Of a stretch of 64,000 nt of DNA, positions 1 through 64,000 are shown one piece after another (the first letter of the stretch is position 1; each line of letters starts with the position of its first letter). The DNA comes from Dehalococcoidia bacterium (GTDB lineage: Bacteria; Chloroflexota; Dehalococcoidia; GIF9; AB-539-J10), in assembly GCA_030612025.1 (NCBI GenBank), contig JAUWOR010000001.1, positions 64,001 to 128,000 of the forward strand. Direction: 5' to 3'. A program made the position numbers and the translations under genes. Under the pieces are notes generated by a model that was not told where the DNA came from, searched no databases, and saw only the letters and a program-made list of their open reading frames with translations.

Positions 1-104
1 GAAGCTGTGCACATCTTTCAAAGTGCTACTGCTCTACACTTGGACCTTGTAGAGCAATTCTCTGACTTCCTCTTTCACCAAGCTTTCGACTGAACAAGAC
101 GATG
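1..104. repeat. Diverged direct repeat, copy 1 (copy 2 at 2582-2685)
   Basis: Gap-free alignment with 2582-2685 (CTACACTT..CCTTGTAG.GCAATT.TCTGACTTCCTC); cut by the window edge. Confidence 0.8.
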
Positions 105-177
105 AAGTGTGCAACTTTTGCGAGACCCACCAAATCAAAACTCTTTAACTAAAGCTGTGACTACTATGCGATTGGCT

Positions 178-1002
178 TTAAACCCTATTATTGTGAAAAT
201 AGTCTATTATTTGATTAGCCATTCTACAATAACTAGGGAATACTCTTAAATTCACATAGGCACCCTCTAGGGAAACATTAGGTGGACTGTCCTGAGGGTG
301 CCCAAGATTGTTTCTTTGACAACGGATGAAGTCGAATATAGTGCCCAACATTATGTTGACATTATCCGGTAATGGGCGCGGTGAAACTTGCTGCAGGCTC
401 TGAATCTTGCTAAAAACCCAGTCCATTTTGGGCCTTATTGCATTTCGGTCAATAATCTTTTCGAACTCACTTTTTTCGTTGGAATCAGATAGCGAGTTAA
501 GCAGTGCCTCACATAGGAGAAGAAACATTCTTTCTGACGCAATACCAAGCATGACAACAGATGCAACCAGATTCCCCCGAGAGAAACATTCTAAACTTTC
601 AGACAAGTAGCTCATAACCACAGGATCTGGACTTGTAACTTCTTTTCGAAAACGATCTAAATATCCAGTAGGATCATGGGGGAGATATTTGCCTTCCGAG
701 ATGACCTTTCTACCATATTCTGTAATATGAAAAAAAGGTAAGTTCGGATTATTGACATTCAAACCTGGAGCCACAACACCCTGTATCATTAACTCCCATA
801 GGATATCTTGAGCCAAGGAGATCAACTTATGTCTTCCTGCATCCGCGTCACCAACGTATTCAACATATCTGTCAAACCCTCCACCAGAGTGGTCATATTG
901 ATTCCAGTTCTTATCCTCTTTTAGGCGTTGAAGAATTATCGCTCTAGCTAATTCAAGACCACCTTTTTCATTAGGATCAAATCTGATTTTGCCCATTTTC
1001 AA
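178..1002 (-). CDS. HEPN-like (Abi-type) domain protein, putative RNase
   Basis: C-terminal helical domain with SVVMLGIASE and an RxxxxH motif (RNNLGH); N-terminal wHTH-like HITEYG. Confidence 0.6.
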   Translation of the reverse strand: MKMGKIRFDPNEKGGLELARAIILQRLKEDKNWNQYDHSGGGFDRYVEYVGDADAGRHKLISLAQDILWELMIQGVVAPGLNVNNPNLPFFHITEYGRKVISEGKYLPHDPTGYLDRFRKEVTSPDPVVMSYLSESLECFSRGNLVASVVMLGIASERMFLLLCEALLNSLSDSNEKSEFEKIIDRNAIRPKMDWVFSKIQSLQQVSPRPLPDNVNIMLGTIFDFIRCQRNNLGHPQDSPPNVSLEGAYVNLRVFPSYCRMANQIIDYFHNNRV

Positions 1003-1414
1003 AGCTTTGCTACAAAAGGACTACTGGCAAAAACACTCGAAATCACCAAACCACTAGATTGCATCTCCTAAGGTTCTCAACTTATTATAAGCTTTCCTCG
1101 AGCAAGCCTCAATGGGCAAAACGGTATAGCCTTACACATGCTCCGCATCATCTAAAACCAACTGGCACTCTTGCCATAGAGGGTATGGATATTTAGCGAT
1201 GAATCTTAACAAACATGAGTGCCCATGATGGATGAAGTTTTTGGGAGAGATTTAGGAGCTACCGGGAATCTCATTTTGGCTTTTTGTTACCGCTGGAACC
1301 TATTGCCAGGACATTTGCTAATCGAATGTTTGAGGCTCGGTTCGCAAGATACAGGTTCTCAGCAATACTAAGGACCGAAATGTCCATGGCTACCAGTGGC
1401 GGAAGAAGATACCA

Positions 1415-2053
1415 CTATGTTTTTTGAAATTCCAGTTTCAGTGAGTTTTCTTGGTGGTCTCCCCAGTCACCAAAGATTGTGTATGCAATCCTTAGGTTTT
1501 GTGAGGGCAACTTGAGTTCATCAGTCACCTTAAGCCTAACTTTACCTATCAGCACATATTTACCTACGAAACACGTATACTCGGGTTGGTTGTAGCTATA
1601 GAAAGAGATTGTAAATCTATCAGGTTCACCAGTTTGTTTTCCATCCAGCCTGTCACCTTCTCGCGCACGAACCAAGTACTTTTCAAACACATTTGGTATC
1701 TTCAATTCTATTTGATACGTAGTAGCCACTCTGTCCCCTTTATTGTATGCATAGATGGGTATATCTAACTGCTTGACCTGGGACAATCCAATGTGCTTCC
1801 GCTTGTTGCCCATTTCATCAAAGGCTAACTCTATGACGGGTCTGGCAAGCGACCTCCGAAATTGATGGGTGGCATATAGTAGTGAGAAGAGCACAGCTAT
1901 AATCGCTACTGCAGTAAATACCAGCTGGGCTTCGGCATATTGAAGTGAAGGTTCGCTTGGCTTGTATGGTCCAAAGAAACTCCCATATATTGTTGAACCG
2001 ATGACCAGTAATGCAACGATTGTGGCTCCCACATATACGCGCCAAAATCGCAT
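1415..2053 (-). CDS. Hypothetical membrane-anchored protein (two N-terminal TM segments plus a beta-rich domain)
   Basis: 212-aa ORF, two hydrophobic segments, GGGAG SD upstream. Confidence 0.6.
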   Translation of the reverse strand: MRFWRVYVGATIVALLVIGSTIYGSFFGPYKPSEPSLQYAEAQLVFTAVAIIAVLFSLLYATHQFRRSLARPVIELAFDEMGNKRKHIGLSQVKQLDIPIYAYNKGDRVATTYQIELKIPNVFEKYLVRAREGDRLDGKQTGEPDRFTISFYSYNQPEYTCFVGKYVLIGKVRLKVTDELKLPSQNLRIAYTIFGDWGDHQENSLKLEFQKT

Positions 2054-2237
2054 CTAGTTTCTCCCTCAATCCTGCATTGTATCACATTCTTGTGCCTGCA
2101 AGCTTATTCCGAACCAACTTAGGATAGAAGACGGACAGACAATGCGGCAGCATAATCATCTGAATCGCGTATTCATGTTTGCATCGACGGTCATAAGCGA
2201 CTAAAATCGGTTAAGGTGCTGCACTTTTTGACGGGTT

Positions 2238-2372
2238 GCTAAATCCTCCTTTTTAATACTGGTATGGGCAGCGATTCCGCGCTAATCATCCCCATCCATA
2301 CCTGCGAGTTCTCTCAGCTTACTGGAAGATAACTTTGTAAAGGCGGGGTCTTCGAGAGCTCCACAGTGTGAT
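2238..2372. repeat. Non-coding repeat (shorter second copy at 4121-4200)
   Basis: TAAATCCTCCTTTT.AATACTG..ATGGGCA.CGATTCCGC.CTAA and GAGAGC.CCACA.TGTGAT are shared with 4121-4200. Confidence 0.7.
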
Positions 2373-2378
2373 GGGTAA

Positions 2379-2483
2379 ATATACGATGGCACATTCTCCC
2401 AAACATTGATTGACGGTGATGGCGTTACCACCACATTATTGAAGAGAAATGGAATTAAAGTTGTAAATGAAGAAGATTTCTAG
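2379..2483 (+). pseudogene. C-terminal fragment of a DUF523/YbbK family gene
   Basis: Translates IYDGTFSQTLIDGDGVTTTLLKRNGIKVVNEEDF*, the characteristic DUF523 C-terminus; no 5' part present. Confidence 0.75.
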
Positions 2484-2581
2484 CTTTCTAAGAAACTCGT
2501 GCAATTTCCTTAGAGCGATAACTATTTTGCAACCTTTAGTTTCGCCCACATAAGATGAGCAATGAATCATCATCCATGTAG

Positions 2582-2685
2582 AAAGCTGCTCACATCTTTA
2601 GAAGTACTGCTACCCTACACTTGAGCCTTGTAGGGCAATTTTCTGACTTCCTCCTCCATCAAGCTTCAAACTGTGCGAAACGATG
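2582..2685. repeat. Diverged direct repeat, copy 2
   Basis: Aligns with 1-104. Confidence 0.8.
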
Positions 2686-2792
2686 GATTGTTAGATCGTA
2701 GGTAAGTAGGTAGGATAATCCTGAGGGGCGCCGTTGTAACTGCACGAATAGGATTCAAGCTAGCCAGCAAAGTTAACTAGATGGAACATGCC

Positions 2793-3413
2793 TTACCACG
2801 GTTTACTAAACCCCCCATGGTCACCTTGAAAACGATCAATATTATTCAGAGCCTCTCTCGCAACCTTGCTACCAGGGTCAATCTGCACCGCTGTTTCAGC
2901 ATATTCGCGCGCTTTATGAAATTGAAGGTCAGACAGGTAAGCGGCTGCCAAGTCAGTAAGAATGTTCACATTGGTTGGCGCGAGATCGATTGCCCTATGA
3001 AGATATGCTAAGCCTTTTGCTTTATCACCAGCACAATAGATAGCCCATCCTAATCCACGTAGATATTCACTATTATTCGGTTCTTTATCAACAGCCACCT
3101 CAAATTCACCAATTGCCTTGCCCCATTGGCTTTGTATGGAATAGGTGAAGCCAAGAAGGTAGTGGTAACCAGGGTTGTCTGGCCTACAATTAATAGCCTT
3201 CTTGAGGTGATTCGCTGCCAGGCTAAGCCGCCTTAGCGTGAGGTAAATGTCACCGAGATAAGCATTTGCGTACTCAACGGCAATATCGTTGTCGCTATAT
3301 CTAATCAGGACGTACTTGTATATTTCGATAGCTTTATCGTAATCGCCCTGTTCAATGTGGGTTTTTGCTTCGCTCCATATAGTATAAAGCTCCGGGGCGG
3401 TATCGTTATCCAT
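2793..3413 (-). CDS. Tetratricopeptide repeat protein
   Basis: Tandem TPR motifs; start moved to ATG 3413 behind GGGAGG. Confidence 0.85.
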   Translation of the reverse strand: MDNDTAPELYTIWSEAKTHIEQGDYDKAIEIYKYVLIRYSDNDIAVEYANAYLGDIYLTLRRLSLAANHLKKAINCRPDNPGYHYLLGFTYSIQSQWGKAIGEFEVAVDKEPNNSEYLRGLGWAIYCAGDKAKGLAYLHRAIDLAPTNVNILTDLAAAYLSDLQFHKAREYAETAVQIDPGSKVAREALNNIDRFQGDHGGFSKPW

Positions 3414-3646
3414 ATGGCCTCCCTGTGAGCAATCGCGCTTGCTTATACACCAAATGGTACCACATCCGAGAAGAAGAGTTGTGGGTGTAGACATGGAATT
3501 ACTACTGCAGCATTGTCTTGCTACATTTTCCGGCTGAATGTGCAATTTTTGGCAGTCAATTAAGCATGATGCTCAGGGGTAAAACAAAGGTAGACTTTAG
3601 CTTCTTAGCTGCTGTATACTTGTTTTGGTAACAAGGAGGCCATGGC

Positions 3647-3865
3647 ATGGAGCGGACATTTGAAGCTACCATTGAGAAGCGCGATAAATGGTATATCGCA
3701 TGGGTGGACGCAGTTCCAGGGGCTTTCAGTCAGGGAAGGACGATTAAAGAGGTCCAAGAAAACCTGAAAGAGGCAGTGCAGCTCATACTAGAAAGTCAGC
3801 AGGAACTGAGAGCCAAAGGGATGGCTGGGAAAATACTGAAGAGAAAGATCCAAGTTCAAGTGTAG
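3647..3865 (+). CDS. hicB: HicB family antitoxin
   Basis: VPGAFSQGRTIKEVQENLKEA motif; AGGAGG SD. Confidence 0.9.
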   Translation: MERTFEATIEKRDKWYIAWVDAVPGAFSQGRTIKEVQENLKEAVQLILESQQELRAKGMAGKILKRKIQVQV

Positions 3866-3869
3866 CCTT

Positions 3870-4082
3870 GTGAAACGCCGCGAGCTTATCAACCACCTGA
3901 GGAAAGAAGGTTGTGTTCTCCATCGGGAGGGTGCTAAGCATTCAGTTTTCCTGAATCCAGAAAATGGGCACACTGCTACTGTTCCGCGTCATCGAGAAGT
4001 AGAAGGTCTCCTAGCCAGGAAAATATGTCGTCAGTTGGACATCCCAATCCCTAGAACGGGAGCTCAAGTTTGGCCTCGGTAA
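3870..4082 (+). CDS. hicA: HicA family toxin (mRNA interferase)
   Basis: REGAKH...TVPRH motif; adjacent to hicB. Confidence 0.9.
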   Translation: MKRRELINHLRKEGCVLHREGAKHSVFLNPENGHTATVPRHREVEGLLARKICRQLDIPIPRTGAQVWPR

Positions 4083-4120
4083 CGGGTAACAAAAAGCGGT
4101 GCTTTACAATATGACAAAAA

Positions 4121-4200
4121 GTTAAATCCTCCTTTTTCAATACTGCAATGGGCAACGATTCCGCACTAAAGGGGTTTCTTGGAGAGCGCCACAATGTGAT
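4121..4200. repeat. Internally deleted copy of the 2238-2372 repeat
   Basis: Both end blocks are shared; about 55 nt of the middle is missing. Confidence 0.65.
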
Positions 4201-4242
4201 TTTGCCAGCTTGGAAGATGCATCCTGATTACATCAACCAGCT

Positions 4243-4458
4243 TCACACAACCTCAATAACCTTATTCTTGCTCTTGAAGCCGCTTAAAATCCTGACTTGA
4301 CCCTGAGAAACACCAAAATGCTTTGCCAGTAATTTGATGACTGCCTGGTTAGCTTTGCCTTCCTTGGGTGGTTCTTTGACCTTCACTACAAAGTTATCGC
4401 CTTCTTGATTGATTTCCTCGGTTTTTGAGTTAGGCTTTACCTTAACCTTAACTTTCAA
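4243..4458 (-). CDS. yggU: DUF167/YggU family protein
   Basis: VKVKPNS...PPKEGKAN...ILSGFKSKNK. Confidence 0.9.
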   Translation of the reverse strand: MKVKVKVKPNSKTEEINQEGDNFVVKVKEPPKEGKANQAVIKLLAKHFGVSQGQVRILSGFKSKNKVIEVV

Positions 4459-4550
4459 CTAATTCTCCCCACATTCCCTGGTTATGAAATCTCACTAGCT
4501 TAACCGGCGCTATTTTATTAGTTAAGGGCCTCTGACTCTAAGTAAATACC
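4453..4550 (-). pseudogene. Displaced duplicate of the mtaB 3' end
   Basis: 98-nt copy of 5105-5202 (about 85/98 identical by eye), has an in-frame TAG, overlaps the yggU start. Confidence 0.9.
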
Positions 4551-4561
4551 GGCGCCCGCAT

Positions 4562-4796
4562 CTAGTCTCTGAGTAATCTTAAGAACTCCTCCACTGAGAG
4601 GTCAGCCTGTTTTAAAATCCTCTTCAATGTTCCCTTTGGAATATCCTTAGAGTGGATGGGAACTGTTATTTTCAAGTCAGGCTTCGTCTTATGAAATAAT
4701 CGAGCATGGCTCCCAAGTTTGGTGATGAATATAGAAGCCAGCTTTGAGAAGAGCTTTAAGAACCTCTTCACCTTTTATGATAGGGAGCTTTGCCAT
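4562..4796 (-). pseudogene. hicA: HicA toxin with a +1 frameshift
   Basis: ATG 4796 gives MAKLPIIKGEEVLKALLKAGFYIHHQT; an extra base near 4715 shifts off GSHARLFH...VPIH. Confidence 0.85.
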
Positions 4797-4798
4797 CT

Positions 4799-5026
4799 CT
4801 AGACAGTCACTGCTATGCGCTCAATGGCTGGCTCCCTGTCTTCCGGAATCACCCCTTTTTCTTCAAGGACGCTCTCAAGATAACACTTTAAGGCATCCTC
4901 AGCCATCCTCTTTGCTTCCTCAATCGTTTCCCCAAAGGTGCAAATCTCAGGGATTGCTGGAAAGATAACATTGTAGCCCCCTTCCCTAAGGGGCTCAAAA
5001 ATAACCGTATAGTGATAACTTTTCAT
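4799..5026 (-). CDS. hicB: HicB family antitoxin
   Basis: GGYNVIFPAIPEICTFGETIEEA. Confidence 0.9.
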   Translation of the reverse strand: MKSYHYTVIFEPLREGGYNVIFPAIPEICTFGETIEEAKRMAEDALKCYLESVLEEKGVIPEDREPAIERIAVTV

Positions 5027-5034
5027 TCTGCCAC

Positions 5035-5063
5035 TTTATATGCCTTTTCAGATATCATGTCAA
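5035..5063 (-). promoter_or_regulatory. Sigma70-type promoter of hicBA
   Basis: TTGACA-17-TATAAA, 8 nt before the ATG. Confidence 0.7.
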
Positions 5064-5093
5064 GGCAAGGCAGTTTTTAGGTTTAATATCAGC

Positions 5094-6464
5094 TTAACTT
5101 AGAATTTCAACTAATTCTCCCCACATTCCCTGGTTATGAAATCCCGCTAGCTTAACCGGCGCTATTTTGTTGGTTAAGTGCTCATGGCTTGGGGTAAATA
5201 CCCTGATATAGTTATCAGTTAGCCCAGAATGTATGCCGCTACCAAGACTTGTCTCCTTTTCCCACAAGACAGGCATGACTTGCCCTAAAAACTGCTCGTA
5301 AAAACTATGCCGGCATTTTTGGGCTAACTCTAACATTCGCTGCTTGCGCTCCTTCTTTACTCTCTCATCTATTTGCTGGGGCATCCTAGCTGCCAGAGTC
5401 CCGGGACGAGGAGAGAAGGGAAAAACATGGATATTGGCAAAGCCAGCTTGCTGGCAAAAGTGGCAGCTTTGCTCAAACTCTTCATCGCTCTCCCCAGGGA
5501 AACCAACCATGACATCCGTGGTAATAGCTACTCCGGGTATTGTCTCCTTGATCAGATTCACTGCCTGTTGATAATCATCCAAAGAGTAACACCGCTTCAT
5601 CCTCTGAAGAATCCCGTCACTCCCACTCTGGAGAGCCAAATGAAGGTGGCGACATAGCCGCTTGTCCTGCCACAAGGCAAGAAATTGAGCAGAAATCTCC
5701 TGCGGCTGCAGTGAAGAGAGACGCAGCCTTCCAATACCTGTGTCATGAAGAATGCGCTCTATTAAACCTCTGAGGTCAATGCTAGATCCTTCGCTATCGC
5801 TCAGGACGGCGTCTTTATAACAGCCAATCTTAGTCCCGGTGAGAACAACCTCCTTATAGCCCAGAGCCACTTTCAGCTTAACTTCATCAATTATCTGGGA
5901 GGCAGGCAAAGAATACTCATAAGCCCTTACTCGAGGCACGATGCAATAAGCGCAAGGACTACGACAGCCGTCTTGAATTTTTATCAAGCTGCGAATCCTA
6001 CTGATGCCATTAAGCGGGATAAAGGAGCCCCTCCCTACATCACCCCTTACTTGGCAGGGGGCGTGAGATTGCCTCATTTCACCCTCACCCCTTCCCTCTC
6101 CCTTCAAGGGAGAGGGGATTTGTGCTCGCAACGACAAGCCTCCAACAATCTCAAGCAAGTGCTCTTTCTCTTCGTTGTCAATGACAGAATCAGCAATTGG
6201 AGCTAGTTCCTGAGGAGCCCTTTGAGCATAGCAGCCACTAGCAATAATGAAAGCCCGAGGATTTCTTCGCCTAGCTAGCCTGAGCCAGTGGCGTGACTTG
6301 CGATCAGCGACATGAGTTACTGTACAGGTATTGGTAATATAAATGTCAGCTACATCATCAGGAGTTACAAGCTGATATCCTGCTTCCCTGAATTGATTTG
6401 CTAGGGATTCCGTTTCTGCCTGGTTGAGCTTGCACCCCAATGTATAGAAAGCTACCCTCACCAC
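5094..6464 (-). CDS. mtaB: tRNA t6A37 methylthiotransferase MtaB (radical SAM)
   Basis: TLGCKLNQAE, NTCTVT, QDGCRSPCAYC, GLTDNY; carries two in-frame repeat insertions. Confidence 0.93.
   Translation of the reverse strand: MVRVAFYTLGCKLNQAETESLANQFREAGYQLVTPDDVADIYITNTCTVTHVADRKSRHWLRLARRRNPRAFIIASGCYAQRAPQELAPIADSVIDNEEKEHLLEIVGGLSLRAQIPSPLKGEGRGEGEMRQSHAPCQVRGDVGRGSFIPLNGISRIRSLIKIQDGCRSPCAYCIVPRVRAYEYSLPASQIIDEVKLKVALGYKEVVLTGTKIGCYKDAVLSDSEGSSIDLRGLIERILHDTGIGRLRLSSLQPQEISAQFLALWQDKRLCRHLHLALQSGSDGILQRMKRCYSLDDYQQAVNLIKETIPGVAITTDVMVGFPGESDEEFEQSCHFCQQAGFANIHVFPFSPRPGTLAARMPQQIDERVKKERKQRMLELAQKCRHSFYEQFLGQVMPVLWEKETSLGSGIHSGLTDNYIRVFTPSHEHLTNKIAPVKLAGFHNQGMWGELVEILS
6065..6135. repeat. 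Nested palindromic repeat inserted in frame in mtaB
   Basis: GAGATTGCC...CTCGCAACGAC shell around a CCCTCACCCC.TCCCTCTCCCTT.AAGGGAGAGGG hairpin. Confidence 0.8.
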
Positions 6465-6465
6465 T

Positions 6466-6545
6466 CTAAAACCCTAATATCTAATCCCTAAATCCTAAAC
6501 AAACTCTAAATATTTGGAATTTAGTGTTTAGTGCTTAGTATTTCT
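6466..6545. repeat. Inverted array of AT-rich heptamers
   Basis: CTAAA-type units followed by TTTAG-type units; similar arrays at 37857-37950 and 59236-59412. Confidence 0.6.
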
Positions 6546-6600
6546 ACTCAATTATGCTATAGTTAACGACTTTAATCAAAAAATTATTAACGGATAAGAC

Positions 6601-8310
6601 ATGGGAAATCAGCAAGTTCGATGGCAACTTTTACCCCAGGCACCAGACGAATATCTGCGTGCTGCCAATCTTCCTCCCATAATTGCCCAACTTCTTTACA
6701 ATCGTGGTGTCCACCTAGGTGAAATCGAGCCATTTTTACTCGCTGACCACCGCCTTGGAGGCAATCCCTTTCTGCTCCCTGACATGTCACAAGCGGTAAA
6801 CAGGATTTATAAAGCCTTGCTTACAGGAGAAAAAATCGCTATCTGTGGCGACTTTGATGTTGATGGCATCACAGCCACAGCTAGTCTTACTGAGGGACTA
6901 TCATGGCTCGGTGGCAAAGTTACCCCCTATATCCCTCACCGCCTTCGCGAAGGTCATGGGTTAAAATTGCCAGCTCTAGAAAAGCTTCATAGCCAAGGGG
7001 TGGGATTAATTATCACTGTCGATTGCGGCGTCACCAGCATCACGGAAGCAAAACAAGCTCAAGAAATGGGGCTGGATGTGATTATCACCGACCACCACGT
7101 TCCATCGGTAACCCTACCCCGAGCTATAGCCGTAATTGACGCCAAACGAAAAGATTCACAATATCCCTTCTCGGAATTAGCCGGGGTGGGTGTCGCCTTT
7201 AAGCTTTTGCAGGCGCTGCTTTATAAAGATGGCAGGGAAAAACGGCTTGTTGAATTATTAGACCTGGTAGCCTTAGGCACAGTGACTGACTTAGTTCCCC
7301 TAGTAGGCGAAAATCGCTATTTGGTGAAGGAAGGGCTAAAGGTGCTTAACAATACTCAGCGCATCGGACTCCAAGAGCTTATTAAGCTGGCCAGGCTAAA
7401 ATTAGGTGAACTCAATACTAAACACATCTCCAAGGCTCTAGGGCCTAGATTAAACGCTGCCAGCAGGATGGATGATGCCACCACCAGCTATCGACTGGTC
7501 ACTACCCGCTCTCCGGAAGAAGTCCATGCTTTAGCTCAAGAATTAGACGCAAGGAATGTTGAACGTCAGAGACTAACCGATGAGGTGTTACGCAAAGCAA
7601 AAGAAAGGTTAGCTCACAGGCTTTACCCCCCTTTGCTTATAGAAGGCCATGAAGGCTATCCTGTTGGAGTTATTGGTCTTGTTGCTGGCAAGCTAGTAGA
7701 TGAATTTCATAAACCTGCTATCATCCTCAACCTTGGACCTGAGCTATGTCGAGGCAGCGCCCGAAGCATCTCCGAATTCAATGTCGCCGAAGCTTTAGAA
7801 GAATGCCAGGATTTGCTTATCACCTTCGGCGGCCATCCCTTAGCCGCCGGCTTCACCGTAAAACAGCAAAATTTGGCTCGGTTAGAAGAAAGGCTTATGA
7901 GCTTAGCCAAAACCCAGCTATCGCATCTAGACCTCTGTCCCCAATTAGTCATTGATGCCGAGGTTCCTTTATCTGCTTTGGCAGGCGACGCCTTCAACTT
8001 AATCCAACAACTGGAACCCTTCGGACAAGGCAATTCAAATCCCACCTTTCTCACTCGCCAGGTTGAAGTAATCGAATGCCGCAACTTCGGCAATCAAGAT
8101 AAGCATCTAGAACTAAAACTTAAACAAGGGAATATAACCTGGAGGGCTGTAGATTTTAATTCGCAGAAAACGCAAGAGGAAATCCCCTCTTACCTAGATA
8201 TTGTGTATACCATAGAGAAAAGTTTCTGGAATGGCGAACAGGTGCTACGGCTTAATCTTCGTGACTTTGCCCCATACAAAGCAACTATCAGCTATCAGCC
8301 ATCAGATTGA
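6601..8310 (+). CDS. recJ: Single-stranded-DNA exonuclease RecJ
   Basis: GDFDVDG, TVDCG, TDHH, GSARS, GGHPLAAG. Confidence 0.96.
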   Translation: MGNQQVRWQLLPQAPDEYLRAANLPPIIAQLLYNRGVHLGEIEPFLLADHRLGGNPFLLPDMSQAVNRIYKALLTGEKIAICGDFDVDGITATASLTEGLSWLGGKVTPYIPHRLREGHGLKLPALEKLHSQGVGLIITVDCGVTSITEAKQAQEMGLDVIITDHHVPSVTLPRAIAVIDAKRKDSQYPFSELAGVGVAFKLLQALLYKDGREKRLVELLDLVALGTVTDLVPLVGENRYLVKEGLKVLNNTQRIGLQELIKLARLKLGELNTKHISKALGPRLNAASRMDDATTSYRLVTTRSPEEVHALAQELDARNVERQRLTDEVLRKAKERLAHRLYPPLLIEGHEGYPVGVIGLVAGKLVDEFHKPAIILNLGPELCRGSARSISEFNVAEALEECQDLLITFGGHPLAAGFTVKQQNLARLEERLMSLAKTQLSHLDLCPQLVIDAEVPLSALAGDAFNLIQQLEPFGQGNSNPTFLTRQVEVIECRNFGNQDKHLELKLKQGNITWRAVDFNSQKTQEEIPSYLDIVYTIEKSFWNGEQVLRLNLRDFAPYKATISYQPSD

Positions 8311-9128
8311 TGCTGAATGCTGTCTGCTGAGTGCTGACTACTCCTCTGAAATCTGCGCATTCTGATGATTAGCCAGGGCACAGCTATCACTAATATTGCC
8401 AAACTGATGACCTGCCCTTGGTGAAGCCCCATTAAAAATGGCTCGTTCACGCGGAAAAACCTTAAACCGAAATCACCGGCAGCATAGAGGCAAAGATAAA
8501 GGAAGAATAGGGAGCCTTGGGGCTTGAGCCGATCACGCAATTGCCAGACTATGGCAAAAACTATCAGGTTCCACAATAAAAAATAAATTTGCGCCGGGTA
8601 AAGCGGCACACCCCAGTATTGAACTGGAATAACATCACGAGGAGTATAAAGCACTGCACCCGGGAAAGATTGAAAGGGACTGAGCTTACCATGGCAGCAA
8701 CCATTTATAGCGCAGCCAACTCTGCCTATGGCTTGAGCCAAGGGTGCTCCCACGGCAATGGCATCGCCCACACCAGCCAGACTTGAGAAAGGAATCCTCC
8801 TCACTCCCATGTAGACCCACACTGCCAGAAGGGCACCAATAATAGCTCCATAGAGACTTAGCCCAGCAAAGCCAACGATAGCCCCAGGGTTAGCCATATA
8901 ATAGTCCCACTGGTCAATAACATGAACCAGCCTGGATACTATGAAACCGCCGATGATACCCCAGAGAAAGAGGTTGTAAATAATATCCCGGGAAATGCCC
9001 AGCCTTCTCGTTTCTCGCAAGGTCATAGCTAGCAATGCTATGACTGCCAGAGCTACCGTAATTCCGTACCACCTCACAGTGAGGGAACCAATGGTAAAAG
9101 CAATAGGGTTTATGCTAATAGTGAGCAT
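8295..9128 (-). CDS. lgt: Prolipoprotein diacylglyceryl transferase
   Basis: VRWYG, QAIGRVGC.ING, YPAQIY. Confidence 0.92.
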   Translation of the reverse strand: MLTISINPIAFTIGSLTVRWYGITVALAVIALLAMTLRETRRLGISRDIIYNLFLWGIIGGFIVSRLVHVIDQWDYYMANPGAIVGFAGLSLYGAIIGALLAVWVYMGVRRIPFSSLAGVGDAIAVGAPLAQAIGRVGCAINGCCHGKLSPFQSFPGAVLYTPRDVIPVQYWGVPLYPAQIYFLLWNLIVFAIVWQLRDRLKPQGSLFFLYLCLYAAGDFGLRFFRVNEPFLMGLHQGQVISLAILVIAVPWLIIRMRRFQRSSQHSADSIQHQSDG

Positions 9129-10532
9129 TTATCCTCTTTTGCTGAGCTTGAACCAGGGGTGATAACTGATTATAGAGTCCTTATCTAACTCGTCATTTAT
9201 GAAATAGTTGGCAATCCTCAAATAGTCTGCCACCCTATCAGGCATCAGAAAGTGCTCTTTGACATATTCATGGGCTTCTCTTCCTACGGATTCCGCCTCC
9301 TCTGGATTTCTTAATAATCGTATTATCCTTTTTGCCGCCTTTTTCGCTGTAGTGATAAAGAAGCCAGTCTCCCCAGCCCTAACTTGAATGGGAATTGCCC
9401 CCACCTCTCTGGTTATCACCGGCTTCCTTTTCCACATAGCCTCGGTGATAACTAGCCCAAATCCTTCCTTGGTAGAAGGTTGCAAAATTATCCTGGCAGC
9501 TCTTTGCAAAGCATTCACTTCCAGAGCATTAACTGCCAAATCATCTGGGAGCCTGATGACATGGATGCCCGAGTCGCTTCTTGTCTCCTCACAGACGTAG
9601 TTAAAGATTCTTTCCCCTTCAGGGTCATCGGAGGCCATATTACCAGCTACTACAAGCTGGCACTTCTCTTCCTTTCGAGCAATCTTATAAGCTTTAATTG
9701 TCGTATCAATTCCCTTCCAGGGATCAAATCTACCTATCTGAACCAATAAGGGTATGCCCTGGTCTACTCCATATTTCTCCAATACCTTAGCGATTTCGTC
9801 AGGCTTTAGCTCCTTATTCTTGATAGAAAGAGGATCGATAAAGGGAGGGCTGATATATTTCCGCAAAGGCCAGTGGTCTACTACATAATGAGCCCCGGAG
9901 AACATAACAGCATCATAAAAACTGGTCCAAAATGTGATAAATTGCCACAATACAGGATTGTCTTCCAAAGTATCTCCCTCTACATCAATGTGGAACCTCC
10001 ATAGCCATTTTTCATTCTTTCCCTTCAAATAGCGAGCTAAGCCAAGTGGCTGCGGGTCATGCACAATCACCATATCAGGCTTATACCTTTCATGGTTTTT
10101 GGCATAGATATCAGCATTTTCCTTAAGAGTGCGATAATATCTCCTCACCATCTCTGGGGTAAGGGTTCCTTTCTTGCCTTGCAGAAGATTGTGAATGTTT
10201 TTTGTCACCAAATAAAATGCTTCCGTGCCATGCATGACTTTCCATTCATCCTCTATCCCCAGCTCATTCAGGAATGGCACCTGTGAATAAAGCATTTCAG
10301 CCACACCCCCACCTACCATAGTAGAATTAACCTCCATTATTCTTATACCCTTAAGCTTTCGAGCAAGTTTTTCTAGTTTTTCTATCTTTTCCTCGCCCAC
10401 TATCGGGATATAGTCCTGCAGAGGGGATACAGAAAAAGGCTGGATCCCCCTTCTGCGACTATATACAGTCCCATCCTCTAAAGGTAATTTCCTCCTCTCT
10501 TCCTCAACAAAGTTCTTTATCTTGCTTTTCAT
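9129..10532 (-). CDS. treT: Trehalose synthase TreT-like GT4 glycosyltransferase
   Basis: NSTMVGGGVAE, HDPQP, WRFHID, GRFDPWKG, EGFGLVITEAMWK; start ATG 10532 behind AAGGAGG. Confidence 0.85.
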   Translation of the reverse strand: MKSKIKNFVEEERRKLPLEDGTVYSRRRGIQPFSVSPLQDYIPIVGEEKIEKLEKLARKLKGIRIMEVNSTMVGGGVAEMLYSQVPFLNELGIEDEWKVMHGTEAFYLVTKNIHNLLQGKKGTLTPEMVRRYYRTLKENADIYAKNHERYKPDMVIVHDPQPLGLARYLKGKNEKWLWRFHIDVEGDTLEDNPVLWQFITFWTSFYDAVMFSGAHYVVDHWPLRKYISPPFIDPLSIKNKELKPDEIAKVLEKYGVDQGIPLLVQIGRFDPWKGIDTTIKAYKIARKEEKCQLVVAGNMASDDPEGERIFNYVCEETRSDSGIHVIRLPDDLAVNALEVNALQRAARIILQPSTKEGFGLVITEAMWKRKPVITREVGAIPIQVRAGETGFFITTAKKAAKRIIRLLRNPEEAESVGREAHEYVKEHFLMPDRVADYLRIANYFINDELDKDSIISYHPWFKLSKRG

Positions 10533-10705
10533 ATTAGCTGCCTCCTTCTGAACCACAAGTGAGAATCTGAGGTTCTCCATTAGCATATAATAACATAGCA
10601 GTCAGAGTTAGTTGATAACTAATAACTGAAGGCTGATAGCTACTAAGATGACCGCGCTATCAGGTTAAGGCATTGCCCAGTTAAAACTCATCAGGGATGA
10701 TGCTA

Positions 10706-10912
10706 TTACCGGCTATCATATTCTTCAGCGGCGAATTCCCCACAGCGCCACAACTTACAGTGATGACGACCACAACCAAGGCACCTCCAACAAATGGTGC
10801 CATCTTCAAGAACCTCATCTATCGCTAATACACTAAATTGGCAAAAGGGGCATCCCAGTCGCTGGGGCATAACCACTACCGGCTTTCTCTCACGTCCTGG
10901 CGCTAAATTCAT
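10706..10912 (-). CDS. Small Cys-rich (zinc-ribbon-like) protein
   Basis: CPFC...CLGC; GAGG SD. Confidence 0.5.
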   Translation of the reverse strand: MNLAPGRERKPVVVMPQRLGCPFCQFSVLAIDEVLEDGTICWRCLGCGRHHCKLWRCGEFAAEEYDSR

Positions 10913-10940
10913 CCCTACTTGATTTCCTCCCCAAGGATAA

Positions 10941-11567
10941 CTACTCTGGAACCTCTCTTACAAAGAGAAGAGGATATACTATATCGCTGGTGCAGCATGG
11001 AACCCAAACTGCCAGGAATAGAAACAGGAAGATAAAAGGGAGCAAAGGGATCCAGTTGGCTATCCCAAATGCTGTAAAGTAGAACAACGATGCCCAGGTA
11101 CTTAACAGTACGTGCCCAAAATGCGGGATCCTGCTTACTTGTTTCCAATACCCAATTACAATGCCAATAAGTGCGGCAGAATTTACCACCTTCCACTTTT
11201 CAACTCCAATAACGGGCATTTCTGTGACCTCGATAAAGGGCACTTCGAATTCCATCGGAACGTGAAGTAAGGTCCCTCCTAGATAAGGAATTATGGCATC
11301 GCTTATCGTAGCTATACCAATCGACCCCGTCCAGCCAATTAAAATTGCCACCCAGATTTTGCCTTTCCTATATCTCATATACATCGCCGTAGTTACCAGT
11401 GCGCTTAATACAACGTGGATTGGATGTAAAGTGTAAAAAATAGTGTGAGAAATCCCTGAGGAAACGTGGCCCAAAACTATTATAACCATGATAACAATGC
11501 CTGTGATAGCCCCCAAAGCAGTGAAAGGAGCGTGCCTCTTGAGTTCTTTTGCTATTCGCTTGAACAT
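10941..11567 (-). CDS. His-rich multi-pass membrane protein, possible metal transporter
   Basis: About 6 TM helices; HTIFYTLHPIH, PHFGH and PCCTSD; lies downstream of the fur-family gene. Confidence 0.7.
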   Translation of the reverse strand: MFKRIAKELKRHAPFTALGAITGIVIMVIIVLGHVSSGISHTIFYTLHPIHVVLSALVTTAMYMRYRKGKIWVAILIGWTGSIGIATISDAIIPYLGGTLLHVPMEFEVPFIEVTEMPVIGVEKWKVVNSAALIGIVIGYWKQVSRIPHFGHVLLSTWASLFYFTAFGIANWIPLLPFIFLFLFLAVWVPCCTSDIVYPLLFVREVPE

Positions 11568-11578
11568 TTTTCCTCACT

Positions 11579-11603
11579 GTAGGGGAGGAGGCTTGTCCCC
11601 TAC
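11579..11603. repeat. Short GTAG...CTAC REP-like hairpin
   Basis: GTAGGGGA...TCCCCTAC. Confidence 0.55.
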
Positions 11604-11619
11604 CTCACCAGTGGCCTTT

Positions 11620-12054
11620 CTATTCTCCAAAGCGCTTTCGATAGCATTCAGAACAGAGTCCAGAAGACTCGGAAAGGTGGTATTCGGTATGAAAGCCAAG
11701 ATTCACGGCAGACTTACTTTCCTTCTTACATAATTCCTCATCAACGAACTCCCGAAGGACTCCACAGCGGCGGCAGACTATAAACCGATGACACCCTTCT
11801 TTACTGCCCAAGGTGCACTTAACGAATCCACCACTCGACAAAACCTTGTGAGCCAGATTGAGGCGGCAAAACAAATCAAGTATGCGGTAGATGGTAACGT
11901 GATTTAGATATTTACCTTGCTGCCTCAGAAGCCTTTGTATGTCATAGGGAGAAACCGGCTCTTTAGCTTCCTTGAGAACTTCGAGCACCATTCTTCGAGG
12001 CTTGGTTACCTTATACCCCTGAGCCTGCAAAATCTGTATTGAATCCCGAACCAC
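11620..12054 (-). CDS. Fur-family transcriptional regulator (Zur-like)
   Basis: KVTKPRRMVL, TIYRIL, CRRC and CSEC; start GTG 12054 fits the promoter position. Confidence 0.88.
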   Translation of the reverse strand: MVRDSIQILQAQGYKVTKPRRMVLEVLKEAKEPVSPYDIQRLLRQQGKYLNHVTIYRILDLFCRLNLAHKVLSSGGFVKCTLGSKEGCHRFIVCRRCGVLREFVDEELCKKESKSAVNLGFHTEYHLSESSGLCSECYRKRFGE

Positions 12055-12061
12055 GAGCGCT

Positions 12062-12103
12062 ACTATACCAGAGCAGAAGACCAAATGCAACATTGTTGCA
12101 ATT
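12062..12103 (-). promoter_or_regulatory. Promoter overlapped by a palindromic Fur/Zur-type operator
   Basis: TTGCAT-17-TATAGT (extended -10); palindrome AATGCAAC-ATT-GTTGCAATT at 12084-12103. Confidence 0.65.
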
Positions 12104-12224
12104 AGCTTTAGGAATAACTACTCAGTTCCTCTTAAAAATGTAGGGTAACAGCACAGGATGATATATCTTAAGCGGTGCTATAACCTAGGATATGAGATGC
12201 CCTGAAAGAGATGTAAGAGCTTGA

Positions 12225-12786
12225 TTACTTTATTATCTTCTTAGTTCTCTCAATAAATTCAGGATATAAATTCGCAGCTTCTCTGATGAAATTTTTGATT
12301 TTGACCCATTTAATCTTCCAGGGATAAAGATTTTGCCCTTTCCCTTATTTGCCAAAAATCGTATACGCATTCCCAAAAATCAATCGCCTCGTAGCTTGTC
12401 TTGCACAAAAGTCTCAAATATAACTTCCTGTCTTTTATAACCAAAGGGAAACCAGAATTCATAACACTAAAAACAAGTGAAGGGCGGGCTCTATTCAAAA
12501 CCAAAAAATCAACGTCAGTTTTCAACATATCTACCAAATCAGACCAAATCTTGTTTTCATTGGGATAATCGCCTTCTTTTTCCAATTCCAAATAGTCCTT
12601 AGGTTTGAAATAAACTCCGATATCCCAATCTGAACTATCCCGGGCTAAACTTTTTGCTTGGGAACCAAAAAGAAAAGCCATTAAGCCCTCTGCCTCTCTT
12701 TCAAAATACTCTTGAAGGAGTTTAATCTTTCCTAAATCAGGTTGAGAAACATTAAGTGCCTTTTCCATCTCCTCTCTGTATATCAT
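12225..12786 (-). pseudogene. MNT nucleotidyltransferase(-HEPN) gene with most of the HEPN part deleted
   Basis: FGSQAK...SDWDIG MNT motif; after the stop at 12310 another frame reads IKWVKIKNFIREAANLYPEFIE, like a DUF86 tail. Confidence 0.65.
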
Positions 12787-13264
12787 TAGCCTTTGAACAA
12801 GCGCTTTCTAAAACCTCCCTCATGACAACGATCTCGATTTCCTTGACCTTCTTCAGAGACTCGTCATTGGTAACAAATGTCTGAGCACCTTTCAGAATCG
12901 AGGTAGCAAGCTGTATAGCATCTGGAGTCCTGAGTTTATATTTGGCTCTAATGGCTGAGGCTAAATCCGCCACCTCAACATCAACCGGAATAACTTCAAG
13001 ATGTGGGAAATTCTCTAGTATAAGCCTGTACTCGTCCGCCAGAAGTTCATTACCCTCCTCGTTAGGCTTTACCAGAATTTCAAGTCGGGTGATAACCGAG
13101 GTTTTGCCTTCTATCCTTCCATCCTCAATCATTTCAAAAAGGGCTCTGGTAAAGGGAAGATAATCCTTATTCTCCTCGAAATGATAGATAAAGGGCATTG
13201 TATCCAGACCCAAAATAGAATAGCGCCCCAAGAATGCTCGACACCTCTTCTCTATTTCTCCCAC
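12752..13264 (-). CDS. vapC: VapC/PIN toxin
   Basis: LDTMPFIY, TPDAIQLAT, FVTND. Confidence 0.9.
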   Translation of the reverse strand: MGEIEKRCRAFLGRYSILGLDTMPFIYHFEENKDYLPFTRALFEMIEDGRIEGKTSVITRLEILVKPNEEGNELLADEYRLILENFPHLEVIPVDVEVADLASAIRAKYKLRTPDAIQLATSILKGAQTFVTNDESLKKVKEIEIVVMREVLESACSKANDIQRGDGKGT

Positions 13265-13491
13265 GCTTCCCTTTCCCTCTTCACATATTCAGTGGCCTCA
13301 ATTCCTCCCCAAACCTCCTTCCCCAACCCCTGCATGTATTCGCTATATCTTCGTGGCCTGGGCTGCATGATAATCCGAGCATCTCGAACACCCACAATAA
13401 GCTCGTCTTCGATGTTAACCCCGAGTTGCTCTCTGACCTTCTTTGGGATAACTATTTGATATCTTTTACCTACTTTCACAATATTGTTCAT
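13252..13491 (-). CDS. AbrB/MazE family antitoxin
   Basis: KVGKRYQIVIPKKVRE. Confidence 0.88.
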   Translation of the reverse strand: MNNIVKVGKRYQIVIPKKVREQLGVNIEDELIVGVRDARIIMQPRPRRYSEYMQGLGKEVWGGIEATEYVKREREAWEK

Positions 13492-13531
13492 ACCTAACCC
13501 CCAGTTTTCATACAAAATACTATTATATCAT

Positions 13532-13560
13532 ATTCTAGGCGCCACGCCATAATCTGTCAA
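13532..13560 (-). promoter_or_regulatory. Sigma70-type promoter of the abrB-vapC pair
   Basis: TTGACA-17-TAGAAT. Confidence 0.65.
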
Positions 13561-13567
13561 GTGACTA

Positions 13568-13636
13568 TGAGCGAAGCAATCTAGTCGGCTCGAGCATTCC
13601 CCGAGATTGCTTCGTCGCTCCGCTCCTCGCAATGAC
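13568..13636. repeat. GTCATTGCGAG...GCAATCT palindromic repeat family
   Basis: Same family at 19129-19243, 20302-20329, 36479-36588, 44246-44273, 54175-54283 and 61429-61539. Confidence 0.8.
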
Positions 13637-13680
13637 TCGGTGAAGTTATTTCCGCAAGATACTATGATACAAGGCAAAGT

Positions 13681-16017
13681 TTAACCTACTAGCTCCTCAA
13701 GCAGTATTAACGCTGCCTGCTTATCCAGAGGCTGGTTATTGTTGCCGCACTTGGGCGATTGGACACAGCCAGGACAGCCTTCCTGGCAAGGACATTCCTG
13801 AATCAGCTTCAAAGTGGCTTGCCAGAGCTTTTCCACTATCTCAAATCCCTTCTCAGCAATGCCGATGCCTCCGGGATAGGCATCATAGATGAAGATTTGC
13901 GCTTTACCTGTATCAAGATGAAAGGGAGTGGAAACGCCACCAATATCATTTCTATCACAGAGGGCAAATAAGGGAAGTATGCCAATAGCAGCATGCTCAC
14001 AGGCATGTAGGCCTCCATGAAAATCAAGCCCGGCACCAGCTATCCTAGCAATCGCCTTTTGAGGCAAGTCAAACCACAAAGCCTTAGTGAAGAAACTCAG
14101 AGGTGGTAAATCAAGCGGCTCCTCGCCAATAACTTCCTCAGTGAACTGCCTTTTCTTTTTAAAGCCGCTCACTGTAGTGGTGACATCAACATCCCCTAAA
14201 TAAACCTTTACTCCATGGCAATCTTTCACCCTCACCTTGCCCTCACCCTGACCCTCTCCATCAAGTGGAGAGGGAATCACCCTTGAAGGGGGAGGATAGG
14301 TGAAGGTGGCGACCCTTATGTCAGTGATTTCTTTAGCCTGAGTATAGTAGCCAACAGAAGTCAGCATCGCCGCAGCAGTATGCCTAGCTAAATCAAGCTC
14401 AGTTATGAGATAAGATTCGCCTTGGTGAAGATAGATAGCACCGGGATGTATCTGAGAGAAGGCAAAACTGGCTTCCACAGTCTCCAACAAGCAGCCTTGG
14501 GAGACATCAATAATGGCATATTGCCCTGATGTCGCCCTTATACTTACATCTTGAGCAGGATAGGTGATAGCCGGGGATGGATACCACTTCTCCTGGCGTT
14601 TCCTTAACTTGCCTTCTTGCTCTAATTCAGCTACTGTGGCATCACTATTAGCGCCAAAGAATTCCTTATCCTCATCACTTAGCGGTTTCTCCCAGGCAGC
14701 GCAAAGAAGGTGAGGTTTTAAGATATAAGGGTTGTCAGGATTGATTAAGGCGTTATCAAAGTTCTTACCAAAGAAGAAATCGGGATTACGCATCAAGTAT
14801 TGGTCAAGCGGATTATCCTGAGCGATAAGAAAACTCAATGAGCTACCGCTACTTCGCCCACTACGCCCTGCCTGCTGCCAGGCACTGGCGATGCTCCCAG
14901 GGTATCCGGTAAGCACCGTTGAATCCAAATCACCAATATCTATACCCAATTCCAAAGCAGTCGTGGCCACTAATCCAAGAAGCTCGCCATCAAAGAACTG
15001 ACGCTCAATTTGACGCCTGTCTTCAGGAAGATAGCCTGCTCTATAAGGGCTGATTCTGTCAGATAGCGAAGCAGGTAATTGCTCCCGAGCATAAAGGTAA
15101 ATAAGCTCAGTTACCTTACGAGTGCGGGCAAAAACGAGGCTACGTATATCGTTCTGGATTAGCTCAATAAGAAGGAAAGTAGCCTCGCTGTTAGGGCTGC
15201 GTCGACTTGCCTTAGCTTCATCAATTATCGGCGGATTCCAAAAGGCAAAATGCTTTTCACCGTGTGGCGAGCCATCCCTGGCAACTGCCTCAAACTTCAA
15301 ACCAACTAAATTTTGGGCATGTTCTTTGGGATTGGCAATAGTTGCCGAGCAACAAATAAACTGAGGATTAGAGCCATATAAGGCACAAAGCCTCCGTAAC
15401 CTCCGTAGCACATTAGCCATATGCGAGCCAAAGACGCCTCGATAAACATGAGCCTCATCAATCACCACATACTTAAGCTGGCGCAACAATCTGGACCATG
15501 ACCGATGGTTAGGTAAAACACCAAGATGGAGCATGTCTGGGTTGGTAAGCACTACCCTGGCTCGTTTCTTTATGTTAGCCCTTTCAGCCTGTGGGGTATC
15601 ACCATCAAAAGTAGCTACCGCCCTTTCAGAAAGAAGCTCAGGACAAGCAATTTCTTTCAGGCTACGTAGCTGGTCTTGGGCCAAAGCTTTGGTGGGGAAA
15701 ATATAAACAGCACGGCTACCTTTGTCACCCAAAATTGCCTCAAGCGTTGCCAGGTGATAGCACAAGGTCTTGCCACTGGCACTGGGTGTAGCTACTATAA
15801 CATTCTTCCCGGCAAAAATAGCATTCAGTGCCTCCGCCTGATGGCTATAAAGAGCCGACAGGCCCAAAGATTCAAGGCGTGCCTTAAGAACAGGATGAAG
15901 AGGCTTATCTAGCTTGCCAAGGGTAGCATTCTGCGCCGGGATATGCTCAATGTGAACGATCTGCTGTCTATAATTAGGTAAAGCGGCCAGGTAATGAAGA
16001 AAGGCAGCAACACCCAT
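13681..16017 (-). CDS. DEAH-box helicase with DUF1998 (MrfA/YprA/Hrq1-like)
   Basis: ASGKT, DEAH, SATIANP, QQAGRSGR, C-terminal CPCQEGCPGC. Confidence 0.93.
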   Translation of the reverse strand: MGVAAFLHYLAALPNYRQQIVHIEHIPAQNATLGKLDKPLHPVLKARLESLGLSALYSHQAEALNAIFAGKNVIVATPSASGKTLCYHLATLEAILGDKGSRAVYIFPTKALAQDQLRSLKEIACPELLSERAVATFDGDTPQAERANIKKRARVVLTNPDMLHLGVLPNHRSWSRLLRQLKYVVIDEAHVYRGVFGSHMANVLRRLRRLCALYGSNPQFICCSATIANPKEHAQNLVGLKFEAVARDGSPHGEKHFAFWNPPIIDEAKASRRSPNSEATFLLIELIQNDIRSLVFARTRKVTELIYLYAREQLPASLSDRISPYRAGYLPEDRRQIERQFFDGELLGLVATTALELGIDIGDLDSTVLTGYPGSIASAWQQAGRSGRSSGSSLSFLIAQDNPLDQYLMRNPDFFFGKNFDNALINPDNPYILKPHLLCAAWEKPLSDEDKEFFGANSDATVAELEQEGKLRKRQEKWYPSPAITYPAQDVSIRATSGQYAIIDVSQGCLLETVEASFAFSQIHPGAIYLHQGESYLITELDLARHTAAAMLTSVGYYTQAKEITDIRVATFTYPPPSRVIPSPLDGEGQGEGKVRVKDCHGVKVYLGDVDVTTTVSGFKKKRQFTEEVIGEEPLDLPPLSFFTKALWFDLPQKAIARIAGAGLDFHGGLHACEHAAIGILPLFALCDRNDIGGVSTPFHLDTGKAQIFIYDAYPGGIGIAEKGFEIVEKLWQATLKLIQECPCQEGCPGCVQSPKCGNNNQPLDKQAALILLEELVG

Positions 16018-16024
16018 GGAACAT

Positions 16025-16318
16025 TCAAAAGGCTGGGAAGACCTCTGTTTCCGAATTCAGCAATTCCAGTTGGGGGTAGTTCTCCAGAATAAACTTAACT
16101 ACGTTTGCTAAAGTTTCATCAGCGTGTCTTCTGTGATTGTTAACGCAAGCTACGCCCAAGGTGGCTAGCTGCCATAAATCTTGATTATCAATTTCAGCTA
16201 CAGAAACGTTATAGTTATTTTGCAGCCGTGTAATGATAGATTTAATTACTCGCCGCTTGCCCTTAAGGGACTGATTCTCAGGAAGACGAAGCTCTATCCG
16301 GCATACACCGACGTTCAT
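16025..16318 (-). CDS. DUF503 (YlxP-like) protein
   Basis: SLKGKRRVIKS...NVSVAEIDNQDLWQ. Confidence 0.9.
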   Translation of the reverse strand: MNVGVCRIELRLPENQSLKGKRRVIKSIITRLQNNYNVSVAEIDNQDLWQLATLGVACVNNHRRHADETLANVVKFILENYPQLELLNSETEVFPAF

Positions 16319-16329
16319 CCCGCTACCAA

Positions 16330-16617
16330 TCAGGCTTGCTGTTCTTTAGTCTTGGTATAACACTCACCGCAGTAGACTGGTCGCCCCTCTCTAGGCTCAA
16401 AGGGCACTTCGCATTCCTTACCACAATCGGCGCATATTGCCTTGTACATTACCCTTGGGCCGGATCTACCATCCCTTTTCTTAGCTGCGCGACATTCCGG
16501 GCAACGACTAGGTTCATGTTGTAAACCCCGCGAGCGATAAAACTCTTGCTCACCTACAGTAAAAACGAAAGTCTTATCACAGTCCCGACAGGTCAAGTTC
16601 TTGTCCGCTGGAGCCAC
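16330..16617 (-). CDS. Zinc-ribbon plus CxxC-x17-CxxC domain protein
   Basis: DKNLTCRDC..FVFTVGEQEFY; CADC...VPFEP...VYCGEC. Confidence 0.9.
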   Translation of the reverse strand: MAPADKNLTCRDCDKTFVFTVGEQEFYRSRGLQHEPSRCPECRAAKKRDGRSGPRVMYKAICADCGKECEVPFEPREGRPVYCGECYTKTKEQQA

Positions 16618-16748
16618 TGCACACCTCCTTTAGCTATGGATAATCTTACCTTGTTTGGTTACAGTCTCCACCAGCTCAAGCCCTTTACCAAATAGTTACC
16701 TGAGACTATCAAGAGCAGCAACACTATATACAAGGTTTTACCTTGGCT

Positions 16749-16777
16749 ACTATACACCGAAAAAATATTTTAATCAA
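16749..16777 (-). promoter_or_regulatory. Promoter giving a ~125-nt leader for the zinc-ribbon gene
   Basis: TTGATT-17-TATAGT. Confidence 0.55.
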
Positions 16778-16974
16778 TTTCAGTGCTAAAAACACTTGTA
16801 TAGCAAACAATATCTATCTCGAAGTAGCCCGATGAGCATGCTCTATGGGGAAAATGCTTCGTTCTGGGTCGCCCCATAGGTCTGGCAAACATCAAGGCAA
16901 AGACCACACCCATCACAAGAATCTATCTGGGCGATTGCTTCCTTCGCTTCCATGTTTCCACTATACTATCAACC

Positions 16975-18006
16975 ATGGCACTTAAGGCGATAGAATGGCT
17001 TGATGACAAGCTGAGAATACTAGACCAGAGCAAGCTCCCTTGGGAGCAAAGCTTTGTTGACCTGGCCAATTACCAGGACGTGGCTCTGGCTATCAAGGAG
17101 ATGCGAATTCGTGGGGCGCCAGCCATTGGAGTTGCTGCTGCTTATGGAATTGCCCTCGGGGCACAAGATATAAAAACGACTGATAAAGATAACTTTCTAA
17201 ACCAATTAAATCAAGTTATGCAAACTTTGGCCACTACCAGACCTACTGCTGTCAATCTTTTCCAAGCTATCAATAGGATGAGGAAGATAACTACCATAGG
17301 CGGCAATATCCCTGAAATAAAGGAGGCTCTTATAGCCCAGGCAAAGCAAATTCACCAAGAAGAAATAGAAGCAACTAAACGACTCAGCCAACTGGGAGCC
17401 GAACTTATCCCAGATGGCTTCACCATCCTTACTCATTGTAATGCTGGCTCTTTAGCCACCGCTGGCTATGGCACTGCCCTGGGGGTAATCAAAACCGCTA
17501 AGGAGCAAGGAAAGAGAGTAAGCGTTATCGTCACAGAAACTCGCCCCCTTCTCCAGGGAGCCAGACTCACCACCTGGGAATTGAAGCAAGAAGGTATCCC
17601 GGTAACCTTGATCACTGATTCCATGGCTGGCTATTTTATGCACCAGAACAAAATAGACTGCGTCATTGTCGGAGCTGACAGAATTGCCGCCAACGGCGAT
17701 GTCGCCAATAAGATCGGCACCTACACCCTGGCTGTGCTAGCTAAAGAGAACGATCTCCCATTTTATGTCGCTGCCCCGACCTCTACCATCGACCTCTCCC
17801 TACCTTCAGGAGCAGAAATCCCCATTGAAGAGCGCGAGCCTGACGAGGTAACTCATATCCAGGGAGTGCCCATTGCCCCGAAAGGAATAAAGGTGGCCAA
17901 CCCCGCCTTTGATGTAACGCCCCATAATTATATAACCCTCATCATCACCGAAAGGGGTATAATAAAAGAGCCTTATATAGAGCGGCTGAGGGAAATAGCC
18001 ACTTAA
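16975..18006 (+). CDS. mtnA: S-methyl-5-thioribose-1-phosphate isomerase
   Basis: IRGAPAIG, RPTAVNL, THCNAGSLAT, ETRPLLQGARLT, NPAFDVTP. Confidence 0.96.
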   Translation: MALKAIEWLDDKLRILDQSKLPWEQSFVDLANYQDVALAIKEMRIRGAPAIGVAAAYGIALGAQDIKTTDKDNFLNQLNQVMQTLATTRPTAVNLFQAINRMRKITTIGGNIPEIKEALIAQAKQIHQEEIEATKRLSQLGAELIPDGFTILTHCNAGSLATAGYGTALGVIKTAKEQGKRVSVIVTETRPLLQGARLTTWELKQEGIPVTLITDSMAGYFMHQNKIDCVIVGADRIAANGDVANKIGTYTLAVLAKENDLPFYVAAPTSTIDLSLPSGAEIPIEEREPDEVTHIQGVPIAPKGIKVANPAFDVTPHNYITLIITERGIIKEPYIERLREIAT

Positions 18007-18016
18007 AGTAGTCTCG

Positions 18017-18148
18017 AGGGTGTTTAAAAACGTAGTTGCCCAATTTATTGGGCGACTGTGCCTGATAAATCAGGCAACTACAAACGTTTGGGGGTGAAAC
18101 ACCTCCGAGATGGCTGAAATTGAACGGGGAATCGAAATTAAACGGCCT
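18017..18148 (+). mobile_element. MITE-like element with REP doublet type A
   Basis: Imperfect TIR AGG.TGTTTAA/TTAAAC.GCCT around GTAGTTGCCCAATTTATTGGGC...GCCTGATAAATCAGGCAACTAC. Confidence 0.8.
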
Positions 18149-18171
18149 GAAGATAGTGAGGAGGTAGTAAA

Positions 18172-18384
18172 ATGCCCACATATGAGTATTGGTGTCCAAA
18201 ATGCCAGAAGGAGTTTGAGGTTAAAAGACCGATAGCTGATTTTGACAAGCCTGCTCCTTGCCCCGATTGCGGCACCAAGGGAGAAAAACTGATTTCCACC
18301 TTCGCCTCGAAAACTGGCTATACCTTGCAAGTGCCGGCGAAGCCGCCTTTCCGAAAGAAGGGCAGCGGCAGTTTTAAAATGTAG
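18172..18384 (+). CDS. FmdB family zinc-ribbon protein
   Basis: MPTYEYWCPKC...CPDCG. Confidence 0.88.
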   Translation: MPTYEYWCPKCQKEFEVKRPIADFDKPAPCPDCGTKGEKLISTFASKTGYTLQVPAKPPFRKKGSGSFKM

Positions 18385-18449
18385 TGCGAGGCTTTAGCCT
18401 CGTGCACGACCCTAAAGGGTCGCACTACTGGGGCAAAATTAAACGGCCT
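18366..18449 (+). mobile_element. Short MITE-like element with REP doublet type B
   Basis: GTAGTGCGAGGCTTTAGCCTCGTGCACGACCCTAAAGGGTCGCACTAC followed by AAATTAAACGGCCT. Confidence 0.75.
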
Positions 18450-18466
18450 AAGGGCAGCTAAAGGGG

Positions 18467-19063
18467 GTGACAGATATGGAGCTTTCTCCGCTGGCAAGGG
18501 AAAGACTGGCTAGGATAGGTGCTCTATCGCCAGAGGAAAAAGAGAGGATGAGGCGGTCAAGCGAACTTGACTCTTTGCTCTCCCAATACTTCAAAGGCGA
18601 TGTAAGCTCCGAGGACCTATGGATAGAGCTGAAATCCCTTAAGGAGCAGTGCAGTGAATCTATCGTAAAAGAGGCCCAGATCAAGCTGGTAGATACGCTT
18701 CGTTTGCAAATGAGTCAGGAGGATTTTGAGCAACGCCGCAGCGCTATTCTAGCTATAGAGACGATGAAACATGAAGGAAAATACTCCAGCCTAGAGCTGG
18801 TCCTGAATTCGATTGAAGCCCTGCGTCAGAAATACACCCAGACCAAAGAGCAAGCATACGAGCAGCTCAAAGCAAGCATAGAACCTCAGTTCAAGGCAAT
18901 AACTGAACAGGCGATAAAGCAAGGTTTGAAGATTGACATTGAGAGCTCATTGGAGGCCAACATCAAAAACAGCCCGCAATGGAAGGACTTCATCTCCAAG
19001 CACGAGAGAACCGCTGGGGGAATGTTTAATAGCTATGCGAACAGGCTACGGGAGCTTATTTAA
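18467..19063 (+). CDS. Hypothetical helical protein
   Basis: 198-aa ORF with GGGGG SD. Confidence 0.7.
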   Translation: MTDMELSPLARERLARIGALSPEEKERMRRSSELDSLLSQYFKGDVSSEDLWIELKSLKEQCSESIVKEAQIKLVDTLRLQMSQEDFEQRRSAILAIETMKHEGKYSSLELVLNSIEALRQKYTQTKEQAYEQLKASIEPQFKAITEQAIKQGLKIDIESSLEANIKNSPQWKDFISKHERTAGGMFNSYANRLRELI

Positions 19064-19128
19064 ACAGGCGTGATGGAACTCAGATGCAAGCAACATTTTT
19101 GAATTGCCACAGTTCGCCACTCGATATC

Positions 19129-19243
19129 GTCATTGCGAGCCCTTCGCTTCTTGTCATTCTGAGGGGTGAGCCGAAGCCTTGAGTATAGCGAAGGGAAAGC
19201 GACCGAAGAATCTCGCTCAGGACAGGCTCCGCAAAGCAATCTC
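19129..19243. repeat. Compound GTCATT-family palindromic repeat
   Basis: GTCATTGCGAG, GTCATTCTGAG, GAAGAATCTC and GCAATCTC modules. Confidence 0.8.
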
Positions 19244-19368
19244 GGAATCAAGGACAAGAGGATTAGCTTATCTCGCCAAGACTAAAGTCCTCAGCACACT
19301 TTCACCATAAAGCCTCCTGTAAGTATTTGATAAGTCAACATTAATCCAGTATAATCTTTATAAACCAG

Positions 19369-19500
19369 AGCCTGTTTAAAAATGTAGTTGCCCAATTTAT
19401 TGGGCTATTGTGCCTGATGAATCAGGCAACTACGAAAATTTGGGGGTGAAAACTCTCCAAAATGCCCAAAATTGAACGAGCAATCAAAATTAAACAGCCT
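19369..19500 (+). mobile_element. MITE-like element with REP doublet type A
   Basis: 132 nt, same architecture as 18017-18148. Confidence 0.8.
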
Positions 19501-19525
19501 AAAGAACAATAAAGGGGGGTGAGTA

Positions 19526-19804
19526 ATGGACAAGCTGTTAACTGTGGATGAAGTTGCTGAATACCTCAGGCTTAACCGAGAGACTGTTCTGCGCAAAGCT
19601 AGAAAGGGTGAAATCCCGGCAATTAAGATGGGCTATAGAAGCTATCGATTTCACCGAAACCAGATTGATGAATGGTTAAAGGCGAAGGCAGAAACAAAAA
19701 AAGTTAAGCCTCAATCCAAGGAAGTTAAGAAGATTAATTTGAAGACTTACCCTCTGGGGATTATAGGCGGATTAAGTCGAAGAGATATTTATGAAGGCAG
19801 ATGA
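19526..19804 (+). CDS. Excisionase-like HTH_17 protein, probable antitoxin
   Basis: LLTVDEVAEYL...GEIPAIK; C-terminal LSRRDIY overlaps the PIN gene. Confidence 0.8.
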   Translation: MDKLLTVDEVAEYLRLNRETVLRKARKGEIPAIKMGYRSYRFHRNQIDEWLKAKAETKKVKPQSKEVKKINLKTYPLGIIGGLSRRDIYEGR

Positions 19805-20246
19805 AATAGCCTTTATAGACACCAATATCCTAGTTTATGCATTAGATACGGAAAGTCCTTTCCACCTTAAAGCAATAGATTTTGTGAATAGAACTACCCA
19901 TGGCGAGTTGAAGATGGGAATTTGCCCTCAGGTGGTGGGGGAGTTATACGCCACGATAACAAATCCAAAGAAGGCATCTCACCCCCTATCACCAAGTGAA
20001 GCAATAGATGCCATCACACCCATCTGGGAAGCAGCAAACACTCAAAGAATATTTCCCAAGCAGGAGACCCTTGAGCTAACCCTCGACCTGGTCAAACGTT
20101 ACCAGTTGAAATCCCTGGACTTCTTTGATGCTCAGATAGTAGCCACCATGCTGGATAACGGGATAAGCACCATTTATACTGTGAATGAGCAAGACTTTGC
20201 TATATTTGAGGAGATAAAAGCAGTCAATCCATTTAAGCAGGCATAA
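19791..20246 (+). CDS. vapC: PIN/VapC toxin
   Basis: FIDTNILVY, FDAQIVATM, NEQDF. Confidence 0.88.
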   Translation: MKADEIAFIDTNILVYALDTESPFHLKAIDFVNRTTHGELKMGICPQVVGELYATITNPKKASHPLSPSEAIDAITPIWEAANTQRIFPKQETLELTLDLVKRYQLKSLDFFDAQIVATMLDNGISTIYTVNEQDFAIFEEIKAVNPFKQA

Positions 20247-20301
20247 CGAAACCCGCTTGGAGTAATGCCTTTTGAATTGCTCTAGATTGCGACCTAGTAC
20301 T

Positions 20302-20329
20302 GTCATTGCGAGCGGAGCGAAGCAATCTC
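20302..20329. repeat. GTCATT-family repeat
   Basis: GTCATTGCGAGCGGAGCGAAGCAATCTC. Confidence 0.8.
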
Positions 20330-20381
20330 GTGATTAAAGGGCAAGATAATATCTCTGTGTGGTGATAAAATATCCTCAAGG

Positions 20382-20690
20382 ATGAATAGCAAATCTCAAA
20401 GGTGGCAGCACCCCGGTGGTAAACTCCGCGAGCTTGGTGCAGAAAGTCTCTCCGACGCTGAGCTTTTAGCCTGCTTAATTTCTACCGGCATCCCGGGCAA
20501 GCCAGCGGAAAAGATTGCTGAGGAGATTTTGCAAAGGTTCGGCGGCTTCAAAGGAATGGCAAACCAGCCCTTAGAAAAGCTCCTGGATATCAAGGGACTT
20601 GGTGATACTAAGATCATCCGCATTGCCGCTGCCTTCGAAATCGCCCGACGCATTGTGAATGAGGTATTAAAGGAGCATGAGAACACTTAA
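20382..20690 (+). CDS. RadC/UPF0758 N-terminal HhH-only protein (no JAB domain)
   Basis: GAESLSDAELLA, IKGLGDTK, AAFEIARR; ends before the JAB domain. Confidence 0.85.
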   Translation: MNSKSQRWQHPGGKLRELGAESLSDAELLACLISTGIPGKPAEKIAEEILQRFGGFKGMANQPLEKLLDIKGLGDTKIIRIAAAFEIARRIVNEVLKEHENT

Positions 20691-21063
20691 TATAACCGAA
20701 CACGAACCTGGCAAGGACCTTGAAACAATTGCTTTAACAAAGCGAGAAAGGGAAGCCTTGAGAAACTTTGTGAAAAGGGTTCGCCAGAGCTTAGGAGAAA
20801 ACCTCGTCAACATCATCCTCTTTGGTTCTAAAGCAAGAGGAGAGGCGAAAAGGGGCTCCGACATTGACCTACTGGTGATAGTGCAGGAACGAAATCTGCC
20901 TACAGAAAAAATGGTTATAGCGCAGATTACTGAAACTGAACTCCACTACAATATTTACCGCCTTTCTCCCATAATCTATTCCGTCCGGGATTATGAGGAA
21001 CGCAAGAAGATAGGGACTCCCTTCATTTCAGAAATAGAAAGCGCTGGTGTGACGTTGGAATGA
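20677..21063 (+). CDS. MNT nucleotidyltransferase (antitoxin)
   Basis: LFGSKARG...SDIDLLV. Confidence 0.88.
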   Translation: MRTLNITEHEPGKDLETIALTKREREALRNFVKRVRQSLGENLVNIILFGSKARGEAKRGSDIDLLVIVQERNLPTEKMVIAQITETELHYNIYRLSPIIYSVRDYEERKKIGTPFISEIESAGVTLE

Positions 21064-21461
21064 ACACGAAAGAACTTATAACCAGGCGACTCAGCAGAGC
21101 CTATAAAAACTTGGAGGTGGCGAGGTCACTCCTTGCCGATGAGTTTTACGAGGATTCTGTTTCCAAGTCCTATTATGCCATCTTTTTCGCCGCAAAGGCT
21201 CTTCTCCTTACTAAAAATTTAGATCCTAAGAGACACTCAGGGGTTATTTCCTTCTTTAGCCAGTATTTTGTCAAAACCGGAGAGCTAGAAAAAGAGCTTG
21301 CTGCTATTCTTAAATTTGCGCAAAAGGAAAGGATAAGTGCCGATTACGACGAATTCTATTCTGCTTCAGTTGAAGAAGCAAAGATCCAATTGGAAAACGC
21401 CGAGAGGTTTCTACAACGGGTGAAAGAGATACTGCAAGAAAAAGGTTTTCCATACCCATGA
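21060..21461 (+). CDS. HEPN domain protein (MNT partner)
   Basis: SYYAIFFAAKALL, HSGVIS, RISADY. Confidence 0.88.
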   Translation: MNTKELITRRLSRAYKNLEVARSLLADEFYEDSVSKSYYAIFFAAKALLLTKNLDPKRHSGVISFFSQYFVKTGELEKELAAILKFAQKERISADYDEFYSASVEEAKIQLENAERFLQRVKEILQEKGFPYP

Positions 21462-24400
21462 AAAAGTCTAAGCTTAGTGAAAAACCATCACGAACCCCTG
21501 ACCTCTTTGAAGCCCAAAGAGTCTCAATCCTTAAGGATTACACTGAAGAGGTTTCTCGCTTGGGCTCAGAGTCAGCCAAAACCCAGAGGTTTCTCATACT
21601 CCTGAAAGACATATTTGGAGATGTGAACACCCGGTTCGTTGAGGATTACCTCCGCGGTGTCGAGAAATATGTGAAGAGCAAGGGAAAAGATATCGTGCTA
21701 AAAGGAAAAGTGGATAACCTCTATGGAAATCTCGTGATTGAATTTGAGAGGGATTTGAATAAGACACTCCCGGAAGCCAAAGAGCAGCTTCAAAGATATA
21801 TCGCTTGTCTTTGGTCTGAGGAAGCGGAAAGGAAGATAAACTACCTCTGCCTGGCAGCAGATGGGATAAACTTCCAAGTTTTCTCCCCTAAAACCGAAAA
21901 ACCTTTAACTGAGCCCTTACTCCCAAAAGACATCCTGCTGGAAAAGATTGACGAGCTCAAACTACCAACCCCAGAGCCTTACCAGGCATATTTCTGGCTG
22001 GATAGGTATCTCTTTAGAGAAAGAATCCTCCCGCCACGAACTGAGGAATTTGAACGAGACTTCGGCATGCGCAGCCCTGCCTTCCTCTTCTCCTTCCGAT
22101 TACTGAAGGAAGCGCTAAAGCAGGTGGAAGATAGAAGCGATTTCCAGGTCATCTATGAAAACTGGGAGAGATACCTCCGTGTTACCTACGGAAGCGTCAT
22201 TGGAAGTAAAGACCTCTTCCTCAGGCATACCTATTTGGCAACACTGGCAAAGTTGATTGCCTGGGCGCGACTTACTGAAAAGAGCCTAACTCCTCCAAGC
22301 GAGGAAATACTAAGCATACTGAACGGAGAGTTCTTCCGAGGACAGCGCATCGCCAATTTCCTTGAGGAAGATTTCTTCTCCTGGGTCACCCGGGAAGGTG
22401 CTGAGGCTATCGGGCTTGATATATCTAAAAAGCTCCTGAGCCTGCTCTTAAGATACAACCTGAAGGAGCTTTCCGAAGATGTCCTCAAGGCACTCTATCA
22501 GGAACTAGTTGACCCTGAAGCGCGTCACGATTTGGGAGAATATTACACTCCAGACTGGCTTGCCCATCGCATGGTGGAGAAGATCCTAGCTGAGAATCCC
22601 CGATACTCTGTTCTTGACCCTGCCTGTGGCTCGGGAACTTTCCTTTATATGACCATAAAGCAAAAGAGGAATATTTTGGGGAATTCCAGGGAAACGTTGG
22701 AGCATATCCTGGAAAATGTAGTAGGCATAGATATTCATCCCTTGGCAGTAATCATCTCCAAAACAAATTACCTGCTTGCCTTAGGCGACCTCTTCAAGAA
22801 GAGAAGAAAAGCCATCTCGCTTCCCCTCTATCTTGCCGATTCCATAAAACTTCCCCAAATGCAGGGGCAAATGGAGATGGGCGCATTGCTGCCCGGCTTC
22901 AAGTTAGAGATTGACGGCAAGCGAATCATAATCCCTGAAGTCCTCATCCATGACCCTCAGCTTTACGATGAAGCCATCGAGGTATCAAAGGAGTTCGCCC
23001 GGGATTTTGCTGGCAGGAAGGGAGAAGACAAGATCACATTTCTCAACTTTTTGGGGAAAGCATCCCCAAAAATAGCTTCCGATAAGGCTCTTTCCCTCGC
23101 CCTTTATAGTCTGGCTGTGGCAATGAAAGAACTCATAGAAGAAAGGCGAGACACCATCTGGGCTTTCATTCTCAAGAACCTGTATAAACCTTTGTTTCTC
23201 AAGGGAAATTTCGATGTGGTCTTGGGCAATCCTCCCTGGCTCTCTTACCGTTATGTGGAGAAGGGTGAATACCAGAAATTTCTCAAGCGGCAAATTGTGG
23301 AGGAATATACACTTCTCTCTGGCAAAGCAGAACTAATAACGCATATGGAACTGGCAACGCTTTTCTTCCTTAGAGCCGCTGACCTTTACCTTAAAGAGGG
23401 GGGAACTATCGGTTTCATTTTGCCCAGAAGCGTGTTCTCTGCTGACCAGCATTATAATTTCCGCCGTTCCTATTTTTCTCTCGACCTTGGCTTTGACAAT
23501 GTTTGGGACTTGGAAGAGGTAGAACCGTTGTTCAACGTTCCCGCCTGTGTCTTCTTCGGCAAAAAAGGAATTAAGACGAGATCCCCTTTGAAATGCCAGC
23601 GCTTCTCTGGAAAGATGGAACGTAAAAATTCTTCTTTGGAAGAGGCGGAACAGGCACTTACCGTTACTCCAGAGGAACTCTTTGTCACCCAGGTGGGGAA
23701 GCGGAGCTTTTTCACCACCTCCAAGAGAAAGCCCACCATCTCTGTGAGAAGTTTTTACCAACCTTATTTCAAGCAAGGTGCAACTATTGTTCCGCGCTCT
23801 CTCTGGTTTGTAGATGTAAAGTCACACCCTGTTTTTGGTTTCGACCCCTCGTTGCCTTATGTTTCCACCACAGAAAGAGCTCAAAAAGAGGCTAAGACAG
23901 CATATAAGGGTTTGAGGTTAGAAGGGAACATCGAGAAAGATTTTCTTTATGCCACTTTGTTATCCACTGACATTGTTCCCTTCGGCCATCTGGATTTCAG
24001 GCTGGTAGTTTTACCCCTCTTGCTTTCAGGCAAGCATTTCAAAGTTCTTAGTGCTGACGAAGCCCGTAACCAGGGATTTCTAAACCTGGCGAACTGGCTG
24101 GAAGAAGCTCAGTCCGAATGGAAGGAACGCCGGGGAGAAAAAGCAGAGAGAATGGATGTTCAAGAGTGGCTTGATTATAGAAGAAAGTTATCAGGTCAGA
24201 AAAGAGCACAATATAAAGTCCTTTATCCTACCTCTGCTACCTATCTGTGTGGCTGCGTGGTGGAGGACAAACCCATCAGCATTGAGGTGGAGGGACAGAG
24301 CGTTGAAATACAGGGGTTTGTGGCTGAATCGAAAGAGTACTATTTTGATACCGATATTAAGGAAGAAGCCCACTATTTAGCCGCAGTTCTCAACTCCCCC

Positions 24401-24727
24401 CTCGTGGACAAACTCTTGAAACCTATGCAGAGCCGTGGATTGTGGGGGCCCAGGGATATTCACAAAAAAGTTTTAGAAATTCCTATCCCTCAATACAATT
24501 CATCGGATGAAAATCACAAGGCGCTCTCCCAACTTGGCGAGCAATGCACCCAAAAGGTGGAGCACCTGCTCCCACAACTGGCAAAATCCCGCAGCATCGG
24601 CCACACCCGCAGACTAATAAAAGCCGAGTTAAAAGAGGAGCTCGCACAGATAGACAAGCTTGCGAAGCAAATCCTCCGTTCCAGCGAGGGTAGCAGGCAT
24701 GCTGCAAGTCAAAGGAGGGAGGTGTAA
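21458..24727 (+). CDS. Type IIG restriction-modification enzyme (fused endonuclease, N6-adenine MTase and TRD)
   Basis: GEYYTP, DPACGSGTF, GNPPW; N-terminal VDNLY...IEFE nuclease-like motif. Confidence 0.88.
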   Translation: MKKSKLSEKPSRTPDLFEAQRVSILKDYTEEVSRLGSESAKTQRFLILLKDIFGDVNTRFVEDYLRGVEKYVKSKGKDIVLKGKVDNLYGNLVIEFERDLNKTLPEAKEQLQRYIACLWSEEAERKINYLCLAADGINFQVFSPKTEKPLTEPLLPKDILLEKIDELKLPTPEPYQAYFWLDRYLFRERILPPRTEEFERDFGMRSPAFLFSFRLLKEALKQVEDRSDFQVIYENWERYLRVTYGSVIGSKDLFLRHTYLATLAKLIAWARLTEKSLTPPSEEILSILNGEFFRGQRIANFLEEDFFSWVTREGAEAIGLDISKKLLSLLLRYNLKELSEDVLKALYQELVDPEARHDLGEYYTPDWLAHRMVEKILAENPRYSVLDPACGSGTFLYMTIKQKRNILGNSRETLEHILENVVGIDIHPLAVIISKTNYLLALGDLFKKRRKAISLPLYLADSIKLPQMQGQMEMGALLPGFKLEIDGKRIIIPEVLIHDPQLYDEAIEVSKEFARDFAGRKGEDKITFLNFLGKASPKIASDKALSLALYSLAVAMKELIEERRDTIWAFILKNLYKPLFLKGNFDVVLGNPPWLSYRYVEKGEYQKFLKRQIVEEYTLLSGKAELITHMELATLFFLRAADLYLKEGGTIGFILPRSVFSADQHYNFRRSYFSLDLGFDNVWDLEEVEPLFNVPACVFFGKKGIKTRSPLKCQRFSGKMERKNSSLEEAEQALTVTPEELFVTQVGKRSFFTTSKRKPTISVRSFYQPYFKQGATIVPRSLWFVDVKSHPVFGFDPSLPYVSTTERAQKEAKTAYKGLRLEGNIEKDFLYATLLSTDIVPFGHLDFRLVVLPLLLSGKHFKVLSADEARNQGFLNLANWLEEAQSEWKERRGEKAERMDVQEWLDYRRKLSGQKRAQYKVLYPTSATYLCGCVVEDKPISIEVEGQSVEIQGFVAESKEYYFDTDIKEEAHYLAAVLNSPLVDKLLKPMQSRGLWGPRDIHKKVLEIPIPQYNSSDENHKALSQLGEQCTQKVEHLLPQLAKSRSIGHTRRLIKAELKEELAQIDKLAKQILRSSEGSRHAASQRREV

Positions 24728-24730
24728 GTT

Positions 24731-24970
24731 ATGGATATTATTCAAACCATCCGGGAGGGCGGAAGGACCCTGACTACTGTCCAAATTCAATATATTGACT
24801 CGAAGAGACAAACGACCATTAGAGAAACAGAACCCTACGAAATCAAAGAAGGAAAGTACTGGGGCTATTGCTATGTTCGCGGGGAAATCAGACAATTCAA
24901 GTTAGAGAATATTATTTCAGCGAGTTTGACCAGTCGAAAGTATAGCCCGCGTTTCCCGGTAAAACTGTGA
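24731..24970 (+). CDS. Stand-alone minimal WYL-domain protein
   Basis: IQYID...TIRETEPY...GYCYVRGEIRQFKLENI. Confidence 0.85.
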   Translation: MDIIQTIREGGRTLTTVQIQYIDSKRQTTIRETEPYEIKEGKYWGYCYVRGEIRQFKLENIISASLTSRKYSPRFPVKL

Positions 24971-24985
24971 TGAGAGTCTGCTAGG

Positions 24986-26968
24986 ATGATTATCAAAAAT
25001 GTCAGGGTCAGAAATTTCCGCTGTATTCGGGACGAGACTCTTGAGTGTGAGGACTTAACAGTGCTAGTTGGGCCAAATGGGTCGGGAAAATCCTCATTTT
25101 TGCGTGCTATTGACCTCTTTTACACGCTAGCAGCAAAGATAAGCGGAGAGGATTTCTATGCAAGAAACACGTCGCAGCCAATCATCATAACGGTTACCTT
25201 TATAGATTTGACAGACGCGGAGAAGCGTTTTTATAAGCCCTACTTGGAAAATGGCAGTTTAACCGTTGAAAAAGAAATTAGCTTTCCCGGGGGTAAGGGA
25301 AATGAAAAGTATTTTGGGTCGAGAATGTGTAATCCAGATTTTCGAGGGGTCCGAAGTGCAGACTCTGCTATCAGCAAGCGTGATGCTTACAATGAACTTC
25401 GCCAACAAGAACAGTATTCAGAACTTCCTACTGTCAGGAGGGCTGATGACATAGAACCTATCTTGGAAGAGTGGGAACGAAACCATCCTGATAAATGCCG
25501 AAGAATGCCTGACCCCAGACAGTTCTTTGGTTTTCGGGAGGTAGGGAGCGCAAGATTGGAGAGATTTACTGACTTCATCTTTGTTCCAGCTGTAAAGGAT
25601 GCAGCGGAAGATGCCTCAGAGGGGAGGAATAGCCCCCTAACACAGTTGATAGACCGAGTTGTGAGACAAGTTCTCCAGCAGAAGCCTGAATTAGAACAGT
25701 TCAGAACAGGTGCGCGAGAGAAATATAAGGAACTGATGGATGAGAAAAATCTACCTGAATTGCCTCAATTGGCTGACGACTTAACCAAGACTCTTCAAAC
25801 ATATGTGGCAGAGGCTCAAGTAAATCTTCGGTGGGAGGTTAGCGAACTTGATGTTCCTATCCCCCTTGCCTCTGCTATGCTAGTTGAAGATGATTTTGAG
25901 GGTGATGTTTCAAGGAAAGGCCATGGACTTCAGAGGGCTTTTATTTTAACTCTGCTACAGCATTTAGCTGTCATCAAAGGAATGGGGGAAATTGAGACGC
26001 AAGAAGGCGCTACTGGGCTAGCTGAGGACAATATGAAGGGGAAAGGCGGATTAGGTACAGCTCCCATTACTCCTAACCTGGTTATCGCAATAGAAGAGCC
26101 AGAACTCTATCAGCACCCCAATCGTCAGCGCCATCTTGCTAAGGTATTCCTTCAATTGTCTCATCCTGGATCAGACTTGGAGAGAGGCGGACGTATTCAG
26201 GTGATTTATTCAACGCACTCCCCCATTTTTGTCGGGAGCGAAAGAGTTGGTCAAATCCGACTTTTGCGAAAAGAGAGGTGTGAAGATAACCTACCTAAGG
26301 AAACAAGAGTTAAGTTCACGACAATGGCTCATATTGCCAAGAAGCTTGGGGAAGCTACAGCTAAACTTGCCACAGTGGCAAGTACCCAATCTAGGCTAGT
26401 AAGCATAATGAGCCCCTGGGTAAACGAAGGATTCTTTGCTGATATAGCTGTTTTAGTCGAAGGGGAGAGTGACAGGGCTGTCATCATGGAAGTGGCTAAG
26501 CAGATCGATGTGGATTTTGAAAAAATCGGAATATCTGTGATCCCAGTAATGGGGAAAACTAAATTGGATCGTCCTCATTTGATCTTCACCGAACTCGGTA
26601 TCTCAACCTATATCGTCTTTGATTGTGACAGGAGCAAGGGGGGAAATGGGAAGCCAGAGACCAATAAACTATTGCTAAAGCTATGCGGTCACCCCGAGGA
26701 GGAATTTCCAAAAACCAGTGTGAGAGAAAATATTGCTTGCTTTGAGGAAAATTTGCCGGCTACTTTGAGAGAAGAAATAGGTGATCAGCTTTACGAGCAG
26801 CTTCTTGGGCAATACAGCTTCGAATTAGGCTACAGTCCTCCTAAAGAAGGGGAGAAAAATCCTCTCGTTCTTAGCAACATCGTGGAGGAGGCCTATAAAA
26901 GGGGTAAAAAGACAAAGACACTAGAGGATATAGTGAAAACAATAGTTGCGCTTAAACGCGGTGGGTGA
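24986..26968 (+). CDS. OLD-family ATP-dependent nuclease (ABC ATPase plus TOPRIM)
   Basis: GPNGSGKS, GHGLQR, IEEPELYQHP, STHSP, VEGESD, FDCD. Confidence 0.92.
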   Translation: MIIKNVRVRNFRCIRDETLECEDLTVLVGPNGSGKSSFLRAIDLFYTLAAKISGEDFYARNTSQPIIITVTFIDLTDAEKRFYKPYLENGSLTVEKEISFPGGKGNEKYFGSRMCNPDFRGVRSADSAISKRDAYNELRQQEQYSELPTVRRADDIEPILEEWERNHPDKCRRMPDPRQFFGFREVGSARLERFTDFIFVPAVKDAAEDASEGRNSPLTQLIDRVVRQVLQQKPELEQFRTGAREKYKELMDEKNLPELPQLADDLTKTLQTYVAEAQVNLRWEVSELDVPIPLASAMLVEDDFEGDVSRKGHGLQRAFILTLLQHLAVIKGMGEIETQEGATGLAEDNMKGKGGLGTAPITPNLVIAIEEPELYQHPNRQRHLAKVFLQLSHPGSDLERGGRIQVIYSTHSPIFVGSERVGQIRLLRKERCEDNLPKETRVKFTTMAHIAKKLGEATAKLATVASTQSRLVSIMSPWVNEGFFADIAVLVEGESDRAVIMEVAKQIDVDFEKIGISVIPVMGKTKLDRPHLIFTELGISTYIVFDCDRSKGGNGKPETNKLLLKLCGHPEEEFPKTSVRENIACFEENLPATLREEIGDQLYEQLLGQYSFELGYSPPKEGEKNPLVLSNIVEEAYKRGKKTKTLEDIVKTIVALKRGG

Positions 26969-27048
26969 AGTGAAATACAATTGTATGGACTATACTGAAG
27001 TTGCCCTTTGCAAAGAAACCCTGGCGATGTGGGCAAAGCAAGAAGCAA

Positions 27049-27077
27049 TTGACAAATAATAGATAAATTGGTAGATT
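27049..27077 (+). promoter_or_regulatory. Sigma70-type promoter of the abrB-PIN pair
   Basis: TTGACA-17-TAGATT with extended TG. Confidence 0.65.
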
Positions 27078-27115
27078 TATAGAAATTCTAACTTTTGGAT
27101 ATATGGGCTTTTAAA

Positions 27116-27391
27116 ATGGCAAGACGGGTGAGCAAGGTTGTACGACCTCTGGCTAAGGGACAAATCACCATCCCTGCTGAATTCAGGCAAAAACTAGGCA
27201 TAGATGCCAATACGCTCCTGGATATCAGCTTGGTAGAAGGCAAGCTGGAAATCATCCCTATCAGAATAAGAAGAGCGGAACCTTTGCGTGAGTACACCGA
27301 TGATGATATCCAGCAGTTCCTGGAAGCTGACAAGATTGATGCACAGACGGCTGGTAAGGTAAAAGAGCTTTTATCCCAAGGAAAGATTTAG
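27116..27391 (+). CDS. AbrB/MazE family antitoxin
   Basis: KGQITIPAEFRQKLGI. Confidence 0.85.
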   Translation: MARRVSKVVRPLAKGQITIPAEFRQKLGIDANTLLDISLVEGKLEIIPIRIRRAEPLREYTDDDIQQFLEADKIDAQTAGKVKELLSQGKI

Positions 27392-27397
27392 CAAAGG

Positions 27398-27862
27398 TTG
27401 TTAAAAGAACAGGCTAAAGTATTTTTAGACGCTAGCATTTTCATGGCAGCAGTAAGATCTCCAAGCGGTGGTTCTGCTTTGGTGTTAGAGGTTTGCCGGG
27501 GTGGGAAATTCCGAGCCATAAGCACTAGGAAGGTCCTCTTAGAAGCTCAAAGGAATATTAAAAGGAAATTTTCCGAAGAGGAACTTATTAAGTTTTACCG
27601 AGAGATCGTGACCCTGAAACTGGAAACGACGGAACCGGCGATTGAAGAAGAGATTGCAGAATATTCCCAGCTCATTGAACAAAAGGATGCTCATGTTCTG
27701 GCTGCTGCTATTAAAAGTGGTGCAGCCTTCTTGATAACTTTAGGTCAAAAGCATTTTATGACCTATGTAATCAAACAGGCAAAATTACCAATCAGTATTC
27801 TAACTCCGGGGGAATTTTTGCGGGCATCTGCAAGATATGAGAAACAGGACGACCACTCCTGA
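27398..27862 (+). CDS. PIN-domain toxin, possibly inactive
   Basis: FLDASIF, KDAHVLAAA; ITLG where ITxD is expected. Confidence 0.82.
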   Translation: MLKEQAKVFLDASIFMAAVRSPSGGSALVLEVCRGGKFRAISTRKVLLEAQRNIKRKFSEEELIKFYREIVTLKLETTEPAIEEEIAEYSQLIEQKDAHVLAAAIKSGAAFLITLGQKHFMTYVIKQAKLPISILTPGEFLRASARYEKQDDHS

Positions 27863-27925
27863 GAAATAGGGTAAACTACCCAGGAAAATTAATAATCTTT
27901 ATAGCCTAAGTGAGGAGAAAGCCTA

Positions 27926-28789
27926 ATGCCTGAAGCAAAAGTAGGAATTATAGGCGGAACTGGCCTTTATAAGGTGGAGGGGATGACCGAAGTGAAGGAG
28001 GTGAAGCTGACCACACCGTTTGGTGAGCCCAGCGACGCCATCGTCCTGGGTAAGATTGAAGGGATAAGGGTCGCTTTTCTGCCCAGACATGGTAAAGGGC
28101 ATCGCCTAGGCCCTAGTGAGATGCCAGTTAAGGCCAATATTTATGCCTTAAAATCTTTAGGCGTCGAAAGGATTATCTCTGTGACCGCCGTGGGCAGCCT
28201 CAAGGAGGAAATCCTACCTCCGGATTTAGTTATCCCCGACCAGCTTATTGACCGCACCAAGGGCAGAGATAGCACTTTCTTCACTCATGGTGTAGTAGCT
28301 CACATCGCCTTTGCTGAGCCCTTCTGTCCGGTTTTGAGTCAAGTTTTGTTTGAGGCGGGCATTAAAGCAGAGGCGAAGGTACATAAAGGTGGCACATTTC
28401 TGGCTATGGAAGGGCCACAATTTTCCACCAAGGCTGAGTCACAGCTTTACCGCTCCTGGGGTGCTTGTATCATTAGCATGACTGCTTTGCCTGAAGCTAA
28501 ACTGGCCAGGGAAGCCGAAATATGCTATGCCGTACTTGCCATGGTCACCGACTGTGATTGCTGGCATCCAAGCTATGAATCAGTAACTACGGAGATGATT
28601 CTGGCTAATTTGCAAAAGGGCGTTGATACCGCCAAGGAAATCCTGAGGCTAACAATACCTGGTATCCCCCAGAAGCGAGATTGCATTTGTGCCGCTGCCC
28701 TTAAGGATGCTATTGCTACTGCGCCGGAATATATCCCAGAGAAGGCGAAAGAGGATTTAGCGTTACTGATTAAAAAATATATAAAATAG
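27926..28789 (+). CDS. mtnP: S-methyl-5'-thioadenosine phosphorylase
   Basis: GIIGGTG, PRHGKGH, EGPQFSTKAES, PEAKLAREA. Confidence 0.95.
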   Translation: MPEAKVGIIGGTGLYKVEGMTEVKEVKLTTPFGEPSDAIVLGKIEGIRVAFLPRHGKGHRLGPSEMPVKANIYALKSLGVERIISVTAVGSLKEEILPPDLVIPDQLIDRTKGRDSTFFTHGVVAHIAFAEPFCPVLSQVLFEAGIKAEAKVHKGGTFLAMEGPQFSTKAESQLYRSWGACIISMTALPEAKLAREAEICYAVLAMVTDCDCWHPSYESVTTEMILANLQKGVDTAKEILRLTIPGIPQKRDCICAAALKDAIATAPEYIPEKAKEDLALLIKKYIK

Positions 28790-28921
28790 AGGCCGTTTAA
28801 AAATGTAGTTGCCCAATTTATTGGGCGACTGTGCCTGATAAATCAGGCAACTACAAAAATTTGGGGGTGAAACACCTCTGAGATGGCTGAAATTGAACGG
28901 GGAATCAAAATTAAACGGCCT
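28790..28921 (+). mobile_element. MITE-like element with REP doublet type A
   Basis: 132 nt; TIR AGGCCGTTTAA/TTAAACGGCCT. Confidence 0.85.
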
Positions 28922-28939
28922 GAAAATAAAAAAGGAGGG

Positions 28940-29149
28940 ATGATGAAAAACTTTCGGGTTAGAGGGTCTATTTATTTTGCCGAGCATGTTAATTTCAATG
29001 CACTTGCCCATATTTTTGCTGGATTAGGGATAGCGTGGCTTGTATCCTTATCCTGGCACTATGCCATACCCCCTTTGGTAGCAGGGGCAATATTCCTCGT
29101 TGCCAGTATTGCCATGCATATCCATGCTTATACGCATGGTGAATTTTGA
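28940..29149 (+). CDS. Small membrane protein
   Basis: ATG behind AAGGAGG; two hydrophobic segments; the longer ORF start lies inside the MITE. Confidence 0.65.
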   Translation: MMKNFRVRGSIYFAEHVNFNALAHIFAGLGIAWLVSLSWHYAIPPLVAGAIFLVASIAMHIHAYTHGEF

Positions 29150-29173
29150 TAGAGCCTTTAAGTAAGCGAAAAA

Positions 29174-30199
29174 ATGGCAAAATTTGAGTTTGCTTGCTTG
29201 CCTACAGCTATCGGCAGCATGCCTCACACCGAGCCTGAAAAGGCTTGCTCTATTGTCATGAAATATCTTCCCGCCATCCCCGCCTGGCCTCAGTTGCCAA
29301 AGCGCTCCCCAAAGGAAAATATGTCTATCCAATTCAGCGAGGGTTTCCCGGGAATAGTTATAGCCAAGGATAAAATCCATATCGAGCCGTGGGCAAATTT
29401 TGAAACCGAGCTAGGGCAAATTTATGCTGACTGTGAGCAAGATAATCCCAGTAAATATGGCATTTCTGCGAAATACGCTGCTGGACTTCATGCCTTCCTG
29501 TCACAGGTAAAAAAGACAGGAATAGTCAAGGGGCAGATAACAGGTCCTATCACCTGGGGGCTGACGGTTACTCGTCAGGATGGCTTAGCCATCCTTTATG
29601 ACGATACCTTGGCTGAAGTCGCCGCTAAGTTCTTACGACTAAAAGCCGCCTGGCAAGAAAATGCTTTAAGGAAAATATCACACCATACTATCATCTTTGT
29701 TGATGAGCCATATTTAGTCTCTTTAGGCTCGGTTTTTACTCCCATCCCTGAAGATAAAGTGGCTGCCTTACTAGAGGAAGTTTTCCAGGGAATCAAAGGG
29801 ATAAAAGGATTGCATTGCTGTGGCAATACTGATTGGCCAGTTCTTTTGGGCACCACGACTGACATCCTTAGCTTCGATGCTTACAATTACGCTTCCTCCC
29901 TTAGTAGTTATCCCAATGAAGTAAAATCTTTTCTCCAGCGTGGAGGCAATATTGCCTGGGGAATCGTGCCCAACGATGAAGAAGCTTTAGCTAAGGAATC
30001 GCTATCCAGCCTCCGTGACCGCTTAGAAGAGGCTATGGCTCCCTTCACCCAAAATGGCATCAGTTTTAAGCAAATTTTAAGGCAAAGCTTGCTAACTCCT
30101 TCTTGCGGACTGACAGCCCTATCACCTGAAGCAGCATGTCAGGCTCTGGAATTAGTAGCCAAGTTATCCCATGATTTAAGGAGGCGATATACTTTATAA
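29174..30199 (+). CDS. Short (core) MetE-like methionine synthase
   Basis: TAIGSMP, KGQITGP, FVDEP, HCCG, TPSCG; single barrel within the SAM-cycle operon. Confidence 0.85.
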   Translation: MAKFEFACLPTAIGSMPHTEPEKACSIVMKYLPAIPAWPQLPKRSPKENMSIQFSEGFPGIVIAKDKIHIEPWANFETELGQIYADCEQDNPSKYGISAKYAAGLHAFLSQVKKTGIVKGQITGPITWGLTVTRQDGLAILYDDTLAEVAAKFLRLKAAWQENALRKISHHTIIFVDEPYLVSLGSVFTPIPEDKVAALLEEVFQGIKGIKGLHCCGNTDWPVLLGTTTDILSFDAYNYASSLSSYPNEVKSFLQRGGNIAWGIVPNDEEALAKESLSSLRDRLEEAMAPFTQNGISFKQILRQSLLTPSCGLTALSPEAACQALELVAKLSHDLRRRYTL

Positions 30200-30213
30200 T
30201 AGGAGCATAAGAA

Positions 30214-30409
30214 ATGGAGTGTCAGATTGAGGTCAACAAATCCAGGTGTAGCTGCACTTATGAGCCATGTGACAGAAAGGGTAAATGCTGTGAGTGCATA
30301 CGCTACCATTGGGAACATGGTGAGCTCTCTGGCTGCCTAGGGCAAGCCGGAAGTAGAAAGGACTTATGACCGCTCATTGGCTAAGTTCATTGCTGTTTAT
30401 TCCAAGTAG
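30214..30409 (+). pseudogene. Small Cys-rich protein (DUF6485-like), frameshifted
   Basis: [32 protein letters not shown]...GC, then [11 protein letters not shown] in another frame. Confidence 0.7.
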
Positions 30410-30435
30410 TTGCCTGATTTATCAGGCTTAAGGGT

Positions 30436-30534
30436 ATGAATAAGAAGAAAAGAATGGCTGCCCTAAAACAGCGTCGGCGCCAGAAAAAGCTCAAGGAAAA
30501 GAAGAAACCTATGGCTTTAGCTAAGGAGCAATGA
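30436..30534 (+). CDS. 32-aa very basic peptide
   Basis: MNKKKRMAALKQRRRQKKLKEKKKPMALAKEQ; ATGA overlap with the next gene. Confidence 0.5.
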   Translation: MNKKKRMAALKQRRRQKKLKEKKKPMALAKEQ

Positions 30535-31055
30535 AAAGGGTCCTCCTGCTAACCGGCAAGCCGGGCACTGGCAAAACTGCTCTCATCAAGGAAGCCATAG
30601 CTAAGGCAAAAATTAGAGCTGGCGGCTTTTACACCGAAGAAATACGAAGTGGCGGGATAAGGCAAGGATTCAGAATAATCACCCTCGATGGGCAAAATGG
30701 TATATTGGCGCATATCAATATCCCTAGCCCCTATCAGGTAAGCAAATACAAAGTTGATATTAATAGTTTGAACGAGGTTGGCGTTTCTGCTATCCATCAA
30801 GCGCTGAAGGAATGTGATTTGGTAGTCATCGATGAAATTGGCAAGATGGAGCTTTTATCGCCGCGGTTTAAGGAAGCCGTGCAGCAAGCAATAGACAGCG
30901 GGAAAAAGTTCCTGGGTACTATCATGCTTAGCCCTAATCCCTTTGCCGACGAAATCAAGCACCATCCGGAAGTTAAATTACTTGTGGTAACCAAGAGTAA
31001 CCGTAACCAAGTGTTGAAAGAAATCTTAAATTGGCTGGAGATAGTTGCCAGGTGA
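30531..31055 (+). CDS. THEP1/NTPase_1 family nucleoside triphosphatase
   Basis: LTGKPGTGKT, GGFYTEE, IDEIGKME. Confidence 0.92.
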   Translation: MKRVLLLTGKPGTGKTALIKEAIAKAKIRAGGFYTEEIRSGGIRQGFRIITLDGQNGILAHINIPSPYQVSKYKVDINSLNEVGVSAIHQALKECDLVVIDEIGKMELLSPRFKEAVQQAIDSGKKFLGTIMLSPNPFADEIKHHPEVKLLVVTKSNRNQVLKEILNWLEIVAR

Positions 31056-31579
31056 AAATCACTCTTAAACCATTGGGCGAGGTAGACAATCAAATAGTTA
31101 AAGAACTTGGGGAAGAGGTCTATCGCGTCTTCCAGTGCCCGGTAGAAGTAAAAAAGGGCTTCAGCTACCTGGCTCACGCCTATAATCCTGAAAGACGACA
31201 ATACCTTTCCTCAAGCTTGCTAGCCACATTGAATACCTCGGAAAGGGAAAGAGATGAGAAAATCGTGGGCATAGTTGATGTTGACCTTTACGTTCCAAGA
31301 CTTAATTTCGCTTTTGGTGAAGCTGACATTAGCTCTGGCACAGCGATTGTATCCTTATGCCGATTGAGGCAGGAATATTATGGCTCGCCACCCGATAAGA
31401 GGTTATTCATGGAAAGAGCCACCAAGGAAATAGTTCATGAACTAGGACATACCTTCGGCCTAGGGCATTGCCCTAATGCCAAATGCGTTATGCACTTCTC
31501 CAATTGCTTGGCAGATACCGACTGGAAGGAAGCAAATTTTTGCCCCGGATGTCATCCCAAAATAATGCCCTTGATATAG
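31052..31579 (+). CDS. Archaemetzincin family Zn metalloprotease (M54)
   Basis: HELGHTFGLGHCPNAKCVMHFS, FCPGC. Confidence 0.92.
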   Translation: MKITLKPLGEVDNQIVKELGEEVYRVFQCPVEVKKGFSYLAHAYNPERRQYLSSSLLATLNTSERERDEKIVGIVDVDLYVPRLNFAFGEADISSGTAIVSLCRLRQEYYGSPPDKRLFMERATKEIVHELGHTFGLGHCPNAKCVMHFSNCLADTDWKEANFCPGCHPKIMPLI

Positions 31580-31599
31580 TTTCGTGGGCAAGAAAAAAG

Positions 31600-31717
31600 A
31601 GGGTGTTTAAAAATGTAGTTGCCCAATTTATTGGGCGACTGTGCCTGATAAATCAGGCAACTACGAAAATCTTGGGGGAAAGATTATTAAAACTGAATGA
31701 GGCAAAATTAAACAGCT
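31600..31717 (+). mobile_element. MITE-like element: type A doublet with a type-B-like right arm
   Basis: Right arm TATTAAAACTGAATGAG is shared with the 51710 and 61551 copies. Confidence 0.78.
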
Positions 31718-31742
31718 AAGAAAAAAGAAAGGGAGGTTAAAC

Positions 31743-32297
31743 ATGGCAAAAGTGTATGACATAAAGAGGCTAAAGGATTTAAACGAAGAGGAGAAAGGTC
31801 AACTGCTAAAGGATGCTTATGACCTGGGCTTCAAGTATGAGCATGACTACCATGGATGCTCGCAATCAGCCTTTGGTGCTTTGCAGGAATTGTTTGGCAT
31901 TTCCAATGACATTGCTTTTAAGGCTGCTTGCGGACTCGCTGGAGGTCTGGGAGGTTCTTCGCTGATGACCTGCGGTGCGCTTAGTGGCTCATGTATGTTC
32001 TTAAGTATGCTGTATGGCAGAGAAAGGGACAAGATAGAAGATCCTGAGGGTTACCGGTTTGTAGCATACAATGCCTGCAATAAGGTTCTGGAAAAATATC
32101 TGCAAGAATGGGGCACTGCTGAGTGCCGGGAAATTCAAAAGATTAAGTTTGGGGGCAAATGGTTTAAGATTAATGACCCTGAGCAGTTTAAGGAATTCGT
32201 CTCGCTCGGAGGCAATACCATTTTCGGTCCCGACGTAGTGGGCAAAGCAGTTAGGTGGTGCGCTGAAGTGATTCTGGAGAAGGAAAGCAAAAACTAG
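31743..32297 (+). CDS. C-GCAxxG-C-C family putative redox protein
   Basis: GCSQS, TCGALSG, ECREIQ. Confidence 0.85.
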   Translation: MAKVYDIKRLKDLNEEEKGQLLKDAYDLGFKYEHDYHGCSQSAFGALQELFGISNDIAFKAACGLAGGLGGSSLMTCGALSGSCMFLSMLYGRERDKIEDPEGYRFVAYNACNKVLEKYLQEWGTAECREIQKIKFGGKWFKINDPEQFKEFVSLGGNTIFGPDVVGKAVRWCAEVILEKESKN

Positions 32298-32411
32298 GCA
32301 AGTGCAAAATCAGCTCCGCTCGGTCGGAGGACTGTAACACAAAGGTGAGGAAAACGATTTTGAGTTTGCTACCAGTTCGGAGTTCGGGAACAGAAGGGTC
32401 AGACAAATCTT

Positions 32412-33494
32412 TTGACTTCGACTAAAACTGACTACTCCAAGGAAGCATCATTGGAATTACAATATAAGATCGAAGACTTACTTAAGCCCGAGGCTTATCC
32501 TCGTAAGCCGCAAAAGATAGAACTAATACAAACACAGATGTCCTTTATTTTTCTCACTGGTGACTATGTATATAAGGTGAAGAAGCCAGTGAATCTAGGA
32601 TATTTGGATTACACCACCCTAGAGAAACGCCGCTTCTTCTGTCACCAAGAGCTAGAGCTAAATAGACGCCTTTGTCCCGATGTTTACCTAGCAGTAGTGC
32701 CAATAACTGAGAGCTGTCAGCTGTCAGCTGTTAGCTATCATTTTGAGGGAGAAGGCAAGGCAATAGAGTACGCCGTCAAAATGAGGCAAATGCCTCAAGA
32801 GCGTATGATGGATGTGCTCTTGCCTCGAGGCAAAGTAACCAAGGAAATGATAGCCAAGGTGGCTGAAAAACTAGCCGGCTTTCACCAGAAGGCCAAAACA
32901 AACCCAGAAATTGCTGCTTTCGGCAAATTAGACACTATCCGCCAAAACTGTGAGGAGAATTTCTCCCAAACTGAGAAATATATTGGCGTTTCTATTCCAG
33001 CGAGAAAGTATGCGCAGATTGAAAGTTACACCAATGATTTCATTAGCAGCAATAGCAACCTTTTCGATAAACGAGTAAGTAAAGGTAAAATAAGAGATTG
33101 CCATGGTGACCTTCATGCCGCCCATATCTGCTTCACTGACGACATTTGCATTTACGACTGCATTGAGTTCAACGATAGATTCAGGTATTCTGATGTGGCT
33201 TCCGAGGTCGCCTTTTTGGCTATGGATTTAGACCGCTACCAGCGGGCTGACCCTTCGGGCTTGAGCCCTCAAGGGCGAAGCCTTTCCCGACACTTTGTCA
33301 ATACCTATGTGGAGCTAAGTCAGGATAAGGAACTGCTGAGTTTGCTCAACTTTTACAAGTGTTACCGAGCCTATGTTAGGGGCAAAGTGGAAAGTTTCAA
33401 GCTAGACGACCCCCTTATCTCGGAGACCGAGAAAGCAAGGGCTTTAGCTACTGCAAAGAGCTATTTCGAGCTTGCAGAATCGTATATGCAGTGA
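32412..33494 (+). CDS. Aminoglycoside-phosphotransferase-like kinase (N-half of the APH/AAA_33 family)
   Basis: YKVKKPV.LGYLDY, ELELNRRL, CHGDLH, DCIEFN. Confidence 0.88.
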   Translation: MTSTKTDYSKEASLELQYKIEDLLKPEAYPRKPQKIELIQTQMSFIFLTGDYVYKVKKPVNLGYLDYTTLEKRRFFCHQELELNRRLCPDVYLAVVPITESCQLSAVSYHFEGEGKAIEYAVKMRQMPQERMMDVLLPRGKVTKEMIAKVAEKLAGFHQKAKTNPEIAAFGKLDTIRQNCEENFSQTEKYIGVSIPARKYAQIESYTNDFISSNSNLFDKRVSKGKIRDCHGDLHAAHICFTDDICIYDCIEFNDRFRYSDVASEVAFLAMDLDRYQRADPSGLSPQGRSLSRHFVNTYVELSQDKELLSLLNFYKCYRAYVRGKVESFKLDDPLISETEKARALATAKSYFELAESYMQ

Positions 33495-33550
33495 TATATA
33501 CAGAATAGGTTAAAATAAATCAGATTAGGCAAACCCTAGAGTTTGTCCAT

Positions 33551-33814
33551 ATGGTCGCTATACGCCATGCTATTCTTGGGCAAGGTGCAGTGCAAATAAC
33601 CAATATGAAACGCACTGTTGTATTAACAAAGGACAGCGAATTGATCGGGTTTTTGTTCATCGATTCTCCCGACTATCTTGTCGTTGCCAATAATGTTGTT
33701 GAGGACTCATTGGTAGGTCCCATCAAGCAAAGTAAAGTCAGATTTATAGATGCTGAAGCTGATTTTGTAATCTTGCCACGTGAGAAGGTATGCGAACTGA
33801 GGTTTCTTGAATAG
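33551..33814 (+). CDS. Hypothetical protein
   Basis: 87-aa ORF overlapping the RusA-like gene. Confidence 0.5.
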   Translation: MVAIRHAILGQGAVQITNMKRTVVLTKDSELIGFLFIDSPDYLVVANNVVEDSLVGPIKQSKVRFIDAEADFVILPREKVCELRFLE

Positions 33815-34235
33815 TATGAACGTTATCGACCCGAAGATCGAATATTTGGTCATTGTCCCGGGCAAAGCACGGTCTTTTCGGTCTCACTACGCGAAAGTAT
33901 ATCGAGAGAAAGTACGTAAGGCAGCTAGAGAGGTCGTCACAGAGATGTTCCATAGCGATGATATTGATCTTAAGGTTGATTACTTCTACAGAGGAAACCG
34001 AAATGTCGATATGGACAATATCACCAAGAATGTGATGGATGCGTTGACAGGTGTTGCTTATTTGGATGATAAGCTTGTCAAAACCCAGAATTCTAGCGCA
34101 CATAAGGTCGATGAGGTTGTATGTGTAACTAGAGAGGTATTTGACATATTCAGGCCCTTGGCTAATCATAAAGAATATTTGGTAATTCGTATCCGCTCAA
34201 AGGATGCCTACATAAAGATTAAGCACAGTACATAA
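33807..34235 (+). CDS. RusA-family endonuclease
   Basis: VPGKA, DMDNITKNVMDALTGVAYLDD. Confidence 0.85.
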   Translation: MNSMNVIDPKIEYLVIVPGKARSFRSHYAKVYREKVRKAAREVVTEMFHSDDIDLKVDYFYRGNRNVDMDNITKNVMDALTGVAYLDDKLVKTQNSSAHKVDEVVCVTREVFDIFRPLANHKEYLVIRIRSKDAYIKIKHST

Positions 34236-34289
34236 GACGGGCTTTGCAGCTCACTCCGCAAAGCCTGAAAACCTAAAAGGGGTGACAAA

Positions 34290-34892
34290 TTGAGAGAGCC
34301 GTTTAGGAAATTCATAGAAAGCGAGTTAAGGGCTGGCATTTTGCTTATCACCTGCGGTCTTCCTGGTACCTGGAAGACTGAGACAAGCCAGGAGATTTCC
34401 AAGATTAAAGGTTACCCCATCCTTCGCAGCGACCTGATTAGAAGAGAATTACTTAAAGATGAAGATATATTCGATGAGAAGGTCGCCTCCAATATGGGCA
34501 AACGAATGATGGTCTATGATGAGACGTTCCGGCGGGCAGATGAGACTCTTAAGAAGGGTGATAGTGTAATACTCGATGCTACCTTCATTACCCAATCACT
34601 AAGAAGGCGCGCTGCTGCAATAGCAGCCAAGCATAATAAGACGTTCGTCATCCTTCAAACCCACTGCCCGCAAGAGGTAGCTATCGCACGGATACTGAGG
34701 CGAACTAAAGGGGATTACGAATCAAACGCCCTCACTGAACAAGCTTACCTTAACAATAAAAAGAGGTTCGAAGAGGTAGATCTGGATGACTTGAAGCGGT
34801 TGAACCCTGAGCTTAAAATCATTCACTTGACAGTTGATACCCAGCATGACCCACCTGAAGATTGGTATGTTATTGGCATAGAAAAGGGATAA
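34290..34892 (+). CDS. AAA_33 P-loop kinase
   Basis: GLPGTWKT, RSDLIR, ILDATF. Confidence 0.88.
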   Translation: MREPFRKFIESELRAGILLITCGLPGTWKTETSQEISKIKGYPILRSDLIRRELLKDEDIFDEKVASNMGKRMMVYDETFRRADETLKKGDSVILDATFITQSLRRRAAAIAAKHNKTFVILQTHCPQEVAIARILRRTKGDYESNALTEQAYLNNKKRFEEVDLDDLKRLNPELKIIHLTVDTQHDPPEDWYVIGIEKG

Positions 34893-34920
34893 CGATTGGG
34901 GTATTCTGTGTCAGGGGACA

Positions 34921-35538
34921 GTGATGACAGTGCTAGCAACCAAGTTCCGGGACAAAAGTTGGTTTTCGCATGCAGCTTCTTATCTATCGTCACGTCTTCT
35001 GTCTGTGGAGGCAAGAATGCAAGCGACATTTCGATATGTCGAACTGCACAGCGAAAATTGGAATACCTTTTCATACGAGTTCGCCAGCATCTTGAGGGAT
35101 TCTGGTAGCGTTTTTAGCTCTGTGGCCGATGCATTGGTGAGAGGCGCTAGCGCTGCCCCTAGGCATGAGTACAACTTCGGTGATTATCGCGATTTCCTGC
35201 GAAGAGAGGTTCCAGATATTGGCCAGCGGACTGTATGTGTACGCCCATGTTTTCCTGCGGGGATTATAGTCCCATTTGAGGAGCTGCAAACGGCGACGGG
35301 CACTCTTGGATGGTGGGATGCGTATAACAAAGTAAAGCACCATGAATATCATGAGTTCCGCATGGGTAGTCTAGAGAACTGCGTCACGGCAGTATCCGGG
35401 CTTGTATTACTAGGGTTCTTAATGGGGATATTTATTTCCGACCCGCTGTTTGTTAATGTTGGGATTGTCTACCATCCGAACTCCATCGAGATGTCTGATG
35501 AGAGACGCCTGTTCCCCCGCGTGAGCAATACTCTCTGA
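34921..35538 (+). CDS. Hypothetical protein, HEPN-like (WWxAYNxVKH family)
   Basis: WWDAYNKVKH motif; helical. Confidence 0.55.
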   Translation: MMTVLATKFRDKSWFSHAASYLSSRLLSVEARMQATFRYVELHSENWNTFSYEFASILRDSGSVFSSVADALVRGASAAPRHEYNFGDYRDFLRREVPDIGQRTVCVRPCFPAGIIVPFEELQTATGTLGWWDAYNKVKHHEYHEFRMGSLENCVTAVSGLVLLGFLMGIFISDPLFVNVGIVYHPNSIEMSDERRLFPRVSNTL

Positions 35539-35559
35539 AATGAGAAATCCAGAATAGCA

Positions 35560-36456
35560 ATGAAAATAGATTTACACATCCATACCAAGACTTGCTCGGA
35601 TGGCAATCTCTCTATTGAAGAGGTTTTCCAGGAAGCAAAAAATAGGAATATCGATTTAATCTCCATAACTGACCACGATTCTATAGACTGCCAGGAAAGA
35701 GCTATCACTCTGGCAAGAGAGCATAACATATCCTACATCACAGGGGTGGAATTAAATGTGACCTTTCATTATCCTGAGAAGGACAAAGCTGTCTCCTTGG
35801 ATTTTCTGGGATACCAGTTTGATATCGGTAATCAAGAGCTAAAGAGCAAGCTTCAATTGATAAAAGAACATAGGGAAAGAAGGGCGCGTCAAATTTTGGA
35901 GAAACTGAATGCTGAGTTCGCTAAAGAAGGCATTGAAAGATTCACTGAGATAGACCTCAAGAATATACAGGATAGCGTTGATGGTGTATTTGGACGACCC
36001 CATATAGCGAACTACCTAATAGAAAAAGGGCTTGTGAAAGATAAGCAAGAGGCCTTCGATAAGTATCTGGTCAAGTGCGATGTAGCTAAGTATCCGCTTT
36101 CCCTGGCTGAAGCGTCGAGATTGATTAGAAACGCCGGCGGCATATTGGTACAGGCACACCCCAATGACCCGAACGGAACATCTTTGGTAAGCATAACGCC
36201 TGATTTGCATGAACAAACGAAGATTATAGAAGAATATATGCTAGAATACATCGATGGTGTCGAGTGCTGGCATTCAAGACATGACAAAAACACTACGGCA
36301 CACTATATCGAGTTTGCCAGGAGACATGGTTTGCTCATGACCGGGGGCAGCGATTGCCATCAAAAACCGCTCCTTATGGGCATGGTGGATATACCTGACT
36401 GGGTTGCTGAGCAGTTCAGTGGTAAGAAAATGGAGGTCTCTCCAGCCAATAGATAA
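35560..36456 (+). CDS. PHP-domain phosphoesterase
   Basis: DLHIHT..SDG, ITDHD, GRPHIA, TGGSDCH. Confidence 0.92.
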   Translation: MKIDLHIHTKTCSDGNLSIEEVFQEAKNRNIDLISITDHDSIDCQERAITLAREHNISYITGVELNVTFHYPEKDKAVSLDFLGYQFDIGNQELKSKLQLIKEHRERRARQILEKLNAEFAKEGIERFTEIDLKNIQDSVDGVFGRPHIANYLIEKGLVKDKQEAFDKYLVKCDVAKYPLSLAEASRLIRNAGGILVQAHPNDPNGTSLVSITPDLHEQTKIIEEYMLEYIDGVECWHSRHDKNTTAHYIEFARRHGLLMTGGSDCHQKPLLMGMVDIPDWVAEQFSGKKMEVSPANR

Positions 36457-36478
36457 AATGGATGAAATAATTTGGAGC

Positions 36479-36588
36479 AGATTGCTTTGCGGAGCCTGTC
36501 CTGAGCGTTATGAGATTCTTCGCGGAGTTTACCCTGAGCGAGATTAGATTCTTCGCTACGCTCAGAATGACAGGGAGCGAAGGGCTCG
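36479..36588. repeat. Compound GTCATT-family repeat
   Basis: AGATTGCTT...AGATTCTTCGC...CTCAGAATGAC. Confidence 0.8.
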
Positions 36589-36598
36589 TAGCTAATAG

Positions 36599-37856
<1,258 letters not shown>

Positions 37857-37858
<2 letters not shown>

Positions 37859-37950
37859 ATCTAAAAGGCAAAAGGCAAAAATACAGAGCAAAAATTAAAA
37901 AGTTTTGAAATTTGAGTGGTAACTTTGATTTTTTATTTTTAACTCTTGAT
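37857..37950. repeat. Inverted AT-rich heptamer array
   Basis: AAAAGGC units followed by TTTTGA units. Confidence 0.55.
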
Positions 37951-37960
37951 TTTAATTGAG

Positions 37961-39172
37961 ATGCCAAATAGCTTTAATCAGCTAGCTTCATATTTAGCCA
38001 CTTCGGAATCGGTCACCGAGGGACACCCAGATAAGTTATGTGACCAGGTATCCGATGCCGTCCTCGATGCCATGCTGGAAAAAGACCCCTTTGCCCATGT
38101 TGCCTGCGAGGTTTCCGTCACCATGGGGATGGTGACGGTGATGGGTGAGATCACCTGCGATTGCTATGTAGAAATTCCTGATATTGCGCGCCAGGTACTC
38201 AAAGAAGCAGGCTATACACGACCTGAGTATGGCTTTGATTATCGAACTTGTGGCATCCTTGTCTCCCTCAAGGAACAGTCAAGCGATATCGCTGCCGGTG
38301 TTAGTCAATCCTTGGAGACAAGGATAGGAGAGATAACCGACGAAACTCTGGACAGAACTGGCGCCGGCGACCAGGGAATGATGGTCGGCTTTGCCTGCAA
38401 AGAAACGCCTGAACTCATGCCTTTGCCTATTACCCTAGCAAACAAGCTATGCCAACGCCTGGCTGAAGTAAGGAAAGACAAAACTATTCCTTACCTCCGC
38501 CCCGATGGCAAATCACAGGTCACTATTGAATACAGCCATGGCATACCAAAAAGAGTTGTTTGCCTCGTCCTTGGTGCTCAGCATGACCCTGGAGTGAAAC
38601 GTAGCACTATTGAACATGACCTTACAGAGCAGGTGATTAACAAAGTCATTCCCGCCAATCTAAGGGATAGCGAAACTAAAGTTTATATTAACAGTGCGGG
38701 ACAGTTTGTTATTGGGGGACCGGTAAGCGATACTGGCTTTACGGGGCGGAAAATCATAGCTGATACTTATGGCAGCGCCTGCCGACATGGCGGCGGTTGC
38801 TTTTCAGGCAAAGACCCCACTAAAGTAGACCGCTCTGCTGCCTATATGGCGAGATATGCTGCCAAAAATATAGTAGCTGCTGGACTTGCCGATTACATTG
38901 AGCTCCAAACTGCCTATACCATTGGTAAGGCTCGTCCTTTATCCTTGTCTATAGAGACATCTGGCACAGGGAAAGTTTCCGACGAAGCCATCCTGGAGCT
39001 CATCAATAAGCACTTCGACTTTCGCCCCGAAGCCATTATAAGGGCTCTAGATTTGCGCCGTCCTATTTATCGCCAAACCGCTGTTTATGGCCATTTCGGC
39101 AGAGAGGACCTTACCCTCCCGTGGGAGAAAACAGACAAAGCCAAGATATTAAGAAAAGAAGCAGGCTTGTAG
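37961..39172 (+). CDS. metK: S-adenosylmethionine synthetase
   Basis: [26 protein letters not shown]. Confidence 0.97.
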
Positions 39173-39390
39173 AATTCGTATCTTCACAACAAGAATTTGG
39201 TCGATTGAGGTTGTATACACCTGGGGCGATTGCCGCTAATGATACTTGGCTAATTAAACGGGCAGTGAACAGTTGGAATATGCTAAGCTAAGACTCCATT
39301 CATAAATATATTGATATTATGCAGATGCCTGTTCATGTCTGGCTTTGCATCATGGAAAGGCCGCTCAAGTGCGAGTTGCGGAGGTGTTGA

Positions 39391-40434
39391 ATAAACTACT
39401 GGCAGGTAGCAGCTGGAGATGGTGCTCGTGATTATTCATCTGTGTTCTTACAATTTGGCATTATGCTTATAGGAGCTGGTGACCCTGGCCCATACTTCAG
39501 CAACAAAGAGTACTACAAGGGGCATCGGAATTGGCGTGCTCAGGTAGTGCGTTTCGCAGAGAAGGTGACCAAAGGAGATATTGTGGTTCTAAAGAGACCA
39601 TATAAACGGGAGTGGCAAATTCGAGCTGTGGGAATTGTCACAGGTGACTATGAGTACCTTGAGCAATTCAATGATGTCGAGGGTTGGGACCTCCAACATT
39701 GTCGCAGAATGGAATGGGTATGCCCGCCAAAGGTCCAGGATCAGCCCGAAAAAAGGAAAATGGTACTTGTGAAAGGCCTATCAATGGGCACCTTCAAAGC
39801 GGTGAAAAAGAGGGAAGCGATAGAGGAAGCGGAAAGGGTGCTGAAGGAAGGCGAAAAAAAACAAATCACCGAGATTCCCCAGTCTGCCAGGAATATCTCT
39901 GACGAGGACTTGGTGGAGAGTTTGATTGGAAAGGGGCTACGACCAGCTGATGCTGAAACGGTAATCCAGACCATCTGGCGGGTTCGCCGTCTTGCGCGTT
40001 GGTATGCACACCACGGGCGTGATTTAAGTGAACATGAGATACGCACCTTCCTCATTGTACCGATTATGCTGGCGCTGGGGTGGTCAGAGCAGAGAATTAA
40101 GATTGAGTGGAAAAATACTGACATGTCTTTCTTCCATGGTGTCTATAAAAGAACCGAAAAGCCTTCCATGATTCTAGAGTCTAAGCGCGCGTGGGAAGGG
40201 TTACACTACGCTGAGAGGCAGCTAGAGAAATATGCCAAGTTGTTTCCGGAATGCTGCTACCTCGTTGCCTCAGATGGCATTCGTTACCAGCTATATGTGA
40301 AGCATGGTAGTGAGTGGAACTTAAAAGATGATTTCAAAGCTTATGCAAACCTGCTAAACCTCAAAGACCGTCATCCCTACTTGGAGCATATAGGCGGGGC
40401 ACCTGACCTTTTTGTGAGCCTCATGCCGAAATAG
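39391..40434 (+). CDS. Putative restriction endonuclease (McrB/Mrr-like N-domain plus HsdR_N-like PD-(D/E)xK domain); apparent ATA start
   Basis: In-frame NYWQVAAG upstream of the called start; SEHEIRTFLIVP.MLALGW, ILESK, ASDG. Confidence 0.65.
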   Translation: MNYWQVAAGDGARDYSSVFLQFGIMLIGAGDPGPYFSNKEYYKGHRNWRAQVVRFAEKVTKGDIVVLKRPYKREWQIRAVGIVTGDYEYLEQFNDVEGWDLQHCRRMEWVCPPKVQDQPEKRKMVLVKGLSMGTFKAVKKREAIEEAERVLKEGEKKQITEIPQSARNISDEDLVESLIGKGLRPADAETVIQTIWRVRRLARWYAHHGRDLSEHEIRTFLIVPIMLALGWSEQRIKIEWKNTDMSFFHGVYKRTEKPSMILESKRAWEGLHYAERQLEKYAKLFPECCYLVASDGIRYQLYVKHGSEWNLKDDFKAYANLLNLKDRHPYLEHIGGAPDLFVSLMPK

Positions 40435-40771
40435 GATATCGCTCAGGGAAAACAAACGTCCAAAATGTTTAGGAGCTGGGCAAAATTCCCCAGCATGATG
40501 CAGAAGCTAAAGGTACTTAACAGGAAATGGTTAAGCTAGCGAAAGATTTATTTGCCAAATCGATGAAGTTAGAGAATCGGCTGCACTTTCACTAGCTACA
40601 TAGAAGGTTAGTCTAGTTGATAAAAGTGTCCAAATGTTCCAGAATGTATGCCTCAAGCTTAACTGGGAAGTAGCCCATAGCAGTTTGCTGCAATTTCGAA
40701 AAAGATGCCCAAGATTTATATAGGCGCAGATTGTGAAACCAAGGGCGGGCAAACAATGAGGTCGTATAGAT

Positions 40772-40975
40772 ATGGGAGCTAAGAGGAAGAATCCTGAGAT
40801 TGTCCTGAAAGACGGGAAGCCAACAGCAGTTATCCTTGATATAGATGAGTATCAAGAAATGCTGGAGCGTTTGGAGGATGCAGAAGACCTGAAAGTGCTT
40901 GAAGAAATGAGGAGAAAGCCTCTCGAGTTCAAGCGATTGGAAAATTTTCTGAATGAATACACCCCAAGCGTATGA
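40772..40975 (+). CDS. Phd/YefM-like antitoxin
   Basis: GKPTAVILDIDEY..LEDAED. Confidence 0.85.
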   Translation: MGAKRKNPEIVLKDGKPTAVILDIDEYQEMLERLEDAEDLKVLEEMRRKPLEFKRLENFLNEYTPSV

Positions 40976-41222
40976 GGTTTATTTAGAGCGGGCGGCAGAA
41001 CAAGACCTCAAACGGCTATCAGCGAAGAATTTCCAAAGGATTATCCCTCATATCAAGGCATTAGCTGAGAATCCTAGACCCGTGGGTTGCCGAAAAATCT
41101 CTGGTTCACAGAATGACTGGCGTGTTAGGGTTGGAGATTATCGGGTTATCTACGAGGTTGCGGATAGGGAAAAGGTCGTTAGAGTTATGCGTATAAGACA
41201 TCGTGGAAAGGCTTATCGCTAA
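40953..41222 (+). CDS. relE: RelE/ParE family toxin
   Basis: LAENPRP.G..K, WRVRVGDYRVIY, RHR. Confidence 0.9.
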   Translation: MNTPQAYEVYLERAAEQDLKRLSAKNFQRIIPHIKALAENPRPVGCRKISGSQNDWRVRVGDYRVIYEVADREKVVRVMRIRHRGKAYR

Positions 41223-41423
41223 AAGCTAAGACTAAATTTTGACCTAAACCTTAAGTAAGTGGAGAAAAATATTCGTTCCTGCCTCTCACTCAAATCAAGC
41301 ACATCCCAGTAGAACTTTGTTTAATTGTTGATGTAGCAATCGTCCAAAATGCTTAGGAGCGGAGTCCTCTCATAAGTTATCGCTGAAACTGTTGCAATCG
41401 TTATGAATTCAAAAAGTAAGTGC

Positions 41424-41795
41424 CTATGCCTCCAAATAAATCACATCCTCTAAGCCTTTAAAGTGAGGATCAGAGGTCACTACAGGGCAGGTTTCTTTCA
41501 TTGCTGTAGCATAGACGATGGCATCAGCCATAGGTAGAGTGTGCTTTAAGCTAGTTTCAGCCGCTAGCAGGGCAATTTCTTCGCTTAAAGGCACTACTTT
41601 GGTTTTCATTATTTGAGCAATCACCAGGAGAGCCTCTTCCTCTTTGCACTCCCGCCTTAGCTTTTTATAAACTTCATAAAGAATTATTGTGGGAGTGACA
41701 ACCTCCGCCAGGTTGGCGAGGTACTCTTCGTAGCGCTCTACTAATTGACCCTCTGCCAAATACTCTATCCAGCCAAAGGAGTCAACTAGAATCAT
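41424..41795 (-). CDS. vapC: VapC/PIN toxin
   Basis: VDSFGWIEY, ADAIVYATA, TSDPHF. Confidence 0.9.
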   Translation of the reverse strand: MILVDSFGWIEYLAEGQLVERYEEYLANLAEVVTPTIILYEVYKKLRRECKEEEALLVIAQIMKTKVVPLSEEIALLAAETSLKHTLPMADAIVYATAMKETCPVVTSDPHFKGLEDVIYLEA

Positions 41796-41998
41796 ACCCG
41801 CTCTCCCTCTTCCCGGAGACCCTCAGTGCGCATCCCTCTAAAAAGCCCCCTTAATTCCTTGAGAGGATAATCAGGAACCAAAGTAATGGTTCCGCCCCTC
41901 ACAATGATTTGAAGCCTCTGGCCACTCCTCAATTTAAGCCGCTTTCGGACTTCCTTTGGAATCACCACTTGATATTTTGGAGAAAGAATCACTTCCAT
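41792..41998 (-). CDS. AbrB/MazE family antitoxin
   Basis: SPKYQVVIPKEVR. Confidence 0.88.
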   Translation of the reverse strand: MEVILSPKYQVVIPKEVRKRLKLRSGQRLQIIVRGGTITLVPDYPLKELRGLFRGMRTEGLREEGERV

Positions 41999-42068
41999 CT
42001 CACACCTCCTGTATCGATATAAATATTGTATAACAATTTTTCTTAGACATCAATTAATTCTTATCCAT

Positions 42069-42199
42069 AGGCTGTTTAATCTTGGTTTCTTGCTCAACCT
42101 TAGACAATTCACGGATGTTTCGCCCCAGATTTTTGTAGTTGCCTGATTCATCAGGCACACTCGCCCAATAAATTGGGCAACTACATTTCTAAACCGCCT
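42069..42199 (-). mobile_element. MITE-like element with REP doublet type A, reverse orientation
   Basis: Reverse complement of the 18017-type architecture. Confidence 0.78.
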
Positions 42200-42263
42200 T
42201 TCTTATCCGCAGGTTGCCCTTTTTACTACCAGGCTTTATAATCTAAAGCTAAAAGTTCTTATC

Positions 42264-43700
42264 ATGCCTAAAACTCCGATTAAGTTTGGCACTGATGGCT
42301 GGAGGGGGATTATTGCTGAGGATTTCACCTTCGATAATGTGCGTATTTGTGCTCAGGGGGTGGCAGATTATGTCAAGCAAAGTGGCCTCAGCGAAAGGGG
42401 GCTGGTTATTGGCTATGACACTCGCTTTGCCTCTGAAGATTTCGCCGCTGCCGCTGCTGAAGTAGTTGCTGGCAATAATATCAAGGTTCACCTGTGCTTA
42501 AAGCCCACCCCTACACCAGTGGTAAGCTACACCGTCCCTGCTCTCAAAGCCGCTGGCGCTATCATCATCACTGCCAGCCATAATCCTGGTTCATGGAACG
42601 GATTCAAGTATAAATCCCAAGAAGGTGCCAGTGCCCCAAATGAGATTACCTCCCAAATAGAAAAAAACATTTATCAGCTGACAGCTGACAGCTATCAGTC
42701 ATCAGCTAAAAGGCTTGCCCTGGACAAAGCTTTGAAGAAGGGGCTAATAGACTATATGGACCCAGATCCTCCTTACTTTAGGCATCTAGCCAAGCTTATA
42801 GACATAGAAGAGCTACGAAAGCAAAAACTAAAGGTAATTGTCGACCCTATGTATGGTGCCGGAAGTGGCTACTTCAAGACGCTCCTTCAAGATGGGAATA
42901 TAGAACTTACTGAAATCAATAGTGAGAGAAATCCTTCATTTCCCGAAATTCAGCCAGAGCCAATTGCTAAAAACCTGACTAAACTTTCTAGGTTAGTCAA
43001 GGAACAAAAAGCCAACTTTGGCTTAGCCACCGATGGAGATGCCGACCGCATTGGCATCATAGATGAGAAGGGAAATTTTCTAAACCAGCATCAGGTCTTT
43101 GCCCTGCTTTGCCTTTACCTTCTGGAAGTTCGTGGTGAGCGAGGTGCCATAGTTAAAACGCTCACTTCCACTGAGATGATCTCTAAGTTAGGAAAAATCT
43201 TTGATGTCCCTGTCTATGAAACACCGGTGGGCTTTAAATACGTCGCCCCGCTTATGATACAAAAAAAGGCCATTATCGGCGGTGAAGAGAGTGGCGGCTA
43301 TGGATTTCGTGGCCATATCCCAGAGAGAGATGGCATTCTCGCCGGACTTTACTTTCTTGACTTTATGGTAAAAATGGGTAAAACGCCGTCCCAGCTCTTG
43401 GATTACCTTTATAGCAAAGTTGGCCCTCACTACTATGAGCGCATTGATTCCCATCTCACTAAAGGTAAGCGTCAAGCAATCTTAGACCGACTCTCCTCTG
43501 GTTCCATAGACACCATAGCTGGAGATAAGGTAACTAAAGTAGATACCACTGATGGCTTTCGCTTCTTTCTTGCCGATGAGTCCTGGTTGCTTATTCGTCT
43601 TTCTGGCACAGAGCCACTAGTCCGCCTTTATGCCGAGGGCGAAAGCCTCGAGAAAGTGAGAAATCTACTGAATGAAGGTAAGAAGATAATAGGCATTTAG
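42264..43700 (+). CDS. Phosphoglucomutase/phosphomannomutase
   Basis: FGTDGWRG, TASHNP, DGDADR, GEESGG, SGTEP. Confidence 0.95.
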   Translation: MPKTPIKFGTDGWRGIIAEDFTFDNVRICAQGVADYVKQSGLSERGLVIGYDTRFASEDFAAAAAEVVAGNNIKVHLCLKPTPTPVVSYTVPALKAAGAIIITASHNPGSWNGFKYKSQEGASAPNEITSQIEKNIYQLTADSYQSSAKRLALDKALKKGLIDYMDPDPPYFRHLAKLIDIEELRKQKLKVIVDPMYGAGSGYFKTLLQDGNIELTEINSERNPSFPEIQPEPIAKNLTKLSRLVKEQKANFGLATDGDADRIGIIDEKGNFLNQHQVFALLCLYLLEVRGERGAIVKTLTSTEMISKLGKIFDVPVYETPVGFKYVAPLMIQKKAIIGGEESGGYGFRGHIPERDGILAGLYFLDFMVKMGKTPSQLLDYLYSKVGPHYYERIDSHLTKGKRQAILDRLSSGSIDTIAGDKVTKVDTTDGFRFFLADESWLLIRLSGTEPLVRLYAEGESLEKVRNLLNEGKKIIGI

Positions 43701-43703
43701 AAT

Positions 43704-44828
43704 ATGCTAGACCTGGATAATTTGGAGATATACCGGCAATATGACCCAAGTGGCATGCTGGTTCACCTTCATGGTTTGCCTCAGCAATGTCGCCAAGCTT
43801 GGGAAAAAGCCAGCAAGTTTGCCTTGCCGACTGACTTCAAGGACATCAACAAGATAGTTATTTGTGGCATGGGCGGCTCAGCCATCGGGGGTGATTTACT
43901 ACGCAGCCTGACTTCAGAATTAAACAAACCACTGGTATTTGTCCATAGAGGCTATGATTTGCCCGCATTTGTGGACCCAAAAACTCTGGTTATTGCTTCA
44001 AGCTATTCCGGAAACACAGAGGAAACTCTCTCTGCTTTCAAACAAGCTTTAACCACAAAGTGTAAGAAGCTTGCCATCACCACCGGCGGTAAATTAAAAA
44101 ATTTGGCCCAAGAAAATGATGTCCCCGTCTTTACCATAGATTATGTGTCTCAACCTCGAGCTGCCTTAGGCTATAGCTTTATTCCTCTCTTAGCTTTGCT
44201 TGCCAAATTGGGCTTCCTGGAGGATAAATCGGCTGATCCCACCTCGTCATTGCGAGCGAAGCGAAGCAATCTCACTGCACGAGCCTTGCCAGCCTTGGTA
44301 GAAGGAATGGCTCAACTACTTGAGGGGCTTTTAGACCAGCTAGCAGAAAACATACCGACATCTCTTAATCCAGCCAAACAGCTAGCCAGGAAACTATTCG
44401 GCAAGCTAATAGCCATCTATAGCGCTGGTATACTTTCCCCGGTAGCCCAAAGGTGGAAGGGGCAATTCAATGAAAATAGCAAAGCTTGGGCTTTCTACGA
44501 AACTTTCTCCGAACTCAATCACAATGCTGTGGTCGGCTACGAATTCCCCAAAGAAATGAAAAAAGGGATATATATAGTTATGCTCTGTTGCCCCTCACTC
44601 CATTCCAGAATCCTGAGTCGCTACCAAATAACCAGCGAAATCCTGGAAAAGGCTGGAGTGGAGCATGAAATTATCGATAGCCAAGGTGAAAATGACTTAA
44701 CTCGGATAATGAGCCTGGTATTCCTTGGCGACTGGGTAAGCTATTATTTAGCCATGCTTAATCAGACTGACCCCACACCGGTGAAGATGATTGATTACCT
44801 AAAGAAGCGATTAAACAGTATTGAATAG
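43704..44828 (+). CDS. Bifunctional phosphoglucose/phosphomannose isomerase
   Basis: GMGGSAIGG, SYSGNTEET, QFNENSK, ELNHN; carries an in-frame repeat insert. Confidence 0.92.
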   Translation: MLDLDNLEIYRQYDPSGMLVHLHGLPQQCRQAWEKASKFALPTDFKDINKIVICGMGGSAIGGDLLRSLTSELNKPLVFVHRGYDLPAFVDPKTLVIASSYSGNTEETLSAFKQALTTKCKKLAITTGGKLKNLAQENDVPVFTIDYVSQPRAALGYSFIPLLALLAKLGFLEDKSADPTSSLRAKRSNLTARALPALVEGMAQLLEGLLDQLAENIPTSLNPAKQLARKLFGKLIAIYSAGILSPVAQRWKGQFNENSKAWAFYETFSELNHNAVVGYEFPKEMKKGIYIVMLCCPSLHSRILSRYQITSEILEKAGVEHEIIDSQGENDLTRIMSLVFLGDWVSYYLAMLNQTDPTPVKMIDYLKKRLNSIE

Positions 44829-44975
44829 TGCTAAATAGCGGAGGCTTTCAAAAAAATCGAACTGATTTTGAGAACCGCGGCTGAAAATCTCTACGCTCCA
44901 GCCACCGCCCTCTGACCTGTCGTTTCTAACGATTTCAAGTTTTTCTTTGACGGCAAATTCCTTTTCTATACTCGC

Positions 44976-45020
44976 GCATAACGTTCTTGGGCTTTGCGAA
45001 GTGCCCGAGGGGCATATGAA
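44976..45020 (-). other. Truncated attC site (3' half)
   Basis: Minus strand TGCCCCTCGGGCA hairpin...AAGAAC-GTTATGC directly after the gene stop. Confidence 0.55.
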
Positions 45021-45593
45021 TCACTTTTTCCCAAATTTCGGTATTCCTATCCATTTTGGGGTCTTATTCATATATTCTCGATATGCATTCCCATACCTCT
45101 CAAGACACATGCGTTCTTCGGGAATTGCCAAAATGTTCAGCAGGATTATGGATAGCATTGCGCATAGCAGAAAAACCCAGGAAGCACAGGCTATGCCTAT
45201 GCCGATGGGTATCAAGAAGAAGCCAAAGTACATAGGGTTTCTTGAAATGTGAAATGCCCCTTTGGTGCCTGGTTTATCCACCGGAGTAGTAGCAAAACTT
45301 AGCATTGCCATGGTGACAAAAATCATACCCAGCAAATAAATAAAGAATCCGGCATAGAACCAGGCTGTGCCTAGTTTCAGCGGCAAGAAAATACTATAAA
45401 TCCCTGAAGCATAATAAATCACCATATAGATATAATTGAGTTTCTTCTCCTTTTCATTATATTGGGGCCAAATGAACAGCGTCGCTTTCTTATTAACAAT
45501 CAAGTACCTCAGACCGTAACTTATTAAGACCATGCCAAGTATAAAAATCCAGGCATTCCATAAGCCTATCTCAAAAACTGGTGTAAATGACAT
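45021..45593 (-). CDS. Isoprenylcysteine carboxyl methyltransferase/PEMT family membrane protein (cassette)
   Basis: GAFHISRNPMY, EERMCLERYG.AY.EY. Confidence 0.88.
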   Translation of the reverse strand: MSFTPVFEIGLWNAWIFILGMVLISYGLRYLIVNKKATLFIWPQYNEKEKKLNYIYMVIYYASGIYSIFLPLKLGTAWFYAGFFIYLLGMIFVTMAMLSFATTPVDKPGTKGAFHISRNPMYFGFFLIPIGIGIACASWVFLLCAMLSIILLNILAIPEERMCLERYGNAYREYMNKTPKWIGIPKFGKK

Positions 45594-45706
45594 GATCTTT
45601 CCCCTTTAGTTCACTCTCCCCACTTCAATTTTTATTCATTTTCTAATTCTTACTTCATAGAAGGTTACTCTTATTTTTTATATTTTTGTTCCGAAGAGAG
45701 CATTAC

Positions 45707-45740
45707 GTCTAACGTTCCCAGCACATACGCTATGTTGGGC
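45707..45740 (-). other. Internally deleted attC site
   Basis: R'' GCCCAAC and R' GTTAGAC within a 34-nt span, 14 nt after the stop. Confidence 0.6.
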
Positions 45741-45754
45741 GAAGTCGCCCATTA

Positions 45755-46285
45755 CTATACCGCTTTCAAGAAACTATACGTTCTTTTGCCCTTTCTTGAC
45801 AGCCTAAACAAGCCTTTATTTGTTAGCCTGGATATTATTTCACTTTCTTTCATATGATGGTCACTGAAGGATAGGATTCCATTCGGTTTCAATATCCGAT
45901 GTAACTCTTCTAGTACTCCATTTGGGTCACTCAACGTGTGAAAGGTATCGTATAATAGAACTACATCTACGCTATTATCAGGCAATCCAGTTTTGCAATC
46001 GGAACAAATGGTTTCCACATTCGTCAGTTGCTTTTTTGAAGCGCTACTCTGAACCATCCGGATTGCAAGTGGATGGATATCCAAGGCGTAAATTTTCCCT
46101 GATTCCCCCACCAATTCTGCAGCAGTGGTTATATAACTCCCAGGACCACAGCCATAATCAAGGATATGAAACCCTGGTTTTATCCCCACCTCTTCCAAGA
46201 TATTCTTGCGGGGTAAGAAGAAATCTCGAAATTTGTAGGTGAAAGACATAACTTTAAAATGAAATTTGGGTTCTGGTTTATCCAT
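45755..46285 (-). CDS. Class I SAM-dependent methyltransferase (cassette)
   Basis: ILDYGCGPG, RILKPNG; start ATG 46285 behind AGGAGG. Confidence 0.9.
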   Translation of the reverse strand: MDKPEPKFHFKVMSFTYKFRDFFLPRKNILEEVGIKPGFHILDYGCGPGSYITTAAELVGESGKIYALDIHPLAIRMVQSSASKKQLTNVETICSDCKTGLPDNSVDVVLLYDTFHTLSDPNGVLEELHRILKPNGILSFSDHHMKESEIISRLTNKGLFRLSRKGKRTYSFLKAV

Positions 46286-46323
46286 GGTAGTTTCCTCCTG
46301 TTTTCCTTTTAAAAGGCGATTTC

Positions 46324-46406
46324 GTCTAACGTCTCGCGGGTATATGAAGTTGTCCGTAAGGGCAATTTGGGCGGAGCGAAGCATAGCCATATACCCGCTG
46401 TTAGAC
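46324..46406 (-). other. Intact integron attC site
   Basis: GTCTAAC-AGCGGGTATATG...CATATACCCGC-GAGAC-GTTAGAC; RYYYAAC/GTTRRRY ends with a long inverted repeat. Confidence 0.85.
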
Positions 46407-46462
46407 GAGTCTGTTAAGACCAAATTTCTTTCAGAAATTTGAGTGCGAGCAAGCCGCCACTT

Positions 46463-47272
46463 TTATTTCCTACCAACGTATATTCCATATCCGAAGTATT
46501 TGAACAAACCGAAAATACTCTTGGGGATTGCCAAAGTTTCTTTTATAAATTTCCTGCAAGCTGAACTTTTGATGAACAGGAACAAAAATCTGTACCAGGC
46601 TCTCAGGAAATCCAAAAACTCTAACTGGCTAACTTCGCTAATCCACTGGCCTAGAGCGTTGACTTTGTAGGTTCTTACTACCATATCCCTCAATCCAGAG
46701 CCTCCCAACAATTCTTGCCAACCATCAGAAGTCAGAATTTCTTTAACCCCGGAAATGCGAGATAGATATTCAACCAATTCTGTTGGAGGTGGTGCTTTTA
46801 TCCAAGTACACTCATTAAGCCCGACGTATCCTCCTGGCTTTGTTACCCGCACATACTCGCTTACCGCTCTCTGTTTGTCTTCTACAAATGCGTTTACGGA
46901 CTCGCAAATGACTGCGTCGAAAAGGGCGTCCTCGAAAGGGAGGTTTTGTGCGTCTGCTACCCTAAATTCAACTCTATCCTCTACACCTTCTCTTTTCACC
47001 CTTTCATTTGACCAATCGATCATCCTTTCATAAATGTCCACCCCGACCACTCTACAGCCATACCTTTTTGCAAGGTAGCAAAGAGTTACTCCAACGCTAC
47101 AACCGACAACCAGGACGTATTTGCCTTTGTTTATGTGGCATAACTCAATTAGCTCTTTTGTGGCCTTTAAACCCCCCATATGTTTTGTGATGCCCAAGTA
47201 AGCTTGAAATTCGAAGTAAGGGCTTTCCAGTTCTGAAACCTCTTCCGGTGATGATTGTTTTTTATTCTCCAT
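46463..47272 (-). CDS. Class I SAM-dependent methyltransferase (cassette)
   Basis: HMGG..AT, ADAQNLPF, RVTKPGG; motif I is degenerate (VLVVGCSVG). Confidence 0.88.
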   Translation of the reverse strand: MENKKQSSPEEVSELESPYFEFQAYLGITKHMGGLKATKELIELCHINKGKYVLVVGCSVGVTLCYLAKRYGCRVVGVDIYERMIDWSNERVKREGVEDRVEFRVADAQNLPFEDALFDAVICESVNAFVEDKQRAVSEYVRVTKPGGYVGLNECTWIKAPPPTELVEYLSRISGVKEILTSDGWQELLGGSGLRDMVVRTYKVNALGQWISEVSQLEFLDFLRAWYRFLFLFIKSSACRKFIKETLAIPKSIFGLFKYFGYGIYVGRK

Positions 47273-47434
47273 TTTTCACTTGAAATGAATAAGTCTTTGC
47301 TATTTAAAAGGATTTCGTAGGTGGCGAGCATTTCGTCTAGCTCGCTTCTGCAAAGTATTTTTGCTAAAAGACGTTTTTCTTATATGTTATACCAAACTGC
47401 TTATCTATCTGAACGAGATCGGCCATTTTCCAAC

Positions 47435-47526
47435 TGGCGGAGGGAGTGGGATTTGAACCCACGACCCCGATTTCTCGGGGTAAGCGCTTAGCAGGCGCCC
47501 GCACTAGGCCACTATGCGATCCCTCC
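47435..47526 (-). tRNA. tRNA-Ser(GCT)
   Basis: GGAGGGA acceptor stem, CT-GCT-AA anticodon loop, long variable arm, GGTTCAAATCC, encoded CCA. Confidence 0.95.
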
Positions 47527-47759
47527 ATGGACTTGAGGGGACAATAGACAGAACTTTTAGCCCTGCATTCAATCTTACTTCCTAGTCTACTGCCGCCATA
47601 GCTGTTATTTTACCATGTAGAATGATTAAGCCACAACTTGGTCGACATTCATCTTTGCAAGGCAGCTAGAGCCCCTCTTGCACCCGCCAAATTCTAACCC
47701 TTATCAGGAGGCTTTCACAGTTAGGTGTTGAGCCGGATAAAGTCGTTGCTTCGCAATGC

Positions 47760-47818
47760 TTCCATCTTTCAAACTTCTTCATGTTATAAACGCTTTGAGT
47801 TTGTATAAAGTCCGCCCA
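47760..47818 (-). pseudogene. metF fragment
   Basis: Near-identical to 53460-53517 (ADFIQTQSVY...KKFERW). Confidence 0.8.
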
Positions 47819-47892
47819 ATTTCATAAAAATGGCAAGGAAGGCGCTAGCTTCCAAAAAGTCCCTGAATAAGAGCCTTCTTAAGTCTTGAAAT

Positions 47893-47920
47893 TTGCAAAT
47901 AGTAGCAAAAGCGTTAAAAT
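47893..47920 (+). promoter_or_regulatory. Candidate promoter of the hydrogenase operon
   Basis: TTGCAA-16-TAAAAT; resembles the 54312 promoter. Confidence 0.5.
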
Positions 47921-47975
47921 CTCGGGTTGACTAGTGAGATGATAAATAACCTGCTAGGATAGTTTGTTCTAGGCT

Positions 47976-48056
47976 GGAACATATGAGGAAGATGCTAGGA
48001 CATATTTTATCCATCGTTTTTCACGACTTAGAGGCTCCTCTAGCTGTGATTGAAAG
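47976..48056 (+). pseudogene. Histidine kinase H-box fragment
   Basis: EHMRKMLGHILSIVFHDLEAPLAVIE matches KHARETMGRILSVIFHDLKAPLAAVE of the 54353 kinase. Confidence 0.8.
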
Positions 48057-48093
48057 AGTTCAAGGCTAAAGCAATAGAATCGAAAGGAGTGTT

Positions 48094-48981
48094 ATGAAAG
48101 TTTCGAACGTGAAGGAGTACCCAGCAATATGGCTACAATGTGCTGCCTGCACTGGGTGCTCTGTTTCAGTTCTCAATGCTGTAAATCCCTCTATTAAAAA
48201 TCTACTAATTGATGAGGTGCTCCCCGGGAAGCACATAAATTTGAGATTCCACCCCACTGTGATGGCAGGATCGGGAGCACCAGTGGTCGAAGTTATGGAG
48301 GATACCTCAAAGCAGAAAAGGGGTGATTATATTCTCATCGTAGAGGGTGCTATTCCTACAGCCAAGAACGGCATCCACGGGGTAGTTGGGGAGAAGGCTG
48401 GAAAGCCTGTGACCATGCTGTCGCGGTTTGAGGAGTTAGCCAAAGATGCCCTAGTAGTTATAGCCTTGGGGACTTGTGCTGCCTTTGGGGGAATCCCGGC
48501 TGCTCATCCCAACCCTAGCCAATGCCTTAGCGTGGGAGATGTTCTTCAATCTCGAGACATCAATACCTTTTTGGTAAACATCCCAGGCTGCCCACCACAC
48601 CCCGATTGGTTTGTGGGCACAGTGGCAAGTATCTTGTTTTCAGGCTTACCAAAGCCAGAGGACTTGGACGAATATAGACGTCCCAAAGCCTTCTATGGTC
48701 AACTAATCCATGAAAACTGCCCGCGGCGAGCCTACTACGATGAGAACAAGTTTGCTAAGAAGTTTGGCGATCCCGGCTGCCTCTATGAACTGGGATGCAA
48801 GGGTTCAGTAACCTATTCCGATTGTCCTTTAAGGCTTTGGAACAATGGGGTGAACTGGTGTATAGCTAATGGTTCCCCTTGTATTGGTTGCACGGAGCCA
48901 GGCTTTCCTGATGAAGTGTCACCTCTTTACGAGAAGATAACAGCCACTCTGCCGGAAACACCAACAGGAGGTTCGAGTTAA
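48094..48981 (+). CDS. [NiFe] hydrogenase small subunit, group 1-like, no Tat signal
   Basis: WLQCAACTGCSVS, GTCAAFGG, PGCPPHP, HENCPR, CLYELGCKG, NWC...PCIGC. Confidence 0.93.
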   Translation: MKVSNVKEYPAIWLQCAACTGCSVSVLNAVNPSIKNLLIDEVLPGKHINLRFHPTVMAGSGAPVVEVMEDTSKQKRGDYILIVEGAIPTAKNGIHGVVGEKAGKPVTMLSRFEELAKDALVVIALGTCAAFGGIPAAHPNPSQCLSVGDVLQSRDINTFLVNIPGCPPHPDWFVGTVASILFSGLPKPEDLDEYRRPKAFYGQLIHENCPRRAYYDENKFAKKFGDPGCLYELGCKGSVTYSDCPLRLWNNGVNWCIANGSPCIGCTEPGFPDEVSPLYEKITATLPETPTGGSS

Positions 48982-50540
48982 TGGGTAAGATTATAATCGA
49001 CCCGGTAACACGCATTGAAGGGCATCTCAAAATCGAGGTGGTGGTTGAGAATAAAGAAGTAAAGGAAGCTAGGAGTTCAGGGACATTATTTCGCGGCTTA
49101 GAGCTAATCCTAAGGGGCAGAGATCCCCGTGATGCCCAACGGATAACTCAGCGTATTTGTGGGGTTTGCCCCACAAGCCACTCCACAGCAGCCGCTCTAA
49201 GCTTGGATAGTGCTTTCGGAATCGCTGATAAAATACCGGATAATGGTAGGATAATACGTAATCTAATTCTTGGCGCAGCTCATATCGCAGACCACATCCT
49301 CCACTTCTATCACCTGGTTGCCCTCGACTATGTGGATGTAACTGAAATAGCAAAATATGAAGGCAATACCCCGACCCTAAATTCAATAAAGAGCTTTATT
49401 AAGCGAGGTGAGCTTGGTCCCTTTATCCCTCGCTATGAAGGCGATTATCGCTTGCCCGATAAGGTTAATGAGCAAGCGGTAGCTCATTATGTTCAGGCAT
49501 TTGATATGCGCCGTAAAGGTCAAGAGATGCTTTCTCTCTTTGGCGGCAAGATGCCTCACAATGTTGGCATCGTCCCTGGAGGTGTTACTTCTACTCCTAC
49601 AGTAGATAAGATAATATCCTTCCTGTGGAGGCTTAAAGAGCTCCAAGAATTTATCGATAACGTCTATATCCCCGACGTAGCAGCAATAACCCAAGCTTAT
49701 CCCGATTACCTTGAGATTGGGCATGGTTGCGGGAGCTTGCTTTCCTATGGAGCCTATGAACTGGATGGGAAGGAGCCTAACCTCACAAAAAGGAAGAGAC
49801 TATTTAAGCCAGGAATAACTTCCACCGACCTTAGCTTTAATGGGCTGAAGCCAGATAAAATTGCCGAGGAAGTGAAGCATTCTTGGTATAGTGATTCCAT
49901 TAGTGGCAGGCATCCCTCTCAAGGCGACATTATACTCAATGAGGAGAAGGATGGGGCCTATTCCTGGATAAAATCCCCGCGTTATGAAGGCAAGGTTTAT
50001 GAGGCTGGTCCCTTAGCTCGACTCATGGTTACCTATGTTAGTGGCAAGCCTGAGGTTAAAAGCCTTGTTGACTCCACCTTGGCGAAGCTAAGTATAAGTA
50101 TAGATGCTATGTTCTCCGTTTTAGGGCGTCACCTTGCTCGAGCCCTGGAAACCAAGTTTATAGCTGATTCCATGGCTGATTGGCTCTTGGAGCTCAAGCC
50201 TAATGAGCCAGCTTATGTAAGCTACGAGCTTCCACAGGAGGCTACTGGAATGGGTTTGACTGAGGCAGCCAGGGGAGCATTGGGACATTGGATAGAGATA
50301 AGAGAGGGCAAAATTGCCAATTATCAAGTCGTTACTCCCACTAGCTGGAATGCCTCCCCTATAGATGATAGGGAACAACCTGGACCTATTGAGCAGGCTA
50401 TCACAGGAGCCAAGATAAAGGATGAAGCTAATCCCTTTGAAATCGTGCGCATTGTGCGCTCCTTTGACCCCTGCTTAGCCTGTGCCGTACATTTAATTAG
50501 TCCTAAGGGGCATGATCTAGGGGCATATCGCATCTGTTGA
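48981..50540 (+). CDS. [NiFe] hydrogenase large subunit (group 1a-like)
   Basis: DPVTRIEGH, RICGVC, RSFDPCLACAVH plus cleavable tail. Confidence 0.95.
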   Translation: MGKIIIDPVTRIEGHLKIEVVVENKEVKEARSSGTLFRGLELILRGRDPRDAQRITQRICGVCPTSHSTAAALSLDSAFGIADKIPDNGRIIRNLILGAAHIADHILHFYHLVALDYVDVTEIAKYEGNTPTLNSIKSFIKRGELGPFIPRYEGDYRLPDKVNEQAVAHYVQAFDMRRKGQEMLSLFGGKMPHNVGIVPGGVTSTPTVDKIISFLWRLKELQEFIDNVYIPDVAAITQAYPDYLEIGHGCGSLLSYGAYELDGKEPNLTKRKRLFKPGITSTDLSFNGLKPDKIAEEVKHSWYSDSISGRHPSQGDIILNEEKDGAYSWIKSPRYEGKVYEAGPLARLMVTYVSGKPEVKSLVDSTLAKLSISIDAMFSVLGRHLARALETKFIADSMADWLLELKPNEPAYVSYELPQEATGMGLTEAARGALGHWIEIREGKIANYQVVTPTSWNASPIDDREQPGPIEQAITGAKIKDEANPFEIVRIVRSFDPCLACAVHLISPKGHDLGAYRIC

Positions 50541-50556
50541 TAAGGACAAAAGAGAA

Positions 50557-50991
50557 ATGGAAACCATCATTCTGGGAATAGGGAATGTCCTATTGAAGGA
50601 CGAGGGAGTGGGGTGCCATGTCGCCCACGCTTTGGAGAAAATTCCCCTTCCCAATACAAAGGTGATAGATGGCGGGACATCCCCAAATATATTGTTCCTC
50701 GAGGACGCCGCTAAATTGATTGTAGTGGATGCTGTTAAGGGGGGAGGGGTGCCAGGAGAAGTTTATCGCTTTCGTCTTGATGATATAGCTCTAGAGCAAA
50801 AGCCATTTCTATCCCTTCACGATATAGGCTTAATAGACAATTTGCTGTTAATGAGACTTTTACATAACATAGGCGAGACCATCATTATTGGGGTTGAGCC
50901 CAAAGAGATAGAGTGGAGTTTGGAATTATCGCCTGAGCTTCAAGCGAAGATACCTCGGATAGTGGAGACGATATTAGCAGAACTTAGTTAG
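50557..50991 (+). CDS. Hydrogenase maturation protease
   Basis: LGIGNVLLKDEGVG, IDGGT, VDAV, SLHD. Confidence 0.92.
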   Translation: METIILGIGNVLLKDEGVGCHVAHALEKIPLPNTKVIDGGTSPNILFLEDAAKLIVVDAVKGGGVPGEVYRFRLDDIALEQKPFLSLHDIGLIDNLLLMRLLHNIGETIIIGVEPKEIEWSLELSPELQAKIPRIVETILAELS

Positions 50992-51033
50992 CTGAAAGCT
51001 GTCAGCTGATAGCTATCAGAAAGGAGAGGTGGA

Positions 51034-51684
51034 ATGTTGATTTCAGAGCAAAAACCACTCGAGGAAATTTTGAGTTACCTTGATGGTGAAAGGAATATTT
51101 TTCTCATCGGCTGCAAAGGATGTGCTGAAGGCTGTGAGAGCGGTGGGGAGAAGCAAGTGCTGGAAATGAAGCACACCTTAGAGGGGCAAGGCAAAGCAAT
51201 TAGTGGTTTCTCAATTATCGATATGGTGTGCAATGAGACATTGACCAGGATGAAGTTAAAAACTCACCAGGAGGAGATGAAGGCTGCGGATTCGATTTTG
51301 GTGCTTACCTGTGGTACTGGGGTGCAAACAGTGGCAGGAGCGACAGATAAAGTTGTACATCCTGGCTGTAATACCTTATCCTCTGGCGGTGCCCATGCTG
51401 AATGGAAGGAAGCAGAGCGCTGTCTTGAGTGTGGTGACTGCGTGTTGGAATTCACCGGTGGCATCTGTCCCATTGCCAGATGCTCCAAGCATTTGCTTAA
51501 CGGCCCTTGTGGCGGCTCGCAAGGAGGCAAGTGTGAGGTTGATCCGAGCATTCCCTGCGCTTGGCAATTGATTATTGAGAGGTTAACTAAATTAGGGCAA
51601 CTTGACAAGCTGGAGAAGATTGTGGCACCGAAAAACTGGAGTGTAAGCCTTATTGCCGGTCCACCAGTAAAAAGGGGGCTCTAA
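51034..51684 (+). CDS. metV: Methylene-THF reductase small subunit MetV
   Basis: CLECGDC, GGICPIARCSK.LLNGPCGG, KCEV, CAW. Confidence 0.9.
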   Translation: MLISEQKPLEEILSYLDGERNIFLIGCKGCAEGCESGGEKQVLEMKHTLEGQGKAISGFSIIDMVCNETLTRMKLKTHQEEMKAADSILVLTCGTGVQTVAGATDKVVHPGCNTLSSGGAHAEWKEAERCLECGDCVLEFTGGICPIARCSKHLLNGPCGGSQGGKCEVDPSIPCAWQLIIERLTKLGQLDKLEKIVAPKNWSVSLIAGPPVKRGL

Positions 51685-51709
51685 AAATTCGAAGACTTTT
51701 CAGGATCAA

Positions 51710-51850
51710 AGGGTGTTCAAAAATGTAGTACGAGGCTTTAGCCTCGTGCACGACCCTAAAGGGTCGCACTACGAGAATCTTGGAGGTGAAGAGTATTAAA
51801 ACTGGATGAGACAAATCCAGTTTTGAATCTGAGGCAAAATTAAACAGCCT
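51710..51850 (+). mobile_element. MITE-like element with REP doublet type B
   Basis: 141 nt, located between metV and metF. Confidence 0.8.
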
Positions 51851-51871
51851 CGGGTCAAGTAAGGAGGTAGG

Positions 51872-52789
51872 ATGAAGACCAAGAGCAATTTGGAGAGGGT
51901 GCTTGAAGCTGGGCATTTCGCTGTCACTGGCGAAATAGGACCACCGCCAAGCGCCGACTCTGAGGTGATAAAGAGAAAAGCAAGAATACTCAAAGGTCAT
52001 GTTGATGCCTTTAATGTCACTGATGGTCAAACAGCCGTGGTGCGCATGTCAAGTTGGGCAGCTTGCCTTATAGGAAAAGAAGAAGGCTTAGACCCTATTG
52101 TTCAAATGACTTGTCGGGATAGAAATCGCATTGCCCTTCAGATGGATATATTAGGCGCGGCAGCATTAGGTATAAATAATATCTTGTGCCTCACTGGCGA
52201 CCACCAGAAATTCGGCAATCATCCTATGGCTAAAGGCGTCTTTGACCTCGATTCCATCCAATTCCTCAAAGTGGTAAAGGATATGAGGGATGAAAAGAAG
52301 TTCCAGTGTGGTGACGAGATGGCGGTTGAGCCAAACCTCTTCACAGGGGCAGCTGCCAATCCCTTCGCCGATCCCTTCGAGTTTAGAGTAATTCGTCTTG
52401 CCAAGAAAGTAGCCGCAGGGGCGGATTTCATTCAAACTCAGATCGTCTACAATATGGATAAGTTTGCCGAGTGGATGAAGCGCGTGCGCGATAGGGGATT
52501 ACATGAGAAGGTAAAAATCCTTGCCGGGGTTGCTCCGATAAAATCAGTAGGCGCGGCAAGGTATATGAAGACCAAAGTTCCTGGGATGGATGTCCCTGAT
52601 AGCATTATTGAACGCCTCCGTGGTGTGCCCAAAGAGCGAGTCTCAAAGGAAGGGATTAAGCTCTGTGTTGATATTATCAATCAGGTGCGCCAGATCGAAG
52701 GTGTAGCTGGTATTCATCTCATGGCTATTGAGTGGGAGGAGACTGTGCCTGAGATAATAGAGGCAGCGGGCCTTCTACCCCGCCCTTAA
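51872..52789 (+). CDS. metF: Methylene-THF reductase MetF
   Basis: NVTD, TCRDRNRIALQ, LTGD, ADFIQTQ, GIHLM. Confidence 0.93.
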   Translation: MKTKSNLERVLEAGHFAVTGEIGPPPSADSEVIKRKARILKGHVDAFNVTDGQTAVVRMSSWAACLIGKEEGLDPIVQMTCRDRNRIALQMDILGAAALGINNILCLTGDHQKFGNHPMAKGVFDLDSIQFLKVVKDMRDEKKFQCGDEMAVEPNLFTGAAANPFADPFEFRVIRLAKKVAAGADFIQTQIVYNMDKFAEWMKRVRDRGLHEKVKILAGVAPIKSVGAARYMKTKVPGMDVPDSIIERLRGVPKERVSKEGIKLCVDIINQVRQIEGVAGIHLMAIEWEETVPEIIEAAGLLPRP

Positions 52790-53118
52790 TCTGGGCATAA
52801 ATGAAAAGCCCCCATTTATCATTTCAAATATGCCAGAGCAAGCTCACGAGCTTGCCTGTGAACAGTTGGCAAGTATAGATATAGAAGAGATATACAGCAA
52901 AACTGGTGCCCAATATATCATTTCGAGGAGCGAAGCGCCGGATGCCAGGAGTTGCTAGCCACTTTCCGGTGTTTTCCCAAAAGGCTATAAGGTCCTTTTT
53001 AAACCACTTCGGTAGAGAGTCTGAGTTGCTAACAGATGCTGCCGCCAAACCGGAGGCCGTAAGGCAAACTAGGCTGATGTATCCGAGAGCATTAACGCCT
53101 TCCACCAAGTACCTGTAA

Positions 53119-54066
53119 TTATTGCCTCCCCAATTCTTCAAGGGAAGTGCGAGGATAAAGACCACTAGCCTCACAGATCTCTGGAACAACTTCTTCCCAT
53201 TCAATAGCCATGATATGGATACCTGCTACCCCTTCTATTTCCTTCAGACTGTTTATGGTTTCCACGGCAATTTTTATCCCGTCCTTCCGCACTTGCTCCC
53301 TAGTAGTAGCCTTGCGAAGGCGCTCAATGAGCTCATCGGGAACGTCCACCCCAGAAAGCTTTGTCTTCATATATCTCGCTATGGCTACAGATTTTAGTGG
53401 AGTAATACCGGCAAGGATTTTTACTTTCTTGTGCAGTTCCCTCTCCCGAACCATTTCCATCCATCTTTCAAACTTCTTAATGTGATAAACACTTTGAGTT
53501 TGTATAAAGTCCGCCCCGGCAGCAACTTTCTCCCCGAGGCGAATCACTTCGTGCTCCGTGGGCTCGGCAAAGGGGCTTGTTACTGCCCCAATGAAAAGTC
53601 TTGGTTCTCTTCCAGCTATTAACTCCCCATTCTCAAACTTTTTTTCATCCCGGAGTCCTTTGACCATCCTGATAACTTGGATAGAATCGAGGTCGAAAAC
53701 GGATTTTGCCTCAGGGCAATTTCCAAAAGAAACAGGATCACCGGAGAGACAAAGTATGTTATTCACACCAAACGTGGAGATGCCCAAAATGTCCATCTGG
53801 AGAGCAATTCGATTTCTGTCACGACAAGTCATTTGCACTATGGGATCAAGCCCTTCTTGTTTCCCTATAAGGCAGGCTGCCCAGCTTGCCATCGCTACCA
53901 CCGCTGACTCTCCATCCGGAACATTAAAAGCATCAACATAGCCTTTAACAAGATTAGCTTTTTCCCTTATCACCTCGGGTTCCGTATTCCGAGGGGGACC
54001 GATTTGAGCAGTCACGGCAAAATATCCTGCTTCGAGTACCCTTTCTAGGTTGCTTTTCGTCTTCAC
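53119..54066 (-). CDS. metF: Methylene-THF reductase MetF paralogue
   Basis: Same motifs as 51872; Gln replaces Glu in VTA[Q]IGPP. Confidence 0.9.
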   Translation of the reverse strand: MKTKSNLERVLEAGYFAVTAQIGPPRNTEPEVIREKANLVKGYVDAFNVPDGESAVVAMASWAACLIGKQEGLDPIVQMTCRDRNRIALQMDILGISTFGVNNILCLSGDPVSFGNCPEAKSVFDLDSIQVIRMVKGLRDEKKFENGELIAGREPRLFIGAVTSPFAEPTEHEVIRLGEKVAAGADFIQTQSVYHIKKFERWMEMVRERELHKKVKILAGITPLKSVAIARYMKTKLSGVDVPDELIERLRKATTREQVRKDGIKIAVETINSLKEIEGVAGIHIMAIEWEEVVPEICEASGLYPRTSLEELGRQ

Positions 54067-54174
54067 TTTGAACCCTCCAAGAGGGATTTTATCATAGTTT
54101 GCTGAAATTGCTACACCTTGTCACCAGATTTTTGGAAACGACTACACCATCAAGGTCGTTTAGCAACCGCTCCT

Positions 54175-54283
54175 GTCATTCTGAGCGTAGCTAAGAAACT
54201 CACGCCGCTCAGGACAGGCTCCGCGAGGAATCTAGACCATTCGCTAGCCCCTTCTCTGCGCTCAGGGCTTCGGCTCAGGTGAC
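54175..54283. repeat. Compound GTCATT-family repeat
   Basis: GTCATTCTGAGCGTAGC...CTCAGGTGAC. Confidence 0.78.
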
Positions 54284-54311
54284 AAAATAAACGCTCTCAC
54301 ACCATCAATGC

Positions 54312-54340
54312 TTGCAAAAATCTTTAGAAGTACTTATAAT
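54312..54340 (+). promoter_or_regulatory. Sigma70-type promoter of the kinase/hdr operon
   Basis: TTGCAA-17-TATAAT. Confidence 0.75.
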
Positions 54341-54352
54341 GTAAAACCCGAA

Positions 54353-55495
54353 ATGAAAGCAGTAGTCGAATTGGGCTCAGTTAAGGAAATATTAAAGCAT
54401 TCAGACTTGTTCCGGGGGCTGAGCAACGACGAACTGGATAAGTTGCTACCGCTTTGCCGAGAAGAGGTTTATGAAGCCGGGATAGTTATTTTCCCTGAAG
54501 GCACCCCATGCCATACTATGTATATCGTGGAATCAGGCAAGGTGGCTCTGGAAATGAATCTTCACATTAGTCGGGCGGTAGAGGAAAGTGCCACAATTCA
54601 CGTGGTAACTCAAGGTGGCTGCTTGTGTTGTTCAGGGCTCATAGATCCTTATATTCTTACTGCAACGGGCCGGAGTCTTGAGACAACCAAGGTTATTGCT
54701 TTAGACACGGCGGAGCTTAAAGGTTTGTTCGAAAACAACCCTGAAGTGGGATGTAGGACAATGAATAATCTCGCTAAGGTAGTTTCTTCAAGGCTTAAAC
54801 ACGCTAGGGAGACGATGGGACGCATTCTGTCTGTTATTTTCCATGACCTAAAAGCTCCCCTGGCTGCGGTGGAAAGCTATAATCGGCTCTTGCTCGGTGA
54901 GTTTGCCGGAGAATTAAATGAAGAGCAAAAAAACATAGTGCAAAGGAGTAGTAAGAGACTCTCTGAGCTGCTAAATTTAGTGAGTAACATAATTGATTTT
55001 TCCCGAATTGGTTTCGGGGACTTGAGAATGGAGAGAATTTCTCTGGCAAAAGTGATAGAAGATTGCCTTGAAGCTATGCATCCCCTAGCTGAGGGAAAGG
55101 GGTTGCAACTGGTTGCTGAAGTACCCCGAGAGCTTCCGGCTATTCTTGGAGTTCAAGAGCGGCTTAAACAGGTAGTTAGGAATTTGTTATCCAATGCCAT
55201 TAAGTTTACCCCCTCTGGAGGGGTGGTAACGGTTAAAGCAAAGGATGACATAGATTATGTAGAAGTGGAGGTGGCGGATACCGGAATTGGTATTCCAGCC
55301 AAGGAATTACCCAGGATATTTGACGGTTTTTATCGCGGTCTCGACATAGCTGAAAGGGGAGCTGGCTTAGGGCTTTCTATAACCAAGAGCATAGTTGAGG
55401 CTCACCATGGTAGAATATGGGCTGTGAGTCCCTGTCCGGAAAGCGGTAAGGGGAGCAAGTTTACCTTCATTTTGCCCAAGGATTTGAAAAGGTGA
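54353..55495 (+). CDS. cNMP-binding-domain sensor histidine kinase (soluble)
   Basis: LFRGLS..EL; HDLKAPL, NLLSNAIKFT, DTGIG, GAGLGL; start placed after the promoter. Confidence 0.9.
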   Translation: MKAVVELGSVKEILKHSDLFRGLSNDELDKLLPLCREEVYEAGIVIFPEGTPCHTMYIVESGKVALEMNLHISRAVEESATIHVVTQGGCLCCSGLIDPYILTATGRSLETTKVIALDTAELKGLFENNPEVGCRTMNNLAKVVSSRLKHARETMGRILSVIFHDLKAPLAAVESYNRLLLGEFAGELNEEQKNIVQRSSKRLSELLNLVSNIIDFSRIGFGDLRMERISLAKVIEDCLEAMHPLAEGKGLQLVAEVPRELPAILGVQERLKQVVRNLLSNAIKFTPSGGVVTVKAKDDIDYVEVEVADTGIGIPAKELPRIFDGFYRGLDIAERGAGLGLSITKSIVEAHHGRIWAVSPCPESGKGSKFTFILPKDLKR

Positions 55496-55547
55496 GGAGA
55501 AGATTAAATAAGTTGCCCAACTAAAACCAGTCAGCGGAGTAAGGTAG

Positions 55548-55973
55548 ATGGCTAAGATTCTGATAGTAGATGATGACCCTGATATTCGAATAGCAATTAG
55601 TAGTGTGTTAAAGTCACGTTCCTACGAGGTAATTGAAGCTCGTGATGGAGAGGAAGCTCTAACCAGGCTAAAAGAACAAAAACCAGACTTAATGCTCTTA
55701 GATCTCCTGCTGCCAAAGATGGATGGCTTTGCTGTTGTCAAGGAACTGCAGAACACCCAGTGGAGTGAGTATCACAATATGCCCATTTTAATTATAAGCT
55801 CGGTGAGAGAGGAGGCCAGCCAACGCCGCTATGAGTTGGAAACTGGTCATCGACTCGGTGCTGAAGACTATATAGAAAAACCCATCGAGCCATTTGCCTT
55901 ACTTAAGCGCATAAAGAAGCTCTTATCGAAGGGAGGGGAAGATGCAGAAGCAAACCAAAATCCTCGTGATTGA
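55548..55973 (+). CDS. Single-domain response regulator
   Basis: ILIVDDD, LDLLLP.MDG, EKP. Confidence 0.92.
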   Translation: MAKILIVDDDPDIRIAISSVLKSRSYEVIEARDGEEALTRLKEQKPDLMLLDLLLPKMDGFAVVKELQNTQWSEYHNMPILIISSVREEASQRRYELETGHRLGAEDYIEKPIEPFALLKRIKKLLSKGGEDAEANQNPRD

Positions 55974-56349
55974 CGATGACCCTGATTTACAGACAGTAGT
56001 GAAGAGCGTGCTTGAAAGCAAGTCCTATCAGGTGGTTGCTGCGCTTGATGGAAATGAAGGTTTGCGGAAGGTAGTGGATGAAAGGCCTGATTTAATTATC
56101 TTAGACGTGATAATGCCAGGTAAAAGTGGGTTCGAGGTTTGCCGAGAAATCAAGACTGATCCCAAATATTACTTCTTCTCTCACATTCCCGTGCTGATGC
56201 TAACTGTCTATCCTGATGATAGAGAAAAGATGCATCTCTCTATGCGAGAGGGGATGACAATGGAGGCAGAAGACTACCTACACAAGCCCTTCGATCCCAA
56301 AGAACTACTGAATCGAGTGGAGGAATTACTAAAAAAAGAAGCTAAATAG
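55942..56349 (+). CDS. Single-domain response regulator
   Basis: ILVIDDD, LDVIMP, HKPF. Confidence 0.92.
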   Translation: MQKQTKILVIDDDPDLQTVVKSVLESKSYQVVAALDGNEGLRKVVDERPDLIILDVIMPGKSGFEVCREIKTDPKYYFFSHIPVLMLTVYPDDREKMHLSMREGMTMEAEDYLHKPFDPKELLNRVEELLKKEAK

Positions 56350-57593
56350 TGAATAAGTCTACTGTAGTTATTGGCGGTGGCATAAGTGGAATAACTTCAG
56401 CATTAGAATTAGCCAATAGCGGCTTTAGAGTATACTTAATCGAGAGAGAAGCAGCAATTGGAGGGCAAGCTGCTTCTTTTTGTTGTAAAGCAACGGAGGT
56501 TTGCACTAAATGCTCTGTCTGCCTTGTCCCCCAAAGCTTAGCTAAGGTGGCAGTCCACCCTCGAATCTCGATCTTGACCGACTCGATGGTGGCAGGGTTA
56601 AGCGGCGAAATCGGAGATTTTAAGGTCGAGGTGCTTCAAAAGCCTCAATACATTACCCCAGAAAGATGTATCGCTTGCGGAATATGTGCTGAGGTTTGTC
56701 CTACCGAGCCGAAGGCAATCCTTCCACCTTCTCCAGAGGCAATCCCTTATTGTTATGTCATCGATGAAAGGCTATGTCTTCGCCTCAGAGGTGAGAAGTG
56801 CAACCTCTGTCAGGGAATATGTCCCACGGACGCTATAGCCTTTGACCTTAAACCTGAAAGGCAAGAACTGAGTGTCGGCGCAATTATCGTCGCCACCGGC
56901 TTCGAAGTCTTTAACGCCCGAGAAATTGGCTCCCTGGGTTATGGTAGATATCCTAATGTCTTGACTGGCCTCGACCTGGAGAGGATTTTTAATCGTGAGG
57001 GCTATCTTAAACTTCCCACAAATGGAAAGGAGCCAAAAAACATTGCCTTCGTCCAATGTGTCGGCTCCAGAGACGAAAGTCATGGCTATTGCTCCCAGGT
57101 ATGCTGTAAGTACGCCATGAGGTTCGCTCGGCTTATTAAGTATCAAAATCCTGATGCCCAGGTGACTATCTTCTATATTGATCTTCAGACTGCCGGGAAG
57201 GGTTTTGCCCAGTTTTATCAGGAGTGTCGGGAAAGTATTCGATTTATCCGAGGAGTACCAGTTGAAATTTTACAGACCCCCTCCAGCGAACTTGAAGTGA
57301 GGTTTGAGAATATTTCAGAAGGAAAGGTTGAACGAGAAACCTTTGACCTGGTAACCCTTTCGGTAGGCATCGCCCCTAGGAAAGATTCCTGGGATTTGGC
57401 CAGGATTTTGGGAATAAATTTAGCAGACTATGGCTTCTTCGATACTAAGGAGCCTTTTAATTCCGTAGAGACCAATGTCGAGGGGATTTTCCTCGCCGGA
57501 ACTTGTCAAGGTCCCAAAGATATCCCTGATTCGATCGCTCATGGAATAGCAGCGGCAGAGAGGGTGATGGAGGTTTTAGAAAAATGCCAGTAA
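56349..57593 (+). CDS. hdrA: HdrA-like flavo-iron-sulfur protein
   Basis: GGGISG, two ferredoxin motifs, QCVGSRD, CSQVCC, GPKDI. Confidence 0.88.
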   Translation: MNKSTVVIGGGISGITSALELANSGFRVYLIEREAAIGGQAASFCCKATEVCTKCSVCLVPQSLAKVAVHPRISILTDSMVAGLSGEIGDFKVEVLQKPQYITPERCIACGICAEVCPTEPKAILPPSPEAIPYCYVIDERLCLRLRGEKCNLCQGICPTDAIAFDLKPERQELSVGAIIVATGFEVFNAREIGSLGYGRYPNVLTGLDLERIFNREGYLKLPTNGKEPKNIAFVQCVGSRDESHGYCSQVCCKYAMRFARLIKYQNPDAQVTIFYIDLQTAGKGFAQFYQECRESIRFIRGVPVEILQTPSSELEVRFENISEGKVERETFDLVTLSVGIAPRKDSWDLARILGINLADYGFFDTKEPFNSVETNVEGIFLAGTCQGPKDIPDSIAHGIAAAERVMEVLEKCQ

Positions 57594-59227
57594 AGCTAGG
57601 CATTTTCCTCTGCGATTGTGGAGGAAGTCTAAAGAATATAAATTCCCCCAAAATTAGGGAAGATTTAGGGAAACTCGAAGACGTCGCCTTTGTAGACATA
57701 AGCCATAATCTATGCCTCGAAGAAGGAGAGAAGGCGATAGCTTCAAGAATCCTGAGGGAAAACGTAAATAGAGTAGTAATCGCTGCTTGCTCACCAGAGT
57801 TATGTGAGGATAAATTTATGAGGCTTCTAGAAGGACTTGGGCTTAACCCTGATCTTCTTTCCATAGCAAATATAAGGGAGCAATGTTCCTGGGCTCATGA
57901 AGGGGATGTTACCGAGAAGGCGTTGGAACTCATAAGAATGGCTATAAATAAAGCTCGGTTGCTTCAGGGTGTGGAAAGAGGGCAGGTTCCAGTAAACAAA
58001 GAGGTTCTCGTGGTAGGCGGAGGATTCTCTGGGATGAAATCATCTCTTGAACTTTCCCAGCTTGGCATTAGGACAACTATAGTGGAAAGAGCGTCAACTT
58101 TGGGAGGGAAGCTTAAGGGGCTAGAAGGGTTTTACGGACTCAAGACAAGCCCGAATGAGATGTTTGGCTCGATGACAAGGGTGATAGAGGAAGATGAAAA
58201 CATCGAAGTTTTTACTTCTGCTGAGGTAGCAAGGGTGCAAGGGGAAGTAGGGGATTTCGCCGTAAGGATAAGAAGCGGGGAAAAGGAATCCTCCCAAAGC
58301 TTTGGGGCTATCATCTTTGCTACCGGATATAGAACTGAAATCTTACCTCAAGATTTTGAGCTTAAGCCCGGTGGTAACATTATCTCGCAGCAAAGGCTTG
58401 TCGAGATGCTTCAAGCTCCAGAGAAGTTAGCACGAAGACCCGAAACTATAGGTTTTGCCCTTGATTTCTCCGATGAAAATTCTCGTCTTCCTACGCTCTC
58501 CGCTCTGAAGAATGCTTTGGCAGTCAAAGACAAGCTAGGGAGCGAAGTCTACGTGTTCTGTAAGAATCTGAAGGTGGATAGTGAAGGGGCGGAGAAGCTT
58601 TACCGAGAAGCGAGGGACCGGGGAGTAGTGTTTTTGAAATTTGAAGAAAAACCACGGATATATGGGGAGGATAGTCGAATAAAGGTCGAGGCAAGGGATG
58701 TTCTTCTAGGTGAGGAGGTAACGCTCCTCTGTGACCTCTTGGTGGCTGAGGAAAAAGCTTTGCCCCCTGAAGGAACCAAAGCCCTAAGTTCTATGCTAAA
58801 CATAGAAACCGACTCCCAGGGTTTTTATCAAGACGAAAATGTGCATCTTTATCCCGTGGCATCAGGCAGGAAAGGGGTGTTTTTTGTTGGGGGTTGTCGA
58901 GGGAGCTTAGATCTCGGCCGAGCTTCAACCGATATCGCATCTGCTGTTGGGAGCGTTCATGAGCTTTTATCATCAGGGGAGGCAATGGTGGAGGTGGAGA
59001 AAGTGAAGGCGGATAGTCAAAAGTGCCGAGCCTGCCTCACTTGCATCCGCGTTTGCCCCCATGAAGCAATTCGGCTAGTCCGAGTGGACAGCGAAAGGTG
59101 GGTGGCCAAAATCTATGACCTTGCCTGCGATGGATGCGGTATTTGTGCCGCTATTTGCCCAGCAACGGCGATAAAGTTTGAAGGTTATAGTGATGAGCAA
59201 ATCCTGGCCGAAGTCGAGGCAATATAA
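57584..59227 (+). CDS. hdrA: HdrA-like flavo-iron-sulfur protein (second module)
   Basis: CDCG, AACSP, NIREQCSWAH, GGGFSG, C-terminal 2x[4Fe-4S]. Confidence 0.85.
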   Translation: MPVKLGIFLCDCGGSLKNINSPKIREDLGKLEDVAFVDISHNLCLEEGEKAIASRILRENVNRVVIAACSPELCEDKFMRLLEGLGLNPDLLSIANIREQCSWAHEGDVTEKALELIRMAINKARLLQGVERGQVPVNKEVLVVGGGFSGMKSSLELSQLGIRTTIVERASTLGGKLKGLEGFYGLKTSPNEMFGSMTRVIEEDENIEVFTSAEVARVQGEVGDFAVRIRSGEKESSQSFGAIIFATGYRTEILPQDFELKPGGNIISQQRLVEMLQAPEKLARRPETIGFALDFSDENSRLPTLSALKNALAVKDKLGSEVYVFCKNLKVDSEGAEKLYREARDRGVVFLKFEEKPRIYGEDSRIKVEARDVLLGEEVTLLCDLLVAEEKALPPEGTKALSSMLNIETDSQGFYQDENVHLYPVASGRKGVFFVGGCRGSLDLGRASTDIASAVGSVHELLSSGEAMVEVEKVKADSQKCRACLTCIRVCPHEAIRLVRVDSERWVAKIYDLACDGCGICAAICPATAIKFEGYSDEQILAEVEAI

Positions 59228-59235
59228 TATATGGA

Positions 59236-59412
59236 GAAGCACTAAATACTAATAGAAAATCAAAAGGCAAAAGTAAAAATGCAAACTGACAAAGCAAAAT
59301 TTAAAAATCAGTTTAATAAAGCCTTTTTGCTTTTTTGAATTGTAATTTTGATTTTTTATCTTTGATTTTTGATATTGTTAGAATTTGCTTAGAGATTAGA
59401 ATTTAGGATTTA
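59236..59412. repeat. Nested inverted AT-rich heptamer arrays
   Basis: AAAATC/AAAAGGC units mirrored by TTTTGA units, flanked by CTAAAT/TTTAG units. Confidence 0.6.
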
Positions 59413-59422
59413 ACTTAAAGGT

Positions 59423-59815
59423 ATGACCAGAGAAAATAAAAAAATTATCGCTTTTTGCTGCGCTGAGTCAGCATATCGGGCAGCCAATAGAGCCGGGAGG
59501 CTCAGGATTCGCTACCCAGATAATGTAAGAGTCATTCGGGTCCCTTGTGCTGGAAGGGTGAGCGTGCTTCACATTCTCAAAGCTTTTGAAAAGGGCGCCG
59601 CTGGAGTGCTGGTGATGGGCTGTCAGGAAGGCGCTTGTCGCCATCTAACGGGCAACATTAGGGCAAAGGAAAGGGTAAAGTATGCCAAAGACTTGCTCAA
59701 AGAAGTAGGAATAAATGGACAGCGAGTAAAAATGGTCAATTTCGGCCCTGACATGGCTCAAAAATTCGCCCGTGAGATCGAGGAGATGGTGGAAAAAATT
59801 CACCCTGTGAAATAA
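59423..59815 (+). CDS. mvhD: MvhD/FlpD family [2Fe-2S] protein
   Basis: AFCC, RVPCAGRV, GCQEGACRH..GN. Confidence 0.9.
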   Translation: MTRENKKIIAFCCAESAYRAANRAGRLRIRYPDNVRVIRVPCAGRVSVLHILKAFEKGAAGVLVMGCQEGACRHLTGNIRAKERVKYAKDLLKEVGINGQRVKMVNFGPDMAQKFAREIEEMVEKIHPVK

Positions 59816-59840
59816 TATTTCACGGGGTAAAGGAGGAAAA

Positions 59841-60503
59841 ATGATAATCGCCGCAAGGAAGCCTTTGGAGGAAATTAGAAATATGCTTGCTGGGTATAAA
59901 AGGATTCTGGTGGTGGGGTGTGGAACCTGTGTCACCATATGTTGGGCCGGTGGAGAGAAAGAGGTGGGAATACTTTCTTCCCAGCTTAGGCTTGCCTCAA
60001 GCAAAGATGGAAATGAACTTTCTGTCATGGAAGCGGTAGTCGAAAGACAATGCGAAAAAGAGATGGTGATTGAAGAACTTGGAGATAAAGTGCCCGGAGT
60101 GGAAGCGATTCTCTCTATGGGCTGTGGGGTTGGAGTGCAAACGATAGCTGAGGTATTTGAGGAAAAGCCCATCTTCCCAGCGCTTAACACCACATTCATG
60201 GGAATGCCCGAGGCAGAAGGAGTTTGGACTGAGAAATGTGGGGCTTGCGGAGATTGTCTGCTTTATTGGACTGGAGGGATCTGTCCGGTTGTACGCTGCG
60301 CTAAAGGGCTCCTCAACGGGCCTTGTGGTGGCACAAGGAAGGGTGGGAAATGCGAAATAGACCCAGAAAAGGATTGTGCCTGGGTTCTTATCTACCGAAG
60401 ACTGGAAAAACAGGGAAGGCTCAATCTGATGAGGAAGTATTATGAGCCTAAGAACTACCGGGCAGTGAAAAGGCCCGGGAAGATTGAAGCCTTGGAGGCT
60501 TAA
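59841..60503 (+). CDS. metV: Methylene-THF reductase small subunit MetV
   Basis: GCGTCVT.C.AGG, CGACGDC, GGICP..RCAK.LLNGPCGG. Confidence 0.92.
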   Translation: MIIAARKPLEEIRNMLAGYKRILVVGCGTCVTICWAGGEKEVGILSSQLRLASSKDGNELSVMEAVVERQCEKEMVIEELGDKVPGVEAILSMGCGVGVQTIAEVFEEKPIFPALNTTFMGMPEAEGVWTEKCGACGDCLLYWTGGICPVVRCAKGLLNGPCGGTRKGGKCEIDPEKDCAWVLIYRRLEKQGRLNLMRKYYEPKNYRAVKRPGKIEALEA

Positions 60504-60521
60504 ATCATAGGGGGTGCAAAA

Positions 60522-61418
60522 ATGGCAAGACCTTTCAGAGAAATGCTTAAAACGAAGGATTTTATTGTAACCGCTGAGGCTGGGCCAGAAAAAGGGTCAA
60601 ATATCGCGAAGCTGGTTGAGCATATTGAGCTTCTCAAAGACAGGGTAGATGGTCTAAATGTGACTGATAATCAAAGCGCTGTGATGAGGTACCCTTCTCT
60701 TGGGACTTGCCTACTCATTAAGGAGCATGGCGGGGAGCCAATTCTCCAGATCACTTGCCGGGATCGGAATCGCCTGGCAATTCAAGCAGACCTTCTTTTT
60801 GCTTACTCCAGAGGAATAAATAATGTCCTTTGTCTCACCGGTGATGCTATCGACACGGGTGACCATAAAGAAGCAAAGCCCGTCTTCGACCTTGATTCAG
60901 TTCAGTTAATTCATCTTGTTCATACATTGAACTCTGGAAAAGATATGGTAGGAAACGAACTTGATGGAGGTGTTGATTTTTGTATCGGGGCATCTGCTAC
61001 TCCCTCGGCAGACCCTATCGAGCCTCAACTTCTGAAATTCCAAAAAAAACTGGATGCCGGGATGGACTTCATTCAAACTCAAGCTGTTTATGATATGGAT
61101 GAGCTCAAAAGATTCATGGAGAATTTCCATAAGATGGATCATATTGACGGGGTGAAGATTTTAGCTGGGGTAGTTCCTATCTGGGGAGCAAAGATGGCAA
61201 GATATATGAACGAAAATGTTCCCGGAATATATGTTCCTCAGTATTTAATCGACGAAATAGACCAAGCTCCTAAAGGAACAAAAGCAGCCAAAGGAATAGA
61301 AATGACTGGAAGGCTCATAAGGCAGATAAAGGAGGAGAAAATTTGTGACGGGGTTCATGTTATGGCTATTGGAAGAGAGGAAAGGGTTCCTGCGATTCTG
61401 GAAGCTGCGGGAATTTAA
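60522..61418 (+). CDS. metF: Methylene-THF reductase MetF
   Basis: NVTDNQ, TCRDRNRLA, LTGD, FIQTQ, GVHVM. Confidence 0.93.
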   Translation: MARPFREMLKTKDFIVTAEAGPEKGSNIAKLVEHIELLKDRVDGLNVTDNQSAVMRYPSLGTCLLIKEHGGEPILQITCRDRNRLAIQADLLFAYSRGINNVLCLTGDAIDTGDHKEAKPVFDLDSVQLIHLVHTLNSGKDMVGNELDGGVDFCIGASATPSADPIEPQLLKFQKKLDAGMDFIQTQAVYDMDELKRFMENFHKMDHIDGVKILAGVVPIWGAKMARYMNENVPGIYVPQYLIDEIDQAPKGTKAAKGIEMTGRLIRQIKEEKICDGVHVMAIGREERVPAILEAAGI

Positions 61419-61428
61419 AATACCCTTC

Positions 61429-61539
61429 TGCCACCCTGAGCCCCTCGCTCATTGTCATTATGAGGGAGTGAAGTGACCGAAGAATCTCGCTCAGGGGTAA
61501 ACTCCGCGAAGGGTCGAGAGATTCTTCGCTGCGGTCAGA
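61429..61539. repeat. Compound GTCATT-family repeat
   Basis: GTCATTATGAG...GAAGAATCTC...GAGATTCTTCG. Confidence 0.72.
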
Positions 61540-61550
61540 GCCTACAAGGG

Positions 61551-61691
61551 AGGGTGTTTAAAAATGTAGTGCGACCCTTTAGGGTCGTGCACGAGGCTAA
61601 AGCCTCGCACTACGAAAATTTTGGGGTGAATGGGTATTAAAACTGAATGAGATAAATCTAGTTTTGAATTTGAGGCAAAATTAAACAGCCT
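61551..61691 (+). mobile_element. MITE-like element with an inverted type B doublet
   Basis: 141 nt; shell as in the 51710 copy, payload is its reverse complement. Confidence 0.82.
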
Positions 61692-61717
61692 TAAACAAGG
61701 AGTAAGGAGGTGGGAAA

Positions 61718-62197
61718 TTGACTGTAGTCTTAAACGAGCAAGACACTAAATTCAAATATGATGTGGCTGAAGAGCCTGGCGGAGAGAATATCAAACTTTG
61801 CTTTGCCTGTGGGCTCTGCACCGCTAGTTGTCCTGTGGCAGACATTGACCCTGGATATAATCCTCGAAAGATAATCCGCATGGTTCTCCTGGGAATGAGA
61901 AAGGAAGTCCTTTCATCAAATTTGCCCTGGCTTTGCACCCAGTGCTACACCTGCCAAGCTCACTGCCCTCAGAACGTGAAATTCTCCGATGTAATGAAGG
62001 CATTAAGGAGCATGGCGGTGCGGGAAGGATATGTCCATCCTTCTTTCCTTGAGCAGATAAAAGAGATTGACTCCTTCTCGCAGAAGTCACGCCATCAAAT
62101 GGTGCTATCCGTTGTAGATAAGAAATCTGAGGAAATGAAGGTAGACCCGACTAAGCTTGCTGAGGAGGCACTGGAAAAGGAGAAGGCGAAAGTTTAG
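61718..62197 (+). CDS. hdrC: HdrC-like 2x[4Fe-4S] protein
   Basis: CFACGLCTASCP, WLCTQCYTCQAHCP. Confidence 0.88.
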   Translation: MTVVLNEQDTKFKYDVAEEPGGENIKLCFACGLCTASCPVADIDPGYNPRKIIRMVLLGMRKEVLSSNLPWLCTQCYTCQAHCPQNVKFSDVMKALRSMAVREGYVHPSFLEQIKEIDSFSQKSRHQMVLSVVDKKSEEMKVDPTKLAEEALEKEKAKV

Positions 62198-62209
62198 GGA
62201 GGTAAAGCT

Positions 62210-62635
62210 ATGGAAGCTAAGGATAAGCCTATAGGAGCAGCACTGGTGGTTGGGGGGGGAATCGGAGGGATTCAAGCAGCACTCGATTTAGCCGAGTCCG
62301 GGTATAAGGTCTACTTGGTGGAAAAATCTCCCGCCATCGGCGGAGTTATGGCTCAGCTTGATAAGACCTTTCCTACTTTAGACTGTTCCATGTGTATCCT
62401 CTCCCCAAAACTTATCGAATGTGGAAGACACCCTAATATTGAACTCTTAACCTATTCGGACATCCTGGATGTTAAAGGAGAGCCGGGGAAATTTAAGGTA
62501 AAAGTCAGGAAGCGCGCAAGGTCTATCGATCTTGAGAAATGTACCGGCTGCGGTATTTGTTACAACAGTTGTCCTGTGAAATATAAGCCTCAACTTAAAG
62601 AAGGAGGATATCATGGTCACGGTGGAACTCGATAA
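62210..62635 (+). CDS. Short HdrA N-terminal module
   Basis: GGGIGG, QLDKTFPTLDCSMC, CTGCGIC...CP, then stop. Confidence 0.85.
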   Translation: MEAKDKPIGAALVVGGGIGGIQAALDLAESGYKVYLVEKSPAIGGVMAQLDKTFPTLDCSMCILSPKLIECGRHPNIELLTYSDILDVKGEPGKFKVKVRKRARSIDLEKCTGCGICYNSCPVKYKPQLKEGGYHGHGGTR

Positions 62636-63074
62636 AGTTGATGAAATCATAGATAGATATGTAGGTGAAGAAGGGATTTTGATTCAATTGTTGTTGGATA
62701 TACAGAGCGAATTAAATTGGATCCCTAAGGAAGCCTTGGAGCGAATAAGCGAGAGGCTCAAGGTGCCAGTAAGCCAGATATATCGTATAGCCAGCTTTTA
62801 TAAAGCCATGAGCCTGACCCCAAGAGGGAAGCATATAATAAATGTCTGCCTCGGCACTGCCTGCCACGTGCGAGGAGGTCCGAGGATTATGGATAGGGCA
62901 AAGCAGATTTTGGGCATAGACGCCGGAGAGACAACCCCGGATATGCAGTTCACTCTGGAAAGGGTTAATTGCCTCGGCTGTTGCGCCTTAGGGCCAGTGA
63001 TGGTAGTTGATAGAGATTACCATGGCAAGATAACACCAGCAAAGGTAAAAGAGATTATCGAGACCTGTGATTAG
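62613..63074 (+). CDS. nuoE: NuoE/HydC-like [2Fe-2S] subunit
   Basis: VCLGTACHVRG, CLGCCALGP. Confidence 0.92.
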   Translation: MVTVELDKVDEIIDRYVGEEGILIQLLLDIQSELNWIPKEALERISERLKVPVSQIYRIASFYKAMSLTPRGKHIINVCLGTACHVRGGPRIMDRAKQILGIDAGETTPDMQFTLERVNCLGCCALGPVMVVDRDYHGKITPAKVKEIIETCD

Positions 63075-63081
63075 GGGGGCT

Positions 63082-64000
63082 ATGCCAAAATTAAATTCAC
63101 CTGCTGAACTGGAGAAGCTTAGGCAAGATATATTGTCTAAAAGGGATCCTAACAAGCGCTGCATTGCTATATGCGCTGGTACTGGCTGCCTTGCTCTTGG
63201 TTGCGGCAAAGTTATCACGGCCTTTAAAGAAGAAGTTAGAAAACAGGGTTTGGAAGGCAAGATAGACATTAGGGAGACAGGATGTCCTGGCTTTTGTGAA
63301 AACGGCACTGTAGTTACTATTTATCCTGAGGGGATTTTCTATATAAAAGTGATGCCGGAAGATGCCACTGAGATCATCTCGCAAACTATAATTGAGAAAA
63401 AGGTAATCGAACGTTTGCTTTATGTCGATCCCGCCACAAATGAAAAGGTGGCTCATGAGAAGGACGTCCCTTTCTACAAATATCAAACACGTATTTTGAT
63501 TGGTAATAACTCTAAGCTTGATCCTAAAAGCATGGATGATTATATTGCTCTTGGTGGCTATAGTTCCTTAGCCAAAGCACTTTCCCATATGACACCTGAG
63601 CAAGTCTTAGAGGAAGTAAAGAAATCGAACATTAGGGGCAGGGGAGGAGGAGGATTTCCCGCGGGAAGGAAGTGGGAGAGTGTACGTAATGCACCTGGAG
63701 AACCTAAGTATGTAATAGTCAACTGCGATGAGGGAGACCCCGGGGCTTTTATGAATAGAGCATTAATGGAAGGAAATCCTCATAGTGTGCTTGAAGGCTT
63801 AACTATCGGAGCTTATGCTATAGGTTCCCACGAGGGCTTCATTTATGTTCGTGCTGAGTATCCTTTGGCGGTGGAAAATGTTGGTATTGCTATCAGGCAA
63901 GCTGAGAAATACGGCCTTCTAGGCGAGAATATCCTTGGCTCAGGGTTTAACTTCGAAGTAAAGGTGCATCGAGGTGCGGGAGCCTTTGTCTCCGGTGAAT
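63082..64000 (+). CDS. nuoF: NuoF/HydB-like NADH-binding flavoprotein (runs off the window)
   Basis: CAGTGC, GCPGFC, RGRGGGGFP, NCDEGDPGAF, GAGAFV. Confidence 0.92.
   Translation, partial: MPKLNSPAELEKLRQDILSKRDPNKRCIAICAGTGCLALGCGKVITAFKEEVRKQGLEGKIDIRETGCPGFCENGTVVTIYPEGIFYIKVMPEDATEIISQTIIEKKVIERLLYVDPATNEKVAHEKDVPFYKYQTRILIGNNSKLDPKSMDDYIALGGYSSLAKALSHMTPEQVLEEVKKSNIRGRGGGGFPAGRKWESVRNAPGEPKYVIVNCDEGDPGAFMNRALMEGNPHSVLEGLTIGAYAIGSHEGFIYVRAEYPLAVENVGIAIRQAEKYGLLGENILGSGFNFEVKVHRGAGAFVSGE

Follow-up and report, generated by a model that had tools for sequence, protein, structure and literature searches.

A leaderless [NiFe]-hydrogenase encoded in a conserved module with MetV and MetF may couple H2 to methylene-THF reduction

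The window, i.e., the whole stretch of 64,000 nt that was analysed, carries on its plus strand, at 48094-52789, the genes hydS, hydL, a maturation protease gene, metV, and metF in this order, and gene orders in relatives indicate that the hydrogenase-MetV-MetF module is conserved across many sediment bacteria. The presence of a leaderless hydrogenase and MetVF in one conserved module suggests a direct coupling of H2 to a key carbon-fixation step. With a probability of about 0.55, these products would form a soluble HydSL-MetVF complex that interconverts H2 with methylene-/methyl-THF and would represent a fifth MetVF type, H2 being then a fifth feed for MetVF, beside ferredoxin, RnfC2/NADH, and HdrABC-MvhD. 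HydSL would be a soluble cytoplasmic [NiFe]-hydrogenase that derives from exported group-1a/[NiFeSe]-like ancestors and has lost its Tat leader. HydL would split H2 at its Ni-Fe site, and from there the electrons would pass along the three Fe-S clusters of HydS, enter those of a dedicated MetV, and finally reach the flavin of MetF, where methylene-THF would be reduced to methyl-THF. The flow could turn around when H2 is very low. We infer the physical complex, the electron route with its physiological direction, and the direct character of the transfer from hydrogenase to MetVF from sequence. The features of the operon and its surroundings are:

47435-47526, minus strand: tRNA-Ser(GCT), bordering the non-coding leader
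47527-48093, plus strand: upstream non-coding leader between tRNA-Ser(GCT) and the operon, with no ORF of at least 80 aa
48094-48981, plus strand: hydS, [NiFe]-hydrogenase small subunit, 295 aa (PF01058 and PF14720)
48981-50540, plus strand: hydL, [NiFe]-hydrogenase large subunit, 519 aa (PF00374, 516 bits)
50557-50991, plus strand: maturation endopeptidase of the HycI/HybD family, 144 aa (PF01750)
51034-51684, plus strand: metV, iron-sulfur adaptor subunit of methylene-THF reductase, 216 aa (PF12225)
51709-51851, no strand: copy of a dispersed, strongly structured repeat of ~142 bp in the metV-metF spacer
51872-52789, plus strand: metF, catalytic methylene-THF reductase subunit, 305 aa (PF02219, 158 bits)
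53119-54066, minus strand: MetF2, second metF paralogue (PF02219), convergent with the operon
54308-56349, plus strand: histidine kinase (cNMP-binding, HisKA, and HATPase domains) and two receiver-only response regulators
56349-61418, plus strand: two HdrA-like genes, mvhD, and a second metV and metF, 3.6 kb downstream of the operon

Each of the five operon ORFs was identified by Pfam and NCBIfam profile searches, which agree with the five-gene, single-strand set lacking cytochrome b that had been proposed in the original prediction. The ATG of hydS is preceded by a GGAG ribosome-binding site, the start of hydL overlaps the stop of hydS by 1 nt (TAATG), and the gaps that follow are of 16 nt (hydL-protease), 42 nt (protease-metV), and 187 nt (metV-metF), so that the spacing from hydS to metV looks operon-like. 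No terminator-like site was found on the plus strand within 48094-52789 by a consensus scan. The non-coding leader is presumed to be the promoter region of the operon; a promoter scan of it gave two weak candidate matches (47714 and 47892), no more than in shuffled sequences.

The small subunit matches TIGR00391 with 255 bits (cut-off 179.5), in an alignment that begins only at position 45 of this model, and only at position 37 in the case of NF045520. The hydS ORF as listed begins at the first start codon past an in-frame stop, and residue 5 of HydS pairs with residue 4 of the mature small-subunit chain of Desulfomicrobium baculatum, its best PDB match (1cc1_S, E 1.6e-83). Thus, hydS encodes no Tat leader, and the chain begins where the mature chains of periplasmic relatives begin; the hydrogenase is therefore not expected to be exported. 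The C-terminus of HydS lies only 15 residues past the last conserved block, and no transmembrane-like segment was found outside the conserved core, as the sole hydrophobic 19-mer (residue 119) is the core around cluster ligand C128. Both the lack of an RRxFxK leader and the lack of a membrane anchor, as originally predicted, are thereby confirmed. The predicted cytoplasmic location also agrees with the TatC profile (PF00902) search, which gave no match in this 95.6%-complete genome and was positive in 11 of 14 control genomes. The absence of a cytochrome b gene was borne out for the ORFs at 42-63 kb of the window, and across the genome PF01292 gave only a sub-threshold, partial match of 25.7 bits on another contig. 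The original prediction needs one correction: [NiFeSe]-like enzymes, which HydSL resembles, normally have neither an anchor nor a cytochrome b gene, and the unusual trait of HydSL is the missing export signal.

The large subunit matches NF033181 with 714.6 bits (cut-off 600), remains under the cut-off of the HysA model (546 vs. 780 bits), and is most similar in PDB to the [NiFeSe] large subunits of Desulfovibrio vulgaris (E 1.3e-133). Its motifs are RICGVCPTSH (residue 58) and DPCLACAVH (residue 496), and a 15-residue tail follows the second. Judged by these families and by solved structures, which support the original assignment to group 1, HydSL is nearest to periplasmic [NiFeSe]/group-1a enzymes, the best structural matches of both subunits being D. 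baculatum 1CC1 and D. vulgaris Hildenborough 5JSH, 2WPN and others. HydSL resembles these enzymes in the lack of a C-terminal anchor, in the dedicated endopeptidase, and in the cysteine at position 256 of HydS. This residue is one of 13 cysteines that, together with His206, we take to be the ligands of three Fe-S clusters, C256 presumably serving as the fourth medial-cluster ligand, as in [NiFeSe] enzymes. Unlike these enzymes, HydSL has no Tat leader, its HydL is the Cys and not the Sec form of the [NiFeSe]-like clade in the DPCxxC motif, and its partner gene is metV, not a cytochrome gene. HydS differs also by a 6-residue insertion around P44-G45-H47 and by K219 and K223, all of these features being conserved in at least 90% of 32 clade members and in at most 9% of 81 Tat-bearing relatives; from structures, we assume that both lysines lie near the distal cluster. 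The hydrogenase is probably active and matured, because HydL retains a cleavable tail and the operon has its own protease gene (124.3 bits against TIGR00072, cut-off 47.45), and the intact catalytic motifs point in the same direction.

The linkage of the hydrogenase with MetV was surveyed from both sides, in the closest 80 relatives each way, which are nearly all metagenome bins with taxonomic labels that may be wrong. GTDB species genomes yielded 584 HydS relatives, and among the best 80 of these metV is located downstream on the same strand in 60 and immediately upstream in 5, and the remaining 15 loci, with less than 2.9 kb of downstream sequence, are uninformative; the adjacency thus holds in 65 of 65 informative loci. 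Those 80 loci are labelled as Chloroflexota (68), Planctomycetota (5), and Nitrospirota, Poribacteria, Actinomycetota, Thermodesulfobacteriota, and Myxococcota (one each), with two unlabelled. JGI metagenomes yielded 481 MetV relatives; in 75 of the best 80 (66-92% identity), HydL or the protease is encoded directly upstream of metV, and the other five loci are uninformative, which gives 75 of 75. Hence, the synteny on which the original prediction relied is conserved, and its recurrence in all informative relatives is, by gene order, more than chance. MetF follows MetV in 50 of the 60 relatives with MetV downstream, the other 10 having at most ~4.4 kb of sequence downstream of hydS, and the protease gene is at the same place in 34 of the 60.

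As a control, 20 regions around HydS homologues of at most 57% identity from the same class were inspected. An RRxF leader is present in 17 of them, and none of these 17 has metV within ~8 kb. One leaderless control region (L105) has the order HydS-HydL-protease-MetV, and two distant leaderless ones (37-38% identity) have no metV. In the HydS tree, the Tat-less rows form one clade (12 rows, SH-aLRT 98) beside Tat-bearing rows; this tree and that of MetV are quick searches with no bootstraps. All 61 hydrogenase-adjacent MetVs, including that of the operon, fall into one starred set of 65 rows of the MetV tree, and the MvhD-adjacent MetVs form a separate group (9 rows, support 100), which indicates that the hydrogenase-linked MetVs are a subfamily of their own. 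Unlike the Hdr-linked MetVs of the same genome, the operon MetV belongs to this subfamily, and it is only 42% identical to the two other MetVs encoded there. The three MetVs of the genome each follow a different input module, namely the hydrogenase, HdrA-MvhD, or a GltD-like/Fer4/MvhD fusion, which is consistent with MetV being an adaptor to the donor encoded upstream. Leader, packing, linkage, control, and MetV subfamily, i.e., all points testable in sequence, agree with a cytoplasmic hydrogenase that works with MetVF. The genome also encodes the Wood-Ljungdahl markers AcsB and FTHFS, and MetF2 is 68% identical to the operon MetF.

In the hydrogen-dependent CO2 reductase (HDCR) of Acetobacterium woodii and Thermoanaerobacter kivui, a hydrogenase is wired through Fe-S subunits to a Wood-Ljungdahl enzyme that reduces C1 units, with no soluble carrier. 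The carrier-free wiring proposed here is of the same kind, although HDCR pairs an [FeFe]-hydrogenase with a formate dehydrogenase, has no sequence relationship with HydSL-MetVF, and serves another step of the pathway. The group 3c MvhAGD-HdrABC of methanogens is similar in that a cytoplasmic [NiFe]-hydrogenase feeds its partner directly via Fe-S subunits, but the operon lacks mvhD, the partner is MetV, and HydL scores just 96 bits on the VhuA model (cut-off 800). According to the available parts of PMC8760232, the first reaction runs with H2 in T. kivui, and MetVF types II-IV of acetogens are represented by C. ljungdahlii MetVF, A. woodii RnfC2-MetVF, and M. thermoacetica HdrABC-MvhD-MetVF. 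As in these systems, metF and metV are adjacent in the operon, with an input module directly beside metV, and MetV, with 11 cysteines invariant in 32 orthologues, has the Cys set that the same text leads one to expect for two [4Fe-4S] clusters and Zn. The input module of the operon is, however, a [NiFe]-hydrogenase, which is outside the four types described there. Similar adjacencies are noted for Ca. Bipolaricaulia, where HysAB adjoins MetVF (PMC11287216, 2024), and for Ca. Syntrophonatronum acetioxidans, where a signal-less [NiFe] hydrogenase 2 is beside metF (PMC6295475, 2018), the hydrogenase being of the group-1 type in both; in the portions consulted, the authors infer that the hydrogenase supplies or removes electrons of the MTHFR step. 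These are one-sentence remarks on single lineages, likened here by description and not by sequence, and the same portions contain no survey, clade-wide link to Tat loss, MetV subfamily, or biochemistry. The original prediction that such coupling is uncharacterised therefore stands as regards biochemistry in the literature searched, but the inference itself is already in print for other lineages, as is the adjacency; what is shown here is the conserved, reciprocal, and clade-specific linkage.

Direct coupling of H2 to methylene-THF would dissipate ~41 kJ/mol under standard conditions, as calculated from the E0' values of -414 mV and -200 mV quoted, among others, in the available text of PMC6295475 and PMC8760232. 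This is surprising in organisms that live on little energy, except at very low H2 or with a second acceptor taking part. This large drop would make a second, low-potential acceptor attractive, as in an electron-bifurcating supercomplex of HydSL-MetVF with HdrA-like flavoproteins and MvhD, in which electrons of H2 would be split at the HdrA flavin between methylene-THF (exergonic) and ferredoxin (endergonic), and the MTHFR step would therefore conserve energy. A like idea is discussed for the type IV enzyme of Moorella in the literature, as far as its accessible parts go. The HdrA-HdrA-MvhD-MetV-MetF cluster downstream of the operon, on the same strand, is Hdr/MvhD-linked and type IV-like. Four loci labelled as Anaerolineae (L059, L060, L069, and L070) read HdrA-HdrA-MvhD-MetV-HydS-HydL, the genes being ~45-70 nt apart, L087 starts with MetV-HydS, and MvhD-MetV-MetF is just upstream of HydS in L022 and L078. 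Nevertheless, we regard the supercomplex as improbable. MvhD or HdrA matches occur in the fetched flanks of only 8 of 80 related loci, and Hdr is therefore outside the conserved core; the MetV of the downstream cluster falls into the MvhD-adjacent clade, different from that of hydrogenase-linked MetVs; and the conventional MvhDGA hydrogenase that the genome encodes beside HdrA-like genes could serve Hdr.

It is also unlikely, in our estimation, that the operon is shared only because both parts serve hydrogen-dependent C1 reduction, with the hydrogenase reducing a soluble carrier, e.g., ferredoxin, which in turn reduces MetVF as in type II. Reduction of ferredoxin by H2 through a non-bifurcating group-1 enzyme is, from established redox potentials, uphill at low H2. 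Moreover, HydS contains no extra ferredoxin-, flavin-, or NAD-binding module, the operon contains no carrier gene, and co-regulation of this kind would not lead one to expect a MetV subfamily confined to this hydrogenase (75 of 75 informative loci, out of the best 80 of 481), or the missing linkage in each of the 17 Tat-bearing relatives. In its favour, purified MetVF accepts reduced ferredoxin in vitro (PMC8760232 and PMC8515935, in the parts available), and of 376 longer MetV homologues, the 120 listed contain no fusion of MetV with HydS or HydL, the fusion partners there being MetF, RnfC, a histidine kinase, and a Rieske protein. The lack of such fusions among those 120, like the lack of an adjacent protease in 26 of the 60 relatives, counts against direct coupling.

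Of 80 related loci, 13 have a kinase similar to that downstream of the operon within the hydrogenase-metVF cluster or next to it; in L021, L049, and L078 this kinase directly follows MetV. MetV-histidine-kinase fusions exist as well (P0286 and P0287, 47% identical to the operon MetV). Regulatory hydrogenases are leaderless like HydS, lack the C-terminal tail of the large subunit and a protease, and carry bulkier residues where catalytic enzymes have Val and Leu. A role of HydSL-MetV as a sensor that reads the hydrogen or redox state and signals to C1 genes via the neighbouring kinase and response regulators is nonetheless highly implausible, given that most loci have no kinase, MetF follows MetV wherever the sequence is long enough, the HydL tail and adjacent protease gene are kept, CGVC and FYHL have the catalytic Val/Leu, and the nearest families and structures are of group 1a, not group 2b.

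The 187-nt gap between metV and metF is due to the inserted repeat, which is missing in some strains. The contigs of runs X5 and X15 omit 149-152 bases at this site, where word depth is up ~50-fold, and the gap in relatives with no repeat is ~30-60 nt. The repeat, with a fold z-score of -6.5 and many copies on contigs C4, C5, C8, and C18 of the genome, is an insertion and not a part of the enzyme. metF has its own GGAGG ribosome-binding site, and the repeat could possibly uncouple metF transcription in this genome.

The region 48094-52789 of the window carries five open reading frames of the plus strand, and the Pfam and NCBIfam models agree on each of them, in line with the gene calls and coordinates of the original prediction of a hydrogenase-metVF operon. 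The genes are as follows:

48094-48981, plus strand: hydS, [NiFe]-hydrogenase small subunit (PF01058 and PF14720; TIGR00391 at 255 bits, cut-off 179.5)
48981-50540, plus strand: hydL, [NiFe]-hydrogenase large subunit (PF00374 at 516 bits; NF033181 at 714.6 bits, cut-off 600)
50557-50991, plus strand: maturation protease (PF01750, TIGR00072)
51034-51684, plus strand: metV, Fe-S adaptor subunit of methylene-THF reductase (MTHFR; PF12225)
51872-52789, plus strand: metF, catalytic subunit of MTHFR (PF02219)

The spacing of these genes is tight, with a one-base overlap of hydS and hydL (TAATG) followed by gaps of 16 and 42 nt; scans for promoters and terminators gave counts no higher than in shuffled sequences. 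HydL contains the nickel-binding motifs RICGVCPTSH at residue 58 and DPCLACAVH at residue 496, the latter followed by a tail of 15 residues of the type removed by an endopeptidase. In HydS, the C-terminal domain of group 1 that holds the medial and distal clusters (PF14720) scores 120 bits, and its Cys and His ligands are conserved. The cofactors expected of MetV according to the description in PMC8760232 are two [4Fe-4S] clusters and Zn, and the presence of Cys ligands for them is indicated by 11 Cys residues invariant in 32 orthologues. The joint presence of metV and metF predicts an MTHFR of the MetVF type, and what lies directly upstream of metV is the hydrogenase with its protease, and not RnfC2 or HdrABC-MvhD.

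The large-subunit motif, the small-subunit domain and the nearest relatives place the predicted enzyme in the group 1a/[NiFeSe]-like class. For both subunits, the nearest solved structures are periplasmic [NiFeSe] hydrogenases, from Desulfovibrio vulgaris and Desulfomicrobium baculatum. While [NiFeSe] hydrogenases proper (HysAB) have selenocysteine in the C-terminal motif, HydL has Cys in this position (DPCLAC) and no in-frame TGA, and the scores of the models specific for HysA/HysB are below their cut-offs (NF045518, 546.5 bits vs. 780; NF045520, 335 bits vs. 470). The scores of the models for Mvh/Vhu hydrogenases (group 3c) are likewise below their cut-offs (VhuA, 96 bits vs. 800; VhuG, 30 vs. 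450), and these enzymes pair with MvhD, which is missing from the hydS-hydL operon. In regulatory, H2-sensing hydrogenases of group 2b, the large subunit typically ends without a C-terminal extension and has no dedicated endopeptidase, whereas HydL has its tail of 15 residues and an adjacent protease gene. A membrane anchor and a cytochrome b gene are normally absent in [NiFeSe]-like hydrogenases, and no hydrogenase-type cytochrome b reaches the cut-off anywhere in the organism's own genome. The real oddity of HydS is the missing leader rather than the lack of an anchor or of cytochrome b.

HydS is a protein of 295 aa, in which only 18 residues precede the first cluster Cys (residue 19). It matches small-subunit models only from their positions 37 and 45, in the alignment with 1CC1 its residue 5 falls on residue 4 of the mature chain, and the twin-arginine leader of group 1 (RRxFxK) is lacking. 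An overlooked upstream start that would restore the leader was considered and rejected, as no start codon lies between the preceding stop and the one at which the ORF already opens; the same start point is seen in 20 close HydS relatives that are members of its clade. An RRxF leader is present in most full-length representatives of small-subunit clusters (90 of 125 scored as Tat). In the tree of small subunits, a quick search with SH-aLRT support only, as is that of MetV, the leaderless sequences form one clade (12 rows, support 98), the nearest neighbours of which are Tat-bearing small subunits. The search for TatC (PF00902) gave no match in the organism's genome (1.40 Mb in 19 contigs, 95.6% complete) and was positive in 11 of 14 control genomes; the whole Tat pathway may be absent from this organism. 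Taken by these sequence criteria, HydSL is predicted to be a cytoplasmic enzyme, and it would thus be an example of an exported respiratory enzyme that became a cytoplasmic module through the loss of its Tat leader.

The leaderless clade has also features of its own. An insertion of six residues at about positions 42-47 of HydS (48217-48234 in the window), with P44, G45 and H47, is shared by all 32 leaderless sequences compared; about 67-75 of the 81 Tat-bearing relatives, and the 1CC1 chain as well, have a gap there. Further clade-specific residues are K219 and K223, which we take to be close to the ligands of the distal cluster. The insertion and these lysines may mark a surface of HydS for a new partner. 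In the HydS homologue of a related genome (G194:C97:16207-17061), a single in-frame TGA lies within the match and could represent selenocysteine, a sequencing error or a pseudogene.

The linkage of the hydrogenase to MetV was surveyed in both directions. An alignment of leaderless small subunits, used to search GTDB at one genome per species, yielded 584 relatives, of which the best 80 were analysed. MetV is encoded downstream of hydS in the same strand in 60 of these loci and immediately upstream in 5, and the remaining 15, with less than 2.9 kb of downstream sequence, are not judgeable, i.e., the linkage is present in 65 of 65 informative loci. MetF follows MetV in 50 of the 60 loci, the other 10 having no more than about 4.4 kb downstream of hydS, and 34 of the 60 also have a protease gene. 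The record titles, which are bin labels and may be erroneous, are mainly those of Dehalococcoidia and Anaerolineae, and also of Planctomycetota and others; among the 80 loci, 68 are assigned to Chloroflexota (50 to Dehalococcoidia), 5 to Planctomycetota and one each to Nitrospirota, Poribacteria, Actinomycetota, Thermodesulfobacteriota and Myxococcota, and 2 are unlabelled. In the reverse survey, a MetV alignment was compared with JGI metagenome contigs. Among the best 80 of 481 MetV relatives (66-92% identical), HydL or the protease is encoded directly upstream of MetV in 75, which are all the informative loci, as the other 5 have less than 500 bp of upstream sequence.

As a control, 401 genomes sampled evenly from the same class were used, 65 of which contain a HydS homologue at an E value of 1e-40 or better. 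The identities of these homologues split sharply into those of at least 62% and those of at most 57%, and 20 regions were fetched around homologues of the latter type. The RRxF leader is present in 17 of the 20, and in none of these 17 does MetV occur within about 8 kb. One leaderless control region (L105) has the order HydS-HydL-protease-MetV, and two distant leaderless ones are without MetV. On the basis of the forward, reverse and control surveys, a chance adjacency of the hydrogenase and metVF is rejected.

All 61 hydrogenase-adjacent MetVs fall into a single set of 65 rows of the MetV tree, the other 4 rows of which are encoded a few kb farther down in these loci. Those MetVs that are encoded after MvhD group apart, in a clade of their own (9 rows, support 100), which indicates that the hydrogenase travels with a MetV subfamily of its own. 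Five loci (L010, L014, L018, L019 and L034) carry an additional MetV-like gene, which is divergent (42-46% identical) and is placed after the hydrogenase-type metV and before metF; the products of four of these genes form their own clade (support 99), that of L018 having been filtered out before the tree was built. Among the 120 listed of 376 longer MetV homologues, there is no hydrogenase-MetV fusion, and the fusion partners found there are MetF, RnfC, a histidine kinase and a Rieske protein.

The genome of the organism encodes three MetVs, each after a different electron-input module. The two that lie outside the hydrogenase operon are associated with the following regions:

56349-61418, in the window: second MetV input, two HdrA-like genes and MvhD
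37512-41210 of contig C5 (3513-7211 of locus L092): third metV-metF pair, after a gene for a 708-aa fusion protein

The 708-aa protein consists of a GltD-like NAD(P)H-flavoprotein part (Fer4_20 and Pyr_redox_2), followed by a ferredoxin domain and, at the C terminus, an MvhD (FlpD) domain, and it is possibly an NAD(P)H-dependent input module of MetVF that differs from RnfC2 and HdrABC. The occurrence of three donor modules fits the published view of MetV as an Fe-S adaptor between MetF and whichever donor is present; MetVF types II-IV with differing donor modules are described in PMC8760232. The same genome encodes a conventional MvhDGA hydrogenase adjoining HdrA-like genes, a group-3b-like hydrogenase beside HypF, and a NuoD. 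It contains matches to AcsB and two to FTHFS, and therefore the Wood-Ljungdahl pathway is present. A search for the reductive dehalogenase family gave no match in this genome, the control genomes being likewise silent.

In the second MetV cluster, HdrA is split over two overlapping genes (56349-59227), of which the first covers about positions 139-562 of the HdrA model and the second covers positions 1-231 followed by C-terminal ferredoxin domains, an arrangement that is permuted or duplicated compared with the usual one. The two-gene form occurs likewise in L059, L060, L069, L070 and L078. The second metF is followed, at 61718-63999, by an HdrC-like gene and then by a 141-aa ORF, whose match to HdrA is confined to positions 141-261. 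This ORF overlaps the beginning of a NuoE-like gene, after which comes a NuoF-like gene that runs past the window end and whose product has a 2Fe-2S ferredoxin domain at its N terminus. These genes may form a module by which NADH feeds the Hdr-MvhD-MetVF cluster.

The coupling of HydSL to MetVF, proposed in the original prediction as a passage of electrons from H2 to MetVF by way of a cytoplasmic hydrogenase, is the best-supported interpretation of the comparative genomic data, in which the linkage is conserved, reciprocal and tied to the loss of the Tat leader. HydSL would bind MetV, and electrons of H2 would travel along the proximal, medial and distal clusters of HydS, then enter the two [4Fe-4S] clusters of MetV and finally reach the flavin of MetF, where methylene-THF would be reduced. 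Prediction of the HydS-MetV complex from paired alignments of 32 rows each gave a score of 0.01 (vs. a mark of 0.32), which speaks neither for nor against binding, and a PDB search with the MetV profile gave no sequence match and no solved MetV as a template for the interface. From the E0' values quoted for H+/H2 (-414 mV) and methylene-/methyl-THF (-200 mV) in PMC9586279, PMC6295475 and PMC8760232, the standard free-energy change of the reduction of methylene-THF with H2 is calculated as about -41 kJ/mol. By the same arithmetic, the hydrogen couple at 1 Pa H2 lies near -266 mV, which is enough to reduce methylene-THF (-200 mV), and not NAD+ or ferredoxin, so that direct coupling could let energy-limited sediment bacteria use trace H2 at the most electropositive step of the pathway. 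Below roughly 0.01 Pa H2, the reverse reaction becomes possible and could discard methyl-group electrons as H2 in syntrophy. The direction in vivo could therefore be either uptake for acetogenic or assimilatory C1 reduction or syntrophic H2 release with oxidation of methyl groups, the latter having been suggested for Ca. Syntrophonatronum.

A bifurcating supercomplex, in which the leaderless hydrogenase, MetV-MetF and the neighbouring HdrA-like and MvhD proteins act as one H2-driven MTHFR with flavin-based electron bifurcation, is an unlikely alternative. Two H2 would then reduce methylene-THF and, uphill, ferredoxin. It is suggested by the Hdr-MvhD-MetVF cluster that neighbours the operon in the window and by the order HdrA-HdrA-MvhD-MetV-HydS-HydL in four Anaerolineae-labelled loci, but an Hdr or MvhD match lies nearby in only 8 of 80 loci. 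If such a complex existed, the MTHFR step would be an energy-conserving site of the Wood-Ljungdahl pathway, low-potential electrons would be obtained from H2 at the low concentrations of sediments, and the fused gene order of the four loci would represent its most integrated form. It is also improbable that the hydrogenase and MetVF are only co-regulated and communicate by a soluble carrier, which would leave unexplained both the dedicated MetV subfamily and the all-or-none tie of the linkage to leader loss. Residues at gas-channel positions separate catalytic hydrogenases from sensor ones. A function of HydSL as an H2 sensor acting via a nearby histidine kinase is very unlikely: although 13 of the 80 loci have a kinase, the window has one as well, at 1.5 kb past metF, and MetV-kinase fusions exist, the kinase is not universal, HydL retains its cleavable tail along with a protease gene, and its gas-channel positions (CGVC and FYHL) resemble those of catalytic enzymes.

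Two such fusion proteins (P0286 and P0287) consist of a MetV domain, 47% identical to the operon MetV, joined to HisKA and HATPase_c, in which the Fe-S domain is apparently the sensor input of the kinase. Separate kinases are encoded directly after MetV in L021, L049 and L078.

Direct coupling of HydSL to MetVF would bear on the physiological electron donor of MetVF and on energy conservation at the MTHFR step, presented as a long-standing question in PMC8760232. None of the four MTHFR types (I-IV) as described there includes a hydrogenase; MetVF is described either with no donor module, using ferredoxin, or with RnfC2 or HdrABC-MvhD as the module. A signal-less [NiFe] hydrogenase around metF of Ca. 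Syntrophonatronum acetioxidans was noted as 'possibly involved in H2 production' (PMC6295475, 2018), and in Ca. Bipolaricaulia, group 1a HysAB is described as adjoining MetVF (PMC11287216, 2024). For Chloroflexi and Acetothermia, the accounts in PMC5736913 and PMC9586279 concern Hdr-MvhD-MetVF clusters only. In the freely accessible full texts searched, no purification, assay, structure or linkage survey of a hydrogenase-MetVF was found. The idea has been glimpsed in print and is uncharacterised within the literature searched. Results of our analysis show that the gene arrangement is real, and its product would be a MetVF reductase that receives its input from a leaderless group-1a-like hydrogenase. 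The breadth and reciprocity of the linkage, its tie to the loss of the Tat signal and the dedicated MetV clade are new here. In this widespread and tightly conserved gene set, the hydrogenase occupies the place of RnfC2 or Hdr/MvhD in the known types, and it is a concrete candidate for a fifth solution, with H2 itself as the donor (or product) of MetVF and no soluble carrier.

Near-identical or closely similar DNA is found in metagenomes of cold seeps, marine sediments, the subsurface and vents. In the run search, at least half of the sampled words were found in 12 rows, and the 20 matching rows, two of which are possibly the source, name 7 studies. Two public sequencing runs (X5 and X15) cover all 30 bins; two others filed as RNA-Seq (X19 and X20) were judged 'probably DNA' and gave short contigs only.

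Convergent to the operon, a solo metF paralogue without its own metV lies at 53119-54066 on the minus strand; its product is 68% identical to the operon MetF. A pair of metF genes separated by a histidine kinase gene is frequent in related loci. The metV-metF spacer contains a dispersed multi-hairpin repeat of about 142 bp (51709-51851; fold z-score -6.5), a second copy of which is present in the window at about 61551-61691, between the second metF and the HdrC-like gene, with many further copies on contigs C4, C5, C8 and C18 of the organism's genome. The spacer copy is absent from some public metagenome strains, in which contigs skip 149-152 bases, and the word depth at this site rises about 50-fold. 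The repeat resembles a small mobile or REP-like element with intergenic spacers as its targets.
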